From Bacillota bacterium (GTDB lineage: Bacteria; Bacillota; Clostridia; Oscillospirales; Oscillospiraceae): a stretch of 64,000 nt of DNA. Every line of letters begins with the position of its first letter. Within the stretch, counting starts at the first letter, position 1. Positions 1 through 64,000 of the stretch are shown here, one piece after another. The translations under genes and the position numbers were made by a program. The stretch lies in assembly GCA_021199635.1 (NCBI GenBank), contig JAJQHS010000030.1, forward strand, positions 27,898 through 91,897, read 5' to 3'. A model generated the notes under the pieces. It was given only the letters and a program-made list of their open reading frames with translations, was not told where the DNA came from and made no database searches.

Positions 1-498
1 CTGAAGGACGGGCGCCTGATCCAGACCCCCGTCCGGGAGATCGAGGCGCTGTGGGGGCGGAAGGTGTCCTACTCCGGCGTGCGTATCCACGAGGAGACCA
101 CCCTGCAGGGGGTCTACGGCAGGACGATCGACCTGACCGTGAACATCCGCCCCCAGGGGGAGGACAGCTACAGCCTGTTCCGCATCAAGTTTGCCCTGGG
201 CAGCCAGCATTACACATCCATTTCCTACCGCCCCCAGGGCTCCGAGGTGCACCTGAACCGGGACCATTCCGGCTACAACCGGGATTACAACCACCGGCGC
301 AAATGCCAGGTGCGGAACCAGGACGGCTGCGTAAAGCTGCGGATCCTGCTGGATCGGTTCAGCGCCGAGATTTTCGTCAACGATGGGGAGCAGGTGCTCA
401 GCAGTGTGCTGTACACGCCCCTGACCGCCGACGGCATCAGCTTCGTGGCCGACGGAAACGCCATTATTGACGTAGAAAAGTACGAAATACTCCTGTAA
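1..498 (+). CDS. Glycoside hydrolase family 32 (sucrose-6-phosphate hydrolase / beta-fructofuranosidase-like), C-terminal part only; 5' end lies outside the window
   Basis: Frame 1 is open from base 1 to the stop at 496-498. The translated tail (DRFSAEIFVNDGEQVLSSVLY...) resembles the C-terminal beta-sandwich of GH32 enzymes. Confidence 0.7.
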   Translation: MKDGRLIQTPVREIEALWGRKVSYSGVRIHEETTLQGVYGRTIDLTVNIRPQGEDSYSLFRIKFALGSQHYTSISYRPQGSEVHLNRDHSGYNRDYNHRRKCQVRNQDGCVKLRILLDRFSAEIFVNDGEQVLSSVLYTPLTADGISFVADGNAIIDVEKYEILL

Positions 499-543
499 AT
501 TCCGGTTCCATTGGGAAAACGGCCACCGTTTTCTCCGATCCAG

Positions 544-575
544 CCAGGGAGGGGCACGCCCCTCCCTGGTTTTTT
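544..575 (+). terminator. Rho-independent terminator after the GH32 gene
   Basis: Perfect 11-bp stem CCAGGGAGGGG/CCCCTCCCTGG, loop CACG, followed by T6. Confidence 0.85.
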
Positions 576-624
576 CCGTTTCGGCGTTTGCAATCACTTC
601 GCCCCCGATCTCTGTAGGAGGTTG

Positions 625-683
625 CCAAAATCCGGCCTGGTCGCTGGCCGTGTGTGGGCACACGGCCCTACGGGGTGGGTGGC
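625..683 (+). repeat. Dispersed intergenic hairpin repeat, copy A (core GGCCGTGTGTGGGCACACGGCC at 646-667)
   Basis: CCAAAATCCGGCC...GCTGGCCGTGTGTGGGCACACGGCCCTACGGGGTGGGTGG. Near-identical sequence recurs at 26327, 44842, 58785 (rc) and 39678 (rc), with a partial copy at 29630. Confidence 0.85.
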
Positions 684-719
684 GGATGCATGCGGCCACC
701 AAATTTGGCCGATGCGGTG

Positions 720-753
720 CAAAAATGTGCTGCCTCCGGGGTGGAGGCAGCAC
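720..753 (-). terminator. Rho-independent terminator after the GH43 gene
   Basis: 11-bp stem GTGCTGCCTCC/GGAGGCAGCAC. On the minus strand it is followed by ATTTTT, 34 nt past the stop at 787. Confidence 0.75.
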
Positions 754-786
754 AAATATTTTTCCGAACGGCACGGATGCGGCCGC

Positions 787-2367
787 TTATTCCGTGGGGA
801 CGGCGGCAATCTGGAAGGTGCAGGCGGCCGTGTCGGAGCCGTCGGTCAGGGTGGCGGCGCCGCCGGACAGCGTCAGGTACATGCCCGGGTAGGTCACGGA
901 TTCAAAGGAAACACCCTCCCCCGCCAGGCCGGTGCAGGTCTGGAAGGTCTGAAGCTCCGCCATGGTGCTGTCGTGGTTCTGGCACAGGACCACCGTGCCA
1001 TCCCCGCAGGTGATGTACAGGCCGGCCTTATTGTACGACTCCAGGGACACATAATATTCGTTCTCCGTGTCCGCCTTGCCGGGGACGATCTCCCACCAGG
1101 TATCCTCCTCAGAGGTCTTCTCCAGGCCGCTGCCCAGGGCGATGTCCGTGTAGGGGTACGCGGTATCGCTGGCGCTGTTATTGAAGGCGGCGTGGGCCAG
1201 AGCGTCGCCGTTCAGGCTGGTGATGGTGGAGTAGGTGCCGCTGACGCCGGTGGCCGTCTCCTGGATGTAGGTGACGGTTCCGTCGCTCTCGAACTCGATC
1301 TGCTCAATGCAGGCCACTCTGCGGTAGCCGCTGCCGCCGTCCAGGGAGCCGTTGTGATAGATCATATAGGTATTGCCCTGGAAATCGAACACGGCGGGGT
1401 GGTTGGTATTGGAGGTGGCGGTGGGATACATGACCTGGTCGCCGTAGATCCAGTCCCCCTCCATCAGGTCGTCACAGGTGCTGTAGGCCAGATATTCCCG
1501 CCAGGAGCTGGCGTAGAAGAGGTAATAGTCGCCGTAATAATTGCCGTTTTCATCCTGCCGGCGGTACAGGTAGGGGCCCTCGGTGTAGACGGAGGGCAGC
1601 TTCTGGCTGACCACATCCGTGCCGAAGGTGACCTGGCCGTCCCCGTCGATATCCTTGACGGAGACCATGTCCTCGTTCAGCTCGCACATGTACAGCTTGG
1701 AGTTGCCCCAGGCCAGGTAGCGGTGCTCCTCGCCGCTGTCGTCCGTTTCGATCCACAGCGTGGGGTCGATGTCGTTCCAGGTGGAAGTCTCGTCCGTGGT
1801 GAACGAGCCCATGATCAGCGCAGAGCCGATGTCCACGAAGGTGCCGGTGGGGCTGTCGGACACGGCGACGCCGATGGACTGCCTGCCGCCGTCCTGGGAG
1901 TTCCAGGAGCAGTAATAGAAGTAGTACATATCCTGGCCGGATTCCGCGTCGTAGTGCCGGGCGACCTGGCCGGCCCAGGCGGAATTGTTGTCCGCCCAGC
2001 TGACGTCCGATGTGGACAGCACCACGCCTTCATAATTCCAGGTGACCAGGTCCGTGGTGGAATAGCACAGGTACTCCGGCATGACATAGGCGTCGGTGGT
2101 GGAGGTGTCGTGCCCGACGTACAGGTACACGGTGTCGTCCACCACCAGGACGGAGGGATCGCCGCCGTAGGCCAGCTCCCCGTCCCCATCAAATCCGGCG
2201 ATGGGGTTGCCGAGCAGGCTCTTGTCAATGCTGATGGGGGTCGCCTCCGCGGCGCCGCCCGTGGTATCGCTGGGCTGGGAGGATTCCGCCGGCGTTCCGC
2301 TGTCGCAGCCGAACAAGGTCAGCGCGACTGCCAGGACCAGAAGCAGGGAAACCCATTTTTTCTTCAT
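787..2367 (-). CDS. Secreted lipoprotein glycoside hydrolase family 43 (arabinofuranosidase/xylosidase-like) with C-terminal AbfB/CBM42-like module
   Basis: 526 aa. Lipoprotein signal MKKKWVSLLLVLAVALTLFGC, GH43-like propeller sequence, and a C-terminal SLESYN...GLYIT / FESV..PGMYLT repeat typical of AbfB-type binding domains. Confidence 0.8.
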   Translation of the reverse strand: MKKKWVSLLLVLAVALTLFGCDSGTPAESSQPSDTTGGAAEATPISIDKSLLGNPIAGFDGDGELAYGGDPSVLVVDDTVYLYVGHDTSTTDAYVMPEYLCYSTTDLVTWNYEGVVLSTSDVSWADNNSAWAGQVARHYDAESGQDMYYFYYCSWNSQDGGRQSIGVAVSDSPTGTFVDIGSALIMGSFTTDETSTWNDIDPTLWIETDDSGEEHRYLAWGNSKLYMCELNEDMVSVKDIDGDGQVTFGTDVVSQKLPSVYTEGPYLYRRQDENGNYYGDYYLFYASSWREYLAYSTCDDLMEGDWIYGDQVMYPTATSNTNHPAVFDFQGNTYMIYHNGSLDGGSGYRRVACIEQIEFESDGTVTYIQETATGVSGTYSTITSLNGDALAHAAFNNSASDTAYPYTDIALGSGLEKTSEEDTWWEIVPGKADTENEYYVSLESYNKAGLYITCGDGTVVLCQNHDSTMAELQTFQTCTGLAGEGVSFESVTYPGMYLTLSGGAATLTDGSDTAACTFQIAAVPTE

Positions 2368-2584
2368 GATAACCGCTCCTTTACGTTCAAATCTGCCGCC
2401 GCCCGGGGAATCTGCGGCCTCTGTGGGGCAATTGTAACATACTTTCCTTTAGGAATCAATCAAATATTATATATTTTTGTAAAAAAGTGAGAAAAAGAAT
2501 CTTGTTTCAGCGTTCTTCCGGTTATTGCCAAATAAAAACAGATGTGCTATAATACCCGCAGTTTTGTGAAGAAGGAGATAAGAA

Positions 2585-4366
2585 ATGATATTCGGCAAAT
2601 ATATCAACCGTTATTATCTGCGGTACGCCTGGCTGCTGCTGATCGGCCTGGCGGCGCTGACCGGCGTGGATTACCTGCAGCTGGAGATCCCGGAGCTGTA
2701 CCAGATGGTGATCAACGGGCTGAATAACGGCGTCGTGGAGAAGGACGGCGTGATGCACACCTTCGACATGGATTTCCTGCTGGATTCCATCTGCATGCCC
2801 ATGGTGAAGATCATCCTGGCCATCGTGTTCTGCCGGTTCACCTGGCGGGTGACCATCTTCGGCGCCGCCATCCGGGTGGAGACCAACCTGCGGGACCAGA
2901 TGTTTGCCCACGCCGAGCAGCTCAGCCGGGAATATTACCAGGTGAACAAGGTGGGCAACCTGATGAGCCTGTTCACCAACGACCTGGACACGGTGCAGGA
3001 GTGCTACGGCTGGGGCTTCATGCAGTTTTTTGACGCGCTGATCCTCGGCTCCCTGGCTGTGAGCAAAATGTGGCGGATGAGCCACCTGCTCACCGTCCTG
3101 TCCCTGATCCCCATGGCGCTGCTGTTCGCCAGCGCCACCATCGTGGGCAAGTACATGACCCGGAAGTGGGAGTACCGGCAGGAGTGCTTCTCCCAGCTGT
3201 CCGACTTCTCCCAGGAGAGCTTCTCCGGCATCGCGGTGATCAAGGCCTTCGTGAAGGAGGCCAAGGAGCTGATGGCATTTGAAAAGCTGAACCGGGAGAA
3301 TGAGGTGGCCAACGTGGACTACACCAAGTCCTCCGTGCTGCTGCGCATCCTGGTGACCACATTCGTGGAAAGCGTCATGTGCATCATCCTGGGCTACGGC
3401 GGCTATCTGGTGTACACCGGCACCTTCAACGCCGGGCAGCTGATGGAGTTCATCGGCTATTTCAACGCCATCATCTGGCCGATCATGGCCATCTCCGAGC
3501 TGATCGACATGACCTCCCGGGGCAAGGCCTCCCTGAAGCGGATCAGCGAGCTGCTGGACGCGCCGGTGGACGTGAAGGACCGGGAGGGCGTCACCGACCT
3601 GGAAAATATCCAGGGCAAGATCGAGTTCCGGCACCTGACCTTCCGCTACCCCGACGGGGAATTTGACTCCCTGCGGGACGTGTCCTTCACCGTCCAGGCC
3701 GGGGAAAATATCGGCCTGGTGGGGAAAACCGGCTCCGGCAAGACCACATTGGTGGACCTGATCCTGCGCACGTACAACGTGCCGGACGGCACCATCTTCA
3801 TCGACGACCAGGACGTGAACAGCGTGTCCATCCGCTCCGTGCGGGACGGCTGCGCCTACGTGCCCCAGGATAACTTCCTGTTCTCCGACACCATCGAGAA
3901 CAACATTTCCTTCGGCATCTCCCAGCGGGACAGCGGCGCTGTGGTGCGGGCGGCGGAGCTGGCGGACGTCCACAGCAATATCCGGGAATTCCAGCATGGC
4001 TACCAGACCGTCCTGGGCGAGCGGGGCGTGACCGTGTCCGGCGGGCAGAAGCAGCGCATCTCCATCGCCCGGGCGCTGATGAAGGATTCCCCCATCCTGA
4101 TCCTGGACGATTCCGTTTCCGCCGTGGACACCCAGACGGAGCGGGCCATCCTGGACAATCTGCGCGCCACCCGGGCGGGCAAGACCACCATCCTCATCGC
4201 CCACCGCATTTCCACCATCGAGCAGATGGATAAAATCCTGTTCATCGAGGATGGCGCCGTGGCCGCCTTCGGCACCCACGAAAACCTGTACGAAACCAAC
4301 CGGGACTACCGCAAGATGGTAGACCTGCAGCGCCTGGAGGAGGAAGGAGGCCAGCACAATGGATGA
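2585..4366 (+). CDS. ABC transporter permease/ATP-binding protein (exporter half-transporter, first of pair)
   Basis: 593 aa. N-terminal 6-TM domain, Walker A GKTGSGKTT, signature VSGGQKQR, Walker B ILILDD. Overlaps the next gene by 8 nt. Confidence 0.92.
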   Translation: MIFGKYINRYYLRYAWLLLIGLAALTGVDYLQLEIPELYQMVINGLNNGVVEKDGVMHTFDMDFLLDSICMPMVKIILAIVFCRFTWRVTIFGAAIRVETNLRDQMFAHAEQLSREYYQVNKVGNLMSLFTNDLDTVQECYGWGFMQFFDALILGSLAVSKMWRMSHLLTVLSLIPMALLFASATIVGKYMTRKWEYRQECFSQLSDFSQESFSGIAVIKAFVKEAKELMAFEKLNRENEVANVDYTKSSVLLRILVTTFVESVMCIILGYGGYLVYTGTFNAGQLMEFIGYFNAIIWPIMAISELIDMTSRGKASLKRISELLDAPVDVKDREGVTDLENIQGKIEFRHLTFRYPDGEFDSLRDVSFTVQAGENIGLVGKTGSGKTTLVDLILRTYNVPDGTIFIDDQDVNSVSIRSVRDGCAYVPQDNFLFSDTIENNISFGISQRDSGAVVRAAELADVHSNIREFQHGYQTVLGERGVTVSGGQKQRISIARALMKDSPILILDDSVSAVDTQTERAILDNLRATRAGKTTILIAHRISTIEQMDKILFIEDGAVAAFGTHENLYETNRDYRKMVDLQRLEEEGGQHNG

Positions 4367-6245
4367 GTATCTTCCGCTTCTGATCCCGGGAGCCGTGATC
4401 GGTGTATTCACCATCCTGTTCCTGGCGGCCTACTTTGTGCTGCGCCAGCGCACGAAGAACGATACCAGCGAGCGCCGCATGACCGACAGCGAGATCATCC
4501 GCCGGCTCCTGCGCTACGCCGCACCTTATAAGAAGCAGTTCGCCCTGATTTTCGCCATCATGCTGGTGTCCATCGTCTATGACGTGGCGTCGCCGCTGAT
4601 CATCGCGGAGATCCAGGGGACCATCAAGGCCAGCTTCGAGCTGAGTCAGCTTTTCTCCCTGGTGGCGCTTTACGGCGGAATGCTGGTGGTTTCCATGGTC
4701 TGCACCTATTTCCAGACCCTGCTCCTGCAGAAAATCGGCCAGAAGATCCTGTCCCAGCTCCGGCTGGACACCTTCACCCACATCGAGAGCCTCTCCCACG
4801 AGCAGCTGAACAATATCCCCGTGGGCAAGCTGGTCACCCGGGTCAGCAACGACCCCAACGCCATCAGCTACCTGTTCACCAACATCCTGGTGACGCTGGT
4901 GAAAAATTCCCTGGTGATCATAGGCGTGCTGATCGCCATGCTGATGCTCAACTATGCCCTGACGCTGATGGTGCTGTGCTTCGTGCCGTTTTTGGTGATC
5001 TTCACCCTGGTATTCCAGAAATTCTCCCGGCACGTCCACCGCAGCGTGAACAACACCCGGACGGACGTGAACACCTTCCTGTCCGAGAACCTTTCCGGCA
5101 TGAAGATCACCCAGATCTTCAACCAGGAGGGCCGGCGGATGTCGGATTTCCTGGTGCGCAGCAAGAAGCTGGAGCGGGCCAAGTTCAGCCGGACCTTCGT
5201 ATTCGGCATTTTCCGCCCAATGGTGTATATGCTGTTCGTCACATCGAACCTGTTCCTGTTCTACATCGGCTGCAAGGGCTATATCCAGGATACCACCTTC
5301 CTGGGGCAGACCATCACCAGTGAGATCGTGGTGGCGTTCTACATGTACATCTCCAAATTCTTCAACCCCATCCAGACCCTGGCGGAGCAATTTGATATGC
5401 TGGAGCAGTCCTTCGCCTCCGCGGAGAAGATTTTCCTGATCATGGACATGGTCCCGGAGATCCAGGACGAGCCGGACGCCATGGACCTGGACGAGATCCA
5501 GGGGGAAATCGAGTTCCGGGACGTGTGGTTCGCCTACAAGCCCGGCGAATGGGTGCTCAAGGGCGTATCGTTCCATGTGCTGCCCAAGCAGACCGTGGCA
5601 TTTGTCGGCGCCACCGGCTCCGGCAAGACCACCATCCTCAGCCTGATCTGCCGGAATTACGACATCCAGAAGGGGCAGATCCTGATCGACGGCATTGACA
5701 TAAAGAAGATCAAGATTGCCTCCCTGCGGCGGCATTTCGGCCAGATGCTCCAGGATGTGTTCCTGTTCTCCGGGGACATCCGCAGCAATATCCTGCTGCG
5801 CATGGAGGGCGTTTCCGACGAGGAGGTCATGGAGGCCTGCCGCTACGTCAACGCCGATACCTTCATCAACCGGCTGGACAACGGCCTGGACGAGGTGGTT
5901 CGGGAGCGGGGCAACAATTTCTCCGCCGGGCAGCGGCAGCTGCTCAGCTTCGCCCGGACGATCATCCATAAGCCTTCGGTGATGATCCTGGACGAGGCCA
6001 CCGCCAATATCGACACGGAGACAGAGGTGCTGATCCAGGACTCCCTGGAGAAGATGAAGAACATCGGCACCATGCTCATCGTCGCCCACCGGCTTTCCAC
6101 CATCCAGCACTCGGACAATATCATCCTGCTGTCCCATGGGCAGATCCTGGAGCAGGGCAGCCACCAGCAGCTGCTCCACCTGAAGGGCCGGTACTACCAG
6201 CTGTACACCCTGCAATACGACAAGCAGCAGCTCCAGCAGAGCTGA
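4359..6245 (+). CDS. ABC transporter permease/ATP-binding protein (exporter half-transporter, second of pair)
   Basis: 628 aa. TM domain plus GATGSGKTT, FSAGQRQL and VMILDEAT motifs; likely heterodimer partner of 2585-4366. Confidence 0.92.
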   Translation: MDEYLPLLIPGAVIGVFTILFLAAYFVLRQRTKNDTSERRMTDSEIIRRLLRYAAPYKKQFALIFAIMLVSIVYDVASPLIIAEIQGTIKASFELSQLFSLVALYGGMLVVSMVCTYFQTLLLQKIGQKILSQLRLDTFTHIESLSHEQLNNIPVGKLVTRVSNDPNAISYLFTNILVTLVKNSLVIIGVLIAMLMLNYALTLMVLCFVPFLVIFTLVFQKFSRHVHRSVNNTRTDVNTFLSENLSGMKITQIFNQEGRRMSDFLVRSKKLERAKFSRTFVFGIFRPMVYMLFVTSNLFLFYIGCKGYIQDTTFLGQTITSEIVVAFYMYISKFFNPIQTLAEQFDMLEQSFASAEKIFLIMDMVPEIQDEPDAMDLDEIQGEIEFRDVWFAYKPGEWVLKGVSFHVLPKQTVAFVGATGSGKTTILSLICRNYDIQKGQILIDGIDIKKIKIASLRRHFGQMLQDVFLFSGDIRSNILLRMEGVSDEEVMEACRYVNADTFINRLDNGLDEVVRERGNNFSAGQRQLLSFARTIIHKPSVMILDEATANIDTETEVLIQDSLEKMKNIGTMLIVAHRLSTIQHSDNIILLSHGQILEQGSHQQLLHLKGRYYQLYTLQYDKQQLQQS

Positions 6246-6261
6246 GCCCGTCACACATACT

Positions 6262-6293
6262 CAGGGAGGGGATTTCCCCTCCCTGATTTTTTT
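6262..6293 (+). terminator. Rho-independent terminator after the ABC pair
   Basis: Stem CAGGGAGGGG/CCCCTCCCTG, loop ATTT, then ATTTTTTT. Confidence 0.85.
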
Positions 6294-6302
6294 CGGCAAA
6301 AG

Positions 6303-6332
6303 CAAAAAAGGGGAGGGCATCCGCCCTCCCCT
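6303..6332 (-). terminator. Rho-independent terminator closing the phage-like cassette
   Basis: Stem AGGGGAGGGC/GCCCTCCCCT, followed on the minus strand by TTTTTTG, 10 nt past the stop at 6342. Confidence 0.8.
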
Positions 6333-6341
6333 GAAATGTCC

Positions 6342-7058
6342 TCAGCCCGCCGTTCGCGCCGCGGCGCGGAACGTGCGGTACTGCCGGGTGCCGTCCCCGT
6401 CCGTCACCCGTTTGCGCTCGGTCAGCACGCAGCCGGTGAAGGTATCCGTCATGCCGTCCCGGGTCAGCACCGCCGTGCAGCTGCCCGAGATCTCCGCAGG
6501 CTCGGTGACGCCGGTGGGGAAATATTCCTCCACCGTGCAGTACCAGTAGGCATTGCTGATGGAGTATACCGGCGCGCCGTCGGAATCCGTCTGGGCGGTG
6601 ATGCTGTCCCGCTCGTCCTGCTCCGCGGTGAAGCCCACCGCGTACTCCAGCGTGTTCCCCGCCAGCGTCACGGTGAAGGTGGACGGCTCCGGCACGGTCA
6701 CCGCCGTCCAGGAATCCGGCAGCGCCTGGCCATAGTACACGGCCAGCACCGGGATGCGGCACATATTCATCTCGCCGTCGAATTCATAGGCCTCCTGGCG
6801 GCACACCGCGCCCGCCTCCGCCAGCACCTGGCAGGCCAGCAGTGCCGTCTTCTCGCAGCGCTCCCCGCTGATGTTATAGGCGGCCACGATGTCCACCCGC
6901 ACGGTGATCTCGCCGGTGCCCTGGTCCATCTGCTGCAGGCTCACCGCCGCCACAGGGGTCTGGATGGCCATCATCCGCTCCGCAGGATACGCCCGCGCGG
7001 CGCGCACACCGCCGTCCTGCAGGGTCTGGATCACCTCATCTACGATGGATAGCCCCAA
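6342..7058 (-). CDS. Phage-cassette protein of unknown function (last gene, in the position of head-tail joining / neck proteins)
   Basis: 238 aa. TTG start preceded by GGGGAGG, overlaps the upstream gene by 19 nt. I recognise no motif; the assignment is by position only. Confidence 0.55.
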   Translation of the reverse strand: MGLSIVDEVIQTLQDGGVRAARAYPAERMMAIQTPVAAVSLQQMDQGTGEITVRVDIVAAYNISGERCEKTALLACQVLAEAGAVCRQEAYEFDGEMNMCRIPVLAVYYGQALPDSWTAVTVPEPSTFTVTLAGNTLEYAVGFTAEQDERDSITAQTDSDGAPVYSISNAYWYCTVEEYFPTGVTEPAEISGSCTAVLTRDGMTDTFTGCVLTERKRVTDGDGTRQYRTFRAAARTAG

Positions 7059-7390
7059 TTGTCTGCCTCCCCTCTGCGTTCACAGATGCCCCAGCACCCC
7101 ACCAGCGTATCCCGGCAGTACACCGGCTCCACCCGGCGGACCGTGTACCAGGTCTCGCCCACATAGAAAATATCCCCCTCCACCAGCAGCGGCTCCGCCG
7201 GGAGCAGCATGGTGTACTGGCTCCAGGGGATCTGCCCCACCGGGGACTGGACGATCTGCATATTCATCCGGCTCAGCGAGCCGGTATGCTGGACGCAGCC
7301 CCGGACGGTGAAATCCCCCGTCACCCGGCGGACGGTGATGGCCGTGCCGTAGCGGGTGAGGATGCTGTCCACCAGCGCCTTCATCCTCAC
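7040..7390 (-). CDS. Phage head closure / head-tail adaptor-like protein
   Basis: 116 aa. Size and position right after the connector gene fit. GTGA overlap with the upstream stop; an alternative ATG lies at 7384. Confidence 0.6.
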   Translation of the reverse strand: MRMKALVDSILTRYGTAITVRRVTGDFTVRGCVQHTGSLSRMNMQIVQSPVGQIPWSQYTMLLPAEPLLVEGDIFYVGETWYTVRRVEPVYCRDTLVGCWGICERRGEADNWGYPS

Positions 7391-7743
7391 ACCCCCATAA
7401 AGGAGAACCCGTCCCGCACATAGGGCAGCATCAGCATCTCCGCCTGGTAGCGCAGGCAGCAGGCCGCCGCGTTGGGGCTGCTGCGCCGGAGGGTCAGGTC
7501 GCCCAGCTGGATCTGCGCCATCTGGCCCACCTCATCCGTGTCCGACAGCGCCGCCAGGGCGTACAGGCTGGCGGCGGCGATGAAATCCGCCTTGCAGTCC
7601 TCCGGCGCGACACCCGGGCGCAGCTTCCGCCGCAGGGCGTTCTCCGATGCCCGGCAAAGCACCTCCAGCAGCGCGGTTTTCTCCTCCTCCAGGTCCTGGG
7701 CCAGCACCAGCGCCTGGGCGTAAATCTGCTCCGTCAGCGTCAT
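7387..7743 (-). CDS. Phage head-tail connector (gp6-like DNA-packaging/connector protein)
   Basis: 118 aa helical protein directly downstream of the capsid gene, with an ATGA stop/start overlap at 7740-7743. Confidence 0.6.
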   Translation of the reverse strand: MTLTEQIYAQALVLAQDLEEEKTALLEVLCRASENALRRKLRPGVAPEDCKADFIAAASLYALAALSDTDEVGQMAQIQLGDLTLRRSSPNAAACCLRYQAEMLMLPYVRDGFSFMGV

Positions 7744-8765
7744 ACGTTCAGGACCGCGGCGGCGCCGTCGCAGATTTTGCCGAATCCGGCGATGGCGGTG
7801 ATGGCGGCGCGCTCCAGCTGCCGGTCGATGAGCTTGTCATACTCCACCAGCACGTCCCCGGCGCGCACCTGCTCCAGCGCGTAGCGGCTGTCCAGGCCGA
7901 TGATGACCCCGTCGGCCACGGCGCTGGTGCGGTGCAGATGGGCGCCCAGGGGGGTGGTCAGCTTGCCGGTGCCCTGGAAATTCAGCCCGGTCAGGGGGTT
8001 CTGCAGCTCGGGGATCTTCAGCATCTGCGTCATGGTGGCGGTGGAGCAGAGCAGGGTATTCATGGTGTACGGGTCAAACTGCCCCCAGAATTCCACCATC
8101 TGGCCATATTCCAGGGTCCCCACGGTGCCGGAGATGGGGCTGGTGCCCACGGTGTACTGCACGGCGGCATTCTCGTTGCCGTCGCCGCTGATCAGCACAT
8201 TCACCGCGTCCGCCAGCTGTTGCTTCTGGATATACGCGCCGATCTGCCGGAGCATCACGCCGAACAGGTCCAGCTTCTGGAAGCGCAGCGCCTCGTAGCT
8301 TGCCACCAGCATCCTGCCACGCTTGCTCAGGGAGATCAGGTGCTCCTTGGTGGACACTTCGGTGGTGGGGATCTCCTCGCCCTCCGCCACGTCCTGCAGC
8401 GCCTTGTCCGCGTCCGTGGGGTTGGAGTAGATGGAGCGGTAGTCCAGGGAGTCGATCACCGTGGTGGTAGCGGTGATGGCGGGCAGGATATCGTTTTCCT
8501 CCATGCCCTGGCGGACGGAGCGGGCGATGTACTCCGGGAACAGCACCGCCGAATCCATGGTGCGGAAAAATTTCTCCACAGGGGAGGAGCCGGCGCCCTT
8601 CACCCGGATGCCGAAGCGCTTCAGCTGCCGCTGGAACGCGTCCGTGCCCTCCAGCGCCGTGCCCCGGTAGTTCTCGCTGGGGTCCAGGGATTCCAGCACC
8701 TGGGTGAAGCTCATGCCGGACTGGCGATACATGCCCTTTTCCAGTTTCAGATTGTCGTAGCCCAT
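7740..8765 (-). CDS. Phage major capsid protein (HK97-fold family)
   Basis: 341 aa. Length, position after the protease gene and overall sequence resemble HK97-type major capsid proteins. Confidence 0.8.
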   Translation of the reverse strand: MGYDNLKLEKGMYRQSGMSFTQVLESLDPSENYRGTALEGTDAFQRQLKRFGIRVKGAGSSPVEKFFRTMDSAVLFPEYIARSVRQGMEENDILPAITATTTVIDSLDYRSIYSNPTDADKALQDVAEGEEIPTTEVSTKEHLISLSKRGRMLVASYEALRFQKLDLFGVMLRQIGAYIQKQQLADAVNVLISGDGNENAAVQYTVGTSPISGTVGTLEYGQMVEFWGQFDPYTMNTLLCSTATMTQMLKIPELQNPLTGLNFQGTGKLTTPLGAHLHRTSAVADGVIIGLDSRYALEQVRAGDVLVEYDKLIDRQLERAAITAIAGFGKICDGAAAVLNV

Positions 8766-8830
8766 TTTTGTTTCCTCCTAGATTGAATAATTATGGCTTC
8801 CGGGGTTTTCCCGGCAAAACCTGAGAACGA

Positions 8831-9727
8831 TCAGATCAGAAATCCGATCTCCATATCCTCCCGCCGGCTCTGCGGCGGCAGGAGCTGGCGTGTGACCGGC
8901 AGGGACTCCGCCAGGCGTGCGTCCAGGGCGTCCCGCAGCTTTTCCAGGTCGCTGTGCCCCAGCTTGTCCGTGATGGCCCGCAGCACCGGTTCCTCCACGC
9001 CCAACTCCAGCCCCAGGCACAGCCGCACCACCTGGTCGCGGAGCTGCTTCTCGTACTGGCGCCCGGCCTGGGCCAGCGCGTCCAGCGCCCGGTATTCCGC
9101 CTGCGCGCCGAATTCCTCCGCCAGCGCCTTCAGCGCCGGGGCGCCGCGCCCCATGCCCTTGATCACGCCGGCCTCCCGCTGGGCGGGCACCGCCACGAAG
9201 GAAAATTCGTAGGCGTCCATCGGCTCTTTGAGGATCACGCTGCACATCTGCCCGTCGTAGCATTCGCCCTTCTGGTGGCCGCAGGTCCCGTAATCGCCGC
9301 CGCAGATGGAGCAGACCGCCCGCCCCATGGCGCAGCCCACGGAAACCTCCTTCTTGATGCCCGCCTCGATGTCCGCGATGATCTCCTCCGCCTGGCCGCC
9401 CCGGCGGATGTACGCCCATGCCTTGATATAGCTGACGCCCGCATCCTGCACCACCTGGGTCTGGAAAATGCGGGCCACCTGGCCGTCGCTGGTCCATTTG
9501 TGGTCCAGGATCCCGGTTTTGCCCAGGAACAGCCGGGCAAGCTCCGGCAGGGCGGCGGTATCGAACCGCTCCCCGTCCCGGTCGATCTGGTCGTCGCACA
9601 GCCGCAGGGAGAAGACATACACCTGCTGCGCCGTCAGGCGGGTGCGGGCCTGGGCGTTGATGGCCTCCAGCTGTGCCGGGGTGGGCACGCCGCTGGCGCC
9701 CACCTGGCTCTCCTTCTTGATTTCCAT
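8831..9727 (-). CDS. Phage prohead protease with Cys-rich insertion and C-terminal coiled-coil (scaffold-like) region
   Basis: 298 aa. GILDHKW and EVSVGC segments resemble the His and Ser regions of prohead serine proteases. Contains a cluster of 6 Cys plus 1 His. RBS GGAGGA precedes the ATG. Confidence 0.65.
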   Translation of the reverse strand: MEIKKESQVGASGVPTPAQLEAINAQARTRLTAQQVYVFSLRLCDDQIDRDGERFDTAALPELARLFLGKTGILDHKWTSDGQVARIFQTQVVQDAGVSYIKAWAYIRRGGQAEEIIADIEAGIKKEVSVGCAMGRAVCSICGGDYGTCGHQKGECYDGQMCSVILKEPMDAYEFSFVAVPAQREAGVIKGMGRGAPALKALAEEFGAQAEYRALDALAQAGRQYEKQLRDQVVRLCLGLELGVEEPVLRAITDKLGHSDLEKLRDALDARLAESLPVTRQLLPPQSRREDMEIGFLI

Positions 9728-9743
9728 GTTCCGTTCCTCCGTT

Positions 9744-10883
9744 TCATTTTCTGGCTTCGCTGCGGTATTTCTCCGCCTGCGCCTTGTAAAGCTCCGCCTG
9801 CGCCTCCTCGGTGATGTCCTGCAGGCTGATGTCGTCCCACGCGATCTCCACCTGGGGGTCCAGCCCCTCCAGCGCCAGGTAGGTGCGGCAGATTTTCCGC
9901 ACCACCGGCTCCACGGAGCGCCGCAGCGCCCACAGCTCGGAGGTCAGGATGTCCGCCTGCTGGGTGCTCATCCGCTCGGTGGTGCTCCAGCTCAGCCCCA
10001 GCAGGAAGGGCGGCAGGCCGGTTTTCGCCACCAGCTGCTCCAGGATCTGCCGCACGGGCACCTCGGAGTCCAGTATGGGCGCGTCCGCGCCGATGGCCTG
10101 GATCTGCACATCCCCCACCGCCACAAAATCCCGGACCGTGCCGTTCTTCCCGTCCTCCATGGCGCGGCTCCATTCCCGGGCGATCTGCCCGCTGCGCTCC
10201 TGGGCGGCGGCTGGGTCCATGCCCTCCGCGCCCTGGCACACCACGCTGTAGCGGATGTTGCCCGCCCGCTCCCAATTGGTGCCGATGGAGGCGTAGATTT
10301 TCATCAGGATGTCCGCCAGGAAGGGCATTCCCCGGAACAGGCTGACGCCGTAGGGATGCGCCGCCTCCGGATTCAGCGTGGTGAACAGCAGCAGGTTCTG
10401 ATAGGGCAGGGGATGCAGCCGCCCATTTTCATCCGGGCCGTACAGCACCGTTTCCATGGGATTGTCCGCCTCCTCCATTTGCAGCTGGGTCACGTCGCCC
10501 CAGAACAGCCCCCGCAGGCGCCCGCCCTGCAGCACCATCTCCCCCACGGAGCGGCCGTAGACCAGCAGGCTGTCCATATAGCCGGACAGGAAGCTGTCGA
10601 TCCCCACCTGCCCCCGGCCGCAGGGCACGCTTTTCAGGAACTGCTCCAGCTGCGCCTGCGCCGCGTGGCTCCGGCAGCGGGGCGTGAAGCCGCCGGACAG
10701 CCGCACCAGCTTGCCCACCGCCGCGTCCAGCACGGGGATGGCCTCCCGCAGCTGCTGATAGACCCGCTCCTCACCGGCGCCCAGGGGGATGAAGCCCTTC
10801 AGCGTGCCAAAGGGGTGCCCCCGGTCCCCCCGCAGCTGGCAGGCCTTCGCCGCCAGCGCCGCCTGATTCCGTTTTTTTGCCAA
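9744..10883 (-). CDS. Phage portal protein
   Basis: Sits between terL and the protease gene. I prefer the TTG at 10883 (RBS GGAAGGAG 8 nt upstream, 17 nt after the terL stop). The maximal ORF extends to another TTG at 10934. Confidence 0.8.
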   Translation of the reverse strand: MAKKRNQAALAAKACQLRGDRGHPFGTLKGFIPLGAGEERVYQQLREAIPVLDAAVGKLVRLSGGFTPRCRSHAAQAQLEQFLKSVPCGRGQVGIDSFLSGYMDSLLVYGRSVGEMVLQGGRLRGLFWGDVTQLQMEEADNPMETVLYGPDENGRLHPLPYQNLLLFTTLNPEAAHPYGVSLFRGMPFLADILMKIYASIGTNWERAGNIRYSVVCQGAEGMDPAAAQERSGQIAREWSRAMEDGKNGTVRDFVAVGDVQIQAIGADAPILDSEVPVRQILEQLVAKTGLPPFLLGLSWSTTERMSTQQADILTSELWALRRSVEPVVRKICRTYLALEGLDPQVEIAWDDISLQDITEEAQAELYKAQAEKYRSEARK

Positions 10884-10899
10884 TGTCGTTTCTCCTTCC

Positions 10900-12156
10900 T
10901 CATGCTTTCCGCCGCGCCACCGCCCGGGCGGCAAAGCCGCCGGACTGCCGCCCCAGCACTGTGGCCACGAAATAGCGCATATCGTCCATGGCGTGGTCGT
11001 TTTCCTTCTTCACCCGGTCCTTTTCCCCGGTGCGCAGGTCCCAGACATATTCGTCCATCTCCCGCAGGCAGTCGGCGCAGCTGTCGCAGATGACGATTTT
11101 CCCCGATTTCAGGCAGTCGGAGGTGAGCCGGATGCCGGACAATACGTCATTTTCCGCCTTGCGCACCGGGTAGCCCCGCCGGCGCAGGGTCTCCAGGAAG
11201 CTGGCGGCGGAGGGGTCCACGATCACGGCGGTCAAATGCCGGTCCCCGGCCAGGCGCCCCAGGGCGTCGGCGTATTCCCCGTCGGTCATCTGCCGCTGCT
11301 GCACCCGGGAGTTGAAGTAGAATTCCTCCACCCGGTACCACACGCCGCCCTGCAGCCCCCACAGCCCCATGGATGTGGGGTTCACCGTGCCATAGTCGCA
11401 GGAGATGTACCACTGCTCCCATGGCCCCTCCGGCACCGGGCGCACCAGATCCGGGCCGAAGAAATCGTACACCCGCCCCTCCGCCTGCACCCACTGCCCC
11501 AGCACGAACCGGCGGTAGAACACCCCGGTATACAGCCGCTGGTAGCGCTGGCGGATCGGCTCCGTCAGGGAGGGATTGTCCGCCATGGTGAAGTGCAGGT
11601 GCAGGCAGTTCCGCCGCTCCGCCTCTAATATCCAGCTGCGGTAGAACCAGTGCCCCGGACCGGCGGGATTGCAGTTGAACCACAGGCGGCTGCCGGGCAC
11701 GGAGCAGCGGGCGCAGGCCTGCTCCACAAAGCTGCGGGGCATCAGCGCTACCTCGTCCAGCAGCACCCCGGCGAAGGTGACGCCCTGGATCAGGGCGGCG
11801 GAGCTTTCGTCCCGCCCGCCGAAGATGTAGAAATCGTTCCGCCGCCCCCGGAACGTGACGGTGACCCGGTTTTCCGACCGTTTCTCCTTCCATTTCCCGC
11901 CCAGCCCCTCCAGCCGGGGCAGGATCTCCGACAGCACGTTCCGCCGCAGGGACGCGATGGTCTTGCCGCACACGCCGAAGCGTTTCCCGTCGAAGCAGGT
12001 CATCGCCCACAGGAAGAAGGAAAGCCCCATGGCCAGGGTCTTCCCCGAGCGCACCGCCCCGTCGCACACGATGGCCTCCCGGTCCCGGTAGGCGCTGCCC
12101 GGCATCCACCAGGTCAGGACGGTTTTCTGCTTCGGGGAGAAGCCCGCGTAGGTCAT
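10900..12156 (-). CDS. Phage terminase large subunit (PBSX/Terminase_3-like)
   Basis: 418 aa. Walker A DGAVRSGKT, Walker B LLDEVA, C-terminal nuclease-like ISCDYG. ATGA overlap with terS. Confidence 0.9.
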   Translation of the reverse strand: MTYAGFSPKQKTVLTWWMPGSAYRDREAIVCDGAVRSGKTLAMGLSFFLWAMTCFDGKRFGVCGKTIASLRRNVLSEILPRLEGLGGKWKEKRSENRVTVTFRGRRNDFYIFGGRDESSAALIQGVTFAGVLLDEVALMPRSFVEQACARCSVPGSRLWFNCNPAGPGHWFYRSWILEAERRNCLHLHFTMADNPSLTEPIRQRYQRLYTGVFYRRFVLGQWVQAEGRVYDFFGPDLVRPVPEGPWEQWYISCDYGTVNPTSMGLWGLQGGVWYRVEEFYFNSRVQQRQMTDGEYADALGRLAGDRHLTAVIVDPSAASFLETLRRRGYPVRKAENDVLSGIRLTSDCLKSGKIVICDSCADCLREMDEYVWDLRTGEKDRVKKENDHAMDDMRYFVATVLGRQSGGFAARAVARRKA

Positions 12157-12479
12157 TCTCCCTCACCGCCGCCCTGCAGCGCCTCTAGGAAGGACTCCAG
12201 GTCCTCCCCGTTTTCCCCTGCCAGCTCCGCCAGCATCTCCAGCGCCCGGAGCCTGTCCACCAGACGCAGCTCCACGGTGCCCTTGTCGTTGCGCTTCAGC
12301 TCCGTCAGCAGGCTCAGGTCCAGCGTCTCCGTGCCCACAGCGTCCTCCATCACCAGCTTTACGCAGTCATTGGCCTGCCCGAAGGCCAGCTCCGCCAGGC
12401 GGCGGGCCACATCCTCCCGGGTGAGCTTCCCCGCCCGGATGCGTCGGCGCAGTCCGCCGGGTAAATTTTTTCCTTGCAT
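12153..12479 (-). CDS. Phage terminase small subunit
   Basis: 108 aa (MQGKNLPGGLRRR...). ATG at 12479 with RBS AGGGAGG. Only the C-terminal third of track ORF 12153-13355 is used; the rest is antisense to the decarboxylase gene. Confidence 0.7.
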   Translation of the reverse strand: MQGKNLPGGLRRRIRAGKLTREDVARRLAELAFGQANDCVKLVMEDAVGTETLDLSLLTELKRNDKGTVELRLVDRLRALEMLAELAGENGEDLESFLEALQGGGEGE

Positions 12480-12502
12480 GGCGATCCTCCCTTTCATCCC
12501 AA

Positions 12503-12544
12503 GCCCGAAAAGAAACGGAAGTTGCCCTCCGCGGGGCAACCTCC
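12503..12544 (-). terminator. Terminator-like hairpin in the leader immediately upstream of terS
   Basis: Minus strand reads GGAGGTTGCCC-CGCGGA-GGGCAACTTCC then GTTTCTTTTCGGG: a 10/11-bp stem plus U-rich tail, 24 nt before the terS ATG. Confidence 0.45.
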
Positions 12545-12597
12545 GTGAAAAATCAAAATTTCTTATCCCATCCCCGGCGGGAATCCGGAAAAATGGG

Positions 12598-12626
12598 TTT
12601 ACATACTGACAATTTTGTGCTAAGAT
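12598..12626 (+). promoter_or_regulatory. Predicted sigma-A promoter of the decarboxylase operon
   Basis: TTTACA, 17-nt spacer ending in TGC (extended -10), TAAGAT. About 110 nt upstream of the ATG at 12738. Confidence 0.55.
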
Positions 12627-12737
12627 ATATTCGGTCAAATTTGGGCTTCCGCCGGTTCTGCCCGCAGATTTCCCCTGGGCGGCGGGCATTCCGGGGCCCT
12701 TTCTATTCCAATCCCATCTCTGGAGGTAATACAAATA

Positions 12738-14120
12738 ATGGCTAGAAAAGTTCAGTTTGTGGAGACTGTGCTGCGGGACGCCAACCAGTCTCTCATCGCC
12801 ACCCGGCTGCCCTACGACAAGTTCGAGCCGATGCTGCCTGTCATTGACAAGGCCGGCTACTATGCGGCGGAGTGCTGGGGCGGCGCCACCTTCGATGTGT
12901 GCCTGCGCTATCTGCACGAGGACCCCTGGGAGCGCCTGCGCAAGATCCGCGCCGCCATGCCCAATACCAAGCTGCAAATGCTGCTGCGGGGCCAGAATGT
13001 GCTGGGCTACTCCCACTATCCCGATGATTTTGTAAGGCTGTTCGTGGCCAAGGCGGTGGAAAACGGCATTGACGTGATCCGTATTTTCGACGCGCTGAAC
13101 GACGTGAACAACCTGAAGGTCGCCATGGAGGCCACCGTCGAAGCCGGCGCCATTGCCTCCGGCACCATCTCCTACACCACCTCCCCCGTCCATACCCACG
13201 CCAACTACGTGAAGATGGTCAAGGAGCTGAAGGAAATGGGCGCCTCCACCATCTGCATCAAGGACATGGCCGGAATTATGGGCCCGCAGGAGGCCTATGA
13301 CCTGGTTTCCGCCATCAAGGATGCGGTGGACCTGCCCATCGACCTGCACACCCACTCAACCACCGGCCTGGCCTTCATGACCTACCTGAAGGCAGTGGAA
13401 GCCGGCGTGGACATCATCGACACCGCCATCTCCCCCTTCTCCGGCGGCACCAGCCAGCCCGCCACCGAGACCATGGCCTATGCCCTGCGTCAGCTGGGCT
13501 ACCAGGTGGACCTGGACGACACCGCCACCAAGACCATGGCGGACTATTTCAAGGGCGTGCGGGACGGCTATATCGCCGACGGCACCATGATGCCCAAGTC
13601 CATGGCCACCGACACCCAGTGCCTGACCTACCAGGTGCCCGGCGGCATGCTCAGCAACCTTCTGAGCCAGCTGAAGCAGATGAACGCCCTGGACCGCTTC
13701 GACGAGGCGCTGCTGGAGACCCCCAAGGTCCGCAAGGACCTGGGCTATCCGCCCCTTGTCACCCCCACCAGCCAGATGGTCGGCGTCCAGGCCGTGCGGA
13801 ACGTGCTGGACGGCCAGCGCTATAAGACCGTGTCCAAGGAGATCAAGGCCTACTGCCGCGGCGAATATGGCCGCACCCCCGCGCCCATCGACCCGGAGAT
13901 CCAGAAGCAGATCCTGGGGGACGAGCAGCCCCTGACCGGCCGCTACGCCGACTCCCTGGAGCCCATCGTGGAGCCCACCCGGAAGAAGCTGGAGGGCATC
14001 GCCCGCTCCGATGAGGACGTGCTCAGCTACATCGCCTTCCCCAACCTGGCGGAGAAATTCTTCGACGAGCGGAAGCAACGGGAAGAAAATGAAGTCACCT
14101 ACACCATCGTGGAAGGGTAA
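12738..14120 (+). CDS. Oxaloacetate decarboxylase alpha-type carboxyltransferase subunit (pyruvate carboxyltransferase domain, no biotinyl domain)
   Basis: 460 aa. VETVLRDANQS, ICIKDMAG and DLHTHSTTG motifs of the HMGL-like/PYC-OADA family. It ends before any biotin-attachment motif. Confidence 0.88.
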   Translation: MARKVQFVETVLRDANQSLIATRLPYDKFEPMLPVIDKAGYYAAECWGGATFDVCLRYLHEDPWERLRKIRAAMPNTKLQMLLRGQNVLGYSHYPDDFVRLFVAKAVENGIDVIRIFDALNDVNNLKVAMEATVEAGAIASGTISYTTSPVHTHANYVKMVKELKEMGASTICIKDMAGIMGPQEAYDLVSAIKDAVDLPIDLHTHSTTGLAFMTYLKAVEAGVDIIDTAISPFSGGTSQPATETMAYALRQLGYQVDLDDTATKTMADYFKGVRDGYIADGTMMPKSMATDTQCLTYQVPGGMLSNLLSQLKQMNALDRFDEALLETPKVRKDLGYPPLVTPTSQMVGVQAVRNVLDGQRYKTVSKEIKAYCRGEYGRTPAPIDPEIQKQILGDEQPLTGRYADSLEPIVEPTRKKLEGIARSDEDVLSYIAFPNLAEKFFDERKQREENEVTYTIVEG

Positions 14121-14132
14121 GGAGGCAGAACT

Positions 14133-14495
14133 ATGGCGCTTCTTGCATCCGAATATACCGTTGGGGAATCCGCCCTCCTGGCGCTGCTGGGATACGGCGT
14201 GGTGTTCTTCGGCATCATCCTGCTGATGATCGTCGTGATCATCATGGGTAAAATCTTTGTCGCCGCGGAACGGCGTAAGTCTGCCGCCGCCGCTGCCCAG
14301 GCCATGCCCCAGCCGGCGCCTGCCCCGGTCGAGAAGGCCCCGGAGCCCGCGCCTGTGGCGCCCGGCGCCGCCGGCCAGCTGAAGCTCCATGACGTGGAGC
14401 CGAAAACCGCTGCCATGCTTATGGCCATCGTAGCAGACAAAATGGGCAAGCCCCTCAATGAGCTGCGCTTCATTTCCATCAAGGAGGTCAAATAA
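14133..14495 (+). CDS. OadG-like small membrane subunit of Na+-translocating decarboxylase
   Basis: 120 aa. One N-terminal TM helix and an Ala/Pro-rich linker. Sits between the carboxyltransferase and biotin-carrier genes. Confidence 0.6.
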
Positions 14496-14497
14496 TC

Positions 14498-14899
14498 ATG
14501 AAATATAAAGTGACCCTGAACGGCCGCACCTATGAGGTGGAGGTCGAGGCCGGTAAGGCCATGCTGCTGGACGAGTACGAGGCCATTGCCCCCGCCCAGG
14601 CCGCACCCGCGGCTGCCCCTGCCGCAGCGCCCGCTGCCGCACCGGCCGCGCCCGCAGCCCCTGCCGCCCCGGTGGTGACCGGCGCCGGCACCCCGGTGAC
14701 CGCTCCCATGCCCGGCACCATCCTGAAGGTCAACGTATCCGCCGGCCAGGCGGTGAAATCCGGCACCGTGCTGTGCGTGCTGGAGGCAATGAAGATGGAA
14801 AACGAGATCCTGGCCCCCAGCGACGGCACCGTCACCCAGGTTCTGGTGAACAAAGGCTCCTCTGTGGATACCGGCGCTCCTCTGGTCGTCCTCGGGTAA
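14498..14899 (+). CDS. Biotin carboxyl carrier protein (separate biotinyl subunit of the decarboxylase)
   Basis: 133 aa. Long A/P linker followed by a biotinyl domain with the EAMKMENE motif. Confidence 0.9.
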
Positions 14900-14911
14900 G
14901 GAGGGCAATCC

Positions 14912-16114
14912 ATGAATATTGGTGAAATTCTCTTAAAGCTGTGGAATGACAGCGGCTTTGCCGCCATCTCCTCCGGCTTTATGGACGGCGGATGGCAGAA
15001 CCTGGCGATGATCGCCATTGCCTGCTGCCTGCTGTACCTGGGCATCGTGAAAAAGTTCGAGCCGCTGCTGCTGGTGGGCATCGCTTTCGGCTGCCTGCTG
15101 AGCAACCTGCCCGGCACGGGGCTGTATCACCAGGAGCTGTGGGATTCCTTCATGGCCGGGGAGCTCGGCTTCGGCACCATCCTCCACGACGGCGGCCTGC
15201 TGGATATTTTCTACATCGGCGTGAAGACCAGCCTGTACCCCTGCCTGATTTTCATGGGCGTGGGCGCGATGACCGATTTTGGCCCGCTGCTGAGCAATCC
15301 CAAGAGCCTGCTGCTGGGCGCGGCCGCCCAGCTGGGCGTGTTCGCCGCGTTCTTCGCCGCCTCCGCCTCCGGCTTCTTCACCGCGATGGAGGCTGCCGCC
15401 ATCGGCATCATCGGCGGCGCGGACGGCCCTACCGCCATTTTCCTGACCAGCCAGCTGGCGCCCCATCTGCTGGGACCCATCGCCGTGGCTGCGTACTCCT
15501 ACATGGCGCTGATCCCGCTGATCCAGCCGCCGTTCATGAAGCTTCTGACCACGCCGAAGCAGCGGCAGATCAAAATGGTGCAGACCCGGAACGTTTCCAA
15601 GGCGGAAAAAATCATTTTCCCCATCGTGGTGACCATTTTCGTAGCGCTGCTGCTGCCGGATACCGCCCCGCTGATCGGCTGCCTGATGTTCGGCAACCTG
15701 CTGCGTGAGAGCGGCGTCACCGACCGGCTCAGCGACACCGTGCAGAACGCGCTGATGAATATCGTCACCATCCTGCTGTCCACCGCAGTGGGCGCCACCA
15801 TGGTCGGCTCCAATTTCCTCACCGCGCAGACGCTGCTGATCGTGGTGCTGGGCGTGTGCGCCTTCATCCTGTCCACCTGCGGCGGTCTGCTGGGCGGCCT
15901 GATCATGTGCTGGGCCACCAAGGGCAAGGTCAATCCGCTGATCGGCTCCGCCGGCGTGTCCGCGGTGCCCATGGCCGCCCGTGTGGCCAACAAGGAAGGG
16001 CAGAAGGCCAATCCCTCCAATTTCCTGCTGATGCACGCCATGGGCCCCAACGTGGCCGGCGTGATCGGCTCCGCCATCGCCGCGGGCTTCCTGCTGAGCG
16101 TGTTCGGCGGCTGA
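14912..16114 (+). CDS. Sodium ion-translocating decarboxylase beta subunit (OadB/GcdB/MmdB family)
   Basis: 400 aa polytopic membrane protein with family-typical sequence throughout (e.g. [15 protein letters not shown]). Confidence 0.9.
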
Positions 16115-16139
16115 GCGACCCGTTTCCGGATACTTTTTT

Positions 16140-16171
16140 GGGCTGGCGCACCACTGCGCCAGCCCTTTTTT
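16140..16171 (+). terminator. Rho-independent terminator after the decarboxylase operon
   Basis: Stem GGGCTGGCGCA/TGCGCCAGCCC, loop CCAC, then T6. Confidence 0.85.
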
Positions 16172-16211
16172 GCCCGCATCCTCCACAATATCCTGTCCCC
16201 GCAGGGCCGCA

Positions 16212-17360
16212 TCACCCCTGCGCCATGGCCATCCTGCGCAGCACCCGCAGGAACAGCTCCCCCCACGTCAGCCGGGGCACCGCCGCCTGGGCGACCATGG
16301 GCACCTGGGACAGTACCTGCTCCCCCGCGCGGATGGTCAGCGTCCCCAGCCGCTGGCCCGTGCTCACCGGGGCGGTGACCGTGTCCTCCAGCGTCAGCTC
16401 CGTGGTCACCTGGTCCCGCTGGGATTTGTCGATCAGCAGTTGCAGTTCCTCCGCCGGCACCGCGGTCACCGCCGGCGCCGCCCCCAATTTCACCGCCACG
16501 GAGGTGTCGGACGGCAGCTCCGGCGTGACCAGGGCGTAATTGGCGAAGCCGTAATCCAGCATGGCCTTGCAGGCGGAGAACCGGTCCTGGGATGTCTGCG
16601 CCCCCATCACCACGGCGATTAGGGACAGGCCGTCCCGCTGCGCCGTGGCGGACAGGCAGTACCCGGCGGCGGAGGTGAAGCCGGTTTTCAGCCCTGTGGC
16701 GCCGGGGTAGAAGCGGATGAGCTTATTGGTATTGGCCAGGCCGAAGGCGCCGTCCCGGACGGTGTCCATCCAGATGGTGGTGAACTTCTGGATGTCCGGA
16801 TGGTTGCGCATCAGCTCCCGGGACATCAGGGCGATGTCATAGGCGGAGGTCAGGTGCGCCCGGGCGCTGTCGTCGTCGTCCAGGCCGGTACAGTTGACGA
16901 AATGGGTGTCCTCCATGCCCAGCTCCGCTGCCCGGGCGTTCATTTGCTCCACAAAGGCCGATTCGCTCCCGGCGATGTGCTCCGCCATAGCGCAGGCGCA
17001 GTCGTTGGCGGAGCTGACGGCGATGGATTTGACCATATCCGTGACGGACATGGTTTCCCCCACCTTCAGGTAGATCTGGCTGCCGCCCTTGGCCGCGGCG
17101 GCCTCGGAGACGGTGACGGGGTCATCCCAGCCGATTTTGCCGGAGTCGATGGCCTCCATGATCAGCAGCATGGTCATCACCTTGGTGACGCTGGCAGGCG
17201 CCAGCTGCTCGTGGGCGTTGTACTCGTATAGCACCGTGCCGGTGGCCATGTCCATCAGCACTGCGCTTTTCCCCGCGGTTTCCAGCTCCACGCCCCGGGC
17301 GCCGCCGGCCAGGCACCCCACCGCCAGCGCCAGCGCGAGGATGATCGCGATCCGTTTCAT
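16212..17360 (-). CDS. Serine-type D-alanyl-D-alanine carboxypeptidase (PBP5/DacB-like)
   Basis: 382 aa. Signal peptide plus SxxK (SVTK), SxN (SAN) and KTG motifs. Confidence 0.9.
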   Translation of the reverse strand: MKRIAIILALALAVGCLAGGARGVELETAGKSAVLMDMATGTVLYEYNAHEQLAPASVTKVMTMLLIMEAIDSGKIGWDDPVTVSEAAAAKGGSQIYLKVGETMSVTDMVKSIAVSSANDCACAMAEHIAGSESAFVEQMNARAAELGMEDTHFVNCTGLDDDDSARAHLTSAYDIALMSRELMRNHPDIQKFTTIWMDTVRDGAFGLANTNKLIRFYPGATGLKTGFTSAAGYCLSATAQRDGLSLIAVVMGAQTSQDRFSACKAMLDYGFANYALVTPELPSDTSVAVKLGAAPAVTAVPAEELQLLIDKSQRDQVTTELTLEDTVTAPVSTGQRLGTLTIRAGEQVLSQVPMVAQAAVPRLTWGELFLRVLRRMAMAQG

Positions 17361-17461
17361 ATCCGCATCCCTCCGATTTTCAGGTGGTACAGCCTATGCG
17401 CCTTGTCCGCCCGGTATGCGCGGAGAGCCCGTTCCGGGCGAAATTTCCCGAAATTTTCGCT

Positions 17462-17490
17462 TTGACTTTTCCCGTAAAAAATGCTATAAT
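17462..17490 (+). promoter_or_regulatory. Predicted sigma-A promoter for the 17588 gene
   Basis: TTGACT, 17 nt, TATAAT. Confidence 0.6.
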
Positions 17491-17587
17491 GAGATCGCAG
17501 AGAAGGGCGGAAATACCGGGATTCTCTGGTATTTTTCGCAGAAATCAGGACACGACGGGCGGCCATGTGCCGCAGGGAGGCGGATAT

Positions 17588-18022
17588 ATGAAAAAAGCAG
17601 CATCCGGGAAGGCTTCGCAGCCGAAGCAGAAGACCCGCGCAGAGATCCTGCGGGACAATAAAATTGAAGCCTATCGGGCGCGTATCCGCAGCAGTGAGCA
17701 GACCATTTCCTCCCTGCAGGCCGACCAGCAGGCCCTGGCGCTTACCGGCGTCACCGGCCTCCCTGTGACCCACAAGGCCTTCGGCTCCGGCGCGGTCACC
17801 GCCCAGGAGGGCGCCACCATCACCGTCACCTTCCCCACCGGGGAGAAGCGGTTCGTCATGCCGTCCGCCTTCTTCAGCGGCTTCCTGACCACCGAGGACC
17901 CCCAGACCCTGGGGCGTCTGTCCCAGTACCGCCAGGCGGAGGAGCAGATCCGCTCCGTGCGGGAGGAGATCGTCACCGCGGAGCGTGCCATCCGCATTTT
18001 GGAGAGCAAAACGCTGAAATAA
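17588..18022 (+). CDS. Hypothetical protein (144 aa, basic N-terminus, C-terminal coiled coil)
   Basis: ATG at 17588 preceded by GGGAGG. The upstream part of track ORF 17384-18022 overlaps the promoter and was dropped. No motif recognised. Confidence 0.6.
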   Translation: MKKAASGKASQPKQKTRAEILRDNKIEAYRARIRSSEQTISSLQADQQALALTGVTGLPVTHKAFGSGAVTAQEGATITVTFPTGEKRFVMPSAFFSGFLTTEDPQTLGRLSQYRQAEEQIRSVREEIVTAERAIRILESKTLK

Positions 18023-18039
18023 CCGCAAAAGTAAAAATC

Positions 18040-18084
18040 AAGCCAGCTTTTCCGGAAAATTCCGGAAAAGCTGGCTTATTTGTT
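18040..18084. terminator. Bidirectional terminator between convergent genes
   Basis: Perfect 16-bp stem AAGCCAGCTTTTCCGG/CCGGAAAAGCTGGCTT, flanked by an A-run upstream and ATTTGTTT downstream. Confidence 0.85.
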
Positions 18085-18116
18085 TGGAATTTTTGGGTAT
18101 TAAATCCGGTGTTTGT

Positions 18117-19523
18117 TTATGCGGTTAGGGTGTCGCTGTTCAAACTGCGGTAGGTTTTCATCAGCAGTATTGCGGCGATCACGAAAGTGCAGATTTCGGC
18201 GACGGGCATGGAATACACCACGCCGTTCAGGCCAAAGAACATGGGCAGCACCAGGGTAAAGCCCACGCCAAACGCGATTTCCCGAATCAGAGACAGTATG
18301 GTGGAGGCGGCAGCCTTTCCCAGGGCCTGCAGGAAGATAAAGCTGGCCTTGTTCACGCAGCCCAGGATCACCATGCTCAGATGCACCCGGAAAGCAAATA
18401 TACCGAACTCGGTATACAGTTCGCTTTCGTTGGCGGCACCAAAAATGCCAAGCAGTACAGCGGGGAAGCACTCCACAATCAGCAGAAATACTGCGCCTAC
18501 CGCAACCTCGCAGATCATCAGCCGGGTCAGAATACCCTTCACCCGGTCACTGCGCTTGGCTCCCATGTTATAGCCCACAATGGGGATGCACCCGGCTGCC
18601 AGGCCCACCACTACGGAAATCATAATCTGGAAGAATTTCAGCACAATGCCAAGCACAGCCATGGGGATGTGGGACACCTCCGGGTCGGAAAATACCGGGT
18701 CCAGGGCAGCATATTTCTGCACCATGTTGTTCACGGCGGCCATGGAGGCCACGATGGAAATCTGGCTCAGAAGGCTGGTGATGCCCAGAGGCACGGACTT
18801 CTTCAGCAGGTTAAAGTGGAAAGCGAAGCTGGATTTGCTGATTTTTACGGCTTTCATGTGGAACAGATACCAAGCGGACAGGATTGCCGTGAGAATCTGT
18901 CCCAAAATGGTGGCCACAGCTGCGCCCATCATACCCCATTGGCACACGTAAATGAAAATTGGGTCCAGAATGATGTTCACCACAGCGCCGGCTAGAGTGG
19001 AGGCCATGGCGAATTTTGGCGAACCATCGGAGCGGATGATAGGATTCAGGGCTTGCCCGAACATGTAGAAGGGAATGCCCACGGTGATCCAGGTAAAATA
19101 CTCCTTGGACAGGGCGAAGGTTTCGTCGTTGATGGTACCGCCAAACATGGCGATGATGGGGTCCTGGAAGATGGCGTACAGGGCGGTGACTACCAGGCTG
19201 GTCACGATCACGGCAATGACGGATGTACCGATGTCCCGGTGGGCGCTCTCGTCCTCTTTCCTGCCCAGGCTCAGGGACACGAAGGTGCAGCACCCATCGC
19301 CGAACATGACGGCAATGGCCAGGGCCACTACAGTAAGGGGGAAGATGGCGGTGTTGGCGGCATTGCCGTAGGAGCCTAGGTAGGCGGCGTTGGCAATGAA
19401 AATCTGGTCAACGATATTGTAAAGCGCCGCCACCAGCAGGGAGGTGATGCAGGGAATGGAAAATTTGCGCATCAGCGTACCGATGGGCAAATTTTCCATA
19501 AAGGAATTGGAATTATCATTCAT
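18117..19523 (-). CDS. MATE family efflux transporter
   Basis: 468 aa, 12-TM protein with MATE-typical N-terminus (MRKFSIPCITSLLVAALYNIVDQIFI). Confidence 0.9.
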   Translation of the reverse strand: MNDNSNSFMENLPIGTLMRKFSIPCITSLLVAALYNIVDQIFIANAAYLGSYGNAANTAIFPLTVVALAIAVMFGDGCCTFVSLSLGRKEDESAHRDIGTSVIAVIVTSLVVTALYAIFQDPIIAMFGGTINDETFALSKEYFTWITVGIPFYMFGQALNPIIRSDGSPKFAMASTLAGAVVNIILDPIFIYVCQWGMMGAAVATILGQILTAILSAWYLFHMKAVKISKSSFAFHFNLLKKSVPLGITSLLSQISIVASMAAVNNMVQKYAALDPVFSDPEVSHIPMAVLGIVLKFFQIMISVVVGLAAGCIPIVGYNMGAKRSDRVKGILTRLMICEVAVGAVFLLIVECFPAVLLGIFGAANESELYTEFGIFAFRVHLSMVILGCVNKASFIFLQALGKAAASTILSLIREIAFGVGFTLVLPMFFGLNGVVYSMPVAEICTFVIAAILLMKTYRSLNSDTLTA

Positions 19524-19646
19524 AAAAATGCCTCTTTCTCAAAATGAAAGCCGGAACGCATAGCTCCGGGGTTGATTTTTCCGGGCAACATGAAAGAGCA
19601 TAAACCCGGTGATCCGGACTTATGCTCTCGCTGCTCGATATGTTCT

Positions 19647-19675
19647 ATTTTATCCGCAAAAATCCCATTTGTCAA
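19647..19675 (-). promoter_or_regulatory. Predicted sigma-A promoter of the MATE gene
   Basis: Minus strand reads TTGACA, 17 nt, TAAAAT. It leaves a ~120-nt leader containing a 9-bp hairpin (AGAGCATAA/TTATGCTCT). Confidence 0.6.
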
Positions 19676-19729
19676 GGGATTTTCTACGGACTTTTTTGAA
19701 AATTCCGTTAGCCGAATTTTGCGGGGGAT

Positions 19730-21628
19730 TCACATCTCCGCCGCCCCGCCGATGGTGTATTCCCCGGTCCGCAGGTCCACGGTTACCGTCGTTCCGTCCG
19801 AGAACAGTGTCCGCTGCCGGGTGTACGTCCCGTCCAGGAAGGTGTGGCGCACCATCTCGCATTTGGCCACCCGCTCCTGCAGGGCGCTGACCACGGCGCA
19901 CCGGGCGATCTCCTCCTCCAGCCGTTTCTCCGCCTCGCTGTCAAACGCGCCGTCCGTATTCGGGTACGCGCCGTCCCGGTCCAGGTAGGGCGCGCCGCCG
20001 TTGAGCAGGGCGTAGAGCATGTAGTCCTCCTCCTGCCGGTCCATGAACCAGGGCAGAATCATGCAGTCGTGGTACACCAGGTTGAACAGCGGCACCGGAA
20101 TGCCCCGCCGGGGGCTCCCCGGCGGCTGGAGCATGAAATCGTACGGCCCGTAATGGCAGAATACCAGCTGCCGCATGGCCCAGTCGCTGCATTCCTCACT
20201 GCTGGGCAGGATCCCCTGGGACCACAGGTAGCTGAAGCATGCGCCCCGGTATTCCAGGCATTCCTTCCGGGTCATGCGGTGGCGGGGATGGGCGCATTCG
20301 TCCGGCTCGTTGCAGGTAAACACATCCAGGTAGGAGGCCTGCAGCCGGATACCATGGGCCAGCACCTGGGAAAAATTGCGCCGGACATAGTAGGGTGCCT
20401 GGGTGGCGCACAGGTAATTCTGCCGCCCGCCTGCCCACACCGCCATCTCAAATACGGAGCCGTCCGCCCCGTGGAGGGCGAATTCCCGGTCATAGCTTTC
20501 CGCGTCCAGATAATAATCCCGGTACTGGTCGTGGAGGCCGAACAGGTAGCCGCAGCTTTGTATGGTGTCCGACAGTGCCCGGAAGCCCTCCCAGCCCCCG
20601 GCCTCCGGGCAGGCGGGCAAATAATCCGGGTGCCGGTTGTCGTACCCCGGCGCGCCCCAGCCATCCAGGTGGAGGTAGAGCTTCTTCACGCCCTTCTCAT
20701 GGTAGCGCCGGATCTCTTCAGCGCGGGCCCGGAACGGGATGACCAGATCGTTATTCTCCGGATGAATCGCGTCGTAAAACCGGGAGTCCGGCGAAATATG
20801 CTTCTTGATGCCCTTGTGGACGATGGCCGCGCCGATCAGCCGATCCACCAGTGGGTTGCGGGCGGCCTTCTCCCGCAGGGTGGTCAGCAGTCCCGTCTCC
20901 ATGGCGTAGCCCCGGTACGCCTTGCACAGGTCGTTGTAATCGCAGCCCTCCAGGAACACATAGCGCAGGCTGCGGCGGTAGGCAAGCGCCCCCAGGCTGG
21001 GCAGGAAATACGCCCCCACATGGGTGTACGGCCCGCCCGCCGGATGGTCGATGCCATACCCGGCGTCCCAGGGAGTCTGGCAGATGGCGAGGTACCCGTG
21101 CCCCGCCTCCACCTGGCCGAACCAGGGCATGTACGCCCCGGCGGAGCAGAACTGGCCATGGAACGGCAGCTCCTGCACCGCATTTTCCCAGGTATTGGGG
21201 ATCAGCAGCCCCTGCAGCACGGGCATGACGGTGTAGGCGTCCCGGCTGCCTCTTTCAAAGGCGAAGGGCGACGGCCACAGGATCCTCCGGAACGGGAGCG
21301 CGCCCTCCCCCGGGATCAGCTCAAAATGCAGCGCCTGCGCCGCCGTTTCCACCCACACCAGCGTCTCGAAGGAAAATGCCCCCTGGGCGCCGTGCCATTC
21401 ATAGCGGGAGAGGATGCCCTCGCCCACGCCGCTGGCGTAGGGCGCGTGGCGCACCACATCCGCGTCGGCAAAGCGCAACGGTCCGCCGCTTTCCGGCACG
21501 ATGCAGGGGCAGCACCCCGCCGCCGTGCGCCAGGTGTGCCCCGCCGCCTCCACCGTATACCCCAGGGTGCGGCAGTCGAATGCCACCTGTATCTCCTGGC
21601 TGCCAAAGTGCATGGTTTCCTGTGCCAT
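19730..21628 (-). CDS. Putative glycoside hydrolase (TIM-barrel-like); family not assignable by eye
   Basis: 632 aa cytoplasmic protein. The motif block LHLDGWGAPGYDNRHPDYLP...GLHDQYRDYY is reminiscent of retaining glycosidases. RBS GGGAGGG. Confidence 0.5.
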   Translation of the reverse strand: MAQETMHFGSQEIQVAFDCRTLGYTVEAAGHTWRTAAGCCPCIVPESGGPLRFADADVVRHAPYASGVGEGILSRYEWHGAQGAFSFETLVWVETAAQALHFELIPGEGALPFRRILWPSPFAFERGSRDAYTVMPVLQGLLIPNTWENAVQELPFHGQFCSAGAYMPWFGQVEAGHGYLAICQTPWDAGYGIDHPAGGPYTHVGAYFLPSLGALAYRRSLRYVFLEGCDYNDLCKAYRGYAMETGLLTTLREKAARNPLVDRLIGAAIVHKGIKKHISPDSRFYDAIHPENNDLVIPFRARAEEIRRYHEKGVKKLYLHLDGWGAPGYDNRHPDYLPACPEAGGWEGFRALSDTIQSCGYLFGLHDQYRDYYLDAESYDREFALHGADGSVFEMAVWAGGRQNYLCATQAPYYVRRNFSQVLAHGIRLQASYLDVFTCNEPDECAHPRHRMTRKECLEYRGACFSYLWSQGILPSSEECSDWAMRQLVFCHYGPYDFMLQPPGSPRRGIPVPLFNLVYHDCMILPWFMDRQEEDYMLYALLNGGAPYLDRDGAYPNTDGAFDSEAEKRLEEEIARCAVVSALQERVAKCEMVRHTFLDGTYTRQRTLFSDGTTVTVDLRTGEYTIGGAAEM

Positions 21629-21769
21629 TTCCGATCCCTCCCGGCATGCGTTGTAATAGGAGTATTATACCGGAAGCCCCGCCCGATTGCAACGGCTTAT
21701 TTTTCCACCTGATAGTCGCCCATAGCTTAAACTTGCCTAAGATTTTTCGGGATTTTTCCTGCGCGCCAT

Positions 21770-21798
21770 AAAAAGACGGCAGGCGTGCGCCTGCCGTC
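21770..21798 (-). terminator. Rho-independent terminator after tRNA-Leu
   Basis: Stem GACGGCAGG/CCTGCCGTC, followed on the minus strand by TTTTT. Confidence 0.8.
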
Positions 21799-21800
21799 TA

Positions 21801-21883
21801 TGGTGCGGGCATGGGGACTCGAACCCCAACGCGAAAGCACAAGAACCTAAATCTTGCATGTCTACCAATTCCATCATGCCCGC
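21801..21883 (-). tRNA. tRNA-Leu (anticodon TAG), CCA encoded
   Basis: Cloverleaf folds by hand: acceptor GCGGGCA/TGCCCGC, anticodon arm CAAGA-TTTAGGT-TCTTG, long variable arm, T arm TGGGG-TTCGAGT-CCCCA. Confidence 0.9.
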
Positions 21884-21893
21884 CTGCCCCTGC

Positions 21894-21922
21894 ATTTTAC
21901 CACGCGGTCAGCCGATTGTCAA
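21894..21922 (-). promoter_or_regulatory. Predicted sigma-A promoter of tRNA-Leu
   Basis: Minus strand reads TTGACA, 17 nt, TAAAAT, ending 10 nt before the tRNA 5' end. Confidence 0.7.
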
Positions 21923-22078
21923 TCTGCCGGAATCTTCACAAAAATTTTTCAGAATCCGTATTGATTTTCCCGGCGGATTCGTGTAAGATATGATTGCGAA
22001 ATTTGGGATACCAAGCCGGTCGGCGCAGAAACGCCCTCCGGCGGAGTATTACTTTAATTATGAAAGAGGTTTTCGATT

Positions 22079-23683
22079 ATGGCACAGATTGATTTGAGCA
22101 AATACGGCATCACCGGTACCGATCAGATCATTCACAATCCCTCTTACGATGCGCTGTACACTGCGGAGATCGACCCCGCTCTGGAAGGCTACGAGAAGGG
22201 GCAGGTCAGTGAGCTGGGCGCGGTCAACGTGATGACCGGCATCTACACCGGCCGCTCCCCCAAAGATAAGTACATCGTGATGGACGAGAATTCTAAGGAT
22301 ACCGTGTGGTGGACCTCCGATGCGTTCAAGAACGATAACCACCCCATGAGCCAGGATGTCTGGCACACCGTCAAGGACCTGGCCCTGAAAGAGCTGTCCG
22401 GCAAGCCGCTGTATGTGGTGGACGCGTTCTGCGGCGCCAACCACGACACCCGTATGGCCGTGCGGTTCATTATGGAGGTGGCCTGGCAGGCCCACTTCAT
22501 CAAGAACATGTTCATTCAGCCCTCCGCTGAGGAGCTGGAGAATTTCACCCCGGACTTCGTGGTGTACAACGCCTCCAAGGCCAAGGTGGAGGATTACAAG
22601 GCGCTGGGCCTGAATTCCGAAACCTGCGTGGCCTTCAACATCACCTCCCGGGAGCAGGTCATCCTGAACACCTGGTACGGCGGCGAGATGAAGAAGGGTA
22701 TGTTCTCCATGATGAACTACTATCTGCCGCTGAAGGGCATCGCTGCCATGCACTGCTCCGCCAACACCGATATGAACGGCGAGAATACCGCGCTGTTCTT
22801 CGGCCTGTCCGGCACCGGCAAGACCACCCTCTCCACCGACCCCAAGCGGCTGCTCATCGGCGATGACGAGCACGGCTGGGACGATAACGGCGTGTTCAAT
22901 TTCGAGGGCGGCTGCTATGCCAAGGTCATCAACCTGGACGCGGAGTCCGAGCCGGATATCTACAACGCCATCCGCCGGAACGCTCTGCTGGAGAACGTGA
23001 CCCTGGACGAGAACGGCAAGATCGACTTTGCCGACAAGTCCGTAACCGAGAATACCCGCGTATCCTACCCCATCAACCACATCCAGAACATCGTCCGGCC
23101 GGTTTCCTCCGCGCCCGCGGCGAAGAATGTGATCTTCCTGTCCGCCGACGCGTTCGGCGTGCTGCCCCCCGTGTCCATCCTGACCCCGGAGCAGGCGCAG
23201 TACTACTTCCTGTCCGGCTTCACCGCCAAGCTGGCGGGCACCGAGCGGGGCATCACCGAGCCCACCCCCACCTTCTCCGCCTGCTTCGGCCAGGCCTTCC
23301 TGGAGCTGCACCCCACCAAGTACGGCGAGGAGCTGGTCAAGAAGATGGAGGCCAACGGCGCCAAGGCCTACCTGGTGAACACCGGCTGGAACGGCACCGG
23401 CAAGCGCATCTCCATTAAGGATACCCGCGGCATCATCGACGCCATCCTGAACGGCGACATCAAGAACGCGGAAACCAAGACCATCCCCTACTTTAACCTG
23501 GAGGTCCCCACCGCTCTGCCCGGCGTGGATACCAACATCCTCGACCCCCGGAACACCTACGCCGACCCCACCGAGTGGGATGGCAAGGCCAAGGATCTGG
23601 CTTCCCGCTTCATCAAGAACTTCGTCAAGTACACCGGCAACGACGCCGGCAAGGCGCTGGTCGCCGCTGGCCCGCAGCTGTAA
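22079..23683 (+). CDS. pckA: Phosphoenolpyruvate carboxykinase (ATP)
   Basis: 534 aa. Kinase-1a loop [13 protein letters not shown] and full-length similarity to ATP-dependent PEPCK. Confidence 0.95.
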
Positions 23684-23697
23684 TTTCCGCATCCCCA

Positions 23698-23729
23698 CGC
23701 CCCTCCCATCCGGAGGGGCGTACTTTTTT
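23698..23729 (+). terminator. Rho-independent terminator after pckA
   Basis: Stem CGCCCCTCC/GGAGGGGCG, followed by TACTTTTTT. Confidence 0.85.
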
Positions 23730-23819
23730 GCCCGGGAACCTGCCCGTTTTTCCCTTGACAAAGCGGGGCAGGGCGTTATATAGTTCGTTACATAAGCAAG
23801 CATTCCAGGAGGCGGCGGC

Positions 23820-24752
23820 ATGAACCAGCATTTTTCCGGCGATGGACCCATAGAACTGCAAAATGGACCTCCCGCCGGGGCGGGTGCGGGGCGGATGACC
23901 ATGGCGCTCAGCTGCACCGCGCAGCGGGCGGGGCGGCTGTCCTCCTTCCTCCGGGGGGAGCTGCGGCTGTCCGACCGGCTGATGAACCGGCTGAAATGGG
24001 CGGGCGCCGTGCTGGTCAACGGCCGGCCGGAGCATACCGACTTTCCCGTCCAGGCCGGGGACACGGTCACGGTGCTGCTGGACGAGCCGGCCCCGGACTA
24101 TCCGGCGGAGCACGCGCCCATCGCCATCCGCTACGAAGACGCCCATTTCCTGGCGGTGGACAAGCCCGCCGGGATGCTCATCCATCCCTCCCGGAACCGG
24201 GTGACCGGCACTCTGGCCAACCGGGTCTGGGGCTACTATCAGGAAACCGGGCAGCACTGCGCCTTCCATCCGGTGACCCGGCTGGACCGGGATACCTTCG
24301 GCATTGTGCTGCTGGCGAAGCATGCCCATGCCCACGCCCTGGCCCAGGCCGCGCCGCCGAAAAAGCGGTACCACGCCAGGACCTTCGGCGGCCCGGCGGA
24401 GAATTCCGGGCGCATTGACGCGCCCATCGCCCGGCGGCCGTATCCCAGCCTGCTGCGGGAGGTCCGCCCGGACGGGAAGCCGTCGGTGACGGAATTTCAG
24501 GTGCTGGAGCGGGACGCGGCCGGGTGCCGGATCGCGCTGTTTCCCATCACCGGGCGCACCCACCAGCTCCGGCTCCACTGCGCGTACATGGGCTTTCCCA
24601 TCGTCGGCGACCCCCAGTACGGCTCGGAGGCTTCCATGCGCTACTCTCTGAACATCGGTCAGCCCACCCAGCTGCTGTGCGCGAAGGCGCTGGATTTTTG
24701 CCATCCGTTCACCGGGGAAATGCTCCACCTGGAGTCGGAAATGGATGTTTGA
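23820..24752 (+). CDS. RluA-family pseudouridine synthase
   Basis: 310 aa. S4-like N-terminus and catalytic-loop motif TRLDRDTFG. RBS AGGAGG. Confidence 0.88.
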   Translation: MNQHFSGDGPIELQNGPPAGAGAGRMTMALSCTAQRAGRLSSFLRGELRLSDRLMNRLKWAGAVLVNGRPEHTDFPVQAGDTVTVLLDEPAPDYPAEHAPIAIRYEDAHFLAVDKPAGMLIHPSRNRVTGTLANRVWGYYQETGQHCAFHPVTRLDRDTFGIVLLAKHAHAHALAQAAPPKKRYHARTFGGPAENSGRIDAPIARRPYPSLLREVRPDGKPSVTEFQVLERDAAGCRIALFPITGRTHQLRLHCAYMGFPIVGDPQYGSEASMRYSLNIGQPTQLLCAKALDFCHPFTGEMLHLESEMDV

Positions 24753-24835
24753 CCCTTGATTCTGCCCCGCCGGATTGGTATAATAGGGGCACGGCACAAA
24801 GATTTGTGTCGATTTCTCAGGATATGGAGCGTTCT

Positions 24836-26212
24836 ATGGCATCCCGATCAGAGCAGGAAAAAATTCAATTGTTCGAGCATACCCCGGTGCCCAGCGCCGT
24901 TATGCAGATGGCGATCCCCACGGTGGCCAGCTCCCTGGTGATGGTGCTGTACTCCCTGGCGGATACGTATTTTGTGGGCATCCTCAACGATTCCGCGGCG
25001 ACGGCGGCAGTCACCCTGGCGTCGCCGGTGCTGCTGGCGTTCAACGCGCTGAACAATCTGTTCGGCGTGGGCTGCTCCAGCCTGATGAGCCGCTCCCTGG
25101 GGCGCAAGGATTACGAAACCGTGCGCCGGACCTCGGCAATGGGCTTCTACTGCGCCCTGCTGTGCAGCCTGCTGCTCTCCCTGGGCTGCACGGTGCTGAA
25201 GTCGCCGCTGATGCGCCTGCTGGGGACGCTGGACGACGCCTGGAGCGCCACCTCGGAATATATGTTCTGGACGGTCACCTGCGGCGCGGCGCCGGCCATT
25301 CTGAACGTGGTGCTGGCCAATATGGTGCGCTCGGAGGGCGCGGCGATGAACGCCAGCATCGGCACCATGAGCGGCTGCCTGCTGAATATTCTGCTGGACC
25401 CCATTTTCATCCTGCCCTGGGGGCTGAATATGGGCGCCGCCGGCGCGGGACTGGCCACGTTCCTGTCCAACTGCGCGGCGTGCGGGTATTTCTTCGTGCT
25501 GCTGTTCCTGCGGCGGGGGAAAACCTACGTCAGCATTTCCCCCAGGGATTTCCGGTGGAATTGGCGCATTTTCTCCCAGATCTGCAGCGTGGGCATCCCG
25601 GCGGCGATCCAGAATCTGCTGAACGTCACAGGGATGACTGTGCTGAACAATTTCACCGCGGACTTCGGCACGGACGCCGTCTCCGCCATGGGCATTGCCC
25701 ACAAGATCGCCATGGTGCCCATGTACGTGGCCATGGGGTTCTCCAACGGCATTATGCCACTGGTCAGCTACAATTACGCCAGCCGCGGCCACCGGCGGAT
25801 GAAGCAGGTGATCCTGTTCGCCGGGGGCGTTTCCCTTTCGCTGATGCTGGTGGGTACAACGATCTGTTATATCTTCTCCGGGTCCATCGTCCGCCTGTTT
25901 ATGGAGACGGAGGCGGTGGTGGCTTATGGCGGCGCGTTTCTGCGGGGCATGGCGCTGGCGCTGCCGTTCCTGTGCGTGGATTTTCTGGCGGTGGGCGTGT
26001 TCCAGGCCTGCGGAATGGGGCGCAACGCGCTGATTTTCGCCATTTTGCGCAAGGTGGTGCTGGAAATTCCGGCGCTGGTGATCCTGAACCGGGTGTGGCC
26101 GCTGTACGGGCTGGCCTATGCCCAGCTGGCGGCGGAATTCGTTCTGGCGATCGCGGCGGTGGTGATGCTGCGGCGGATTTTCCGCTCCCTGCGGCCGCAG
26201 CAGGCGCCGTAG
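24836..26212 (+). CDS. MATE family efflux transporter
   Basis: The track ORF begins at 24524, but the upstream part overlaps the preceding gene. I prefer the ATG at 24836 (GGAG 6 nt upstream), giving a 458 aa 12-TM MATE-like protein. Confidence 0.88.
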   Translation: MASRSEQEKIQLFEHTPVPSAVMQMAIPTVASSLVMVLYSLADTYFVGILNDSAATAAVTLASPVLLAFNALNNLFGVGCSSLMSRSLGRKDYETVRRTSAMGFYCALLCSLLLSLGCTVLKSPLMRLLGTLDDAWSATSEYMFWTVTCGAAPAILNVVLANMVRSEGAAMNASIGTMSGCLLNILLDPIFILPWGLNMGAAGAGLATFLSNCAACGYFFVLLFLRRGKTYVSISPRDFRWNWRIFSQICSVGIPAAIQNLLNVTGMTVLNNFTADFGTDAVSAMGIAHKIAMVPMYVAMGFSNGIMPLVSYNYASRGHRRMKQVILFAGGVSLSLMLVGTTICYIFSGSIVRLFMETEAVVAYGGAFLRGMALALPFLCVDFLAVGVFQACGMGRNALIFAILRKVVLEIPALVILNRVWPLYGLAYAQLAAEFVLAIAAVVMLRRIFRSLRPQQAP

Positions 26213-26239
26213 CCAAAGCATTTTGCGATCAAAAAAGCA

Positions 26240-26267
26240 CAGGGGAGGGCAAAAATGCCCTCCCCTG
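26240..26267 (+). terminator. Terminator hairpin after the MATE gene
   Basis: Stem CAGGGGAGGGC/GCCCTCCCCTG, loop AAAAAT; weak T-rich tail (ATATTTTAT). Confidence 0.65.
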
Positions 26268-26326
26268 ATATTTTATACTTTTCAGCCACCGGATGCCCTG
26301 ATACCCGCGCCGGGGTGGGTTTTATC

Positions 26327-26384
26327 CCAAATCCGGCCTTTTTTGCCGGCCGTGTGTGGGCACACGGCCTTACGGGGTTGGGTG
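26327..26384 (+). repeat. Dispersed intergenic hairpin repeat, copy B (core 26348-26369)
   Basis: CCCAAATCCGGCC...GCCGGCCGTGTGTGGGCACACGGCCTTACGGGGTTGGGTG; aligns base for base with copy A. Confidence 0.85.
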
Positions 26385-26400
26385 ATGAACGCAGAGCGCC

Positions 26401-26646
26401 TCACTCCGTCAGGCGTTTTTCCAGGGTGGACGTGTTCAGCGCGGACAGGTACAGCCGGTTCAGCCCGTACTCCGCCGTCAGCACGAAGGACTTGGGCAGC
26501 TCGTCACAGGGCACCACCTGCCCCTCCCGCTCCGCGCGGGCCAGAAATTCCCGGGTCCTGCCGGAAACCGAGGTATTATCCAGGTCAAAAATGCCGATGA
26601 TCCCCCTGTCCCGCACGGCAAGGTCGTTTCCGATGGAAAGATACAT
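26401..26646 (-). CDS. DUF370 protein (RemA/RemB family regulator-like)
   Basis: 81 aa. The sequence (GIIGIFDLD..., SFVLT..., YLSALNTSTL) matches the conserved small DUF370 family. RBS AGGAGG. Confidence 0.85.
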   Translation of the reverse strand: MYLSIGNDLAVRDRGIIGIFDLDNTSVSGRTREFLARAEREGQVVPCDELPKSFVLTAEYGLNRLYLSALNTSTLEKRLTE

Positions 26647-26659
26647 GGTGCCCTCCTGA

Positions 26660-27100
26660 CTAGCGTTTCCGCTTTTTCCATTCCGTCACCGCCAGAGCGT
26701 CGCAGCGGTTATTCATCGGATTGTCCGCGTGCCCTTTGACCCAGTGGCAGCGCAGGCTATGCACCTCCGCCAGGGACAGCAGCGTCTCCCACAGGTCGGG
26801 GTTCAGCGCGGGCTGCTTATCGCCCTTGACCCAGCCCCGGCTGCGCCAGCCCTTGGCCCAGCCCTTCTGCAGCGCGTCGATCACATATTTGCTGTCGGAG
26901 TACAGCTCCACCACGCACGGCTCCTTCAGCGCCTGGAGCCCCCGGATCACGGCGGTCAGCTCCATGCGGTTATTGGTGGTGCTGTCCTCGCCGCCGGAAA
27001 GCTCCTTGCGCAGCCCGCCGTACTCCAGGATCGCCCCCCAGCCCCCGGGGCCGGGGTTGCCGGAGCAGGCGCCGTCGGTGTAGAGGGTCACGGTTTTCAT
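26660..27100 (-). CDS. rnhA: Ribonuclease HI
   Basis: 146 aa. [16 protein letters not shown] and the other RNase H1 catalytic motifs. ATGA overlap with the gyrA stop. Confidence 0.93.
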
Positions 27101-29592
27101 ACCTGGCTCTCCACCGGCTCCACCCGCTCCATGCTCACCAGGCGGCTGCCCGCCTCAATGCGCATGACGATCACGCCCTGGACGTCCCGCTTGTACACGT
27201 TCACGTCCGACGCGGGAATGCGGATGATGACGCCGCCCTCCTCGATCAGGATCACGTCGTCCTGCTCGCTGACCACCCGGCACCCGGCGATGGCGCCGGT
27301 TTTCGGGGTGATGTTGTAGTTCTTCAGGCCCTTGCCGCCCCGGCTCTGGGGCACCTTCTCCCCATTGGGGCCGGTGCGCAGGTATTCCTGCAGCGCGGTG
27401 CGCTTGCCGTAGCCCCGCTCGGTGACGGTGAGCAGGGTCTTGCCCGCCTCCGCCTTCTCCGCGCCGATGACGTAGTCCCCCTCGGCCAGGGTGATGCCCT
27501 TCACGCCGGAGGCATCCCGCCCCATGGGGCGCACATCATTCTCGTTGAAGCAGATGGCCATGCCCTGGCGGGTAGCCAGGAGGATATTATCGTTGCCATT
27601 GGTGCGCAGCACATTCACCAGCTGGTCGCCCTCGTCCAGGGTGATGGCACGGATGCCGCCTTTGCGGTTGGTTTTCAGGCCGATGAATGGGATGCGCTTG
27701 ACGGTGCCGTTCCGGGTGGCCATCAGCAGGTACTCATTTTCGTCAAATTCCCGGGTGACCACCATGGCGGTGACGGATTCCCCCGGCTCCAGGGGCAGCA
27801 CATTCACGATGGCGGTGCCCCGGGCGGTGCGCCCGGCCTCCGGGATCTGGTAACCCTTCCGGTGGTGCACACGCCCCCGGTCGGTGAAGAACAGTATATG
27901 GTCATGGGTGGAGGCCACGTTCAGGCTCCTGACGAAGTCCTCCTCCTTCAGGTTCTGGCCGTTGACGCCCCGGCCGCCCCGGCTCTGGGTGCGGTAGGTG
28001 TCCGCGGGCATCCGCTTGATGTAGCCCTGGCTGCTGATGGTGAAGATGCAGGTCTCCTCCTCGATCAGGTCCTCCACGTCCAGCTCGTCCTCGATGTCCT
28101 GGATCTCGGTCTTTCTGCTGTCGCCGAATTTATCCCGGATTTGGATCAGCTCCTCCCGGAGGACAGCCTTCAGCTTCTCCGGATTTTCCAGCAGCTCCAG
28201 GAAATTGGCGATCCGCTGCTGCAATTCCTCGTATTCGCCCTGCAGCTTCTCCCGGTCCAGGCCCTGCAGCGCCTTCAGCCGCATATCCAGGATGGCCTGG
28301 GCCTGGATGTCGTCCAGCGCGAAGCGATCCATCAGCCGCTGCTTGGCGTCGTCATAGGCGGAGCGGATGATGTGGATGACCTCGTCGATATTGTCCTGGG
28401 CGATGATCAGTCCCTCCAGCAGATGGGCGCGCTCCCGGGCCTTGCGCAGGTCGAATTCCGTCCTGCGGCGGAGGACCTCCTCCTGGAATGCCAGATATTC
28501 GTCCAGGATCATCCGCAGGGACAGCACCTTCGGCTGCTTCTGGTTGTCCACCAGCGCCAGCATAATCACGCCGAAGCTGGATTGCAGGGCGGTCTGCTGG
28601 AACAGGTTATTCAGAACCACCTGGGGATTGGCTTCCTTCTTCAGCTCGATGACGATGCGCATGCCGTTCCGGTCGGTTTCGTCCCGCAGGTCGGAGATGC
28701 CCTCCAGCCGCTTGTCCTTCACCTGCTCGGCGATGTTCTTGATCATCTGCCGCTTATTCACCTGGTAGGGAAGCTCGCTGACGATGATCCGCATCCGGTC
28801 CTTGCCGAATTCCTCGAATTCCGTCCGGGCGCGCACCACGATCTTGCCCCGGCCGGTGGCATAGGCGGCGCGGATGCCGCTGCGGCCCATGATGATGCCC
28901 CCGGTGGGGAAATCCGGGCCGGAGATATGCTCCATCAGGTCGGTCAGGGTGCATTCCGGGTCGTCCAGCACCGCCACGCAGGCGTTGATGACCTCCGTCA
29001 GATTGTGGGGCGGGATGTTGGTGGCCATGCCCACGGCAATGCCGGAGGAGCCGTTGACCAGCAGATTGGGGAACCGGCTGGGCAGGACCCGCGGCTCCTT
29101 GCGGCTCTCATCGAAGTTGGGGTCCCAGTCCACGGTGTCCTTGTCGATGTCCCGGAGCATTTCGTTGGAAATTTTGGAAAGCCGCGCCTCGGTGTACCGG
29201 TAGGCGGCAGGGGGGTCGCCGTCCACGGAACCGAAGTTTCCGTGTCCGTCCACCAGCATATAGCGCATGGAAAAGTCCTGCGCCAGGCGCACCATGGCGC
29301 TGTAAACCGACGCGTCGCCGTGGGGATGGTACTTACCCAGCACATCGCCCACGCAGGTGGCGGATTTTTTGAACGGCTTATCGGAGCTCAGGCCGCTTTC
29401 GTACATGGTGTACAGGATGCGGCGGTGGACGGGCTTCAGGCCGTCCCGCACATCCGGCAGCGCCCGGCTGACGATGACCGACATGGCGTATTCAATATAG
29501 GATTTTTCCATTTCCTCCACCAGGTGGGATTCCGTGATCACCTGGTCGGGAAAGGCAATGTCCTCAGGTTTGTAGCTGCGATTGTGTGCCAA
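27097..29592 (-). CDS. gyrA: DNA gyrase subunit A
   Basis: 831 aa. Catalytic-Tyr region [10 protein letters not shown] and C-terminal beta-pinwheel repeats. TTG start with GGAGG 8 nt upstream. Confidence 0.97.
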
Positions 29593-29629
29593 TCAAGACA
29601 CCTCCAGAATTTGGGATTTTTTGATAGGG

Positions 29630-29680
29630 ATGAAACATGCGGTGTGGGCACACGGCCCTGCCGGGACGGGCAGCGGATCC
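29630..29680 (+). repeat. Dispersed hairpin repeat, partial copy C in the gyrB-gyrA spacer
   Basis: GCGGTGTGGGCACACGGCCCTGCCGGG matches the repeat core and right flank; the left arm is truncated or diverged. Confidence 0.65.
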
Positions 29681-29719
29681 GCTCTCCCTCACCGGTGCGT
29701 GGGCCTTGCCCGGGCATTC

Positions 29720-31648
29720 TCAAAAATCAATATTCATCGCGTATTTTGCGTTTTTCTCGATCCAGTCCTTCCGGGGCTCCACGGCCTCGCCCATCAGCAC
29801 GGTGAACACCTCGTCCGCACGGATGGCATCGTCCAGGGTGATCCGCCGCAGGCTGCGCTGCTCCGGGTCCATGGTGGTCTCCCACAGCTCGTGGGGGTCC
29901 ATCTCGCCCAGGCCCTTGAACCGGGAAATGTCCACCTTCGCATTGGGATTGTCCGCGCGCAGCTTTGCGGAAATTTCGTCCCGCTGCTCATCGGAATAGG
30001 CCACCTGCACGGTTTTGCCCCGGGTCAGCTTGTACAGCGGCGGCACGGCGGAGTACACGTAGCCGTTCTCGATCAGCGGCCGCATATAGCGGAAGAAGAA
30101 GGTCAGCAGCAGCGTGCGGATATGGGCGCCGTCCACGTCCGCATCCGCCATGATGATCACCTTGTGGTACCGCAGCTTATTCAGGTCAAATTCCTCGCCG
30201 ATCCCGGCGCCCAGCGCCACGATCAGCGGATACAGCTTATCGTTGCCGTAAATTTTATCCGCCCGCGCCTTCTCCACGTTCAGCATTTTGCCCCACATGG
30301 CCAGGATCGCCTGGAACCGGGAATCCCGCCCCTGGATGGCGGAGCCGGCGGCGGAATCGCCCTCGACGATGTAAATTTCGCACAGGCTGGGGTCCCGCTC
30401 GTTGCAGTCCTGGAGCTTGTCCGGCATTTGGCCGGATTCCAGGCCGGTTTTCCGGCGGATGGAGTCCCGGGCCTTCCGGGCGGCCTCCCGGGCGCGGTTC
30501 GCCATCATGGCCTTGTCCAGCAGCACCTTCGCCGTCTGGGGATGCTCCTCCAGGTAGGTGGCCAGCTGGTCGCTGACGATCTGGTCCACCAGCGTGCGGA
30601 TGTAGGCGTTGCCCAGCTTGGCCTTGGTCTGCCCCTCAAACTGGGCGTCGGTGAGCTTGACGGAGATCACGGCGGTGATGCCCTCCCGGCAGTCGTCGCC
30701 GGAGACCTTGTCCTCCCCCTTGAGGATGCCGTTTTTCAGGCCGTAGGCGTTCATCACCCGGGTCAGCGCGGTTTTGAAGCCGGTTTCGTGCATGCCGCCC
30801 TCCGGCGTGTGGACGTCGTTGGCGAAGGACAGGAGAAATTCGTTGTACCCATCGTTATACTGCAGGGCGATCTCCGCGGAGGCGTCCCCCTTCGCGCCCT
30901 TCAGATAGATCACATCCTCGTGGACGGGAGTCTTGTTCCGGTTGCAGAAGGTGACAAATTCCCGGATGCCGCCCTCATAGCACATGGTGTCGGCGACCGG
31001 CTCCTCCCCCCGGGCGTCGGTGATGGTGATGGAGAGCCCGGCGTTCAGGAAAGCCTCCTCCCGCATGCGGGTGTGGAGGGTATCGTAGTCATACTCCGTG
31101 GTGTCGAACATCTCCGGGTCCGGCTGGAAGGTGACCTCGGTGCCGGTTTTGTCGGTTTTTCCGACAATTTCCATTTCCTGGGTGATATTGCCCCGGGAGA
31201 AGCGCATCTGGTAAATATTCCCATTTTTATGCACCCGCACCTGCATCCATTCGGACAGCGCGTTCACCACGGAGGCGCCCACGCCGTGCAGACCGCCGGA
31301 AACCTTGTAGCCGCCGCCGCCGAATTTGCCGCCGGCGTGGAGCACGGTGTACACCACCTCCAGGGCGGGTCTGCCGGTCTGGGGCTGGATGTCCACGGGG
31401 ATGCCCCGCCCATCATCGGTGACGGTGACGGAATCCCCGGGGTTGATGGTGACGGTGATATGCTTACAGTAGCCTGCCAGCGCCTCATCGATGGCGTTGT
31501 CCACGATCTCATAGACCAGATGGTGCAGACCGCTGGCGGAGGTGGAGCCGATATACATGCCTGGCCGTTTTCTTACCGCCTCCAGGCCCTCCAGGACCTG
31601 GATCTGCTCCGCGCCGTATTCCTGTGTTACCTTCATTTCGTCTGACAT
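29720..31648 (-). CDS. gyrB: DNA gyrase subunit B
   Basis: 642 aa. GHKL ATPase motif YEIVDNAIDE and Toprim motif EIYIVEGDSAAGS. Confidence 0.97.
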   Translation of the reverse strand: MSDEMKVTQEYGAEQIQVLEGLEAVRKRPGMYIGSTSASGLHHLVYEIVDNAIDEALAGYCKHITVTINPGDSVTVTDDGRGIPVDIQPQTGRPALEVVYTVLHAGGKFGGGGYKVSGGLHGVGASVVNALSEWMQVRVHKNGNIYQMRFSRGNITQEMEIVGKTDKTGTEVTFQPDPEMFDTTEYDYDTLHTRMREEAFLNAGLSITITDARGEEPVADTMCYEGGIREFVTFCNRNKTPVHEDVIYLKGAKGDASAEIALQYNDGYNEFLLSFANDVHTPEGGMHETGFKTALTRVMNAYGLKNGILKGEDKVSGDDCREGITAVISVKLTDAQFEGQTKAKLGNAYIRTLVDQIVSDQLATYLEEHPQTAKVLLDKAMMANRAREAARKARDSIRRKTGLESGQMPDKLQDCNERDPSLCEIYIVEGDSAAGSAIQGRDSRFQAILAMWGKMLNVEKARADKIYGNDKLYPLIVALGAGIGEEFDLNKLRYHKVIIMADADVDGAHIRTLLLTFFFRYMRPLIENGYVYSAVPPLYKLTRGKTVQVAYSDEQRDEISAKLRADNPNAKVDISRFKGLGEMDPHELWETTMDPEQRSLRRITLDDAIRADEVFTVLMGEAVEPRKDWIEKNAKYAMNIDF

Positions 31649-31655
31649 AATCCCT

Positions 31656-32804
31656 TTACTCCTGTGTATGATGAAAAGATCCGTCCTTGGGGAAGTCCCC
31701 GCAGGCGTCTATGGTTCCGCCCCGGATGGGGATGGTTTTTCCCAGCTTGGTGAACCGCCCCGGCTCGCAGCAGGTGATGAACACCTGCCCGGCGGCGATC
31801 TGGTTCAGCACAAAATCCTGCCGCCCGGGGTCCAGCTCGGACAGCACGTCGTCCAGCAGCAGCACCGGCTCCTCCCCGGATTCCCGGCGCTGCAGCTCCC
31901 GCTGCGCCAGCTTCAGGCTGATGGCGGCGGTGCGGGTCTGCCCCTGGGAGCCGAACGCCTTCAGGTTCACGCCGGACAGCAGCACCTCGAAATCGTCCTT
32001 ATGGGGGCCGGTCAGGCACTGGCCGCTTTCCAGCTCCGCCGCAAAATGGGCCTGCAGATGGTCCTGCAGCGCCTGCTCCACCTGGCTCACCGGGGCGAAG
32101 GGGTCCGCCACCGTGGAAACCGTGTGGTATTCCAGCCGGAATTCCTCCGCGCCACCGGAAAATTGGCCGTGAAAAATCGCGGCAGACTTCCCCAGACTGT
32201 CGTAAAACCGTGCCCGGTAGGAGATCAGGATCGCCCCCACCCGGCACAGCCGCGCGTTATATTCCGGCAAGATCTCCAGCACCGCCGGATTTTCAAAATG
32301 GTCCTTCAGAATCCGGTTTTTCTGCTCCAGGATGCGGTTATACTCCGTCAGCGCCGCGTCGTAATTGGGCCGGAGCTGGCAAAGCGCCTGATCCCCCAGC
32401 CGCCGCCGGGCGGCGGCGCCGTTTTTCAGCACCATTAGGTCCTCCGGGCAGAACAGCACCGTGCTGAGCACCCCGGAAAGCTCCCCGGCAGATTTTTTCT
32501 TCACGCCGTTGCGGAACATCTGCCGGGGACGGGAGCCGGAAAACAGCAGCCACCGGAGGCTCTGCTGCCGCTGCTGGGAGAAGACTGCCCCCTGCAGCTC
32601 CGCGAATTCCGCGCCGAAGCGAATCATTTCCCCGGTTTTCTGGGCGCGGAAGCTCCTGCCGCTGCCAAGGAAGCTGATAGCCTCCAATAAATTGGTCTTG
32701 CCCTGGGCATTGTCCCCCACGATCAGGTTCACGCCGGGGTCGAATGCGAAGGTCTGCTCCTGATAATTCCGGAAATTCCGGAGCGTAAGCTCATTCAGCT
32801 GCAT
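31656..32804 (-). CDS. recF: DNA replication/repair protein RecF
   Basis: 382 aa. Walker A GDNAQGKTNLLEA and canonical position between yaaA and gyrB. Confidence 0.95.
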   Translation of the reverse strand: MQLNELTLRNFRNYQEQTFAFDPGVNLIVGDNAQGKTNLLEAISFLGSGRSFRAQKTGEMIRFGAEFAELQGAVFSQQRQQSLRWLLFSGSRPRQMFRNGVKKKSAGELSGVLSTVLFCPEDLMVLKNGAAARRRLGDQALCQLRPNYDAALTEYNRILEQKNRILKDHFENPAVLEILPEYNARLCRVGAILISYRARFYDSLGKSAAIFHGQFSGGAEEFRLEYHTVSTVADPFAPVSQVEQALQDHLQAHFAAELESGQCLTGPHKDDFEVLLSGVNLKAFGSQGQTRTAAISLKLAQRELQRRESGEEPVLLLDDVLSELDPGRQDFVLNQIAAGQVFITCCEPGRFTKLGKTIPIRGGTIDACGDFPKDGSFHHTQE

Positions 32805-33042
32805 TTCCGCAGATCGTAAAGCGCGCGCCCTGGAAGGCGAAGCAGTCGCCGGGGCGGAGCTTCCTGCCCCGCTGGGTGCAGACCTCTCCGTTCACGGTGA
32901 CGTTCCCCTGCTGAATTTCCAGCTTGGCCCCGCCGCCGGAGGGGACCAGGTTCGCCAGCTTCATCGCCGACTCCAGCTTGATATATTCCGTGGAGATGGG
33001 CAGGGGCGCGGCGGCGCCCTTCCTCTTGACCGTTACCTGCAT
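32791..33042 (-). CDS. yaaA: S4-domain RNA-binding protein YaaA-like
   Basis: 83 aa S4-fold protein in the conserved dnaN-yaaA-recF position. Overlaps the recF start by 14 nt. Confidence 0.85.
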   Translation of the reverse strand: MQVTVKRKGAAAPLPISTEYIKLESAMKLANLVPSGGGAKLEIQQGNVTVNGEVCTQRGRKLRPGDCFAFQGARFTICGNAAE

Positions 33043-33046
33043 GCTT

Positions 33047-34156
33047 TCACCCGTTCTTGATCCGCACGGGCAGGATCATGTACGCGAAGTCGTACTTTTC
33101 CTCCGCGGGGGTCAGCACCAGTGGGCTGAGCCCATTGGTCAGCTCCATCACGACCTCCTCCGACGGGATCACCCGCAGGGCGTCGGCCAGGTAGCGGACG
33201 TTGAAGCCGATCTCCAGCTCCTTGCCGTCCCCGGCGATGGCGCAACGATCCTCCGCCGCGCCGATGGTGGTCATGGTGCGCATCTGCAGCACCTGGTCGG
33301 AGAATACGCAGCGCACAGGACTTTTGTACTTCTCGGACACCATCAGGCCCACCCGCTCCACGGAGCTGGCCAGGTCGGATACATGGGCCACCAGCTTCAC
33401 CGGGCTGTTGGCAGGCACCACCCGCCGCCAGTCCAGGAATTCGCCCTCCAGCAGACGGCACACCAGCGTGGCGTTGCCGATCTCAAACAGGATGTGCTTG
33501 GGGCCCAGGGTGAAGGCGGCATCCTCGTCCGAATCCGTCAGGATCTTCTCCGCCTCCTTCAGCCCCGCCGCCGGGACCACGAAATCCATCTGCCGGCCGG
33601 TGGGCGTGTCCGGGTGATAGGTGCGCCGCGCCAGGCGGAAGCCGTCCACGGCGATGGCGGAAATGCTGTCATCCGCCACCTCGAACTTGACGCCGGTGTG
33701 GATGGGGCGCCCCTGATTCTCGGCCACGGAGAAAATGGTGCCGGAGATCAGCTCCTTCAGCGCCTTCTGGGGGATGGGAACCTTCCGCCCGGAATTGACA
33801 TCCGGCAGCTCCGGGTAATCCTCCGCGCTCTCCGCGGAGATGTTGAAGGAGGCGTAGCCCGCCCGGATGGACACCTTATAGCTTTCGTCCACCACCACGG
33901 TGACGGGTCCCTCCGGCAGGCGGCGGATGATGTCGCCGAACAGCCTTGCCGGCAGGATGCAGGTGCCGGTATCGGTGATCTCCGCATCCACAGCGCAGGT
34001 GATGGCGGTTTCCATGTTGTAGCCGGTCAGGTACAGCTGCGCGCCCGCCCGGCAGAAGATCCCCTCCAGCACGGATAGGCTGCTCTTCTGCGCTACAGTA
34101 CGCCCGGCCACATTCAGGCCCTGGACCAGCATGTTTTTTTCACAGGTAAAACGCAT
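33047..34156 (-). CDS. dnaN: DNA polymerase III beta sliding clamp
   Basis: 369 aa, full-length clamp-like sequence directly downstream of dnaA/oriC. Confidence 0.96.
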   Translation of the reverse strand: MRFTCEKNMLVQGLNVAGRTVAQKSSLSVLEGIFCRAGAQLYLTGYNMETAITCAVDAEITDTGTCILPARLFGDIIRRLPEGPVTVVVDESYKVSIRAGYASFNISAESAEDYPELPDVNSGRKVPIPQKALKELISGTIFSVAENQGRPIHTGVKFEVADDSISAIAVDGFRLARRTYHPDTPTGRQMDFVVPAAGLKEAEKILTDSDEDAAFTLGPKHILFEIGNATLVCRLLEGEFLDWRRVVPANSPVKLVAHVSDLASSVERVGLMVSEKYKSPVRCVFSDQVLQMRTMTTIGAAEDRCAIAGDGKELEIGFNVRYLADALRVIPSEEVVMELTNGLSPLVLTPAEEKYDFAYMILPVRIKNG

Positions 34157-34455
34157 ATTCGCTCGCCCTTTCTTGTAAATATAAATAGATTCTATATATC
34201 CATATATCTTTTATGCAGTAACAGTAGCCGTAGTGGAAATTTATGTGGAAAAGTCCCAAAATGCCAGGCGCGGCAACGGAAATTTTTCCACAGGCCAATG
34301 TGGAGGATTTCCGGGTTTTCCACAGCCCCTTGGGGAGAAAATTTTCGCCCGAGTTTTTCCACAGAAATTTTTCCACATTCCACAGCCCCTGTGGAATTTT
34401 CCCGCCGTATGCCAACACACCGCCCCGCGGGGCGGGAGATCGCACGGTGTGAACC
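34157..34455. other. Chromosomal replication origin (oriC, dnaA-dnaN spacer): DnaA-box cluster plus AT-rich unwinding element
   Basis: At least 8 DnaA-box-like 9-mers. TTTTCCACA (or its reverse complement) occurs at 34244, 34284, 34316, 34355 and 34369; variants lie at 34299, 34376 and 34390. An AT-rich tract at 34177-34222 abuts dnaN. Confidence 0.85.
34405..34450 (-). repeat. Degenerate copy H of the dispersed hairpin repeat at the dnaA 3' / oriC border
   Basis: TGCCAACACACCGCCCCGCGGGGCGGGAGATC aligns with copy F TGCCCACACATGGCCGGCAGCCGGCCCGGATC. The left half is poorly conserved. Confidence 0.35.
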
Positions 34456-35769
34456 TTACAGGCAGGAATTGATATTAGCGGTGATGTCCCGGATATTGTT
34501 TTGCAAATTGGTGTCGCCCTTCTTCAGCGCCATCTCCACCTTGCGGATGGCGTACAGGGCGGTGGAATGGTCCCGGGCGAATTCCCGGCCGATGTCCGGC
34601 AGGCTCAGGTTGGTCAGCTTCCGGATCAGGTACATGGCAACCTGCCGGGCCTCCGCCACGCCCTTGCTCTTGTTGGTGCCCCGCAGGACCACCTCGTCCA
34701 CATTGTAGAATTTGCACACCTGGCTGATGATCAGGCTGGGGGTGGGCAGGGAGCTGCTCTCCGACTTGAACATATCGTCAATGGCCCGGGAGATGTTGTT
34801 CAGGTCCAGGGGCATATTGTTCAGGTCCCGGTAGGCCAGGATCTTCTTCACCGTGCCCTCGATCTGCCGGACGTTGTTGGTGATGTTGATGGCGATGTAG
34901 TTGCACACGTCGTCGCTCAGGTCCAGGCCCAGGGATTCCGCCTTGTTCCGCAGGATGGCCATCCGCGTTTCGTAATCCGGGGGCTGGATATCCGCCAGCA
35001 GTCCCCACTCGAACCGGGTGCGCAGCCGGTCCTCCAGCGTCAGCATGTCGCTGGGCTTCCGGTCGGAGGTCATGACGATCTGCTTATGCTCTTCGTAGAG
35101 CTTGTTGAAGGTGTGGAAGAACTCCTCCTGGGTGGATTCCTTGCCGGCGATGAACTGCACGTCGTCGATCAGGAACAGGTCCGCCTCCCGGTATTTGGAG
35201 CGGAATTCGATATTTTTGCCGCTCTGGATGGCGCTGATCAGCTCATTGGTGAACTCGTCGCCCTTGATGTAGACGATATTGGCGTCCGGGCGGGTCTTGC
35301 GGATGCCGTTGGCGATGGCGTAGAGCAGATGGGTCTTGCCCACGCCCGGCGGGCCGTAGATGAACAGGGGATTGTACACCTGCCCCGGGGTATTGGACAC
35401 GGCGATGGCTGCGGAGTGGGCGAACCGGTTGGAGGGGCCGACCACAAAATTGTCGAAGGAAAACTGGGGATTGAAATCCATGGAGGTGGTGGGCTTACCC
35501 TTGGCGCGGTAGCTGTCCAGCTCCTCGTCGCCGAATACGATCAGCTTGGCGTCGGAATTGAAGATCTCCTTCAGGCCGTCCTGGATGTAGTCCGCGCAGC
35601 GGCGGCGGATGATCTCCCGCCGGAAATCCGACGGGGAGTAGAGGATAAGGTGCTCCTCGTTCAGCTCAACCACCTGGGCGTCGTCGAACCAGGCGGAGAC
35701 GGTGATGGCGCTGAGCCGCTCCTCCAGATAGCTCAGAACCTTCGCCCATACATAGTCGGATGAGTACAT
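34456..35769 (-). CDS. dnaA: Chromosomal replication initiator protein DnaA
   Basis: 437 aa from the ATG at 35769 (RBS AGGAG); the track ORF extends further upstream. Walker A GPPGVGKTHL and C-terminal DnaA-box-binding domain. Confidence 0.96.
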   Translation of the reverse strand: MYSSDYVWAKVLSYLEERLSAITVSAWFDDAQVVELNEEHLILYSPSDFRREIIRRRCADYIQDGLKEIFNSDAKLIVFGDEELDSYRAKGKPTTSMDFNPQFSFDNFVVGPSNRFAHSAAIAVSNTPGQVYNPLFIYGPPGVGKTHLLYAIANGIRKTRPDANIVYIKGDEFTNELISAIQSGKNIEFRSKYREADLFLIDDVQFIAGKESTQEEFFHTFNKLYEEHKQIVMTSDRKPSDMLTLEDRLRTRFEWGLLADIQPPDYETRMAILRNKAESLGLDLSDDVCNYIAINITNNVRQIEGTVKKILAYRDLNNMPLDLNNISRAIDDMFKSESSSLPTPSLIISQVCKFYNVDEVVLRGTNKSKGVAEARQVAMYLIRKLTNLSLPDIGREFARDHSTALYAIRKVEMALKKGDTNLQNNIRDITANINSCL

Positions 35770-35981
35770 GCGCGCTCCTTTCGTCAGGCCATCGCCGGCG
35801 CGGGTCCTGCGCCGCGGCGCATAGGGGACCGGGCCGCCCGGTTCCCGGATTTTTGCGCACAAAAATCGGCACAAGCTACGCCTGCCGATTGATATCCGCG
35901 CTTCCACAGCGGTGACCGATGGATATATTTCACAGGAAAGGAGGGAAAAAGGCAAAATTTCCCCCTAATTTCTCACCCTAA

Positions 35982-36010
35982 ATTGTATCACATTTTGCTG
36001 TAAAAAACAA
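35982..36010 (-). promoter_or_regulatory. Candidate dnaA promoter
   Basis: Minus strand reads TTGTTT, 17 nt ending TGA (extended -10), TACAAT. The ~210-nt leader contains DnaA-box-like TGTGGAAGC and a TTTCACA-containing sequence. Confidence 0.45.
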
Positions 36011-36118
36011 GGTTTTTTTGTCACCCCGGCATGGGGCGGGGCAATCCCGCCCGAAAGGTGGCGAACCCCCGAAAAAAACGCCCCACCCCTGCGCACCATT
36101 CCCTGCGGGGATGCGGGT

Positions 36119-36147
36119 TTGACAATTCCTGCCCGCCGTGGTATAGT
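36119..36147 (+). promoter_or_regulatory. Predicted sigma-A promoter of lspA-rluD
   Basis: TTGACA, 17 nt, TATAGT, about 50 nt upstream of the lspA ATG. Confidence 0.6.
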
Positions 36148-36195
36148 TATCCCAGTCAAAATGCCCGCCGGGCCGTGAGGAAACGAGGTTGCCGT

Positions 36196-36672
36196 ATGGA
36201 ATTTTTCTGCCTGTGCCTGTTCTCCGCCGCCATTGTGGCCGCGGATCAGATCACCAAATATCTTGTCGTCACCGGCATTCCCCTGTACGGCCAGGTGTCC
36301 GTCCTCCCCGGGGTGGTGGGCCTGACCTATGTGCAGAATACCGGCGCGGCCTTCTCCGCGCTGCAGGGGATGCGGTGGCTGTTTGTGCTGGTTTTCGCCG
36401 TGCTGACCGTTCTGCTGCTGGTGGAATATTTCCGCAAGCCCCTGCCGTTCTCCAAATTTGAGCGCTGGTGCATTGCCGCGATTTACGGCGGCGGCCTGGG
36501 CAATATGATCGACCGGGTGCGGCTGGGCTACGTGGTGGACATGATCCGCACGGAATTCATCGATTTCCCCGTGTTCAACGTGGCGGACTGCTTCATCACC
36601 TGCGGATGCATCCTGCTGCTGGTGCACCTGATTTTCTTCAACAAGCCGTTCTGGAGGGATGAGAAAGCATGA
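36196..36672 (+). CDS. lspA: Lipoprotein signal peptidase II
   Basis: 158 aa from the ATG at 36196. Motifs NTGAAFS and FNVADCFI; four TM helices. Confidence 0.92.
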   Translation: MEFFCLCLFSAAIVAADQITKYLVVTGIPLYGQVSVLPGVVGLTYVQNTGAAFSALQGMRWLFVLVFAVLTVLLLVEYFRKPLPFSKFERWCIAAIYGGGLGNMIDRVRLGYVVDMIRTEFIDFPVFNVADCFITCGCILLLVHLIFFNKPFWRDEKA

Positions 36673-37595
36673 CCCTTTACGCCGATACCCCCGGGGAGCG
36701 GCTGGACGCCTTCCTGGCCCGCAGCGTGCCGGAGCTGACCCGCTCCGCCGCCCAGCGGTGCATTGAGGAGGGGCTCGTCCTGCTTAACGGCCGCCCGGGG
36801 AAGAAGAACGACCGGCTCAGCGCCGGGGACGCCGTTTCCTACACCCCGCCCCAGCCCCGGCAGACGGACATCGTCCCCCGGGAAATGCCGCTGGAGATCG
36901 TGTACGTGGATGCGGACGTTCTGGTCATCAATAAGCCCAAGGGGCTGGTGGTGCATCCGGCGGCGGGGCATTTGGACGATACCCTGGTGAACGCCCTGCT
37001 CTACGCCCGGGGGGATTCCCTTTCCGGCATCAACGGGGAGCTGCGCCCGGGCATCGTCCACCGGATCGATAAGGACACCTCCGGCCTGCTCGCCGTGGCG
37101 AAGAACGACTTTGCCCACCGGGTGCTGGCAAGCCAGCTCAAGGACCATACCATGGCCCGCATTTACGAAGCCATCGTCTGCGGCAATATGAAGGCGGATT
37201 CCGGAACGGTGGACGCCCCCATTGGCCGCCACCCCACGGACCGGAAGCGCATGACGGTGACGGACCGGAACAGCCGCAGCGCCGTGACCCACTGGGAGGT
37301 GGTCACCCGCTACCGGGGCTACACCCATATCCGCTGCCGCCTGGAAACCGGGCGCACCCATCAGATCCGTGTGCATATGGCCTACATCGGCCACCCCATC
37401 CTGGGCGATCCGGTCTACGGCAGGAAGAAGCCGGAGCTGGGGCAGTCCAGTCAGTGCCTCCACGCCGGGACGCTGTGCTTCCGCCACCCCAGGGACGGCC
37501 GCCCGGTGATGGTGTTCGCGCCGCTACCGGATTATTTCCAGGCGGTGCTGGAAAAACTGGAGCCGACCCGCATTCCGGAGGAAAATAAACCTTGA
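36669..37595 (+). CDS. rluD: 23S rRNA pseudouridine synthase RluD-like
   Basis: 308 aa. S4 domain plus HRIDKDTSGLL catalytic motif. ATGA overlap with lspA. Confidence 0.92.
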   Translation: MTLYADTPGERLDAFLARSVPELTRSAAQRCIEEGLVLLNGRPGKKNDRLSAGDAVSYTPPQPRQTDIVPREMPLEIVYVDADVLVINKPKGLVVHPAAGHLDDTLVNALLYARGDSLSGINGELRPGIVHRIDKDTSGLLAVAKNDFAHRVLASQLKDHTMARIYEAIVCGNMKADSGTVDAPIGRHPTDRKRMTVTDRNSRSAVTHWEVVTRYRGYTHIRCRLETGRTHQIRVHMAYIGHPILGDPVYGRKKPELGQSSQCLHAGTLCFRHPRDGRPVMVFAPLPDYFQAVLEKLEPTRIPEENKP

Positions 37596-37620
37596 CAATC
37601 CCCCCGTCCTATGCTAAAAT
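37592..37620 (+). promoter_or_regulatory. Predicted sigma-A promoter of the tRNA-Gly/Arg/His operon
   Basis: TTGACA (overlapping the rluD stop codon), 17 nt, TAAAAT, 30 nt before tRNA-Gly. Confidence 0.7.
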
Positions 37621-37650
37621 TTGATAGCTGAATCCGCCAGGCGGCGATGT

Positions 37651-37724
37651 GCGGGTGTAGTTCAATGGCAGAACACCAGCCTTCCAAGCTGGTCACGCGG
37701 GTCCGATTCCCGTCACCCGCTCCA
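37651..37724 (+). tRNA. tRNA-Gly (anticodon TCC), CCA encoded, atypical T-loop TCCGATT
   Basis: Acceptor GCGGGTG/CACCCGC, anticodon arm CCAGC-CTTCCAA-GCTGG, T arm GCGGG-TCCGATT-CCCGT, discriminator T. Confidence 0.85.
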
Positions 37725-37731
37725 CCGAAAT

Positions 37732-37808
37732 GCGCCAGTAGCTCAGCTGGATAGAGCAACTGCCTTCTAAGCAGTAGGTCGGGGGTTCGAGTCCCTTCTG
37801 GCGTACCA
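37732..37808 (+). tRNA. tRNA-Arg (anticodon TCT), CCA encoded
   Basis: Acceptor GCGCCAG/CTGGCGT (G1-U72 wobble), anticodon arm ACTGC-CTTCTAA-GCAGT, T-loop TTCGAGT. Confidence 0.88.
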
Positions 37809-37839
37809 TCCGCCGGAGGCGGTCAGTAGCAGGGAAGAT

Positions 37840-37917
37840 GGTGGCTGTGGCCTAGTTGGCTAAGGCGTCAGATTGTGGCTCTGAAGATCGTGGGTTCAAG
37901 TCCCATCAGCCACCCCA
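37840..37917 (+). tRNA. tRNA-His (anticodon GTG) with encoded G-1 and CCA
   Basis: Extra 5' G pairs with discriminator C. Acceptor GTGGCTG/CAGCCAC, anticodon arm TCAGA-TTGTGGC-TCTGA, T-loop TTCAAGT. Confidence 0.9.
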
Positions 37918-37924
37918 GAATGAA

Positions 37925-37957
37925 AACCGCCGGAGTGCTTCCGGCGGTTTTTCCTTT
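37925..37957 (+). terminator. Rho-independent terminator after the tRNA operon
   Basis: Stem AACCGCCGGA/TCCGGCGGTT followed by TTTTTCCTTTT. Confidence 0.85.
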
Positions 37958-38126
37958 TGCCATCCGCCGCCCCGGCGGCGGATGGGGATGACGCGGCGCA
38001 AAGGTTGTAAAAATTTTGCAAAAATGCTTTTCAATTGCCCGGATTTGTGGTATATTTTGCAGAGAGGCGCTTTTTTTCCGCCCGGACCCGTAAATTCCAT
38101 CCGAAATTCAAGGAGGTACATAGCAT

Positions 38127-39608
38127 ATGAACAATATTCCCGAAATCAAGCTGGGCTTGATCGCCGTATCCCGGGATTGCTTCCCCATCTCCCTGTCCAC
38201 GCAGCGCAGGAAGAATATCATGGCCAGCGCCAAGGACCTGCCCCTGTACGAGTGCCCGATCACCGTGGAGAACGAGAAGGATATGGAGCAGGCCGTCGCC
38301 AATGTGACCGCCGCCGGATGCAATGCCCTGGTGGTATTCCTGGGCAACTTCGGGCCGGAGACGCCGGAAACCCTGATCGCCAAGTTCTTTGACGGGCCTT
38401 GTATGTTCGTGGCCGCCGCAGAGGGCGACGGCGACATGATCAACGGCCGGGGCGACGCCTACTGCGGCATGCTCAACTGCTCCTACAACCTGGGCATGCG
38501 CCACCTGAAGGGCTACATCCCCGAGTACCCCGTGGGCACGGCGGAGGAGATCGCCGCCATGATCGCGGACTTTGTCCCCGTGGCCAGAGCCATCGTCGGC
38601 CTGAAGAACCTGAAAATCATCTCCTTTGGCCCCCGTCCCCAGGATTTCTTCGCCTGCAACGCGCCCATCAAGGGACTGTACGAGCTGGGCGTGGAGATCG
38701 AGGAGAACTCCGAGCTGGACCTGCTGGTCAGCTATAAGGCCCACGCCGGGGATCCCCGGATCCCCCAGGTCTGCAACGATATGGCGGCGGAGCTGGGCGT
38801 TTCCGGCAACCAGTACCCCGACCTGCTGCCCCGGATGGCGCAGTTCGAGCTGACGCTGCTGGACTGGGCGGAGGCCCACAAGGGCGCCCGGAAATATGTG
38901 TGCTTCGCGGACAAGTGCTGGCCGGCATTCCCCAGCCAGTTTGGGTTTGAGCCGTGTTATGTAAACTCCCGCCTGGCGGCCCGGGGCATTCCCGTGTCCT
39001 GCGAGGTGGACATTTACGGCGCGCTGTCCGAGTATATCGGCGCCTGCATCACCGGCGACGCGGTCACGCTGCTGGATATCAACAACTCCGTGCCCAAGTA
39101 CATCTACGACGAGGACATCGCCGGGAAGTACGATTACAAGCTCACCGATACCTTCATGGGCTTCCACTGCGGCAATACCCCGGCGTGCAAGATGTGCAGC
39201 GACCGGGCGGTGAAATATCAGCTGATCCAGCACCGGCTGCTGGAGCCGCAGGACGCGGAGCCGGACTTCACCCGGGGCACGCTGGAGGGCGACATCGCCG
39301 CCTCCCCCATCACCTTCTACCGGCTCCAGTGCGACAGTGAGGGCAAGCTGCGCTCCTACATCGCCCAGGGCGAGGTGCTGGACGTGAAGACCCGCTCCTT
39401 CGGCGGCATCGGCATTTTCGCCATCCCGGAGATGGGACGGTTCTACCGCCATGTGCTGATCGAGAAGCGCTATCCCCACCATGGGGCGGTGGCCTTCGGC
39501 CATTGCGGCAAGGCGCTGCACAGCCTGTTCCGCTACCTGGGCGTGGAGGATATTGCCTACAATCAGCCCAAATCCCTGCCCTATCCCACGGAGAATCCCT
39601 GGGGCTGA
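38127..39608 (+). CDS. L-fucose isomerase-family sugar isomerase (FucI/AraA-like)
   Basis: 493 aa. N-terminal block (LGLIAVSRDCFP...ALVVFLGNFGPE) and overall length resemble L-fucose/L-arabinose isomerase family proteins. RBS AAGGAGG. Confidence 0.75.
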   Translation: MNNIPEIKLGLIAVSRDCFPISLSTQRRKNIMASAKDLPLYECPITVENEKDMEQAVANVTAAGCNALVVFLGNFGPETPETLIAKFFDGPCMFVAAAEGDGDMINGRGDAYCGMLNCSYNLGMRHLKGYIPEYPVGTAEEIAAMIADFVPVARAIVGLKNLKIISFGPRPQDFFACNAPIKGLYELGVEIEENSELDLLVSYKAHAGDPRIPQVCNDMAAELGVSGNQYPDLLPRMAQFELTLLDWAEAHKGARKYVCFADKCWPAFPSQFGFEPCYVNSRLAARGIPVSCEVDIYGALSEYIGACITGDAVTLLDINNSVPKYIYDEDIAGKYDYKLTDTFMGFHCGNTPACKMCSDRAVKYQLIQHRLLEPQDAEPDFTRGTLEGDIAASPITFYRLQCDSEGKLRSYIAQGEVLDVKTRSFGGIGIFAIPEMGRFYRHVLIEKRYPHHGAVAFGHCGKALHSLFRYLGVEDIAYNQPKSLPYPTENPWG

Positions 39609-39642
39609 GGATAACCCATAGTCCCTTTTCCCACGCGCACCG

Positions 39643-39673
39643 GCCGGCTCACATCCCTGTGAGCCGGCTTTTT
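39643..39673 (+). terminator. Rho-independent terminator after the isomerase gene
   Basis: Perfect 11-bp stem GCCGGCTCACA/TGTGAGCCGGC followed by TTTTT. Confidence 0.85.
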
Positions 39674-39677
39674 ACTG

Positions 39678-39740
39678 CCCCACCCACTCCCGCAGGGTCG
39701 TGTGCCCACGCACGGCCAGCACCCGGCCCACAAGGGCAAA
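39678..39740 (-). repeat. Dispersed intergenic hairpin repeat, copy D (reverse orientation; core 39696-39717)
   Basis: The reverse complement reads GCTGGCCGTGCGTGGGCACACGACCCTGCGGGAGTGGGTGGGG, aligning with copy A with a few substitutions. Confidence 0.75.
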
Positions 39741-39805
39741 AAAGTACCCCGCTTTCCGTCGGGGACCGGCGGGAAGCGGGGTGGATTTTCCGTAAAACAG
39801 AGCGC

Positions 39806-40849
39806 TTACGCCTGCTCTGCCCGGGCCATAGCCAGCTGGAAGTCCTTGGTATCGGTGAAAATCTCGTTGGTATACGGATTCTTCTTCTGCTGGATGGAAC
39901 GCTTGATGATAATGGCCAGAACAGCCACGTTGATTGCCAGCGAGGCAATGGACAGCACGCCCTGGGGCACCGCGTTCACGGCAGTGGGACGGGTCGCCGC
40001 GTCCATGAAGCCGTCGGCGTACAGCACAGGGAGGGTGGTGAACACGCTGTTGTCCTGGAACAGGGGGAACACCTGGGCAAACATGCACCACAGCGCCAGG
40101 GTATTGGCACGGTTCTGGATCCAGCCGCCCTTGTTCCACAGGGCATTGGCCACAGTGGGCGCCAGCAGCAGCGCCAGGCCGCAGTACCAGGCGTGGGTGG
40201 GCAGGTTCAGGTAGGTGTACTGGAAGTTCCAAACGTCATACGCCAGGATGTACAGCCACATCATGTCCGGCCAGAGCATATCCTGCTTCTTCTTGGAGGT
40301 GTAGATGCCCCACCAGCCGGTCATGCAGAAGATGTTGATGATGCCCGCGAAGCCGTTGAGCCAGTTCCACCAGCCGCCGTAGAGCCACACGTTCTCACTG
40401 GAGAGCCACCAGCGGTCGCCGTACTCCTTCATGGCCTGGGCGCCCTTGATGGCGGACTCGAAATCGCTGGCCACCGCGATGAGGATGTTGATGGCCACGA
40501 TGACGAACGGGAACACCTTGAACCACTCCGTCTTGCCGATGCTCCACTTATACTTGAGCATCATGAAGCCGATGCACCCGGCGGTGGCGGCGTAGAGTTT
40601 GGCATAGTGGAACCAGCTGTTCATGTACACATAGGTGTCATTGGTCAGCGCCCACTCCGCGCCCATCGCCGCGCCTACATAGATGGAAATGAAGTACACC
40701 GTCAGCGCCCCGGGGATTGCCAGGAAGCAGATGATGCCGCCGACCTTGGAGCGGCGGGCGAATTCATTCGCCAGGATCAGCCCCAGGAACACAAGCAGCC
40801 AGCCCAGCAGCTGGTATCCGGCGGTATCGCCATAGATTTGAAATAACAT
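39806..40849 (-). CDS. Uncharacterised polytopic membrane protein, Trp-rich (last gene of the hypB operon)
   Basis: 347 aa, about 9-10 predicted TM segments, 20 Trp by my count. Starts 12 nt after the hypA stop with RBS GGAGG. No transporter signature recognised. Confidence 0.7.
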   Translation of the reverse strand: MLFQIYGDTAGYQLLGWLLVFLGLILANEFARRSKVGGIICFLAIPGALTVYFISIYVGAAMGAEWALTNDTYVYMNSWFHYAKLYAATAGCIGFMMLKYKWSIGKTEWFKVFPFVIVAINILIAVASDFESAIKGAQAMKEYGDRWWLSSENVWLYGGWWNWLNGFAGIINIFCMTGWWGIYTSKKKQDMLWPDMMWLYILAYDVWNFQYTYLNLPTHAWYCGLALLLAPTVANALWNKGGWIQNRANTLALWCMFAQVFPLFQDNSVFTTLPVLYADGFMDAATRPTAVNAVPQGVLSIASLAINVAVLAIIIKRSIQQKKNPYTNEIFTDTKDFQLAMARAEQA

Positions 40850-40860
40850 AGATTATCCTC

Positions 40861-41208
40861 CTAAATTGCCTCAATTTCTTTGATATTCAGTTCATTCCCC
40901 CGCAGGAGCCAGGTTTTTTCGCTGCCGCAGTAGGGACAGATCCGGCCGTGTGCCACCGTCCCATATTCCTGCGCGCAGTCCTGGCACCAGGACACGGCGG
41001 GAAGGACCTCCGTTTTCATTTCGCAGCCCAGAAGCGGCGGCTCCCGCTTCTGCACTGCCCAGCGCCAGCAGTCGGTGAGGTAATCCGGGATCACCGTGGA
41101 TACCTCGCCAACCTGCAGCGTGACGCTGTGGATCTGGGTCAGGTGATTTTCCTCGGCCACCGCCTGGAGGCTGTCCATCACCTGAAATACAATGCCCAGC
41201 TCGTGCAT
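40861..41208 (-). CDS. hypA: Hydrogenase/urease nickel insertion protein HypA
   Basis: 115 aa. N-terminal MHE nickel motif and CQDC...CPYC zinc site. Confidence 0.9.
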   Translation of the reverse strand: MHELGIVFQVMDSLQAVAEENHLTQIHSVTLQVGEVSTVIPDYLTDCWRWAVQKREPPLLGCEMKTEVLPAVSWCQDCAQEYGTVAHGRICPYCGSEKTWLLRGNELNIKEIEAI

Positions 41209-41209
41209 A

Positions 41210-44023
41210 TCACCGTTCCTTCTGCGCCTTGTTCGCCCGATGCTCCGCCCGCTTGATCTTGATCTCCCGCTTGAGCATATAGGGCAGGATGGCCTTCATC
41301 TTGTCCTCGGTGCGGTACATCTTGGAGGCGGCAGGCAGCTCACGGTGCAGATGGATGGCGTCGAAGCTGCACTTGGTGGTGCAGATGCCGCAGCCGATGC
41401 ACTTGTTGGGGTCCACCACGGACGCACCGCAGCCCAGGCAGCGGGCCGTCTCCGCCTTGACCTGCGCCTCGGTGAAGGGCAGGCGGGCATCCCGGAAGGA
41501 ATGCTTCTGGTCGATGGCGGCATCCGTCCCGGGGATCTGCCGGGCGGAATTGTCATACTGCTCCACCACGATATTGTCCTTGTCCAGCTGGATGAAATCG
41601 TTCCGGTTCCGGCCGATGGTCAGGCTGGCGCCGGGCTGGACGAAGCGGTGGATGGAGATGGCACCCTGCTTGCCGGCGGCAATGGCATCAATGGCGAATT
41701 TGGGGCCGGTGTAGACGTCGCCGCCTACGAAAATGTCCGGCTCGCCAGTCTGATAGGTCAGCGCGTCGGCCACCGCGCCGCTGCCGCGGCCCAGCTCCAC
41801 GCGGGAGCCTTCCAGCAGCCCGCCCCAGAGGATGCTCTGGCCGATGGACAGCAGCACATGGCTGCATTCCACGGTGATGGTGTCGTCCTCGTCATACGCG
41901 GGCTGGAAGCGGCCGTTTTCGTCCCACACCCGGGTGCAGCGCTTGAATACGATGCCGCTGACCCGGCCATTCTCCGTGAGGATCTGCTTGGGGCCCCAGC
42001 CGCAGGTGACGGTGACGTCATCGGCCTCGGCCTCGGCGATCTCCTCTTTGGAGGCGGGCATTTTGTCCCGCGGCTCCAGGCAGAACATGGAAACGGATTC
42101 CGCGCCGCAGCGGACAGCGGAGCGCGCCACGTCCACGGCCACGTTGCCGCCGCCGACCACGACAGTCTTCCCAGTCAGGCGATAGCCCTCGTTGGCGCCC
42201 ACGGTCCGCAGGAAGTCCACGGCGGTCATGACGCCCTCGGCGTCCTCACCCTCCACGTTGGCCTTTCTGCCGCCCTGGCAGCCGATGGCGATGTAGAAGG
42301 CCTTGTAGCCCTGCTCCCGCAGCTGCGCCAGGGTGATGTCCTTGCTCACCTCTACGCCGCAGCGGATCTCCACGCCCATCTCCTGCAAAATGGCGATTTC
42401 CCCGTCGATCACGTCCTTCTCCAGCTTGAAGGAGGGGATGCCGTAGCGGAGCATGCCGCCGGGCTTCTCGTTCTTCTCAAACACCACGGGGCGGTAGCCC
42501 TTCTCCGCCAGATAGTACGCGCAGCTCAGGCCGGCGGGGCCTGCGCCAATGATGGCGATCTTCTCCTGGAATTCGCCCTCTACCTTGGGGATGACCTTGG
42601 GCGGGATGTAGCGGTGCTCCGCGTCCAGGTCCTTCCGGGCGATGAACTTTTTCACCTCGTCGATGGCAACGGCCTGGTCGATGGTGCCCCGGGTGCAGGC
42701 ATCCTCGCAGCGGCGGTTGCATACGGCGCCGCACACGGCGGGGAAGGGGTTATTCTTCTTGATCAGCGCCAGCGCCTCGGTGTACCTGCCCTGGGCCGCC
42801 AGCTTCAGGTAGCCCTGCACGGCGATGTGGGCGGGGCAGGCGGTTTTGCAGGGAGCGGTGCCGGTGTCGTAGCAGTTGATGCGGTTGTTGTCCCGGTAGT
42901 CCACGTCCCATTTTTCCGGGCCCCACTTGGTTTCGTCCGGCAGCTCGTGCTTGGGGTAGACGATGGGCCCGTCCTTGGTGCAAAGCTTCTGCCCCAGCTT
43001 CACCGCCCCGGCGGGGCAGAACTCCACGCACCGCCCGCAGGCCACGCAGTTTTCCGGCTCCACTTTGGCCACATATGCGCTGCGGCTCATGTTGGGGGTG
43101 TTGAACAGCTGGGAGGTGCGCAGGGCGTTGCACACGTTGATGTTGCAGTTGCAGATGGCGAAGATCTTCTCCTGCCCGTCGATGTTGGTGATTTGGTGGA
43201 CGAAGCCGTTCTCCTCCGCCTTGCGGAAGATGTCCATGGCACCGTCGTAATCCACGTAGCGCCCGCGGCCGGTTTCCACGATGTAGTCCGCCATGTCGCC
43301 CACGGCCACGCACCAATCCTCGAAGCTGTCGCCGCAGCCCTCGCCCAGCTTCTCCTTGCTCATCCGGCAGGAGCAGGGGGAGGCGGCGAACTTATTGTAC
43401 TTCTTCAGCCAGTAGGAGATATGCTCCAGGTCGATGGAGGTATTCTCCGCCTCGATGGCCTTCTCCACCGGGATGACGTGCATGCCGATGCCTGCGCCGC
43501 CTGGGGGCACCATAGCGGTGATGTTCTCCAGGGGCAGGAAGCTCATCCGCTCGAAGAAAGCCGTCACCTCCGGGGTTTGGTCCACCTGGGATTTGCGCAT
43601 ATTGAAGAACTCAGCGCTGCCGGGGACGAAGCGCCCCAGCACATACCGCTTCTCGTGATTGGGATTTTTGCCGTCCAGATTCTCCCAGTGGTACTCGATC
43701 AGGCCGACGTAGGCCATCTCGTCCAGCAGCTTCTGGAGCGCGCCCTCCTCCATCCCGGTGAGGCGGGTGAGCTGGGCCAGGGTTTTGGGCTTACGCACGC
43801 CCATTTTCAGGGCGACGTCCGCCATCTCGTCGGTGACCACGCCGGCCAGCCCCCAGTATTCGGGGTCGTCCTTTGTGACCTTCACGCCGATCCGGTCGGT
43901 GATCATCTGCCCCAGCTGGATGATTTTCTCCCGCACAGGGCCTTCACACTCCGGAATGGAGAAAGGCAGCTTGGATTCATCCAGGGGCATATTGGTAGCC
44001 TTGCTTCCGTTAATATCTCGCAT
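41210..44023 (-). CDS. Large Fe-S flavoprotein oxidoreductase: unknown Cys-rich N-terminal region, ferredoxin-like 4Fe-4S motifs, GltD-like NAD(P)H/FAD domain, C-terminal 4Fe-4S ferredoxin motif
   Basis: 937 aa from the ATG at 44023 (RBS AGGAG). CVACGRCVEFCP and CIGCGICTTKC motifs, GltD-type CKTACPAH...CNRRCEDAC, dinucleotide fold IAIIGAGPAGL and VVVGGGNVAVD. Confidence 0.8.
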   Translation of the reverse strand: MRDINGSKATNMPLDESKLPFSIPECEGPVREKIIQLGQMITDRIGVKVTKDDPEYWGLAGVVTDEMADVALKMGVRKPKTLAQLTRLTGMEEGALQKLLDEMAYVGLIEYHWENLDGKNPNHEKRYVLGRFVPGSAEFFNMRKSQVDQTPEVTAFFERMSFLPLENITAMVPPGGAGIGMHVIPVEKAIEAENTSIDLEHISYWLKKYNKFAASPCSCRMSKEKLGEGCGDSFEDWCVAVGDMADYIVETGRGRYVDYDGAMDIFRKAEENGFVHQITNIDGQEKIFAICNCNINVCNALRTSQLFNTPNMSRSAYVAKVEPENCVACGRCVEFCPAGAVKLGQKLCTKDGPIVYPKHELPDETKWGPEKWDVDYRDNNRINCYDTGTAPCKTACPAHIAVQGYLKLAAQGRYTEALALIKKNNPFPAVCGAVCNRRCEDACTRGTIDQAVAIDEVKKFIARKDLDAEHRYIPPKVIPKVEGEFQEKIAIIGAGPAGLSCAYYLAEKGYRPVVFEKNEKPGGMLRYGIPSFKLEKDVIDGEIAILQEMGVEIRCGVEVSKDITLAQLREQGYKAFYIAIGCQGGRKANVEGEDAEGVMTAVDFLRTVGANEGYRLTGKTVVVGGGNVAVDVARSAVRCGAESVSMFCLEPRDKMPASKEEIAEAEADDVTVTCGWGPKQILTENGRVSGIVFKRCTRVWDENGRFQPAYDEDDTITVECSHVLLSIGQSILWGGLLEGSRVELGRGSGAVADALTYQTGEPDIFVGGDVYTGPKFAIDAIAAGKQGAISIHRFVQPGASLTIGRNRNDFIQLDKDNIVVEQYDNSARQIPGTDAAIDQKHSFRDARLPFTEAQVKAETARCLGCGASVVDPNKCIGCGICTTKCSFDAIHLHRELPAASKMYRTEDKMKAILPYMLKREIKIKRAEHRANKAQKER

Positions 44024-44702
44024 GGGTTTCTCCTTTCCATTGATTGACTTCTTCCCGCAGCCATTGGGCGACTGCGTCCACACCCTCGCCGGTCCTGGCG
44101 CTGATGGGGAAAATCCGGGCGTTGGGGTTGCGCATGTGGATGTATTCCCGGCATTTGTCCAGATCAAAGTCGAAGTAGGGCAGTACATCCATCTTGTTGA
44201 GGATGACAGCATCGCAGACCTGGAACATCAGGGGATACTTCAGGGGCTTGTCGTGTCCCTCCGGGACGGACAGGATCATGCAGTTCTTCACCGCGCCGGT
44301 GTCGAATTCCGCCGGGCACACCAGGTTCCCCACATTCTCCAGGATCACCAGATCCAGCGCCTGCGGGTCCAGGCCCTGAAGCCCCTGCCGGGTCATCGCC
44401 GCGTCCAGGTGGCACATGCCCCCGGTGTGCAGCTGGATGGCCTTCACGCCTGCTTCGGCCATGGCTCTGGCGTCCACATCGGAGTCGATATCCGCCTCCA
44501 TCACGCCGATGCGCAATGTGGGCTTCAGCAGCGGGATCAGGCGCTGCAGCGTGGTGGTTTTCCCGGAGCCGGGGGAGGACATCAGGTTGAGGAGGAAGAG
44601 CTTCCGCTCCTTCAGCTCCTGGCGCAGCTCCTCCGCCCGGGCGTCGTTTCCGGCGAATACGCTCTGCTTGATTTCCAGAATTTTTACTTCCTGCATGGGC
44701 AC
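44010..44702 (-). CDS. hypB: Nickel-incorporation GTPase HypB
   Basis: 230 aa. P-loop SSPGSGKTT and ENVGNLVCPA motifs. The stop overlaps the next gene's start by 14 nt. Confidence 0.9.
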   Translation of the reverse strand: MPMQEVKILEIKQSVFAGNDARAEELRQELKERKLFLLNLMSSPGSGKTTTLQRLIPLLKPTLRIGVMEADIDSDVDARAMAEAGVKAIQLHTGGMCHLDAAMTRQGLQGLDPQALDLVILENVGNLVCPAEFDTGAVKNCMILSVPEGHDKPLKYPLMFQVCDAVILNKMDVLPYFDFDLDKCREYIHMRNPNARIFPISARTGEGVDAVAQWLREEVNQWKGETHARY

Positions 44703-44748
44703 GCTCCTTCGCTTGCCATCCGGAAGGATGGCAGATTCTCACAATTGT

Positions 44749-44777
44749 AGTGTACACTTTCCTGCAAAAAATGTCAA
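44749..44777 (-). promoter_or_regulatory. Predicted sigma-A promoter of the hypB operon
   Basis: Minus strand reads TTGACA, 17 nt, TACACT. The leader contains an 8-bp hairpin (44714-44733) just before the RBS. Confidence 0.55.
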
Positions 44778-44784
44778 CATTCCC

Positions 44785-44798
44785 CAGGAAATTTCCTG
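44785..44798. promoter_or_regulatory. Perfect 14-bp palindrome CAGGAAATTTCCTG immediately upstream of the hypB -35 (candidate operator/activator site)
   Basis: Read directly from the sequence. The centre lies 37.5 bp upstream of the -10 hexamer. The same GGAAATTTCC core recurs at 56999-57010. Confidence 0.45.
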
Positions 44799-44841
44799 AA
44801 AAAAAGAGAAAAATTTCCGATCTGTTCACGCACCCCGAGCC

Positions 44842-44890
44842 CCCAAATCCGGCGCGGATGCTGGCCGTGTGTGGGCACACGGCCCTGGTT
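44842..44890 (+). repeat. Dispersed intergenic hairpin repeat, copy E (core 44863-44884)
   Basis: CCCAAATCCGGCGCGGATGCTGGCCGTGTGTGGGCACACGGCCCTGG; perfect core with a truncated right flank. Confidence 0.85.
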
Positions 44891-44902
44891 GTTCCTTTGC
44901 AA

Positions 44903-45181
44903 TTAGCCGTTGGCACGCATCTGCGCGAAGCACTCGCTGCAGTACACGGGACGGTCGGACTTGGGCTCGAAGGGTACCTTCGCCTCGCCGCCGCAGCGGG
45001 CGCAGGTAGCGGTGAAGAACTCACGGGGGCCACGGGCGCTGTTCTTACGAGCATCACGGCAGGCCTTGCAGCGCTGGGGCTCATTCTGGAAGCCGCGCTC
45101 TGCGTAGAACTCCTGCTCACCGGCGGTGAACACGAACTCCTTGCCGCACTCTTTGCAAACTAAAGTCTTGTCTTCGTACAT
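44903..45181 (-). CDS. Small zinc-ribbon protein (zf-trcl-like, two CxxC pairs twice)
   Basis: 92 aa. CKECGKEFVFTAGEQEFYAERGF...CKACR followed by CARCG...CSEC. RBS AAGGAG. Confidence 0.8.
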   Translation of the reverse strand: MYEDKTLVCKECGKEFVFTAGEQEFYAERGFQNEPQRCKACRDARKNSARGPREFFTATCARCGGEAKVPFEPKSDRPVYCSECFAQMRANG

Positions 45182-45280
45182 GGATATTACCTCTCCTTGG
45201 TTGAATGCCCCGTGAAAGCCCGTTGATTGTATGGTCGTAACGCGGAGTCATAAAAATGTGTGGGAATCCCACCAAATGCC

Positions 45281-45309
45281 ATTATACACAATTGTTTCTG
45301 AAAAGTCAA
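45281..45309 (-). promoter_or_regulatory. Near-consensus sigma-A promoter of the zinc-ribbon gene
   Basis: Minus strand reads TTGACT, 17 nt, TATAAT, in a locally AT-rich region. Leaves a leader of about 95 nt. Confidence 0.65.
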
Positions 45310-45377
45310 GCCTTAATTCATAATATTTTTACAAAATATACAGACTATTCAGCCCATGCCTTTCATTTTCCCGGCGT

Positions 45378-46415
45378 TCACACATCGAAGCTGGACTGCC
45401 CCTCATACGGGATGTGCAGGTGGTCGTAGGCCAGGGGCGTGACGCAGCGCCCCCTGGGCGTGCGGGTCAGGAAGCCCAGCTGCATCAGGTACGGCTCGTA
45501 CACGTCCTCCAGCGTCACCGCCTCCTCGCCGATGGTGGCCGCCAGGGTCTCCAGCCCCACGGGCCCGCCGCCGTAGCTGCGGATGATGGCGGTGAGCATC
45601 CGCCGGTCGATGGCGTCCAGCCCCAGCTTATCCACCTCCAGCCGGGAGAGCGCCAGATCGGCCGCCTCCTTGGTGATGGAGCCGTCCCCCAGCACGGTGG
45701 CGAAATCCCGCACCCGGCGCAGGAACCGGTTGGCGATCCGGGGCGTCCCCCGGCTCCGGGAGGCGATTTCCATGGCGCCGCTGGGCTCGATGTCCATGCC
45801 CAGGATGGCCGCGGAGCGGGTGACGATCCGGCAAAGCTCCTCCGGCGTGTACAGCTCCAGCCGCAGGGAAACGCCGAACCGGTCCCGCAGGGGGGCGGAC
45901 AGCTGCCCTGCCCGGGTGGTGGCGCCCACCAGGGTGAATTTGGGCAGATCCAGGCGGATGGAGTTGGCGCTGGGGCCCTTGCCCACAATGATGTCGATGG
46001 CAAAATCCTCCATCGCCGGGTAGAGGATCTCCTCCACCACCCGGTTCAGCCGGTGGATCTCGTCGATAAACAGGATGTCCCCCGGGTTCAGATTGGTCAG
46101 CAGCGCCGCCAGGTCCCCGGGCTTTTCGATGGCCGGACCGGAGGTGATGCGGATATTTACGCCCATTTCGTTGGCGATGACCCCGGCCAGGGTGGTTTTG
46201 CCCAGCCCCGGCGGGCCGTAGAGCAGGGTATGGTCCAGCGGCTCCCCCCGGCGCCTTGCGGCCTCGATATACACGGACAGGTTGCCCTTGGCCTTCTCCT
46301 GGCCGGTGTAATCGGACAGCAGCTTGGGGCGCAGGCCGATCTCCCCGGCGTCCTTGGGGTCGAAGACCGGGGAAACGATGGGAGCGGACAGCTCCTGCGA
46401 AAATTCAATGCTCAT
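45378..46415 (-). CDS. ruvB: Holliday junction branch migration helicase RuvB
   Basis: 345 aa. Walker [10 protein letters not shown] and AAA+ RuvB sequence throughout. Confidence 0.96.
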
Positions 46416-46492
46416 AATTACCTCGTTTGATAAAAGGTTGGAAATGGAAAACGGTTTTCGGAAACGCTAGGGGGGCACGGCGGCCGGAGGGC

Positions 46493-47095
46493 CTAACCCT
46501 TCATCACCATCGCCCGCAGGGCGTAGCGCACCATCTCCTCGGTGGTGGCATCCGGGGAAACGCCCTTCAGCGCCGTGGAGATCTCCGCCGGGGAATATCC
46601 CAGCTCCTGCAGCGCGGCCCGGGCCAGGGCGGCGGCGCTTCCCGTCTGGGCAGGCGCGGACACGGTGCCGGTGGAAAAATCCAGCTCCATATTGCTGCCG
46701 CCGATTTTATCCTTCAGCTCCAGGATGATCCGCTGGGCGATCTTCTTCCCCACGCCCTGGGCGGCGGTGAGCATCTTCTCATCCCCGGTCATGACGGCCA
46801 GGGTAAAATTCTGCGGGCCACCGGCGGACAATATGGCCATGGCGGCCTTGGGCCCCACGCCATTGACGGAGGTCAGCAGCGTATAGCACCGCTGCTCCTC
46901 CCGGCTGATGAAGCCGTACAGGTCGAAGGCATCCTCCCGGATGACCTCGGTGACGTACAGCCGGGCGGGCTGGTTCAGCTTCAATTGCCCGGCGGTATAG
47001 GCCGATACACAGCAGCCGTAGCCCACGCCGCCGCAGTCCACCACGGCCAGCCCCGGCTCCAGCACGGTGACCTGCCCGGAAACGTAATAAATCAT
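46493..47095 (-). CDS. ruvA: Holliday junction DNA-binding protein RuvA
   Basis: 200 aa from the ATG at 47095 (MIYYVSGQV...). HhH motifs. 4-nt overlap with the ruvC stop. Confidence 0.93.
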   Translation of the reverse strand: MIYYVSGQVTVLEPGLAVVDCGGVGYGCCVSAYTAGQLKLNQPARLYVTEVIREDAFDLYGFISREEQRCYTLLTSVNGVGPKAAMAILSAGGPQNFTLAVMTGDEKMLTAAQGVGKKIAQRIILELKDKIGGSNMELDFSTGTVSAPAQTGSAAALARAALQELGYSPAEISTALKGVSPDATTEEMVRYALRAMVMKG

Positions 47096-47616
47096 GTCTT
47101 TCCTCCTGAAATTTCGCGGTGCGCCCCGGCGGCCTGGGCCAGCAGGGAGGTGCTGGAGCGGGCATGGCACAGGGCGATGGCAATCGCGTCCGCCGCGTCG
47201 TCCGGCTTGGGCATGGCCTCCAGGTGGAGCAGCCGCCGGGTCATATCCATCATCTGGTGCTTGGTGGCGTTGCCGTAGCCCACCAGCGCCTGCTTGACCT
47301 GGGAGGGCTTGTAGGGGACGGCCTCCAGCCCGGCCTGGCGGATGGCCAGCAGGATGACCCCCCGGCTCTGGGCCACGCCTATGCCGGTGGTCACATTCTG
47401 GCCGAAGAACAGCTCCTCAATGGCCACCGCGTCCGGCTGGGCCGCCGCCAGCAGCTGGCGCATATCCTCATAAATGACCTCCAGCCGGGCGGAAAACTCC
47501 ATGCCCGGCGGTGTGGTGATGGCGCCGCACTGCAAAAGCCGGGACTGGCCCCGCTCCGACTCGATCAGGCCGAAGCCGGTGGTGCCGTAGCCCGGGTCGA
47601 TGCCCAGTATCCGCAT
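47092..47616 (-). CDS. ruvC: Crossover junction endodeoxyribonuclease RuvC
   Basis: MRILGIDPGYG... Either ATG at 47616 or GTG at 47619 could be the start; the ATG shares a TGATG junction with the upstream small ORF. Confidence 0.93.
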   Translation of the reverse strand: MRILGIDPGYGTTGFGLIESERGQSRLLQCGAITTPPGMEFSARLEVIYEDMRQLLAAAQPDAVAIEELFFGQNVTTGIGVAQSRGVILLAIRQAGLEAVPYKPSQVKQALVGYGNATKHQMMDMTRRLLHLEAMPKPDDAADAIAIALCHARSSTSLLAQAAGAHREISGGKT

Positions 47617-47780
47617 CACAGCCCACCCTGGGCGATCTGCCAGCAGTACAGCAGAAAGGCGATCAGCACGATCCCCGCGCCGATCCGGGCGGCCCAGACC
47701 TGCCAGGCCGGACGGGGACGGTAGCCCTCCTGGTGCAGGATTTCCGCCTCGTTGGGAATTTCCTGGTCTTTATCCTCCAT
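47616..47780 (-). CDS. Small membrane protein (54 aa), translationally coupled to ruvC; not in the ORF track (below size cut-off)
   Basis: Hand translation: MEDKDQEIPNEAEILHQEGYRPRPAWQVWAARIGAGIVLIAFLLYCWQIAQGGL. AAGGAG lies 8 nt upstream. One TM helix. The stop TGA overlaps the ruvC ATG. Confidence 0.5.
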   Translation of the reverse strand: MEDKDQEIPNEAEILHQEGYRPRPAWQVWAARIGAGIVLIAFLLYCWQIAQGGL

Positions 47781-47923
47781 ATTCGCTCACTCCTTTGGAT
47801 TATGATAGCACATTTGTTCCAGTTTTCCTACAATTTTTTTGAAAAAACCAAAAAAACATTTCCATCTCCCCTCCTTTGCGGTAGAATAAAGGCGGAAAAA
47901 CCGGGGCGTAGCCCCGCTATCAG

Positions 47924-48949
47924 GTGATTTTTATGGCAAAACGAATTTTCCCACTGCTCCTTACGGCGCTGCTGCTGGCCGGATGCGGCCGCGTGTCCGG
48001 CGGCGCGGGGCAATACCAGCGCACATACCTGGACCTGTTTGACACGGTGACCTACATCACCGGCCTGGCGGATTCCCAGGCGGAATTTGACGAAATGGCG
48101 CAGAATGTCCACGATGCGCTGTGGGAATACCACTGCCTTTTCGACATTTACCACGAGTACGACGGGATGAACAATCTGAAAACCGTGAACGACAGCGCCG
48201 GCGGCGCGCCGGTGACTGTGGACAGCCGGATCCTCCGGCTCCTTCTGGCCTGCCGGGAATATGACGCGCTGACCGGCGGGAAGGTGAACGCCGCCATGGG
48301 CAGCGTCCTGTCCCTCTGGCACGACGCCCGGGAAGCGGCGCTGGAAGACCCGGAGGCGGCGGCTTTGCCGGATGCTTCCGCGCTGGCGGAGGCGGCACGG
48401 CACACGGACTGGGACTGCGTGATCATCGATGAGGAGAACGGCACCGTCTGCCTGACGGACCCGGAGATGTCCCTGGACGTGGGCGCCATCGCCAAGGGCT
48501 GGGCGCTGCAGCAGGTGGCGGAGACGGCCCCGGAGGGGCTGCTGATCAGCCTGGGTGGCAATGTCTGCGCCACATCCGACAAGGCCGGGCAGCCCTGGCT
48601 GGTGGGGGTGAACGATCCGGACGGCGCTGACGCCTACCTCTGCACCCTGGCGCTGAGCGCGGGCAGCGCGGTGACCAGCGGGGATTACCAGCGGTATTTC
48701 ACCGTGGATGGGGAGAATTACAACCATATTATTGACCCGGACACCCTGTATCCCGGGACGCTGTGGCGCTCGGTGACGGTGGTGTGCGCGGATTCCGGGC
48801 TGGGGGACGCGCTGTCCACGGCGCTGTTCCTGCTGCCGCTGGAGGAGGGGCTTGCCCTGGCGGAGCAGTGCGGCGCGGAGGCCATGTGGGTGGACGGCAG
48901 CGGGGAGATTTTTTACTCCCCGGGGTTCGAGGACCTGCTTTCCAACTGA
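47924..48949 (+). CDS. apbE: FAD:protein FMN transferase (ApbE family lipoprotein)
   Basis: 341 aa. Lipobox LLLAGCG and ApbE-family sequence (SLDVGAIAKGWA, SGDYQRYF). Confidence 0.9.
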   Translation: MIFMAKRIFPLLLTALLLAGCGRVSGGAGQYQRTYLDLFDTVTYITGLADSQAEFDEMAQNVHDALWEYHCLFDIYHEYDGMNNLKTVNDSAGGAPVTVDSRILRLLLACREYDALTGGKVNAAMGSVLSLWHDAREAALEDPEAAALPDASALAEAARHTDWDCVIIDEENGTVCLTDPEMSLDVGAIAKGWALQQVAETAPEGLLISLGGNVCATSDKAGQPWLVGVNDPDGADAYLCTLALSAGSAVTSGDYQRYFTVDGENYNHIIDPDTLYPGTLWRSVTVVCADSGLGDALSTALFLLPLEEGLALAEQCGAEAMWVDGSGEIFYSPGFEDLLSN

Positions 48950-48975
48950 TATCAGTCCACTGGGATGGAACAATT

Positions 48976-49022
48976 CCAAATCCGACCCTGCGGGGAAGGG
49001 CACATGGCCCTACGGAGCGGGC
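48976..49022 (+). repeat. Degenerate copy G of the dispersed hairpin repeat
   Basis: CCAAATCCGACCCTGCGGGGAAGGGCACATGGCCCTACGGAGCGGG keeps the left box and right half, but the left stem arm is lost. Confidence 0.5.
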
Positions 49023-49115
49023 CGCCGAAAATGGGTGCGGATCATCCGCCCTGCGGGGCATATTGCGGCGGCAGGGAATGTGCGGGAAATTTTCCAAAAA
49101 ATGTAAAAATAGGTC

Positions 49116-49148
49116 TTGACAAACCCTAAAATTTGAATTATTCTAATT
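49116..49148 (+). promoter_or_regulatory. Predicted promoter of the Fur-family operon with overlapping 19-bp imperfect palindrome (candidate Fur/Zur box)
   Basis: TTGACA, 17 nt, TATTCT. AATTTGAATTATTCTAATT (49130-49148) matches its own reverse complement at 16 of 19 positions and covers the -10. Confidence 0.55.
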
Positions 49149-49189
49149 CCAGACTCAGAAAGTAAAATCCACCTTTCGGAGGGAACGCT

Positions 49190-49549
49190 GTGACGAATAA
49201 GGAACGGATCCTGCAGATCGTGCTGGAGTCTGCTGATCATCCCACCGCGGACGATATTTACCTGCGCCTGCGCACATCCGGCAAGCAGATCACGCTGGCC
49301 ACCGTGTACAACAACCTGCACGCCCTCTGCGCGGAGGGGAAAATCCGCAGCATCTCCTTTGACGAGAAATCCGAGCGCTACGACAAGCCCCTGCGCCACG
49401 ACCACCTTATCTGCCGCGGCTGCGGGAAGGTCAGCGATATCACGCTGGCGGACATCAAAGCCCAGCTGGAGGAAGCCTGCGGCCTGGAGCTGGACAGCTA
49501 TGATCTGAAAATGTTCTACCGCTGCGCGGATTGCCGCGGCCGCGGATAA
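49190..49549 (+). CDS. Fur-family metalloregulator (Zur/PerR/Fur; Zur suspected from context)
   Basis: 119 aa. GTG start with GGAGGG 6 nt upstream. Winged HTH, HDH motif, and CRGC and CADC pairs. Confidence 0.88.
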   Translation: MTNKERILQIVLESADHPTADDIYLRLRTSGKQITLATVYNNLHALCAEGKIRSISFDEKSERYDKPLRHDHLICRGCGKVSDITLADIKAQLEEACGLELDSYDLKMFYRCADCRGRG

Positions 49550-49604
49550 CGGCATATACGGGTGCATTCCAATTCCCGTAAATATAAACCAAGGAGGTTC
49601 TGAC

Positions 49605-50177
49605 ATGAGAAGTATTACAACATTGGACCTGCAGTACGCGCACCGCTTCTATGGATTCCAGGGCGAAGCGCAGTACCTGCATGGACATACGGGCGTTCTC
49701 ACCATCGAGGTCGAGGACAATGTGCTGCTGACGCCCAGCGTCAACATGGTTTTCCCCTGCAACGAGATCCAGAAGACCGCGTGGGAGGTGCTGAAAAACT
49801 TTGACCATGCCCTGATCCTGCGGGAGGACGACCCCCTGCTGCCGGCGATTCTGGCGGTGTATGAGAAGCAGGGAATCCGCAACGGCGCCCCCACCAACGT
49901 GATGAAGGGCCCCACCTTCCAAACGGAGCTGGCCACGGCCTATCCGGAGTGCCGGGTGGTCGTCACCAAGGAGACCATGACGGTGGAGGGCATGATCAAG
50001 ATCGTTTACGATCTGCTGAAGGACAAGCTGAACATCGCCAAGCTCACATTCACCAGCGGCGTAAACGCCGCTTCCCAGGAATATCCTGTGGACAGGAGCA
50101 TCGAGCGCTGCCCGCTGTGCGGCATTGCGCTGGGCGAGGACGGCGTCTGCCCCAAGTGCGGCTATCGGAAGCCCTGA
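49605..50177 (+). CDS. 6-pyruvoyl-tetrahydropterin synthase / QueD-family protein with C-terminal CxxC...CxxC zinc ribbon
   Basis: 190 aa. PTPS-like N-terminus (YAHRFYGFQGEAQYLHGHTG) with an extra tail CPLCGIALGEDGVCPKCG. Confidence 0.7.
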   Translation: MRSITTLDLQYAHRFYGFQGEAQYLHGHTGVLTIEVEDNVLLTPSVNMVFPCNEIQKTAWEVLKNFDHALILREDDPLLPAILAVYEKQGIRNGAPTNVMKGPTFQTELATAYPECRVVVTKETMTVEGMIKIVYDLLKDKLNIAKLTFTSGVNAASQEYPVDRSIERCPLCGIALGEDGVCPKCGYRKP

Positions 50178-50246
50178 AAACAGGCAATCACAGGAAAAAG
50201 GGCAGCGGATGGCTGCCCTTTTCGGTCGGATAGATAGGAGTCGGAA

Positions 50247-51026
50247 ATGGACAACGCAATGTATCATCTGTGCATCTGGATCCCGTTTGCGGGGACCACG
50301 CTGGGAGCCGCGTCCTCCCTGCTGATCAAGAACGCCCTGAACCGGACGCTGGAGCGGTTCCTGGTGGGCTTCGCCGCCGGGGTCATGGTGGCGGCTTCCA
50401 TATGGAGCCTGCTCGTCCCCGCGGTGGAGCTGGCCGGCGGGACGGGACTGTCGGCGGTGTTCCCGGCCGTGGCCGGGTTCTGGGTGGGCATGCTGTTCCT
50501 GCTGATGCTGGACCGGCACATTCCCCATATGCACGGGGAGGAGACGGAGGGCCCACAATCCGCCCTGTCCAAGAGCGCCAAGCTGGTGCTGGCGGTGACC
50601 CTGCATAACATCCCGGAGGGGATGGCTGTGGGCGTGGTCGTGGCCGGGTGGCTGTCCGGCGATGGGGCGATCTCCCTCTCCGCGGCGCTGGCGCTGGCTG
50701 TGGGCATCGCCATCCAGAATTTCCCGGAGGGGGCGATCATTTCCATGCCCCTGCGGGCCGGCGGCGCGGGGAAATGGCGCGCCTGCGGATACGGTATCCT
50801 GTCCGGCATTGTGGAGCCTGCGGCGGCGCTGGTGACGATCGCGCTGGCCGGTGTGCTGACCCCGATCCTGCCGTATACCCTGGGCTTCGCCGCCGGGGCG
50901 ATGCTGTATGTGGTGGTGGAGGAGCTGATCCCGGAGATGTCCGGGCAGCCCCATTCCAACCTGGGCACCATCGCATTCTCGGCCGGGTTCTCCCTGATGA
51001 TGGCGCTGGATATTTTGCTGGGATAG
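50247..51026 (+). CDS. ZIP-family divalent metal (zinc) transporter, ZupT-like
   Basis: 259 aa, 8 TM. LHNIPEGMAVG and IQNFPEGAI motifs. Confidence 0.9.
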   Translation: MDNAMYHLCIWIPFAGTTLGAASSLLIKNALNRTLERFLVGFAAGVMVAASIWSLLVPAVELAGGTGLSAVFPAVAGFWVGMLFLLMLDRHIPHMHGEETEGPQSALSKSAKLVLAVTLHNIPEGMAVGVVVAGWLSGDGAISLSAALALAVGIAIQNFPEGAIISMPLRAGGAGKWRACGYGILSGIVEPAAALVTIALAGVLTPILPYTLGFAAGAMLYVVVEELIPEMSGQPHSNLGTIAFSAGFSLMMALDILLG

Positions 51027-51047
51027 GAAATTTTCCGGCGAAAAAAT

Positions 51048-51079
51048 AGGCGGATCGCCTGCATTGCAGCGGTCCGCCT
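51048..51079. terminator. Bidirectional terminator between the ZIP gene and pta
   Basis: 11-bp stem (one G-U pair) AGGCGGATCGC/GCGGTCCGCCT, flanked by an A-run upstream and GAATTTTTA downstream. Confidence 0.7.
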
Positions 51080-51111
51080 GAATTTTTATGGAGATACCGG
51101 GAGCCGGTGGA

Positions 51112-52110
51112 TCACACCAGCGCCGCGGTGATGATGGCCATCTTGTACACTTCGTCAGCGTTGCAGCCGCGGCTCAGGTCGTTGATGGGCGCGGCCAGTC
51201 CCTGCAGGATGGGGCCGTAGGCCTCGAACCCGCCCAGCCGCTGGGCGATCTTGTAGCCGATGTTGCCCGCCTCGATGCAGGGGAAGATGAAGGTGTTGGC
51301 GTGGCCCGCCACCGGGGAGCCGGGGAACTTCAGCTGGCCCACCTCCGGCGCAACGGCGGCGTCGAACTGCATTTCCCCGTCGATGGCCAGCTCGGGCGCC
51401 AGCTCCTTGGCGACGGCGGTGGCGTCGTGGCTCAGCTGGACGGTGCCGCCCTTGCCGGAGCCGTTGGTGGAGAAGCTGAGCATGGCGACCTTGGGATCGA
51501 TGCCGAAAACCTTGGCGGTTTTGGCGGTCTCCACGGCGACCTCCGCCAGCTTCCGGGCGGCGGAGATGGTCACATTGCCCTCCTTGTCCACGCTGTCCTC
51601 ATAGCTCAGGTTGATGGCGCAGTCGCCCATGGCCAGCTTTTCCTCGCCGCGCACCAGGATGAAGCAGGAGGATACCAGGTTCGCGCCCTTTTTGGTTTTC
51701 ACCAGCTGCAGGGCAGGGCGGACGGTGTCGGCGGTGGAATAGGTCGCGCCGCCCAGCAGGGAGTCGGCGTAGCCCATCTTCACCAGCATGGTGCCGAAAT
51801 AGTTGCCCTTGGACAGCGCCTTGCGGCAGTCCTCCGGGGACATTTTGCCCCGGCGCAGCTCCACCATCTTGTCCACCATGGCGTCCATCTCCGGATAGGT
51901 GGCCGGGTCGAGGATCTCCACGCCCTCGATGTTGTAGCCGCCCTTGGCCGCGTTCTCCCGGACGGTGTCCACATTGCCAATGAGGATGGGGATCAGGAAG
52001 CCGCCCTTGACCAGCCGGTCCGTGGCCTCCAGGATGCGGGCATCGTGCCCCTCGGTGAATACGATTTTCCGGGGATTGGCCTTCAGGGTTTCAATCATTG
52101 CGTCAAACAT
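51112..52110 (-). CDS. pta: Phosphate acetyltransferase
   Basis: 332 aa from the ATG at 52110 (RBS GGAGG). Full-length PTA_PTB family sequence. Confidence 0.9.
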   Translation of the reverse strand: MFDAMIETLKANPRKIVFTEGHDARILEATDRLVKGGFLIPILIGNVDTVRENAAKGGYNIEGVEILDPATYPEMDAMVDKMVELRRGKMSPEDCRKALSKGNYFGTMLVKMGYADSLLGGATYSTADTVRPALQLVKTKKGANLVSSCFILVRGEEKLAMGDCAINLSYEDSVDKEGNVTISAARKLAEVAVETAKTAKVFGIDPKVAMLSFSTNGSGKGGTVQLSHDATAVAKELAPELAIDGEMQFDAAVAPEVGQLKFPGSPVAGHANTFIFPCIEAGNIGYKIAQRLGGFEAYGPILQGLAAPINDLSRGCNADEVYKMAIITAALV

Positions 52111-52207
52111 GACAGTATTCCTCCAATTTTCGGGCTGTGCCCGTATTTCTACACATACATTATACATCATTCCGTTCCGGGACGCAACCCCTTTCCCGCG
52201 CTCGGCG

Positions 52208-52241
52208 GAAAAAATGCCCCGGAGCGCACGCTCCGGGGCAT
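52208..52241 (-). terminator. Rho-independent terminator after rny
   Basis: 12-bp stem ATGCCCCGGAGC/GCTCCGGGGCAT, followed on the minus strand by TTTTTT. Confidence 0.85.
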
Positions 52242-52245
52242 GGGA

Positions 52246-53799
52246 TCATTTGGCGTATTCCACGGCCTTGGTTTCCCGGATCAGGTTGACCTTGATCTGC
52301 CCCGGGTACTCCAGCTCGGCTTCCAGCTTCCTGGCGATGTCCCGGGCCATGAGGATCATATTGTCCTCGGATACCACCTCGGGCTTGACCATGATCCGGA
52401 CCTCCCGGCCGGCCTGGATGGCGTAGGCCTTCTCCACGCCGGGGTAAGAGCCGATCAGCTCCTCCAGCTTCTCCAGCCGGCGGATGTAGCTCTCCACATT
52501 CTCCCGGCGGGCGCCGGGACGGGCGGCGGACACGGCGTCTGCGGCCTGCACCAGCACGGCGATGACCGTCTTCGGCTCCACATCGCCGTGGTGTGCCTCG
52601 ATGGCGTTGACCACCACGGGATTTTCCTTATACTTCCGCGCCAGGTCGGCGCCCAGCTGCACATGGCTGCCCTCCACCTCGTGGTCGATGGACTTGCCCA
52701 GGTCGTGGAGCAGTCCGGCCCGCTTGGCCAGCGCCACGTCCACGCCCAGCTCGGCTGCCATCAGCCCGGCCAGGTGCGCCACCTCGATGGAATGGTTCAG
52801 CACGTTCTGGCCGTAGGAGGTGCGGTATTTCTGGCGGCCCAGGATCTTGACCAGCTCCGGGTTCAGGTTATGCACGCCGGTCTCGTAGCAGGCGCGCTCG
52901 CCCTCCTCCCGGATGGTGCGGTCCACCTCTTTGCGGGCCTTCTCCACCATATCCTCGATGCGGGTGGGATGGATGCGGCCGTCGGCGATGAGCTTTTCCA
53001 GCGCCAGGCGGGCGATCTCCCGGCGGACGGGGTCGAAGCTGGACACGGTGATGGCCTCCGGCGTATCGTCAATGATCAGGTCCACGCCGGTGACGGTTTC
53101 CAATGTGCGGATATTGCGCCCCTCGCGGCCGATGATGCGGCCCTTCATCTCATCGTTGGGCAGCGGCACTACGGATACGGTGCATTCGGCGGCATGGTCG
53201 GCGGCGCAGCGCTGGATGGCGGTGGAGAGGATCTCCCGGGCCTTTTCCTCGGCCTCGTCCTTCATCTTCTGCTCCAGCTCTTTGATCTTCATAGCGGTTT
53301 CGTGGCGGACATCGTCCTCCACGCTTTGCAGCAGGACGCCCTTGGCCTGCTCCTGGGTCAGCCCGGAGATCTCCTCCAGCGCGGCCAGCTGCTGGTCGCG
53401 GATCTGCTCGGCCTGGGCCTGGGTCTGGGCGGCGGCGGCGAGCTTCTTGGAAAGCTCCTCCTCCTTACGCTCGTAGGCGTCGGTCTTCTTGTCCAGGTTT
53501 TCTTCCTTCTGCTGCAGCCGGCGCTCCTGCTTGCTCAGCTCTGCCCGGCGCTCCTTGACTTCCTTTTCGTACTCTGTGCGGGATTTATGGATTTCGTCCT
53601 TCGCCTCCAGGAGCATTTCCTTCTTGCGGCTTTCCCCGCTGTGGATGGCTTCGTTGATCAGCCGGGTGGCCTCCGTTTCCGCGGAGCCGATCTCCCGCTC
53701 CGCCACCTTCTTGCGGTAAATGACTCCCAGCAGGAAGCCCACCGCCAGGCCGACGATAATGGCGACGATGATCAGGACGATTGCTAAAATTTGATCCAT
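52246..53799 (-). CDS. rny: Ribonuclease Y
   Basis: 517 aa from the ATG at 53799. N-terminal TM helix, coiled coil, KH domain ([11 protein letters not shown]) and HD domain (HSIEVAHL...LLHDLGK). Confidence 0.95.
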
Positions 53800-54069
53800 A
53801 ACTCTTGAGCGCACCTCCTTCACTGTAATAAAAATGGGATCGCGTAAGTGAAAGGGGGCGGGCGCAATGGACCCCGTGTGAATTTTTGCAGCACTACAAT
53901 GCCCGCTTAGCGGGCAAAATAACATCGGGCTCCCGGGCGGACCCCGCCGCGGAAGCTCTTATCTGTAAAAAACGCCTGAGGCGCATAACGCTCGACCCCG
54001 GCTTACGCCGGTTATCCATGAAACGCCGCGGGGAAGCACATGCCCGGCGGCGCACACTATACCATAATT

Positions 54070-54098
54070 ATTTTACCCGTGAAACCGTAGAATGTCAA
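54070..54098 (-). promoter_or_regulatory. Predicted sigma-A promoter of rny with a ~260-nt leader
   Basis: Minus strand reads TTGACA, 17 nt, TAAAAT. No closer consensus promoter was seen before the rny ATG. Confidence 0.55.
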
Positions 54099-54124
54099 GG
54101 ATAATTCGAAAAAAACCGCTCAAA

Positions 54125-54161
54125 AGGAAAAGCAGCCCACCCCAATGGGGCGGACTGCTGC
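54125..54161 (-). terminator. Terminator after the GH31 gene
   Basis: Imperfect 13-bp stem (11 pairs) AGCAGCCCACCCC/GGGGCGGACTGCT, followed on the minus strand by TTTTCCTTTT. Confidence 0.6.
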
Positions 54162-54181
54162 CAAAAACCGGCAAAATTTCG

Positions 54182-56179
54182 TCAGAGCTGGCCCAGCAGC
54201 GCCGCCGGGCGGCCGCCGCGCAGGAACACCGGCAATGTGTCCAGCGGCGCGGGCACCGTGACCGTCTGCCCGCCGGCATAGATTTCGCCTGTCCCGGCGT
54301 GGACCCAATCCGCCCCCTCCGGCAGGTACACATCCCGGCTGCGCGCGCCGGGCCGGCACACCGGCGCCACCAGCACGTCCGGGCCGAACAGGTAGGTATC
54401 CCCGATCTCCCAGCACTTCGGGTCCTGGGGGAACTCGTAGAACAGGGCGCGGATCAGCGGCGCGCCGGTTTCGTGGGCCTGGCGCATCAGGCTGCGGGTG
54501 TAGGGGCGCATCCGCTCCCGGATTTTTACAAATTTTACCAGAATGGGGTACGCCTCCTCGCCGTAGCTCCAAAGCTCGTTGCCGGCGCCGGTGCCCTCCC
54601 GCACCTCCCCGGCGGCGTTGACGATGGGGGTCATGGGCTGGCGGGAGCCGTGCAGCCGCATCACCGGGCTGAACGCGCCGAACTGGAACCACCGCACCAG
54701 CAGCTCCCGGAAGGCGGGGTCCTCCGGGTCGCCCCCGTGGAAGCCGCCGATGTCCGTGTTCCACCAGGGAATGCCCGCCAATCCCATATGGATCCCGGCG
54801 CAGATCTGCCGGCGGAAGTCCTCATAGGTTGACATAATATCCCCGGACCAGACCAGCGCCCCGTAGCGCTGGCTCCCCGCCCAGGCGCAGCGGATCAGGT
54901 TGACGATCTCCGTCTGCCCCAGGGCGCGCTGGCCCTCGTAGAATGCCCGGGCGTATTCCCGGGGGTAGAGGTTCCCCACCTCCGCCGCCGGACCTGCCCA
55001 GTAGCGGTAATTGTCGAAATCGCTGGGGCTGAACCCCGGCTCCGCCTCATCCAGCCAGAAGGCGCGGATGCCCAGGTCGGCATAGTTCCGGCGGCATTTT
55101 TCCCACATATACTGCCGGGCGCGGGGATTGGTGGCGTCCGTAAATACGTTGTTCCCGTGGAAGATCATCTGCACGTCCACGCCCACGTCGCTTTTCATCA
55201 GCAGCCCCTGCTGCTTCATTTCCCCGTAATTTTCGCTCTGCCAGTCCACCTCCGGCCAGACGGAGACCATGGTCTCCATGCCCATTTCCTTCAGCTGCGC
55301 CACCATCGAGGCGGGGTCCGGGAAATACTCCGGGTCGAAGCGCCAGTCGCCGCAGCGGGGCCAGTGGTAATAGTCGATGATCATCACATCCACGGGGATG
55401 CCCCGGCGGTGGTATTCCCGCGCCACATCCAGCACCTGCTGCTGGTTATAGTAGCGCAGCTTGCACTGCCAGAAGCCCAGGCCGTACTCCGGCATCATGG
55501 GCACCTTCCCGGTGGCGGTGGCGTAGGCCTCCACGATTTGGGCGGGGGTATCCCCGGCGGTGATCCAGTAGTCCAGCTGCCGGGTGGCGGAGGCCTCCCA
55601 TTCGGTGGTGTTGGTGCCAAAATGCACCTGGCCGATGGCGGGATTGTTCCACAGGAAACCATAGCCCAGGCTGGACACGCAGAAGGGGATGCTGATCTGG
55701 GAATTCCGGTGGGCAAGCTCCAGGTTGCACCCCTTCAGATTGAAGATCTCCTGCTGGTACTGCCCCATGCCGTAGAGCTTCTCCCCGGGGTCGGAGCGGA
55801 AGCTGGCGCGCAGGAAGAAGCTGCCGCCGGGCAGGGCTTTGTACAGCCGCGCCTTGTGCTGCATGGGGCCGCCGCCGGCGATCTCCTGCAGCAGCAGCTT
55901 GCCATCCTGATTGTAAAAGGAGACCTGCAGCGCGTTCCCCCAGGGGAGGACGGTCAGCTCCGCCCGGATGCGGCCGTTGGTGATGGAGGCATGGGTATCC
56001 TCCACCCGGATCACCGGCCGGGTGGCCTCCGGCTCCAGCAGCGCGCCGCTGTCCGGCAGGATGTCCGCCAGGATGCGCCCGCGCAGCCGCAGGCTGTCCC
56101 GCCCCCAGGGGGAGAGCATGACAGTCTCCCCATTTTCCCGGAAGATCAGATTGCCGTCCTTTTCTTCAAAAAAGCCCAT
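54182..56179 (-). CDS. Glycoside hydrolase family 31 (alpha-xylosidase / alpha-glucosidase-like)
   Basis: 665 aa. GH31-typical blocks (IDYYHW, FWLDEAEP, WSGDIMSTYEDF). Follows the HAD gene by 19 nt. Confidence 0.88.
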   Translation of the reverse strand: MGFFEEKDGNLIFRENGETVMLSPWGRDSLRLRGRILADILPDSGALLEPEATRPVIRVEDTHASITNGRIRAELTVLPWGNALQVSFYNQDGKLLLQEIAGGGPMQHKARLYKALPGGSFFLRASFRSDPGEKLYGMGQYQQEIFNLKGCNLELAHRNSQISIPFCVSSLGYGFLWNNPAIGQVHFGTNTTEWEASATRQLDYWITAGDTPAQIVEAYATATGKVPMMPEYGLGFWQCKLRYYNQQQVLDVAREYHRRGIPVDVMIIDYYHWPRCGDWRFDPEYFPDPASMVAQLKEMGMETMVSVWPEVDWQSENYGEMKQQGLLMKSDVGVDVQMIFHGNNVFTDATNPRARQYMWEKCRRNYADLGIRAFWLDEAEPGFSPSDFDNYRYWAGPAAEVGNLYPREYARAFYEGQRALGQTEIVNLIRCAWAGSQRYGALVWSGDIMSTYEDFRRQICAGIHMGLAGIPWWNTDIGGFHGGDPEDPAFRELLVRWFQFGAFSPVMRLHGSRQPMTPIVNAAGEVREGTGAGNELWSYGEEAYPILVKFVKIRERMRPYTRSLMRQAHETGAPLIRALFYEFPQDPKCWEIGDTYLFGPDVLVAPVCRPGARSRDVYLPEGADWVHAGTGEIYAGGQTVTVPAPLDTLPVFLRGGRPAALLGQL

Positions 56180-56198
56180 GTTTCCGCTCCCTTCCGGA

Positions 56199-56909
56199 TC
56201 ATTTCCACAGGGTATCCACGTATTCCATCAGCTGCCGGAAGCTGCCGTGGGGGCGGGCGGAGATGTCCGCGCCCTGGGAATTGATCAGGCAGTCGGTGAG
56301 CAGGAACACCCGGATGCCCGCCTGCTCCGCGGCGCCGTCCTCCGTCACGTCGTTGCCCACCATCAGGCAGTCCTCCGGCGCGGCGCCCAGGTGCCGCAGC
56401 ACCTGGGTGTAGTAGGCGGGGTTTGGCTTGCAGAAGCCGATATTTTCGTAGGTGGTGATCCATTCAAAATCCTCCGGCGCCAGCCCCGCCCAGCGGATGC
56501 GGCTGTGGGTGGCGGTGGCGGGGAAGATGGGATTCGTGGCCAGGGCGACGGAATATCCCCGCGCCTGCAGGGCGCGGACCGTCTGCGCCGCCTCCGGATT
56601 GCAGCCGCAGAAGGCCCTGGCCTGCTGGAATTCCACCCGGTAGAATTCCTCGAACGCGGGCTTGTCCGCATACACATGCTCCCCCAGGCGCCCGGCGAAC
56701 ACCCGCCAGAAGGCATCCTCGTTGGTGCAGCTGCCGTCGTTTTTCACCATGGCCTCCGTCCCTGCCAGCACGGCGCTGACCAGCTCCGACGGCTCGTAGC
56801 CCCGGGGGGCCAGCTTTTTGGCCAGCAGGCCAAAATAGCCCCGGGTAAAGGTTTCCAGATCCATGGGCAGCAGCGTGCCGTCCAGGTCAAATAAAATATG
56901 CTTTTGCAT
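56199..56909 (-). CDS. HAD-superfamily hydrolase/phosphatase
   Basis: 236 aa from the ATG at 56909 (RBS GGAGGAGG). Motif I FDLDGTLL and C-terminal GNDVTED. Confidence 0.85.
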   Translation of the reverse strand: MQKHILFDLDGTLLPMDLETFTRGYFGLLAKKLAPRGYEPSELVSAVLAGTEAMVKNDGSCTNEDAFWRVFAGRLGEHVYADKPAFEEFYRVEFQQARAFCGCNPEAAQTVRALQARGYSVALATNPIFPATATHSRIRWAGLAPEDFEWITTYENIGFCKPNPAYYTQVLRHLGAAPEDCLMVGNDVTEDGAAEQAGIRVFLLTDCLINSQGADISARPHGSFRQLMEYVDTLWK

Positions 56910-56998
56910 AGTTCCTCCTCCTGCCGCGCCGCAAGCGGCGCGAAAAATGCTTTCCGCACCAGTATAGCACATTCCGGCGGCGGGGGGAATCTTTTTTG

Positions 56999-57010
56999 GG
57001 GAAATTTCCC
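56999..57010. promoter_or_regulatory. Perfect 12-bp palindrome GGGAAATTTCCC upstream of the candidate HAD/GH31 promoter
   Basis: Read directly. The centre lies 38.5 bp upstream of a TGC-TATACT extended -10 (56961-56966, minus strand). Same core as 44785-44798. Confidence 0.4.
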
Positions 57011-57223
57011 GATAAAAAGGAACAGCCGCCTGCGGGAAAGTGAAAGAAACCGCAGGCGGCCGGACGCTCCACAGGAGGGATACCATGTGGAGGTCGGAGG
57101 CAATAACTATGCGCGGGTGGCTGCTCTGCCTCCCGCACGCAAAAGAATACCACATTTTTCACGGTGATTTCAAGATGTGACAGAAATTGTGACGGACAAT
57201 TGAAAGAAAATAGGCACATTCTA

Positions 57224-57252
57224 TTGCATTCTCCTGAAAATTCGTGTATAAT
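57224..57252 (+). promoter_or_regulatory. Predicted sigma-A promoter of the HTH regulator gene
   Basis: TTGCAT, 17 nt, TATAAT (preceded by TG). Confidence 0.6.
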
Positions 57253-57305
57253 TTCCCCGATTGTTTCATAAGGTTCAAATTTATCGAAGAAGGAAGAATT
57301 TTCTT

Positions 57306-58742
57306 ATGTCAAAATTTTCAGACTATCTTTCCCGTCTGATCGACGAAAGCGGGGAGTCCATCGCCGCATTGTCCCGGAGCGTCGGCGTGGAGCGCACCTC
57401 CATCCACAAGGCACTGACGGACGAGCGGAAGCTGCCCTACAAGGCGGTGCAGGCGCTGGCGGACCATTTCCGCCTTTCCTTTGAGCAGCGGCATGAATTT
57501 TTCCGGCTGTACGGCATGTTCCTCCAGGGGGAGGACGTGTGGAACAACCGCCAGGCCATCTGCGAGCTGTTCAACCACCTGGCGGCGCTGGAATTCCGTG
57601 CCGCGCCCATCCAGCCCCAGGATACGCCCCCCGCGCTGGAGGCCGGCATGATCAAGGGGGAGTTCGCGGTGGCGGAAGCCATCCGCTCCGTCCTGCGCTA
57701 TGAGGTCAGCCACGGCGAGGACACCCGGATCCAGCTCTTCCTGCCCCCGCACAGCCAGCTGACCGACGACCTGAACGCCCTGTGGCTCAACGGCTTCCAC
57801 TTCCATGTGGATCAGCTTTTCTACCTGCCCGCCGTGACCGGGGAGGACGAGACCCCGGCGATCCGCCTGCTGGAGAGCATCATCCCGCTGTGCCTGGTGT
57901 CCGCAGGCGACTATGCCCCCTATTATTTCTATGACCATCCCGGCGCCGTGTGGATCAATCCCATGGATTACTATATCATCACCCCCCATTTCCTGTTCAT
58001 GATCTCCGCGGATCAGTCCACGGCGTACCTGTCCCGCTCGGAGGAAATGATCCTCTACTATTCCGACCATTTCCGCAGCCTGCTGGCCCAGTGCACCCTG
58101 CTGGCCCAGCCCATGCAGCCGCCGAAGACGGTCCTGGATGAGACCCTGGACTACCTGCAGAATACCGAAAATCTGCTGCCCTGCATCGCGTTTGCCCAGC
58201 CCTGCTTCGCCCGGTACTACACCCCGGAGCTGGTGAGCAAATATCTGCGGGTCCCCCCGGATGTGCCCTATGAGGCGCTGGTGGAATCCCTGATGGGGCG
58301 CTATGCCATGCTCCAGCGCGGCGGCGGCTACACCACGCTGTTCACCGAGGAGGGGGTGAAGCGGTTCGCGGACACCGGGGAGCTGACTGAGGTGCCGCCC
58401 CAGTACGCCCCGCCAATCAGCGTGGACGACCGCATACGCATCCTGAGCTGGTTCCGCCGGGATGTGGCGGATGGCACATACCGCGGCCTGATCGCCCGCC
58501 CATCCCGCCTGCGGCTGTCGGACTGCATGTATGTGATGGTATACAGAAACGTACTGTGGATCGATACGCTCAACGGATTTGCCTACGGCCCGTATTCCGT
58601 GTCCATCCGGGTGAAGGAGAGCGGGCTGGTCGGCGCGTTCTGCGACTTTGTCAACGCCCTGCCGGACAGCGGCCTGGTGTACTCCCGGGAGGAAACGCTG
58701 CGCATCCTGGACGAGGGCATCCAGCGCCTACAGAACCGGTGA
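57306..58742 (+). CDS. Transcriptional regulator with N-terminal XRE-type HTH and a ~400-aa uncharacterised C-terminal region
   Basis: 478 aa from the ATG at 57306. HTH segment ESIAALSRSVGVERTSIHKALTDER. I recognise nothing in the remainder. Confidence 0.7.
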   Translation: MSKFSDYLSRLIDESGESIAALSRSVGVERTSIHKALTDERKLPYKAVQALADHFRLSFEQRHEFFRLYGMFLQGEDVWNNRQAICELFNHLAALEFRAAPIQPQDTPPALEAGMIKGEFAVAEAIRSVLRYEVSHGEDTRIQLFLPPHSQLTDDLNALWLNGFHFHVDQLFYLPAVTGEDETPAIRLLESIIPLCLVSAGDYAPYYFYDHPGAVWINPMDYYIITPHFLFMISADQSTAYLSRSEEMILYYSDHFRSLLAQCTLLAQPMQPPKTVLDETLDYLQNTENLLPCIAFAQPCFARYYTPELVSKYLRVPPDVPYEALVESLMGRYAMLQRGGGYTTLFTEEGVKRFADTGELTEVPPQYAPPISVDDRIRILSWFRRDVADGTYRGLIARPSRLRLSDCMYVMVYRNVLWIDTLNGFAYGPYSVSIRVKESGLVGAFCDFVNALPDSGLVYSREETLRILDEGIQRLQNR

Positions 58743-58784
58743 TTCGGCACCGCATGTGCCGCGCACCCGGTGGCCGCAATATCC

Positions 58785-58838
58785 TGCCCCGTAGGGCCGT
58801 GTGCCCACACATGGCCGGCAGCCGGCCCGGATCTGGGG
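58785..58838 (-). repeat. Dispersed intergenic hairpin repeat, copy F (reverse orientation; core 58795-58816)
   Basis: The reverse complement reads CCAGATCCGGGCCGGCTGCCGGCCATGTGTGGGCACACGGCCCTACGGGGCAGG. Confidence 0.85.
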
Positions 58839-58849
58839 TAAACCCGCCA

Positions 58850-58889
58850 AAAGCAAAAATAATCAGGGGAGGGCGAGCGCCCTCCCCTG
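58850..58889 (-). terminator. Rho-independent terminator after psuG
   Basis: Stem CAGGGGAGGGC/GCCCTCCCCTG, followed on the minus strand by ATTATTTTTGCTTTT. Confidence 0.75.
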
Positions 58890-58910
58890 TGCCTTTGCGG
58901 GATGGTCAGT

Positions 58911-59831
<921 letters not shown>

Positions 59832-59865
59832 AGCGGATTCTCCTGTTCCATTTTGATTACCCGTT

Positions 59866-59894
59866 ATTTTACTCACCCGGCGGCGGATTGTCAA
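59866..59894 (-). promoter_or_regulatory. Predicted sigma-A promoter of psuG
   Basis: Minus strand reads TTGACA, 17 nt, TAAAAT, about 35 nt before the ATG. Confidence 0.65.
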
Positions 59895-60215
59895 TCCCAA
59901 GCCCAGTTTCCCCCGGATACGGCAATCATTCGCGTTTCTTCGGAAAACGCCAAAAATTTTCCACAAATCCAGGGGAAATGGAACGAGAATCTTTGCATTT
60001 CCCCGGAAATCCGGGCGCAATTCCGAAAAGGGACTGCGCCCGATTTTTCTGGAATTTCCCCTGGGAGGGGAAATTTTCTTTGAAAATCTCCATGATTTGG
60101 CTGAAAACCGGCCGAGCCGCCGAAAATTTCAAGAATTAACCCCATTTTGTCGAAATCTACCGGAAAAATCGGTAAAAATCAGGCGAAAATGTTCTATTTT
60201 CTTCTATTTCGTCAA

Positions 60216-60244
60216 TTGACCCACTGCAGGATTTCTGGTATTCT
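60216..60244 (+). promoter_or_regulatory. Predicted sigma-A promoter of hflK-hflC
   Basis: TTGACC, 17 nt, TATTCT, about 40 nt before the hflK ATG. Confidence 0.55.
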
Positions 60245-60286
60245 ATATCCATCAACCGATGCTTCGGCAAAAAAGGAGATACCATT

Positions 60287-61297
60287 ATGGAAGAAAACGG
60301 AACCTATCGCTGGTCCGCGGACCCGAATCCCCCGGCCCAGCGCCCCGCCCGTCCCCCGCTGACGGGAAAGAGGGTAATCCTGGCGGTGGTGGCCATCCTG
60401 GTGCTGATCGGCCTGGCCACCTGCTTCTACACGGTGGACGATAAGCAGCAGGGCGTGGTCACCACCTTCGGGCGCGTGACGGACGTCACCGACGCCGGCG
60501 TCCACTTCAAGCTCCCCTTTGGCATCCAGCAGGTATACAAGGTGGACGTCAACGTGTACCAGACCATCGAGCTGGGCTACACGACCAACAGCGATTCCGC
60601 CTCCGGCTATGACCTGGACGCCAGCGAGAGCATGATGATCACCGGCGACTACAACATCGTAAATGTGGAGTTTTTTGTGGAGTACAAGATCTCCGACCCG
60701 GAGCGCTACCTGTTCGGCTCCAATGATCCGGAGCTGATCCTGCGGAACCTGATCCAGAGCCAGGTGCGCAATGTGGTGGGCTCCTCCACGGTGGACGCGG
60801 TGCTCACCGACGGCAAGGAGAACATCCAGATGCAGGTGAAGGAGCTGGTCACGGAGATCCTGGAGAAATATGACATCGGCCTGTCCCTGGTGGATGTGAA
60901 GATCCAGGACTCGGAGCCGCCCACCAGCGAGGTCATCGAGGCGTTCAAGGCGGTGGAAACCGCCAAGCAGCAGGCCGAGACCGTGGTCAACGATGCCAAG
61001 GCCTACCAGAATGCCCAGATCCCCGCGGCCCAGGCGCAGGCGGACCAGCTGATCCAGAATGCGGAATATCTGAAGCAGAAGCGGATCAACGAGGCCTATG
61101 AGCAGGTGGCCATGTTCACCGCCTTGTACGAGCAGTACGCGGAAAATCCGGAGATCACCCGCTCCAGAATGTACTACGAGGCCATTTCCGAGGTTCTGCC
61201 CGGGGTGAAGCTGTACATCAACACCTCCGGAAGCAGCGATGTGCAGATGCTGCTGCCCCTGGAGACCCTGATCGAAACCACAGGAGGGAGTGACTGA
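60287..61297 (+). CDS. hflK: FtsH protease modulator HflK (SPFH/band-7)
   Basis: 336 aa. N-terminal TM helix and SPFH domain; paired with the hflC-like gene immediately downstream. Confidence 0.85.
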   Translation: MEENGTYRWSADPNPPAQRPARPPLTGKRVILAVVAILVLIGLATCFYTVDDKQQGVVTTFGRVTDVTDAGVHFKLPFGIQQVYKVDVNVYQTIELGYTTNSDSASGYDLDASESMMITGDYNIVNVEFFVEYKISDPERYLFGSNDPELILRNLIQSQVRNVVGSSTVDAVLTDGKENIQMQVKELVTEILEKYDIGLSLVDVKIQDSEPPTSEVIEAFKAVETAKQQAETVVNDAKAYQNAQIPAAQAQADQLIQNAEYLKQKRINEAYEQVAMFTALYEQYAENPEITRSRMYYEAISEVLPGVKLYINTSGSSDVQMLLPLETLIETTGGSD

Positions 61298-61298
61298 T

Positions 61299-62180
61299 AT
61301 GAAAAAATGGACAAAAGCCGCCATCGCCGCCGTGGTGCTCCTGCTGCTGGTGATCACGCTCGCAAACTCCGTGTTCACCGTCCGGGAGGATCAATACGCC
61401 TGCACTGTCCGCTTCTCCAAGATCATCGGCACCACCGGTGAGGCGGGGCTGCATTTCAAGGTGCCGTTCCTGGACAGCGTGAAGTATTTCTCCAAGGCGA
61501 CCATGCTCTACGACATTCCGCCCTCCGAGGTGCTGACCTCCGACAAGCAGAATATGACCGTGGACTGCTACGTGCTGTGGAGGATCACGGACCCGCTGCT
61601 GTTCTACCAGACCCTGGGAACCACCGCCGTAGCGGAGCAGCGGCTGGACGCGCTGACCTACAACGCGCTGAAAAATGCTATGGGCACGCTGGCGCAGGCG
61701 GACATCATCAACATGGAGGACGGCTCCCAGCGCAACCAGATCTATGAGGGCATCGCCACCTCCGTGGACGCCCTGGCGCAGAATTACGGCATCCAGGTGC
61801 TGGATGTGAAGATCAAGCAGTTCGACCTGCCGGAATCCAACCTGAACGCGGTGTACGCCCGGATGATCTCCGAGCGGAACCAGATGGCGGAGAAGTACAC
61901 CGCCGACGGCAATTACGACGCCTCCATCATCCGCAACGAGGTGGATAAGCAGGTGAACATCCTGATCTCCGACGCCCAGGCGGAGGCCGCCCAGCTGGAG
62001 GCGGAGGGCGAGGCGGAGTATATGCGCCTGCTGGCCGAGGCCTACGACACCGACGACAAGAAGGATTTCTACGAATTCTACCTGGCGCTGGACGCGCTGA
62101 AGGCAAGCCTGACCGGGGACGAGAAGACCGTCATCCTGGACGCCAATTCGGAGCTGGCGCAGATTCTGATGGGCGGCTGA
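61299..62180 (+). CDS. hflC: FtsH protease modulator HflC (SPFH/band-7)
   Basis: I prefer the ATG at 61299 (MKKWTKAAI...; GGAGGG upstream; 2 nt after the hflK stop). The track start is the GTG at 61290. TM helix plus SPFH domain. Confidence 0.85.
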   Translation: MKKWTKAAIAAVVLLLLVITLANSVFTVREDQYACTVRFSKIIGTTGEAGLHFKVPFLDSVKYFSKATMLYDIPPSEVLTSDKQNMTVDCYVLWRITDPLLFYQTLGTTAVAEQRLDALTYNALKNAMGTLAQADIINMEDGSQRNQIYEGIATSVDALAQNYGIQVLDVKIKQFDLPESNLNAVYARMISERNQMAEKYTADGNYDASIIRNEVDKQVNILISDAQAEAAQLEAEGEAEYMRLLAEAYDTDDKKDFYEFYLALDALKASLTGDEKTVILDANSELAQILMGG

Positions 62181-62209
62181 CCGCCGCAAAGGGAAAGGAG
62201 AGAAGCCGT

Positions 62210-62536
62210 ATGGCAATGCTGGAAAAGGTGATCCCGGAAGATCTGGACGCGCTGGCGCAGCGCATCCGGCAGGGCATTCTGGGCAACAGCGTTTCCGCCA
62301 CCCTGGAGGAGGATGCCCGGTACCGGGCCGGGGACGCCCGGTGCGCCGTGCTGGTGTTCGAGCGGTACAGCTACATAGGCGGCAACCGTGTCAGCATGAA
62401 CGTGACGCTGTTCCAGGCCGGTGACGGCCCCGTGCAGCTGTGCGCCGTTACATCCGGCGGCTCCAGGGCCGTGCTCTTCAAGATCAATACCGTAGGGGAG
62501 GAGAACTTCCTGCTGGACCTGGAAGAAATTCTATGA
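62210..62536 (+). CDS. Hypothetical cytoplasmic protein (108 aa) between the two SPFH modules
   Basis: RBS AAGGAG. No TM segment and no motif recognised. Confidence 0.6.
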   Translation: MAMLEKVIPEDLDALAQRIRQGILGNSVSATLEEDARYRAGDARCAVLVFERYSYIGGNRVSMNVTLFQAGDGPVQLCAVTSGGSRAVLFKINTVGEENFLLDLEEIL

Positions 62537-62601
62537 TTGACTGCCCGCCGGTTTTCTGGTATGCTATCCTTGTAGGAAATCAATAAAAGGAGGAATCCAC
62601 T

Positions 62602-63045
62602 ATGGAATTTATTTGGCTGATTCTGCTGGTCATTTTTCTGATCATCGAAGCCGCCTGCCCCATTCACCTGGTGTCCATCTGGTTCGCCGTGGGCGCGGTG
62701 GTGGCCATGCTGGTGCAGGCGCTGGGCGGCCAGGCCTGGCTGCAATGTGTGCTGTTCGTGGCAGTGTCCGGGGCGCTGCTGGCGGCGTTCTGGCCCATGT
62801 CCCGGAAGCTGATCAACGCCCGCCTCACCGCCACCAACGTGGACTCCGTCATCGGCTCCGAGGGCTACGTCATCGCCGCAGTGGATAACCTGGCAGCGGT
62901 GGGCACCGTGAAGCTGGGCGCTATGGAGTGGACCGCCCGCAGCACCTCCGGCGCGCCCATCCCGGAGGGAACCCTGGTGAAGGTGGACCGGATCGAGGGC
63001 GTCAAGGCATTCGTGACCCCGGTGGAAGTCACCACGCAAGTATAA
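62602..63045 (+). CDS. NfeD-family membrane protein
   Basis: 147 aa. N-terminal TM helices plus a C-terminal OB-fold-like domain (GTVKLGAMEWTARS). Typical partner of stomatin-type SPFH proteins. Confidence 0.85.
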   Translation: MEFIWLILLVIFLIIEAACPIHLVSIWFAVGAVVAMLVQALGGQAWLQCVLFVAVSGALLAAFWPMSRKLINARLTATNVDSVIGSEGYVIAAVDNLAAVGTVKLGAMEWTARSTSGAPIPEGTLVKVDRIEGVKAFVTPVEVTTQV

Positions 63046-63078
63046 CCCGAACCCAATCATAATTCAGGAGGTAATTTT

Positions 63079-64000
63079 ATGGGACCCATCGTAATCGGCG
63101 TAATCATCATCATTCTGTTCGTCATCGTCATTTCCAATATCTCCGTGGTCCAGCAGTCCCGGGCATACGTTGTTGAGCGCCTGGGCGCGTTCCGGGCGGT
63201 CTGGGGCGTGGGCATCCACTTCACCATGCCGTTCTTTGACCGGATCGCCAAGAAGGTCAGCCTGAAGGAGCAGGTGCTGGACTATCCTCCCCAGCCGGTG
63301 ATCACCAAGGATAACGTCACCATGCAGATCGACACCGTGGTGTACTTCCAGATCACCGACCCCAAGCTGTACGCCTACGGCGTGGAGCAGCCCATGATGG
63401 CCATGGAGAACCTCACCGCCACCACCCTGCGGAACATCATCGGCGACCTGGAGCTGGATCAGACCCTGACCTCCCGCGACCTGATCAATACAAAAATGCG
63501 CGCCATCCTGGACGAGGCCACCGACCCCTGGGGCATCAAGGTCAACCGGGTGGAGCTGAAGAACATCCTGCCCCCCGCCGACATCCAGAACTCCATGGAG
63601 AAGCAGATGAAGGCGGAGCGTGACCGCCGCCAGGCCATCCTGCAGGCGGAGGGCCAGAAGAAATCCGCCATCCTGATCGCCGAGGGCGAGCGGGAATCCG
63701 CCATCCTGAAAGCGGACGCGGAGAAGCAGGCGGCCATCCTGCGGGCTGAGGCCGAGAAGCAGGCGGCCATCCTCCGGGCGGACGGCGAAGCCCAGGCGAT
63801 CCTGGCGGTGCAGAAGGCGCTGGCGGATTCCCTGGAAATGCTCAACGAGAAGGCACCCAACGAGCAGGTGATCAAGCTCAAATCCATCGAGGCCATGGAG
63901 AAGGTCGCCGACGGCAAGGCCACCAAGATCATCATCCCCAGCGAGATGCAGGGGCTGGTGGGCATGGCCAGCGGACTGGTGGAGGCCGTCAAGGAGGCGT
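63079..64000 (+). CDS. Stomatin/band-7 (SPFH) protein, 3' end outside the window
   Basis: ATG at 63079 after AGGAGG. MGPIVIGVIIIILFVIV... then an SPFH core (VVERLGAF..., ITKDNV, RVELKNI) and an Ala/Glu/Lys-rich coiled coil. Absent from the ORF track because no stop is reached. Confidence 0.88.
   Translation, partial: MGPIVIGVIIIILFVIVISNISVVQQSRAYVVERLGAFRAVWGVGIHFTMPFFDRIAKKVSLKEQVLDYPPQPVITKDNVTMQIDTVVYFQITDPKLYAYGVEQPMMAMENLTATTLRNIIGDLELDQTLTSRDLINTKMRAILDEATDPWGIKVNRVELKNILPPADIQNSMEKQMKAERDRRQAILQAEGQKKSAILIAEGERESAILKADAEKQAAILRAEAEKQAAILRADGEAQAILAVQKALADSLEMLNEKAPNEQVIKLKSIEAMEKVADGKATKIIIPSEMQGLVGMASGLVEAVKEA

Follow-up and report, generated by a model that had tools for sequence, protein, structure and literature searches.

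We believe, judging by the sequence, that the eight-gene cassette described here is on balance a domesticated, trans-regulated capsid and packaging machine, most likely encoding a new tail-less GTA-like particle derived from a PBSX-like (myovirus-type) element. It appears to be fixed in the chromosome and maintained by selection, being kept in at least 80 gut Oscillospiraceae species and probably in about 180. Domestication was among the readings offered in the original prediction and is supported by the intact loci (80/80), the purifying selection, the tracking of flanks and the TerL motifs reported below.

Results

The cassette occupies positions 6342-12479 of the window (the whole stretch of 64,000 nucleotides that was analysed); all its features given below are on the minus strand. 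As originally described, it consists of eight co-directional, full-length ORFs in 6.1 kb with coupled junctions, which overlap by 4 nt at 12153-12156, 7740-7743 and 7387-7390 and by 19 nt at 7040-7058. The flanks are also those described: an ABC exporter pair with its own terminator at 6261-6286 and, on the opposite side, a divergent oxaloacetate-decarboxylase operon. The proposed distance of approximately 22 kb from oriC fits the position of dnaA (34456-35955), and a search for direct repeats flanking the cassette found none, i.e., att-like repeats are absent as was first thought. Codon usage is near that of the host (RSCU r 0.971 vs 0.988 ± 0.005 for host gene subsets), with a GC content of 66.9% in the cassette vs 62.5% in the host. 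The cassette is closed by an intrinsic terminator at 6309-6332, a 10-bp stem followed by TTTTTT, found by the terminator scan and in the sequence. This terminator and the leader hairpin at 12515-12546 had both been missed at the first reading.

Family assignments stand for five of the eight genes: terS, terL, the portal, the major capsid protein (MCP) and the "protease". The product of terS (12153-12479, 108 aa) matches the Terminase_2 profile weakly and only at positions 60-128 of 141; the TerS of tail-less cassettes lacks profile positions 1 to about 50-60. In tailed relatives TerS is 135-155 aa long, mostly matches positions 3-128 and contains the motif FxxAYLxTMDxxxAA. By these alignments, the tail-less cassette TerS has lost the N-terminal DNA-binding (HTH) region, which most tailed relatives retain. 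Absence of the N-terminal DNA-binding domain has been proposed as the defining trait of a GTA-type TerS (Sherlock et al. 2019). The large subunit, terL (10900-12156, 418 aa), belongs to the PBSX family (TIGR01547, 177.6 bits vs the cutoff of 105), has Terminase_6N/6C domain matches and matches the large terminase of PDB 5oe8/5oea (E 4.6e-142). At least 96% of 75 sequences retain its Walker A and Walker B motifs and nuclease residues Asp254/314/391.

The portal gene (9744-10883, 379 aa) matches phrog_30703 at 1.9e-147, and over 7,762 relatives of it were counted in the database at E<=1e-10; its start is the TTG at 10883, preceded by the RBS GGAAGGAGA, and a longer ORF start was rejected. The next gene (8831-9727, 298 aa), located between the portal and MCP genes, matches phrog_16951 at 1.5e-97, a PHROG without function annotation. 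Its family has invariant His76 and Ser129 and a Cys/His cluster, and one of 39 members weakly matches Peptidase_S78_2 (XkdF). Mainly from its position, we presume that it is a putative prohead protease with a C-terminal scaffold-like region. MCP (7740-8765, 341 aa) matches PF25209 Phage_capsid_4 at 2.1e-16 and phrog_3922 at 3.6e-102. Gene g6 (7387-7743, 118 aa) has no match in Pfam, PHROG or PDB and is conserved at the same position in every locus; this position suggests a head-tail adaptor-like protein. The position of g7 (7040-7390, 116 aa) is likewise conserved across loci and is the main reason to consider it a probable head-completion or head-tail attachment protein; of 40 family members, 16 give a weak match to PF05354 Phage_attach (best E 0.0024) and one hits Phage_HCP.

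The last gene, g8 (6342-7058, 238 aa), changes the original picture of a head gene set without tail genes: the head set is there, but g8 is derived from a tail. Structure prediction and profile search, which had been proposed as a check, revealed its two-domain composition. The AF2 model (pLDDT 79.6) has an N-domain (about 1-113) and a C-domain (about 128-237), and a Foldseek search with it hit, among others, the phage 812 neck, T5 tail-tip complex, tail tubes, Hcp, lambda gpU and DUF3168. Of the two domains, the first could be aligned to the 161-aa gene that follows g7 in the tailed relative L139 (hhalign 95.3%, E 2.3e-8) and the second to the tube-position protein of another, L161 (85.6%, E 5.5e-6); tblastn supports both correspondences. 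The g8 family comprises 396 clusters at 50% identity, and full-length fusions make up most of the matches listed. The protein joins a tail-completion/terminator-like N-domain to a C-domain with the tail-tube fold.

Relatives with 55-63% portal identity have the same head module followed by a sheath, tube, LysM/XkdP-like hub and baseplate-J-like wedge; these tailed relatives have no phage early genes upstream of terS. The lineage descends from PBSX-like elements with contractile tails, and all that is left of the tail module is one fused neck/tube protein, g8. Alternatively, the cassette might be the head and packaging locus of a multi-locus GTA, with tail, receptor-binding and lysis genes elsewhere, so that the particle is not really tail-less. 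Since the cassette has no lysis gene, at least lysis must be encoded elsewhere; GTAs are typically multi-locus, with parallels in operon II of FpGTA and the accessory loci of RcGTA, and g8 together with a hub-like protein, g9, present in 29 of the 80 relatives, could act as a docking interface. In FpGTA, baseplate, fibre, holin and endolysin genes lie in a second operon at a distance of 125 kb. However, no homologue of the sheath, baseplate or hub of the tailed relatives was found in the 64-kb window, nor, g9 excepted, in the 21-kb loci of the 80 species; the deletion of the sheath and the fusion of terminator and tube also argue against retention of the ancestral contractile tail. We consider this alternative possible, with perhaps one chance in a handful.

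The leader of the cassette is conserved as well. A terminator-like scan and comparative covariation revealed a hairpin at 12515-12546, with a 13-bp stem, a 6-nt loop and the invariant core TTGC/GCAA, followed by TTTCTTTT. It is located 41 nt upstream of the terS ATG in the window and precedes terS by 39-42 nt in each of the 72 loci with upstream sequence, marking the 5' boundary of the conserved unit. In the alignment, 86% of cells are paired vs 40-45% in slid controls; double-change cells number 99 vs 36 in shuffles (0/500); and 9 of 13 pairs covary, including the outer stem. RNAalifold predicts the hairpin independently; no Rfam family matches it. According to the alignment of loci, the segment between the hairpin and terS (12480-12514) contains a U-rich tract, followed by the conserved GGNTGAAAGGGAGG (Shine-Dalgarno), which lies 6-8 nt from the ATG; T59/G60/A62 of leader alignment A4 are invariant, and in the MFE fold of the window sequence the U-tract pairs with the Shine-Dalgarno region. 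Because the hairpin is not followed by a U-run in every clade, a role as terminator cannot be general.

The cassette matched 178 genomes, from which 80 species genomes, those of Faecousia and other Oscillospiraceae, were retrieved and compared. The comparison of synteny and of selection, suggested originally, gave the following: the eight genes are intact and in identical order in all 80 loci, and dN/dS is 0.11 for MCP, 0.12 for terL, 0.15 for the portal and 0.17 for the protease/scaffold gene, with 0.24 for terS, 0.35 for g7, 0.40 for g6 and 0.24-0.50 for non-core genes overall, dS being near saturation (0.8-1.5) and the ratios therefore approximate. Complete MCP copies in these loci are 339-343 aa long (341 in nearly all) and 78-91% identical.

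The downstream flank is common to 48 of 53 locus pairs with core identity of at least 84% and to approximately 10% of pairs with core identity below 82%. Flank sharing thus tracks cassette divergence, and the position is stable among close species. Different clades have unrelated host genes at the flanks; this diversity between deeper clades could be explained by mobility as well as by rearrangement. The head genes abut host genes and no others are linked to them, which had suggested the inert remnant of a recently deleted prophage. We find this hardly credible: all genes are intact in 80 species, MCP retains its length and identity, dN/dS is 0.11-0.5, and the catalytic residues and regulatory leader are conserved. 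Recent deletion is refuted by the intact order in 80/80 loci, purifying selection, shared flanks and TerL motifs; neither a complete prophage at the site nor frameshifts or relaxed selection were observed.

The original prediction also considered a satellite stripped of its control module. Such a minimal cf-PICI-like element would form its own heads, package itself from a pac-like hairpin near terS and use helper-phage tails. Its terS, terL, portal, protease, MCP and connector genes without a tail resemble the cf-PICI morphogenetic module, the conserved hairpin lies just upstream of terS, a frequent place for pac/cos sites, g8 could adapt heads to foreign tails, and relatives are found in about 398 IMG/VR contigs. 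Nonetheless, this reading is unlikely. The genes neighbouring the 80 loci include no recurrent integrase, excisionase, primase/replication, regulatory, tail or lysis families, and the nearest-neighbour Pfam families seen more than once are all housekeeping or transport (120 of 123 family representatives scanned). Att repeats are lacking, the position is stable among close species, TerS is without the DNA-recognition domain, the fixed spacing of the hairpin and the covariation of its outer stem fit RNA-level control, and the tailed relatives equally lack upstream early genes. One singleton serine-recombinase-like neighbour was encountered among the loci.

Discussion

Particle formation, the packaged content, regulation, release and uptake can, we infer, be pictured as follows. 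The leader hairpin would gate expression, and a trans-acting factor from elsewhere would be needed; a search of the 64-kb window and of the 7-10 kb around the cassette in the relatives revealed neither a regulator nor lysis genes. The portal, protease/scaffold and MCP would form a small HK97-type prohead. The PBSX-family TerL, with a TerS devoid of the sequence-recognition domain, would fill it by the headful mechanism with essentially non-specific, i.e., host, DNA. The portal vertex would be closed by g6, g7 and the g8 ring and, in 29/80 relatives, also by the hub-like g9 cap. The outcome would be a GTA-like particle with a stub of a tail or none, with lysis functions and any delivery device supplied from other loci. 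Short chromosomal fragments packaged in a GTA-like manner have been reported from gut Oscillospiraceae, without assignment to any gene cluster. No route is known by which a tail-less capsid would deliver DNA. A domesticated capsid could also serve for something other than transfer, such as phage interference by mis-packaging or tail hijacking, release of eDNA or a DNA-containing compartment; selection is strong with no visible delivery apparatus, and the stopper, the terminator-tube protein and, in some relatives, the hub cap would keep the particles closed. However, PADLOC defence models gave no match except one marginal, no defence or toxin gene is linked, and nothing points specifically to such roles, which we regard as quite improbable.

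The domesticated machine that we favour can be compared with several known systems. In PBSX of Bacillus subtilis, one of the defective prophages or phage-like elements of Bacillota, the order is xtmA-xtmB-xkdE-xkdF-xkdG..., then the contractile tail. The cassette has a PBSX-family TerL and the same head gene order, a likeness that concerns the TerL family, gene order and contractile-tailed relatives. It differs in having no sheath, tape measure, baseplate, fibres or lysis genes, in the terminator and tube forming one protein and in the truncated TerS.

Capsid-forming PICIs (cf-PICIs) contain integrase, regulatory and replication modules and att sites, and their packaging is sequence-specific. 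Like the cassette, they have no tail and encode a terS, terL, portal, protease, MCP and connectors of their own (Alqurainy et al. 2023); the cassette has none of the three modules, no att sites and no TerS DNA-recognition region.

The alphaproteobacterial GTAs (RcGTA, CcGTA) are, like the cassette, structural clusters of phage origin that are inherited vertically and subject to purifying selection. They belong to an unrelated sequence lineage, retain a complete siphovirus-type tail and, unlike the cassette, are syntenic in genome position across genera. CcGTA is reportedly controlled by a trans activator/antiterminator.

FpGTA of Faecalibacterium prausnitzii, near-ubiquitous in its host genus, forms roughly 40-nm particles with no identifiable tail, and its authors infer podovirus-like affinities (Borodovich et al., Nat Commun 2026, PMC12946183). 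Both are elements of gut Clostridia without replication or integration genes, and in both operons the first gene is a terS with no obvious DNA-binding domain, after which come terL, portal and MCP. The MCP of FpGTA carries the annotation "N4-gp56 family", whereas that of the cassette is PF25209 with no N4-gp56 NCBIfam match; between portal and MCP, FpGTA has a Prp-like protein and the cassette a putative Ser/His protease-scaffold. The 8 genes of the cassette take up 6.1 kb vs 10 ORFs in 10.5 kb for FpGTA, and its ancestry is myovirus (PBSX-like) rather than podovirus-like. The cassette is not an orthologue of FpGTA.

Results

Eight co-directional ORFs lie on the minus strand of the window at 6342-12479, as the original prediction had it, and the gene overlaps listed there are real. 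The order is terS (12153-12479, 108 aa), terL (10900-12156, 418 aa), the portal gene (9744-10883, 379 aa), g4 for a putative protease or scaffold protein (8831-9727, 298 aa), the MCP gene (7740-8765, 341 aa), g6 (7387-7743, 118 aa) and g7 (7040-7390, 116 aa) for putative head-completion proteins, and g8 (6342-7058, 238 aa). The portal start is the TTG at 10883, with the RBS GGAAGGAGA ahead of the start codon.

Most of the predicted family assignments are borne out by family searches. TerL matches Terminase_6N/6C and scores 177.6 bits (cutoff 105) against TIGR01547, the NCBIfam equivalog for the PBSX-family large terminase; its likeness to the crystallised large terminase 5oe8/5oea (E 4.6e-142, 477 bits over about 400 residues) offers a ready structural template. 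TerS has a weak Terminase_2 match, the portal matches phrog_30703 (1.9e-147), and the MCP matches PF25209 and phrog_3922 (3.6e-102). PDB sequence and profile searches with the MCP, portal, g4, g6, g7 and g8 gave no significant match, member-wise Pfam scans of g4 and g6 gave single weak matches only, and the PADLOC defence models gave no match beyond a marginal one. Exact-sequence contig look-ups with the window's own proteins returned one 7.4-kb Logan contig or nothing. In the phage collection the portal has only 6 matches, of which five are faecal "Bacteriophage sp." records without annotation, and g8 has none.

A search of the protein collection with the portal gave more than 7,762 relatives (E<=1e-10), in Oscillospiraceae and Ruminococcaceae MAGs; nearly all of the 120 matches listed are 73-80% identical. 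Many of these portal proteins (P0001 and relatives) are named "serine/threonine protein phosphatase" by NCBI, which looks like a propagated misannotation. A scan with one genome per GTDB species found a relative in 178 genomes; taken together, the cassette or a relative of it is present in more than 7,700 portal clusters (90% identity), these 178 species genomes and about 400 IMG/VR contigs. The best 80 of the 178 loci (designated by L numbers), mostly from Faecousia and other Oscillospiraceae, formed the comparative set.

The synteny proposed for checking in related genomes is kept in these 80 species loci: the order from terS to g8 is identical and the ORFs are full-length in 80/80 as far as the contigs extend, with the few exceptions of a split terL in L068 and a short g8 in L057 and L061, and g8 was missed by tblastn in several loci. 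Complete MCP copies have 339-343 aa, nearly all of them 341. Identity to the window's proteins is highest for the MCP (78-91%) and lowest for g8 (24-40%). The median pairwise Nei-Gojobori dN/dS, approximate because dS is 0.8-1.5, indicates purifying selection on all eight genes, with values of 0.11 for MCP, 0.12 for terL, 0.15 for the portal, 0.17 for the protease, 0.24 for terS, 0.35 for g7, 0.40 for g6 and 0.50 for g8. The Walker A and Walker B motifs and the three nuclease aspartates of TerL are kept in at least 96% of 75 sequences. The suggestion that the cassette is a deletion remnant is excluded by the intact genes at 80 species loci and by dN/dS of 0.11-0.50.

The neighbours of the cassette are those described originally, an ABC exporter pair on one side (2585-6245, ending in its own terminator at 6261-6286) and a divergent oxaloacetate decarboxylase operon on the other. 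The origin block dnaA-dnaN-(S4-like)-recF-gyrB-gyrA occupies 27097-35955, and the distance of about 22 kb from the cassette to the start of the dnaA-dnaN-gyrB-gyrA block is correct. Origin-type neighbours also occur near the cassette elsewhere (gidA in L082, yabP/divIC in L088). No direct repeats were found bracketing the cassette, in line with the original prediction of no att-like repeats. The expectation of host-like composition holds for codon usage, which differs little between the cassette and the neighbouring genes, but the GC content of the cassette is slightly higher. The window has a tRNA-Leu gene at 21801-21883 and a tRNA-Gly/Arg/His cluster at 37651-37917, and an Rfam scan of it found no family except tRNAs.

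Heterodimeric ABC exporter pairs adjoin the cassette in thirteen other loci (L026, L027, L031, L033, L037, L044, L051, L053, L057, L058, L062, L068 and L069). They are only 25-37% identical to those of the window and stand up- or downstream in both orientations, which rules out the exporter pair as a part of the system; their recurrence is probably a coincidence, such paralogues being abundant.

The annotated contexts differ wholly between clades: in one, GidA and Peptidase_S11 lie upstream of the cassette, and PGI and MatE lie downstream of it; in another, the upstream genes are MFS and GH127 and the downstream ones DUF975, rpsB and tsf; in a third, sugar-catabolism genes are found upstream, and S1, DivIC and YabP on the downstream side. 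The ORFs closest to the cassette, up to three from either side of every locus, make 123 families, 120 representatives of which were scanned with Pfam. Those seen more than once are all housekeeping or transport families (for example, ABC_tran, MatE, MFS and aminotransferases), and among the proteins flanking the 80 loci no integrase, regulatory or replication family is recurrent. One singleton of the 123 families resembles by eye a large serine recombinase with a resolvase-type N-terminus (candidate locus possibly L058:1746-3488); it is the sole recombinase-like neighbour seen. Among pairs of loci with terL and MCP DNA at least 84% identical, 48 of 53 have a common downstream flank and 21 of 30 a common upstream flank, and below 82% identity flanks are common to about 10% of pairs. 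Judged by this pattern, vertical descent with rearrangement appears to fit better than frequent hopping.

No regulator was seen in the cassette or in the 64-kb window. One clade has a convergent HTH_3 + TPR gene, of RRNPP/AimR-like architecture, directly downstream of the cassette, just after g8 (L008:14500-15270; also L005, L007, L013, L014, L023, L045 and L070, and present in L060). Its product may be a clade-specific regulator, and it has no homologue in the window.

The leader of the operon (12480-12546, minus strand) contains a hairpin at 12515-12546. In each of the 72 loci with upstream sequence it stands 39-42 nt 5' of the start of terS, bar apparent distances of 23-24 nt in seven loci, where the script most likely chose an upstream GTG/TTG start, and of 45 nt in L069. 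The inner stem TTGC/GCAA is invariant and the outer-stem pairs covary: over 13 stem pairs, 86% of cells are paired versus 40-45% with the partner column slid, double-sided changes number 99 versus 36 in shuffles (0/500), and 9 pairs have compensatory changes. RNAalifold predicted the hairpin independently, and the region upstream of terS matches no Rfam family. A U-run follows the hairpin in most clades, as in a terminator, and is missing in several; 3' of the hairpin and U-run stands a conserved Shine-Dalgarno block, GGNTGAAAGGGAGG, with which the U-tract can pair in the MFE fold of the window's leader. Going 5' from the hairpin, sequence conservation is lost after about 15 nt, which puts the edge of the unit at the hairpin; since the same palindrome is found upstream of terS in the tailed relatives described below, it is ancestral. 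We infer that the operon is controlled at this hairpin, which could act as a leader terminator dependent on an antiterminator supplied in trans or, alternatively, as an RNA or DNA hairpin bound by a protein. A sigma-54 or sporulation-sigma promoter within the palindrome was rejected by inspection, as there is no fit to the consensus sequences.

Portal relatives in IMG/VR amount to about 398 contigs, and most of the 80 retrieved are 4-16 kb long; several "Bacteriophage sp." records in GenBank, of human faecal origin, also contain relatives of the cassette. Many of these "viral" contigs and records look like the chromosomal cassette rather than phage genomes. On contigs where portal identity is only 55-63%, the head module is the same and tail genes come after it, encoding a sheath (phrog_279, 2e-54), a tube-position protein, a LysM/hub protein, a baseplate hub and a baseplate wedge. 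Together these form a contractile tail of PBSX-like type, for which the tape-measure candidate has an unusually small size, about 130-170 aa. The tailed relatives examined (L137, L139, L142, L143, L145, L156, L158-L161 and L164-L168) start at terS as well, and upstream of it they have host genes (response regulator, LysR, PPDK-like) and no phage early genes; hence, the whole family may be domesticated. The whole 64-kb window contains no homologue of any of their tail proteins.

The claim that the cassette has its own head and packaging genes stands, but the claim that it has no tail genes does not, as structure matches make g8 tail-derived. At the sequence level g8 was without annotation; a single-sequence homologue search with it found only g8 itself and a profile was required. 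The AlphaFold2 model (50 homologues, pLDDT 79.6) has two domains; Foldseek matched it in the PDB to the phage 812 neck, the T5 tail-tip complex, many tail-tube and Hcp proteins and the lambda gpU terminator, and in BFVD to "tail protein", tail-tube and DUF3168 proteins. The N-domain aligns with a 161-aa gene product after g7 in one tailed relative (hhalign 95.3%, E 2.3e-8), and the C-domain with tube-position proteins (85.6%, E 5.5e-6; a second comparison is weaker, and there is tblastn support). From these alignments g8 is a fusion of a tail-completion or terminator-like protein with the tube protein, the intervening sheath gene having been deleted. The fused form is a large and old family: clustering at 50% identity gives 396 clusters, and of the 150 matches listed most are full-length (205-245 aa). 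A further gene, g9 (121 aa; PF07157 DNA_circ_N, E 8.3e-7), directly follows g8 in 29 of the 80 loci (L053:14783-15145, L058:10455-10817 and 27 others) but not in the window; g9 shares homology with the N-terminus of the LysM/hub protein that the tailed relatives encode. Apart from the g8 and g9 tail remnants, neither the 64-kb window nor the 21-kb loci from the 80 species showed any tail or lysis genes.

TerS of the tailed relatives scanned has 135-164 aa; five of six match Terminase_2 above the gathering score, from position 3-7 to about 128, and the same five carry the N-terminal motif FxxAYLxTMDxxxAA. TerS of the tail-less cassettes has 107-108 aa and matches the profile from position 47-62 onward only. 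A longer N-terminus would not fit, since the conserved Shine-Dalgarno block and the hairpin come directly before the start of terS. In-frame upstream starts for terS were rejected, being unconserved across loci. Both the truncation of TerS and the reduction of the tail are found in the tail-less cassettes and neither in the tailed relatives.

Discussion

The cassette is an intact, chromosomally stable capsid-and-packaging operon maintained by selection; of the tail, only a terminator-tube fusion is left, and TerS is of GTA type. With moderate confidence, we predict that it would specify a GTA-like particle, tail-less or stub-tailed. The main alternative is that tail and lysis loci lie elsewhere in the genome. 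The cassette is a concrete candidate for the GTA-like packaging of Oscillospiraceae, a family to which no gene cluster has been assigned, and it shows a clear route by which a PBSX-like element has lost its tail, through sheath deletion, fusion of terminator and tube, and loss of the TerS DNA-binding domain. The conserved leader hairpin provides a handle for finding the regulator. Such loci also inflate virome catalogues as short "phage genomes".

A wider proposal, which we think less likely than not, is that a large clade of gut Oscillospiraceae keeps a GTA-type element that dispenses with the tail. The capsid would be filled with DNA and self-sealing, its portal shut by a ring of the terminator-tube fusion; the ancestor would be PBSX-like and contractile-tailed, and TerS would have lost its sequence specificity as well. 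If so, the cassette would be the source of the "GTA-like" short-fragment packaging reported in Oscillospiraceae gut viromes, and delivery would be unconventional, by competence uptake, by borrowed tails or not at all.

Our literature searches found no description of this cassette. With a PBSX-like element it shares the PBSX-family large terminase; the downstream contractile tail (sheath, tube, tape measure, baseplate) and the lysis genes of such an element are absent from the window. By TerL and the tailed relatives, the cassette belongs to the PBSX-like lineage, yet without its tail.

A satellite that borrows its tails is possible but disfavoured. A cf-PICI resembles the cassette in having its own head-morphogenesis and packaging genes without a tail, though g8 is tail-derived; the integrase and the regulatory and replication modules of a cf-PICI have no recurrent counterpart in the flanks of the 80 loci, and its att repeats have none around the cassette of the window.

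Several generic traits of GTAs are present. The window and the 80 loci present a structural and packaging cluster among host genes, without genes for replication, integration or lysogeny control, and its maintenance in the clade by vertical descent under purifying selection is supported by the intact loci, by dN/dS of 0.11-0.50 and by flank sharing that tracks cassette divergence. GTA particles also take up random pieces of host DNA, each too short to encode the whole particle, and pass them to recipients, which for the cassette is a prediction. Loss of the N-terminal DNA-binding domain was proposed as the defining trait of GTA-type small terminases and as the explanation of random packaging (Sherlock et al. 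2019), and TerS of the cassette lacks this sequence-specific domain.

GTA-like packaging of bacterial DNA is reported as the commonest capsid-mediated mode of mobilisation in human gut viromes, with Oscillospiraceae prominent. It was described without an identified cluster in Oscillospiraceae (Onthomonas; PMC12946183) and, in a 2026 preprint, in Pelethomonas. In FpGTA, the GTA of Faecalibacterium prausnitzii (Borodovich et al., Nat Commun 2026, PMC12946183), operon I comprises a terS that lacks a DNA-binding domain, followed by terL, portal, scaffold, MCP and other genes, and the genes for tail and lysis are in operon II, 125 kb away; particles measure about 40 nm and have no identifiable tail, and their DNA is about 8.5-9 kb (PMC12946183). 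The MCP of FpGTA is annotated as "N4-gp56 family", and a Prp-like protein stands between portal and MCP (supplementary file 4, PMC12946183), whereas the MCP of the cassette is PF25209 with no N4-gp56 NCBIfam match, and the Prp-like position is taken by a putative Ser/His protease-scaffold. These different families of MCP and maturation protein, compared through annotations, rule out the cassette as an FpGTA orthologue; the likeness is one of concept, and in concept FpGTA is the closest of the described systems.

Follow-up and report, generated by a model that had tools for sequence, protein, structure and literature searches.

HypA and HypB are metallochaperones that elsewhere deliver nickel to hydrogenase and urease. 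In Acetobacterium wieringae, Kronen et al. (2023, PMC10134865) found the genes of both proteins beside the gene of the "putative isoprene reductase" IsrA. IsrA is an Fe-S flavoprotein of ~900 aa whose N-terminal domain is unannotated; its core resembles GltD/NfnB, and it has two additional ferredoxin motifs. Its operon starts with isrA, hypA and hypB and goes on with the gene of a 350-aa ferredoxin, paralogous to the N-terminal domain, and with another hypA. Among 988 IsrA homologues, 73% adjoin HypA, 56% HypB and 40% DUF5692. These authors already proposed that IsrA uses nickel, and they likened the site of IsrA to P-type and double-cubane clusters and also to the A-cluster of acetyl-CoA synthase (PMC10134865). 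Isoprene induces the operon proteins in A. wieringae (PMC10134865), and in Pelotomaculum it induces hypA ~370-fold and hypB ~585-fold.

Here, we analysed a locus with the same architecture in a 64-kb window, i.e. the whole stretch of DNA under study, from a metagenome-assembled genome of a gut-type member of the Clostridia. Judged by shared architecture and shared neighbours, it appears to be a further member of the IsrA-type cluster. As around IsrA, hypA and hypB adjoin the flavoprotein gene in a genome devoid of [NiFe]-hydrogenase and hypCDEF, and DUF5692 is a frequent neighbour of the family. The host differs in kind, since IsrA comes from an acetogen. No locus of Acetobacterium or Pelotomaculum was among the best 80 matches listed.

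A compact four-gene operon

Four genes make up a single compact operon on the minus strand and encode, in order, HypB, a 937-aa Fe-S flavoprotein, HypA and a membrane protein of the DUF5692 family (Table 1). Their order and coordinates are those given by an earlier, sequence-only reading of the window, and the tight junctions that it had claimed can all be read directly from the DNA. The hypB and flavoprotein genes share 14 nt, the flavoprotein gene gives way to hypA after a single nucleotide (TGA-T-ATG), and the 11 nt between hypA and the DUF5692 gene contain a GGAGG ribosome-binding site. The ATG of hypB is itself preceded by GAAGGAG; the program that listed the open reading frames placed the start two codons further upstream, at a GTG at 44702. 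The order of the genes differs from that of the isr operon, and there is here neither a ferredoxin paralogue nor a second hypA. In this operon hypA, hypB and DUF5692 are all present; the IsrA-type 'clade 9' oxidoreductases of Kronen et al. have hypA and hypB as close neighbours, in many cases along with DUF5692 or TetR.

The promoter proposed earlier, TTGACA-17-TACACT, is also present, and it is the sole promoter-like site on the operon strand within 39500-45300. It must be interpreted with care, because the region contains three promoter-like sites when 1.7 are expected by chance; it is suggestive and statistically weak. The sequencing runs with the operon, whose labels are coded, included no clear RNA run.

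Table 1. Position of the operon, its control elements and the parts of the flavoprotein in the window (residue numbers refer to the encoded protein).
Feature	Position	Strand	Remarks
Perfect palindrome CAGGAAATTTCCTG	44785..44798	.	Immediately upstream of the -35 hexamer; read directly; candidate regulator site
Sigma-70-like operon promoter TTGACA-17-TACACT	44749..44777	-	10/12 positions match
hypB	44010..44696	-	228 aa from the ATG at 44696; nickel-binding GTPase chaperone
IsrA-type Fe-S flavoprotein, putative nickel-dependent alkene reductase	41210..44023	-	937 aa
N-terminal domain, residues 1-320	43064..44023	-	No Pfam family; winged-helix subdomain at ~residues 60-130
Six-cysteine stretch C217, C219, C238, C291, C293, C298, with R220 and H276	43130..43375	-	Candidate nickel or unusual-cluster site; 'cluster V' of IsrA
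Ferredoxin-type motif C326-x2-C329-x2-C332-x3-C336-P	43013..43048	-	Fer4 at ~326-336; cysteines invariant or nearly so in alignments
GltD/NfnB-like core	41672..42874	-	Two-[4Fe-4S] domain 384-465 (PF14691, Fer4_20); FAD/NAD(P)H domain 488-784 (PF07992, Pyr_redox_2)
C-terminal ferredoxin-type cysteines C862, C865, C875, C878, C881, C885	41354..41440	-	PF00037 (Fer4) at 869-890; invariant
hypA, nickel metallochaperone	40861..41208	-	115 aa; PF01155
DUF5692 polytopic Trp-rich membrane protein	39806..40849	-	347 aa; nine predicted membrane helices; PF18948
Terminator-like stem-loop followed by a T-run	~39735..39783	-	Downstream of the last gene; sequence reading

The flavoprotein and its six conserved cysteines

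Pfam recognises the core of the flavoprotein and its two ferredoxin-type regions (Table 1). Residues 1-300 match no family in Pfam or NCBIfam, in agreement with the suggestion that the protein begins with an unknown Cys-rich region. The cysteine motifs quoted in the sequence-only reading were all recovered: PCSC at residues 216-219, CNCNINVC at 291-298 and CVACGRCVEFCP at 326-337. The C-terminal motif, CIGCGICTTKC, spans residues 875-885. The protein has more than 8000 homologues as a lower bound, and the best 120 are mostly full length; such homologues can be aligned with it from end to end. Its N-terminal domain matches 1436 representative proteins at E<=1e-3.

Alignments of 16, 11 and 48 sequences, the largest of which covers identities of 33-74%, show no variation at six cysteines of the N-terminal domain or at R220 and H276. 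This invariance, as it appears in the aligned sequences, is a new point of the present analysis. Four of the six form two CxC motifs 74 residues apart (C217/C219 and C291/C293), exactly as Cys180/182 and Cys254/256 do in IsrA. The domain layout as a whole is in register with that of IsrA. Relative to the published coordinates, the first ferredoxin motif is shifted by +37 and the C-terminal motif by ~+11, and the latter value fits a 26-residue insert in IsrA itself. Judged by these offsets, the insert is apparently missing here.

The AlphaFold2 model of the N-terminal domain (pLDDT 76) gave no structural analogue for the six-cysteine site. A Foldseek search of the PDB retrieved only winged-helix regulators of the MarR/ArsR type (best E 0.07), matched by the winged-helix subdomain, and nothing resembling the A-cluster domain of acetyl-CoA synthase, CO dehydrogenase, nitrogenase or double-cubane proteins. 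The core has clear relatives: by sequence, its nearest solved structures are 9bov_A (E 3.7e-95), 8oh5_C, NfnA 9n5u, NfnB 5jca and 4ylf. One might thus take the protein for the small subunit of glutamate synthase or for NfnB. We reject this identity because the protein falls short of the cut-offs of all NCBIfam models (e.g. 263 vs 472 for TIGR01316 and 260 vs 483 for TIGR01318) and because the operon encodes no GltB or NfnA partner. Compared with NfnB, GltD and the N-terminal module of dihydropyrimidine dehydrogenase (5jca, 4ylf, 2vdc and 1gt8; also 9bov, 8oh5 and 9n5u), the flavoprotein stands without such a partner and adds the 330-aa N-terminal domain and the C-terminal ferredoxin motif.

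The chaperones and their presumed client

Both chaperones have the residues needed to handle nickel. HypB scores 235 bits with TIGR00073 (cut-off 121) and also matches PF02492. Its P-loop GSGKTT, Cys95-His96, Cys127 and NKxD are conserved at >=90% among 28 operon-linked HypBs, so that the Cys-His...Cys site of the G domain and the GTPase motifs of canonical HypB are present; a His-rich stretch or N-terminal high-affinity site was not seen in its sequence. HypA scores 104.7 bits with PF01155 (cut-off 28.9). It shows the canonical Met-His-Glu nickel motif at the N-terminus and the four zinc cysteines (C75, C78, C91, C94) found in the proteins that serve the [NiFe]-hydrogenase of E. coli and the urease of Helicobacter pylori, and these residues are conserved at >=90% among 47 operon-linked HypAs. 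Its TIGR00100 score of 69 lies under the stricter equivalog cut-off of 88, which fits a divergent HypA subfamily. The difference from the systems of E. coli and H. pylori is in the client, which here is presumably the flavoprotein, with no hydrogenase large subunit, HypD or urease.

The linkage between these genes is conserved. Of 19 genomes of the genus, eight have hypA, and exactly these eight also have the N-terminal domain of the flavoprotein (Fisher p = 1e-5); DUF5692 occurs in these eight and one more, 10 of the 19 having neither hypA nor DUF5692 (p = 1e-4). These p values, like those on phyletic patterns given below, are uncorrected for phylogeny, and many of the genomes are incomplete metagenome assemblies. 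At larger evolutionary distances, 60 loci from five phyla include 47 with HypA, 28 with HypB and 22 with DUF5692. These frequencies match the published ones (0.73, 0.56 and 0.40). Cultured strains are among the carriers: Pseudobutyrivibrio ruminis AD2017, Kineothrix alysoides KNHs209 and Collinsella sp. wc0529. All three are absent (0/20) from control loci encoding GltD-like proteins that lack the N-terminal domain. The sequence-only reading had proposed co-occurrence as a check, and the linkage is indeed conserved.

The remark that no hydrogenase genes were visible is true of the genome as a whole (95% complete): it encodes no [NiFe]-hydrogenase large subunit (PF00374), no HypD (PF01924) and no urease alpha subunit. 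PF00374 is also absent from 18 other genomes of the genus. Without PF00374 and PF01924, the genome shows no [NiFe]-hydrogenase maturation system of the hypABCDEF type with its structural genes. Among 20 other operon-bearing genomes, 12 lack PF00374 and all 20 have a full HypB somewhere. The location of hypB is associated with the presence or absence of hydrogenase: it lies inside the operon in 11 of the 12 hydrogenase-free genomes and in two of the eight hydrogenase-bearing ones (Fisher p = 0.004). Operons thus mostly lack hypB where a hydrogenase exists, and this is a new regularity.

The genome does have other nickel enzymes: a CooS (TIGR01702, 607 bits) and two LarA-like genes lie on other contigs. 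HypA and HypB could in principle serve these proteins, and would then be a displaced pair lying beside the flavoprotein for no functional reason. We regard this suggestion of the sequence-only reading as highly improbable. CooS is directly followed by a gene for a CooC-like ATPase of its own, and the cofactor of LarA depends on LarB, LarC and LarE, which supply it. The distribution of CooS among relatives is also independent of that of hypA. Among the 19 genomes of the genus, six have both, two have hypA without CooS (G005, G010), seven have CooS without hypA (G001, G002, G003, G006, G009, G017 and G018, of which G002 and G006 are 99% complete) and four have neither (Fisher p = 1.0). The presence of hypA follows that of the N-terminal domain in eight genomes out of eight, and the adjacency recurs in five phyla but never beside GltD homologues devoid of this domain.

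The other suggestion, that of an unrecognised nickel-dependent redox enzyme, is supported by the co-occurrence in the genus and by the linkage in the 60 loci, although as an idea it was already in print in 2023. No hydrogenase was found elsewhere in the genome and the linkage is kept in relatives. We find it reasonably probable that the locus is a self-contained operon for an IsrA-type reductase that hydrogenates alkenes and has a nickel site loaded by HypA and HypB. The GltD/NfnB-like FAD module of the 937-aa protein would accept electrons from NAD(P)H, and these would run through the chain of [4Fe-4S] clusters to a site of the N-terminal domain built of the six invariant cysteines. We infer that this Cys6 site holds nickel, which HypB, as the GTPase, and HypA would insert there as they do in hydrogenase and urease. 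The enzyme would then hydrogenate a C=C bond of a hydrophobic and probably conjugated substrate.

Naturally, the six cysteines might also hold an unusual Fe-S cluster, akin to the double-cubane or P-cluster, and no nickel at all. HypA and HypB would then be involved in nickel buffering, in the delivery of another metal or in scaffolding. Such an iron-only enzyme would fit the comparison with P-type and double-cubane clusters made by Kronen et al. (PMC10134865), and also the fact that about a quarter of the 60 loci have no adjacent hypA; the same authors also noted the likeness to the A-cluster. Yet, in the operon-linked copies purifying selection acts on the Met-His-Glu ligands of HypA and the Cys-His...Cys ligands of HypB, hypB is kept somewhere in every operon-bearing genome and inside the operon where there is no hydrogenase, and isoprene induces the chaperones together with the enzyme. 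We consider an enzyme without nickel, and with it these other roles of the chaperones, to be unlikely.

The membrane protein, the substrate and the meaning of the family

The last gene of the operon encodes a full-length DUF5692 protein (PF18948, 459.5 bits vs 27, model positions 2-304 of 304). Its AlphaFold2 model (pLDDT 79) has no significant Foldseek match in the PDB (best E 0.7, TM-scores <=0.25). Co-transcription with nickel chaperones raises the possibility that the protein is a nickel importer, in which case the operon would combine uptake, chaperones and client. Among its 59 invariant residues, many of which are Asn, Asp, Trp or Tyr, there are indeed conserved His, Cys, Met and Asp residues within membrane helices or close to them (H81, C92, D190, M191, D195, H219, C223, C255), such as a metal permease could also have. 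The genomes of the genus give further support, since DUF5692 accompanies hypA in eight and stands alone in one. But the fold is unlike anything solved, PF18948 is the only family matched in Pfam and NCBIfam, and there is no match to the nickel transporters NiCoT, CbiMNQO/NikMNQO, NikABCDE or HupE/UreJ. DUF5692 is also present in little more than a third of the 60 loci (22), and in three of those without it the operon has a homologue of a soluble fatty-acid isomerase instead.

The occurrence of DUF5692 outside the family also speaks against an importer. PF18948 is found in 16 of 401 evenly drawn genomes of Actinomycetota, a sample that may include few or no Bifidobacterium. These proteins apparently all come from Coriobacteriia: the ten looked up do (10/10), the rest match Collinsella-type sequences, and a homologue search with a Collinsella DUF5692 protein returned names of Coriobacteriia only. 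In 16 Coriobacteriia loci we found no gene for HypA, HypB or an IsrA-like protein within ~8 kb of DUF5692. A genome may have as many as four copies, and in three of the loci an FAD_binding_2 flavoprotein is encoded close by. In the light of these results, nickel import by DUF5692 seems quite unlikely. Under the reductase reading that we favour, DUF5692 would rather assist the enzyme from the membrane by isomerising or translocating the lipophilic substrate, and is probably not a nickel device.

Some hints on the substrate come from the neighbours. By analogy with Acetobacterium it could be isoprene or butadiene, but in gut and rumen bacteria one would rather expect a conjugated fatty acid or a terpenoid; as the present host is not an acetogen, its substrate is probably not isoprene. 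In one locus (L072), a full-length homologue of the linoleate isomerase PAI of Cutibacterium (P.) acnes (PDB 2B9W, E 6e-50) is encoded immediately upstream of hypB. Two further loci (L055 and L061) also have one, and none of the three encodes DUF5692. In these three of 60 loci the PAI-type isomerase stands where other loci carry DUF5692, which is a new point of the present analysis. The window itself has no PAI homologue and nothing else that would indicate the substrate. A tally of Pfam families over 128 flanking genes, from about 50 loci, showed only TetR (8 genes) and GntR/FCD (5 genes) regulators as recurrent, besides the PAI-like gene, and TetR regulators are linked both to linoleate isomerases and to the loci of the present family. 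The linoleate isomerase BBI/LAI of Bifidobacterium breve is a nine-helix membrane protein of ~330 aa, and DUF5692 is alike in size and predicted nine-helix topology, the two features by which they were compared.

One might speculate that the reductase still missing from bacterial fatty-acid biohydrogenation is to be sought in the gut and rumen branch of the family. Linoleic or linolenic acid would be turned into a conjugated diene in the membrane by DUF5692 or, in some loci, by a PAI-type enzyme, and the HypAB-matured flavoprotein would hydrogenate this unactivated diene with NAD(P)H at a nickel-containing Cys6 centre. We put this forward as a tentative proposal, and on present evidence an improbable one. 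If true, it would place a new class of nickel enzymes in a nutritionally important pathway.

The arrangement having been published in 2023, the locus brings hardly anything new in kind. It does provide a compact four-gene version that is convenient for heterologous expression, and three regularities that can be tested: the six invariant cysteines, the retention of hypB in operons of hydrogenase-free genomes, and the replacement of DUF5692 by an isomerase in some loci. If nickel sits in the Cys6 site, these enzymes would constitute a new class of nickel enzymes and, alongside hydrogenase and urease, the third kind of client of HypA and HypB. Gut and rumen metagenomes are very rich in the IsrA-type family, the number of homologues given above being a minimum. 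Hydrogenation of conjugated dienes from dietary lipids or terpenoids by its members would bear on the formation of conjugated linoleic acid and trans-fatty acids in ruminants and humans.

The operon and its IsrA-type flavoprotein

In the ORF listing of the window, the four genes follow one another in tandem on the minus strand from 44696 to 39806, and profile matches for all of them show that the sequence-only reading had described the content accurately: hypB, a 937-aa Fe-S flavoprotein, hypA and a membrane protein, which belongs to DUF5692. Direct reading of the sequence also agrees with it on the junctions (a 14-nt overlap, then gaps of 1 nt and 11 nt) and on the PCSC and CNCNINVC motifs of the flavoprotein. 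A ribosome-binding site precedes every gene, and a stem-loop with a T-run lies downstream of the last. The single promoter proposed there, TTGACA-17-TACACT, is indeed the sole such match on the operon strand between 39500 and 45300, but chance matches of this kind are not rare. A perfect palindrome, CAGGAAATTTCCTG, abuts its -35 hexamer and may be a regulator site. The operon has no adjoining TetR or GntR gene, whereas many related loci have one. A gene for a 493-aa protein with an L-fucose isomerase C-terminal domain converges on the operon terminator; its match to sulfoquinovose isomerase is weak (52 bits, cut-off 700).

Coordinates of the operon genes and of other features discussed in the text
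Feature	Location	Strand	Match
hypB	window 44010-44696	-	TIGR00073, 235 bits (cut-off 121)
937-aa Fe-S flavoprotein	window 41210-44023	-	GltD/NfnB-like core: PF14691 (residues 384-465), PF07992 (residues 488-784)
hypA	window 40861-41208	-	PF01155, 105 bits
DUF5692 protein, full length	window 39806-40849	-	PF18948, 459 bits
Palindrome	window 44785-44798		
493-aa protein	window 38127-39608	+	
Anaerobic CO dehydrogenase catalytic subunit, own genome	C61:9642-11504 (with next gene, L012:5604-8290)		TIGR01702, 607 bits
DUF5692, congener G008	C23:22883-23875		
Flavoprotein and hypA, congener G008	C39:16041-19168		
IsrA-like paralogue 1, uncultured Eubacteriales	L030:3246-5996	-	
IsrA-like paralogue 2, uncultured Eubacteriales	L030:6929-9709	+	
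Tandem hypB pair, Bacillota metagenome-assembled genome	L062:5042-6426		

The flavoprotein carries ferredoxin motifs around residues 326 and 875, and its residues 1-300 matched no family in Pfam and NCBIfam profile searches. A text search for DUF5692 found it named in a single paper, by Kronen et al. 2023 (PMC10134865), who describe in Acetobacterium wieringae an isoprene-induced operon for the 901-aa oxidoreductase IsrA, a putative isoprene reductase, with two HypA, HypB and a ferredoxin, in a genome with no [NiFe]-hydrogenase and no hypCDEF. The CxC motifs of IsrA (Cys180/182 and Cys254/256) lie inside a six-cysteine 'cluster V', which these authors propose to be a nickel site. Compared by published coordinates, the 937-aa protein has the same architecture, including two CxC motifs; the pairs are 74 residues apart in both proteins, and the offset is consistent (+37 N-terminally, then about +11 past a 26-residue insert private to IsrA). 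We hold it to be very probably a member of the IsrA-type family. According to two 2026 preprints on Pelotomaculum, isoprene raises hypA and hypB expression several hundred-fold. Given this architecture and the conserved linkage, the idea of an unrecognised nickel-dependent redox enzyme was right in direction; it is not new, because it had already been published for IsrA.

Conservation of the linkage

Among 19 genomes of the genus, HypA and the flavoprotein N-terminal domain occur in an identical set of eight, and DUF5692 in the same eight plus one incomplete genome (Fisher p = 1e-5 and 1e-4, respectively, kinship of genomes ignored). Members of the genus do not invariably keep the four genes together; the DUF5692 gene of G008 lies on another contig than its flavoprotein and hypA. 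In the reference genome collection, the 60 top-ranking loci that encode a full-length relative span Bacillota, Actinomycetota (Collinsella, Atopobiaceae), Bacteroidota, Spirochaetota and Chloroflexota, most of them from gut and rumen. HypA adjoins in 47 of these loci, HypB in 28 and DUF5692 in 22, and all three are absent from 20 control loci with a GltD-like protein lacking the N-terminal domain. These independent frequencies (0.78, 0.47 and 0.37) agree with those published for 988 'clade 9' homologues (0.73, 0.56 and 0.40, with TetR at 0.21; PMC10134865). The linkage is conserved among relatives and recurs across five phyla. Six loci, for the most part from Bacteroidales/Bacteroidaceae metagenome-assembled genomes, have the four genes in exactly the order seen here, as do the congeners whose loci extend far enough.

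A small predicted membrane protein (107-148 aa) recurs in L032, L034 and L035, also in L055 and L068, and lies between hypA and DUF5692 in Bacteroidales operons. Two full-length IsrA-like paralogues are divergent neighbours in L030, where HypA, HypB and DUF5692 were not detected, and a tandem hypB pair precedes the IsrA-like gene of L062.

Nickel chaperones and the Cys6 site

Contig 60, from which the window comes, belongs to an assembly of 1.95 Mb that is 95% complete. Profile searches found neither HypD nor urease in this genome, and no [NiFe]-hydrogenase large subunit in it or in 18 other species of the genus. The earlier remark that no client is in view thus extends genome-wide for these enzymes but needs qualifying, because other nickel enzymes occur: a CO dehydrogenase and two LarA-like genes. 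Enzymes of both types are known to use their own maturation systems. The CO dehydrogenase gene is solitary in that no genes for acetyl-CoA synthase were seen in its vicinity, and is directly followed on contig 61 by a gene for a 255-aa MinD/ParA-type ATPase, probably CooC. That HypA and HypB are a displaced pair serving this enzyme, the other option raised from the sequence, is highly improbable: it is contradicted by CooC and by phyletic patterns, since the distribution of CO dehydrogenase over the 19 genomes shows no dependence on that of hypA (both in six, hypA only in two, CooS only in seven, neither in four; p = 1.0).

In the operon-linked chaperones the nickel and zinc ligands are retained: Met-His-Glu plus four cysteines in HypA, and Cys-His...Cys, together with the GTPase motifs, in HypB. 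PF00374 has no match in 12 of 20 other operon-bearing genomes, and full HypB is present in all 20. Of the 12 genomes without hydrogenase, 11 have hypB within the operon, versus 2 of the 8 hydrogenase-bearing ones (p = 0.004). Because HypB is kept in all 20 genomes, and is mostly operon-encoded where hydrogenase is absent, the IsrA-type enzyme seems to need it. Where a hydrogenase exists, the enzyme appears to borrow that system's copy, which would account for the lower linkage frequency of HypB compared with HypA.

When up to 48 N-terminal domains sharing 33-74% identity with the query are aligned, exactly six of the domain's cysteines prove invariant, C217, C219, C238, C291, C293 and C298; R220 and H276 vary little or not at all, and the seventh cysteine, C230, is not conserved in this way. 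The predicted fold has moderate confidence (pLDDT 76), and a fold search found no solved relative apart from a winged-helix subdomain. HypB and HypA would load nickel into this Cys6 centre, and we lean somewhat towards nickel in the enzyme; an iron-only cluster, with HypAB doing some other job, is unlikely.

DUF5692 and the substrate

The DUF5692 protein is modelled with nine membrane helices (pLDDT 79), and a fold search against the PDB gave no match; invariant Asn, Asp, Trp and Tyr residues are numerous in the family, and a few His and Cys are conserved. In 16 Coriobacteriia loci, with up to four copies per genome and TetR among the neighbours, a stretch of about 8 kb around DUF5692 contains no gene for HypA, HypB or an IsrA-like protein. 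Taken together, these points favour a substrate-handling role over a dedicated nickel permease; nickel import by DUF5692 is decidedly improbable. In three Eggerthellaceae genomes (G446, G122 and G107; loci L121, L123 and L125) a stand-alone DUF5692 gene has, within a few genes, one for a FAD_binding_2 flavoprotein of fumarate-reductase type (616-643 aa), a pattern from which it appears that DUF5692 may have reductase partners of different types. The genetically validated membrane linoleate isomerase BBI of Bifidobacterium breve (knockout, 0% conversion) has about 330 aa and nine membrane helices; size and predicted topology agree with DUF5692.

In L055, L061 and L072, which lack DUF5692, the gene immediately upstream of hypB, in the same orientation, encodes a 439-aa protein that matches PDB 2B9W over its entire length (E 6e-50). 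This structure is that of the Cutibacterium acnes polyunsaturated fatty-acid isomerase, an enzyme turning linoleate into a conjugated diene. The only other recurrent flanking genes in a Pfam tally encode TetR and GntR/FCD regulators, which is consistent with an inducible module whose ligand is small and hydrophobic. A conjugated fatty acid is a tentative, rather doubtful, candidate substrate.

Most likely, the 937-aa protein would be an alkene (conjugated-diene) reductase that draws on NAD(P)H and has a HypAB-loaded nickel Cys6 centre, and DUF5692 its membrane partner for a lipophilic substrate. The window contributes a further member of a published, putative enzyme family and no new kind of thing, yet the IsrA-type family as a whole might represent a novel class of nickel enzymes.
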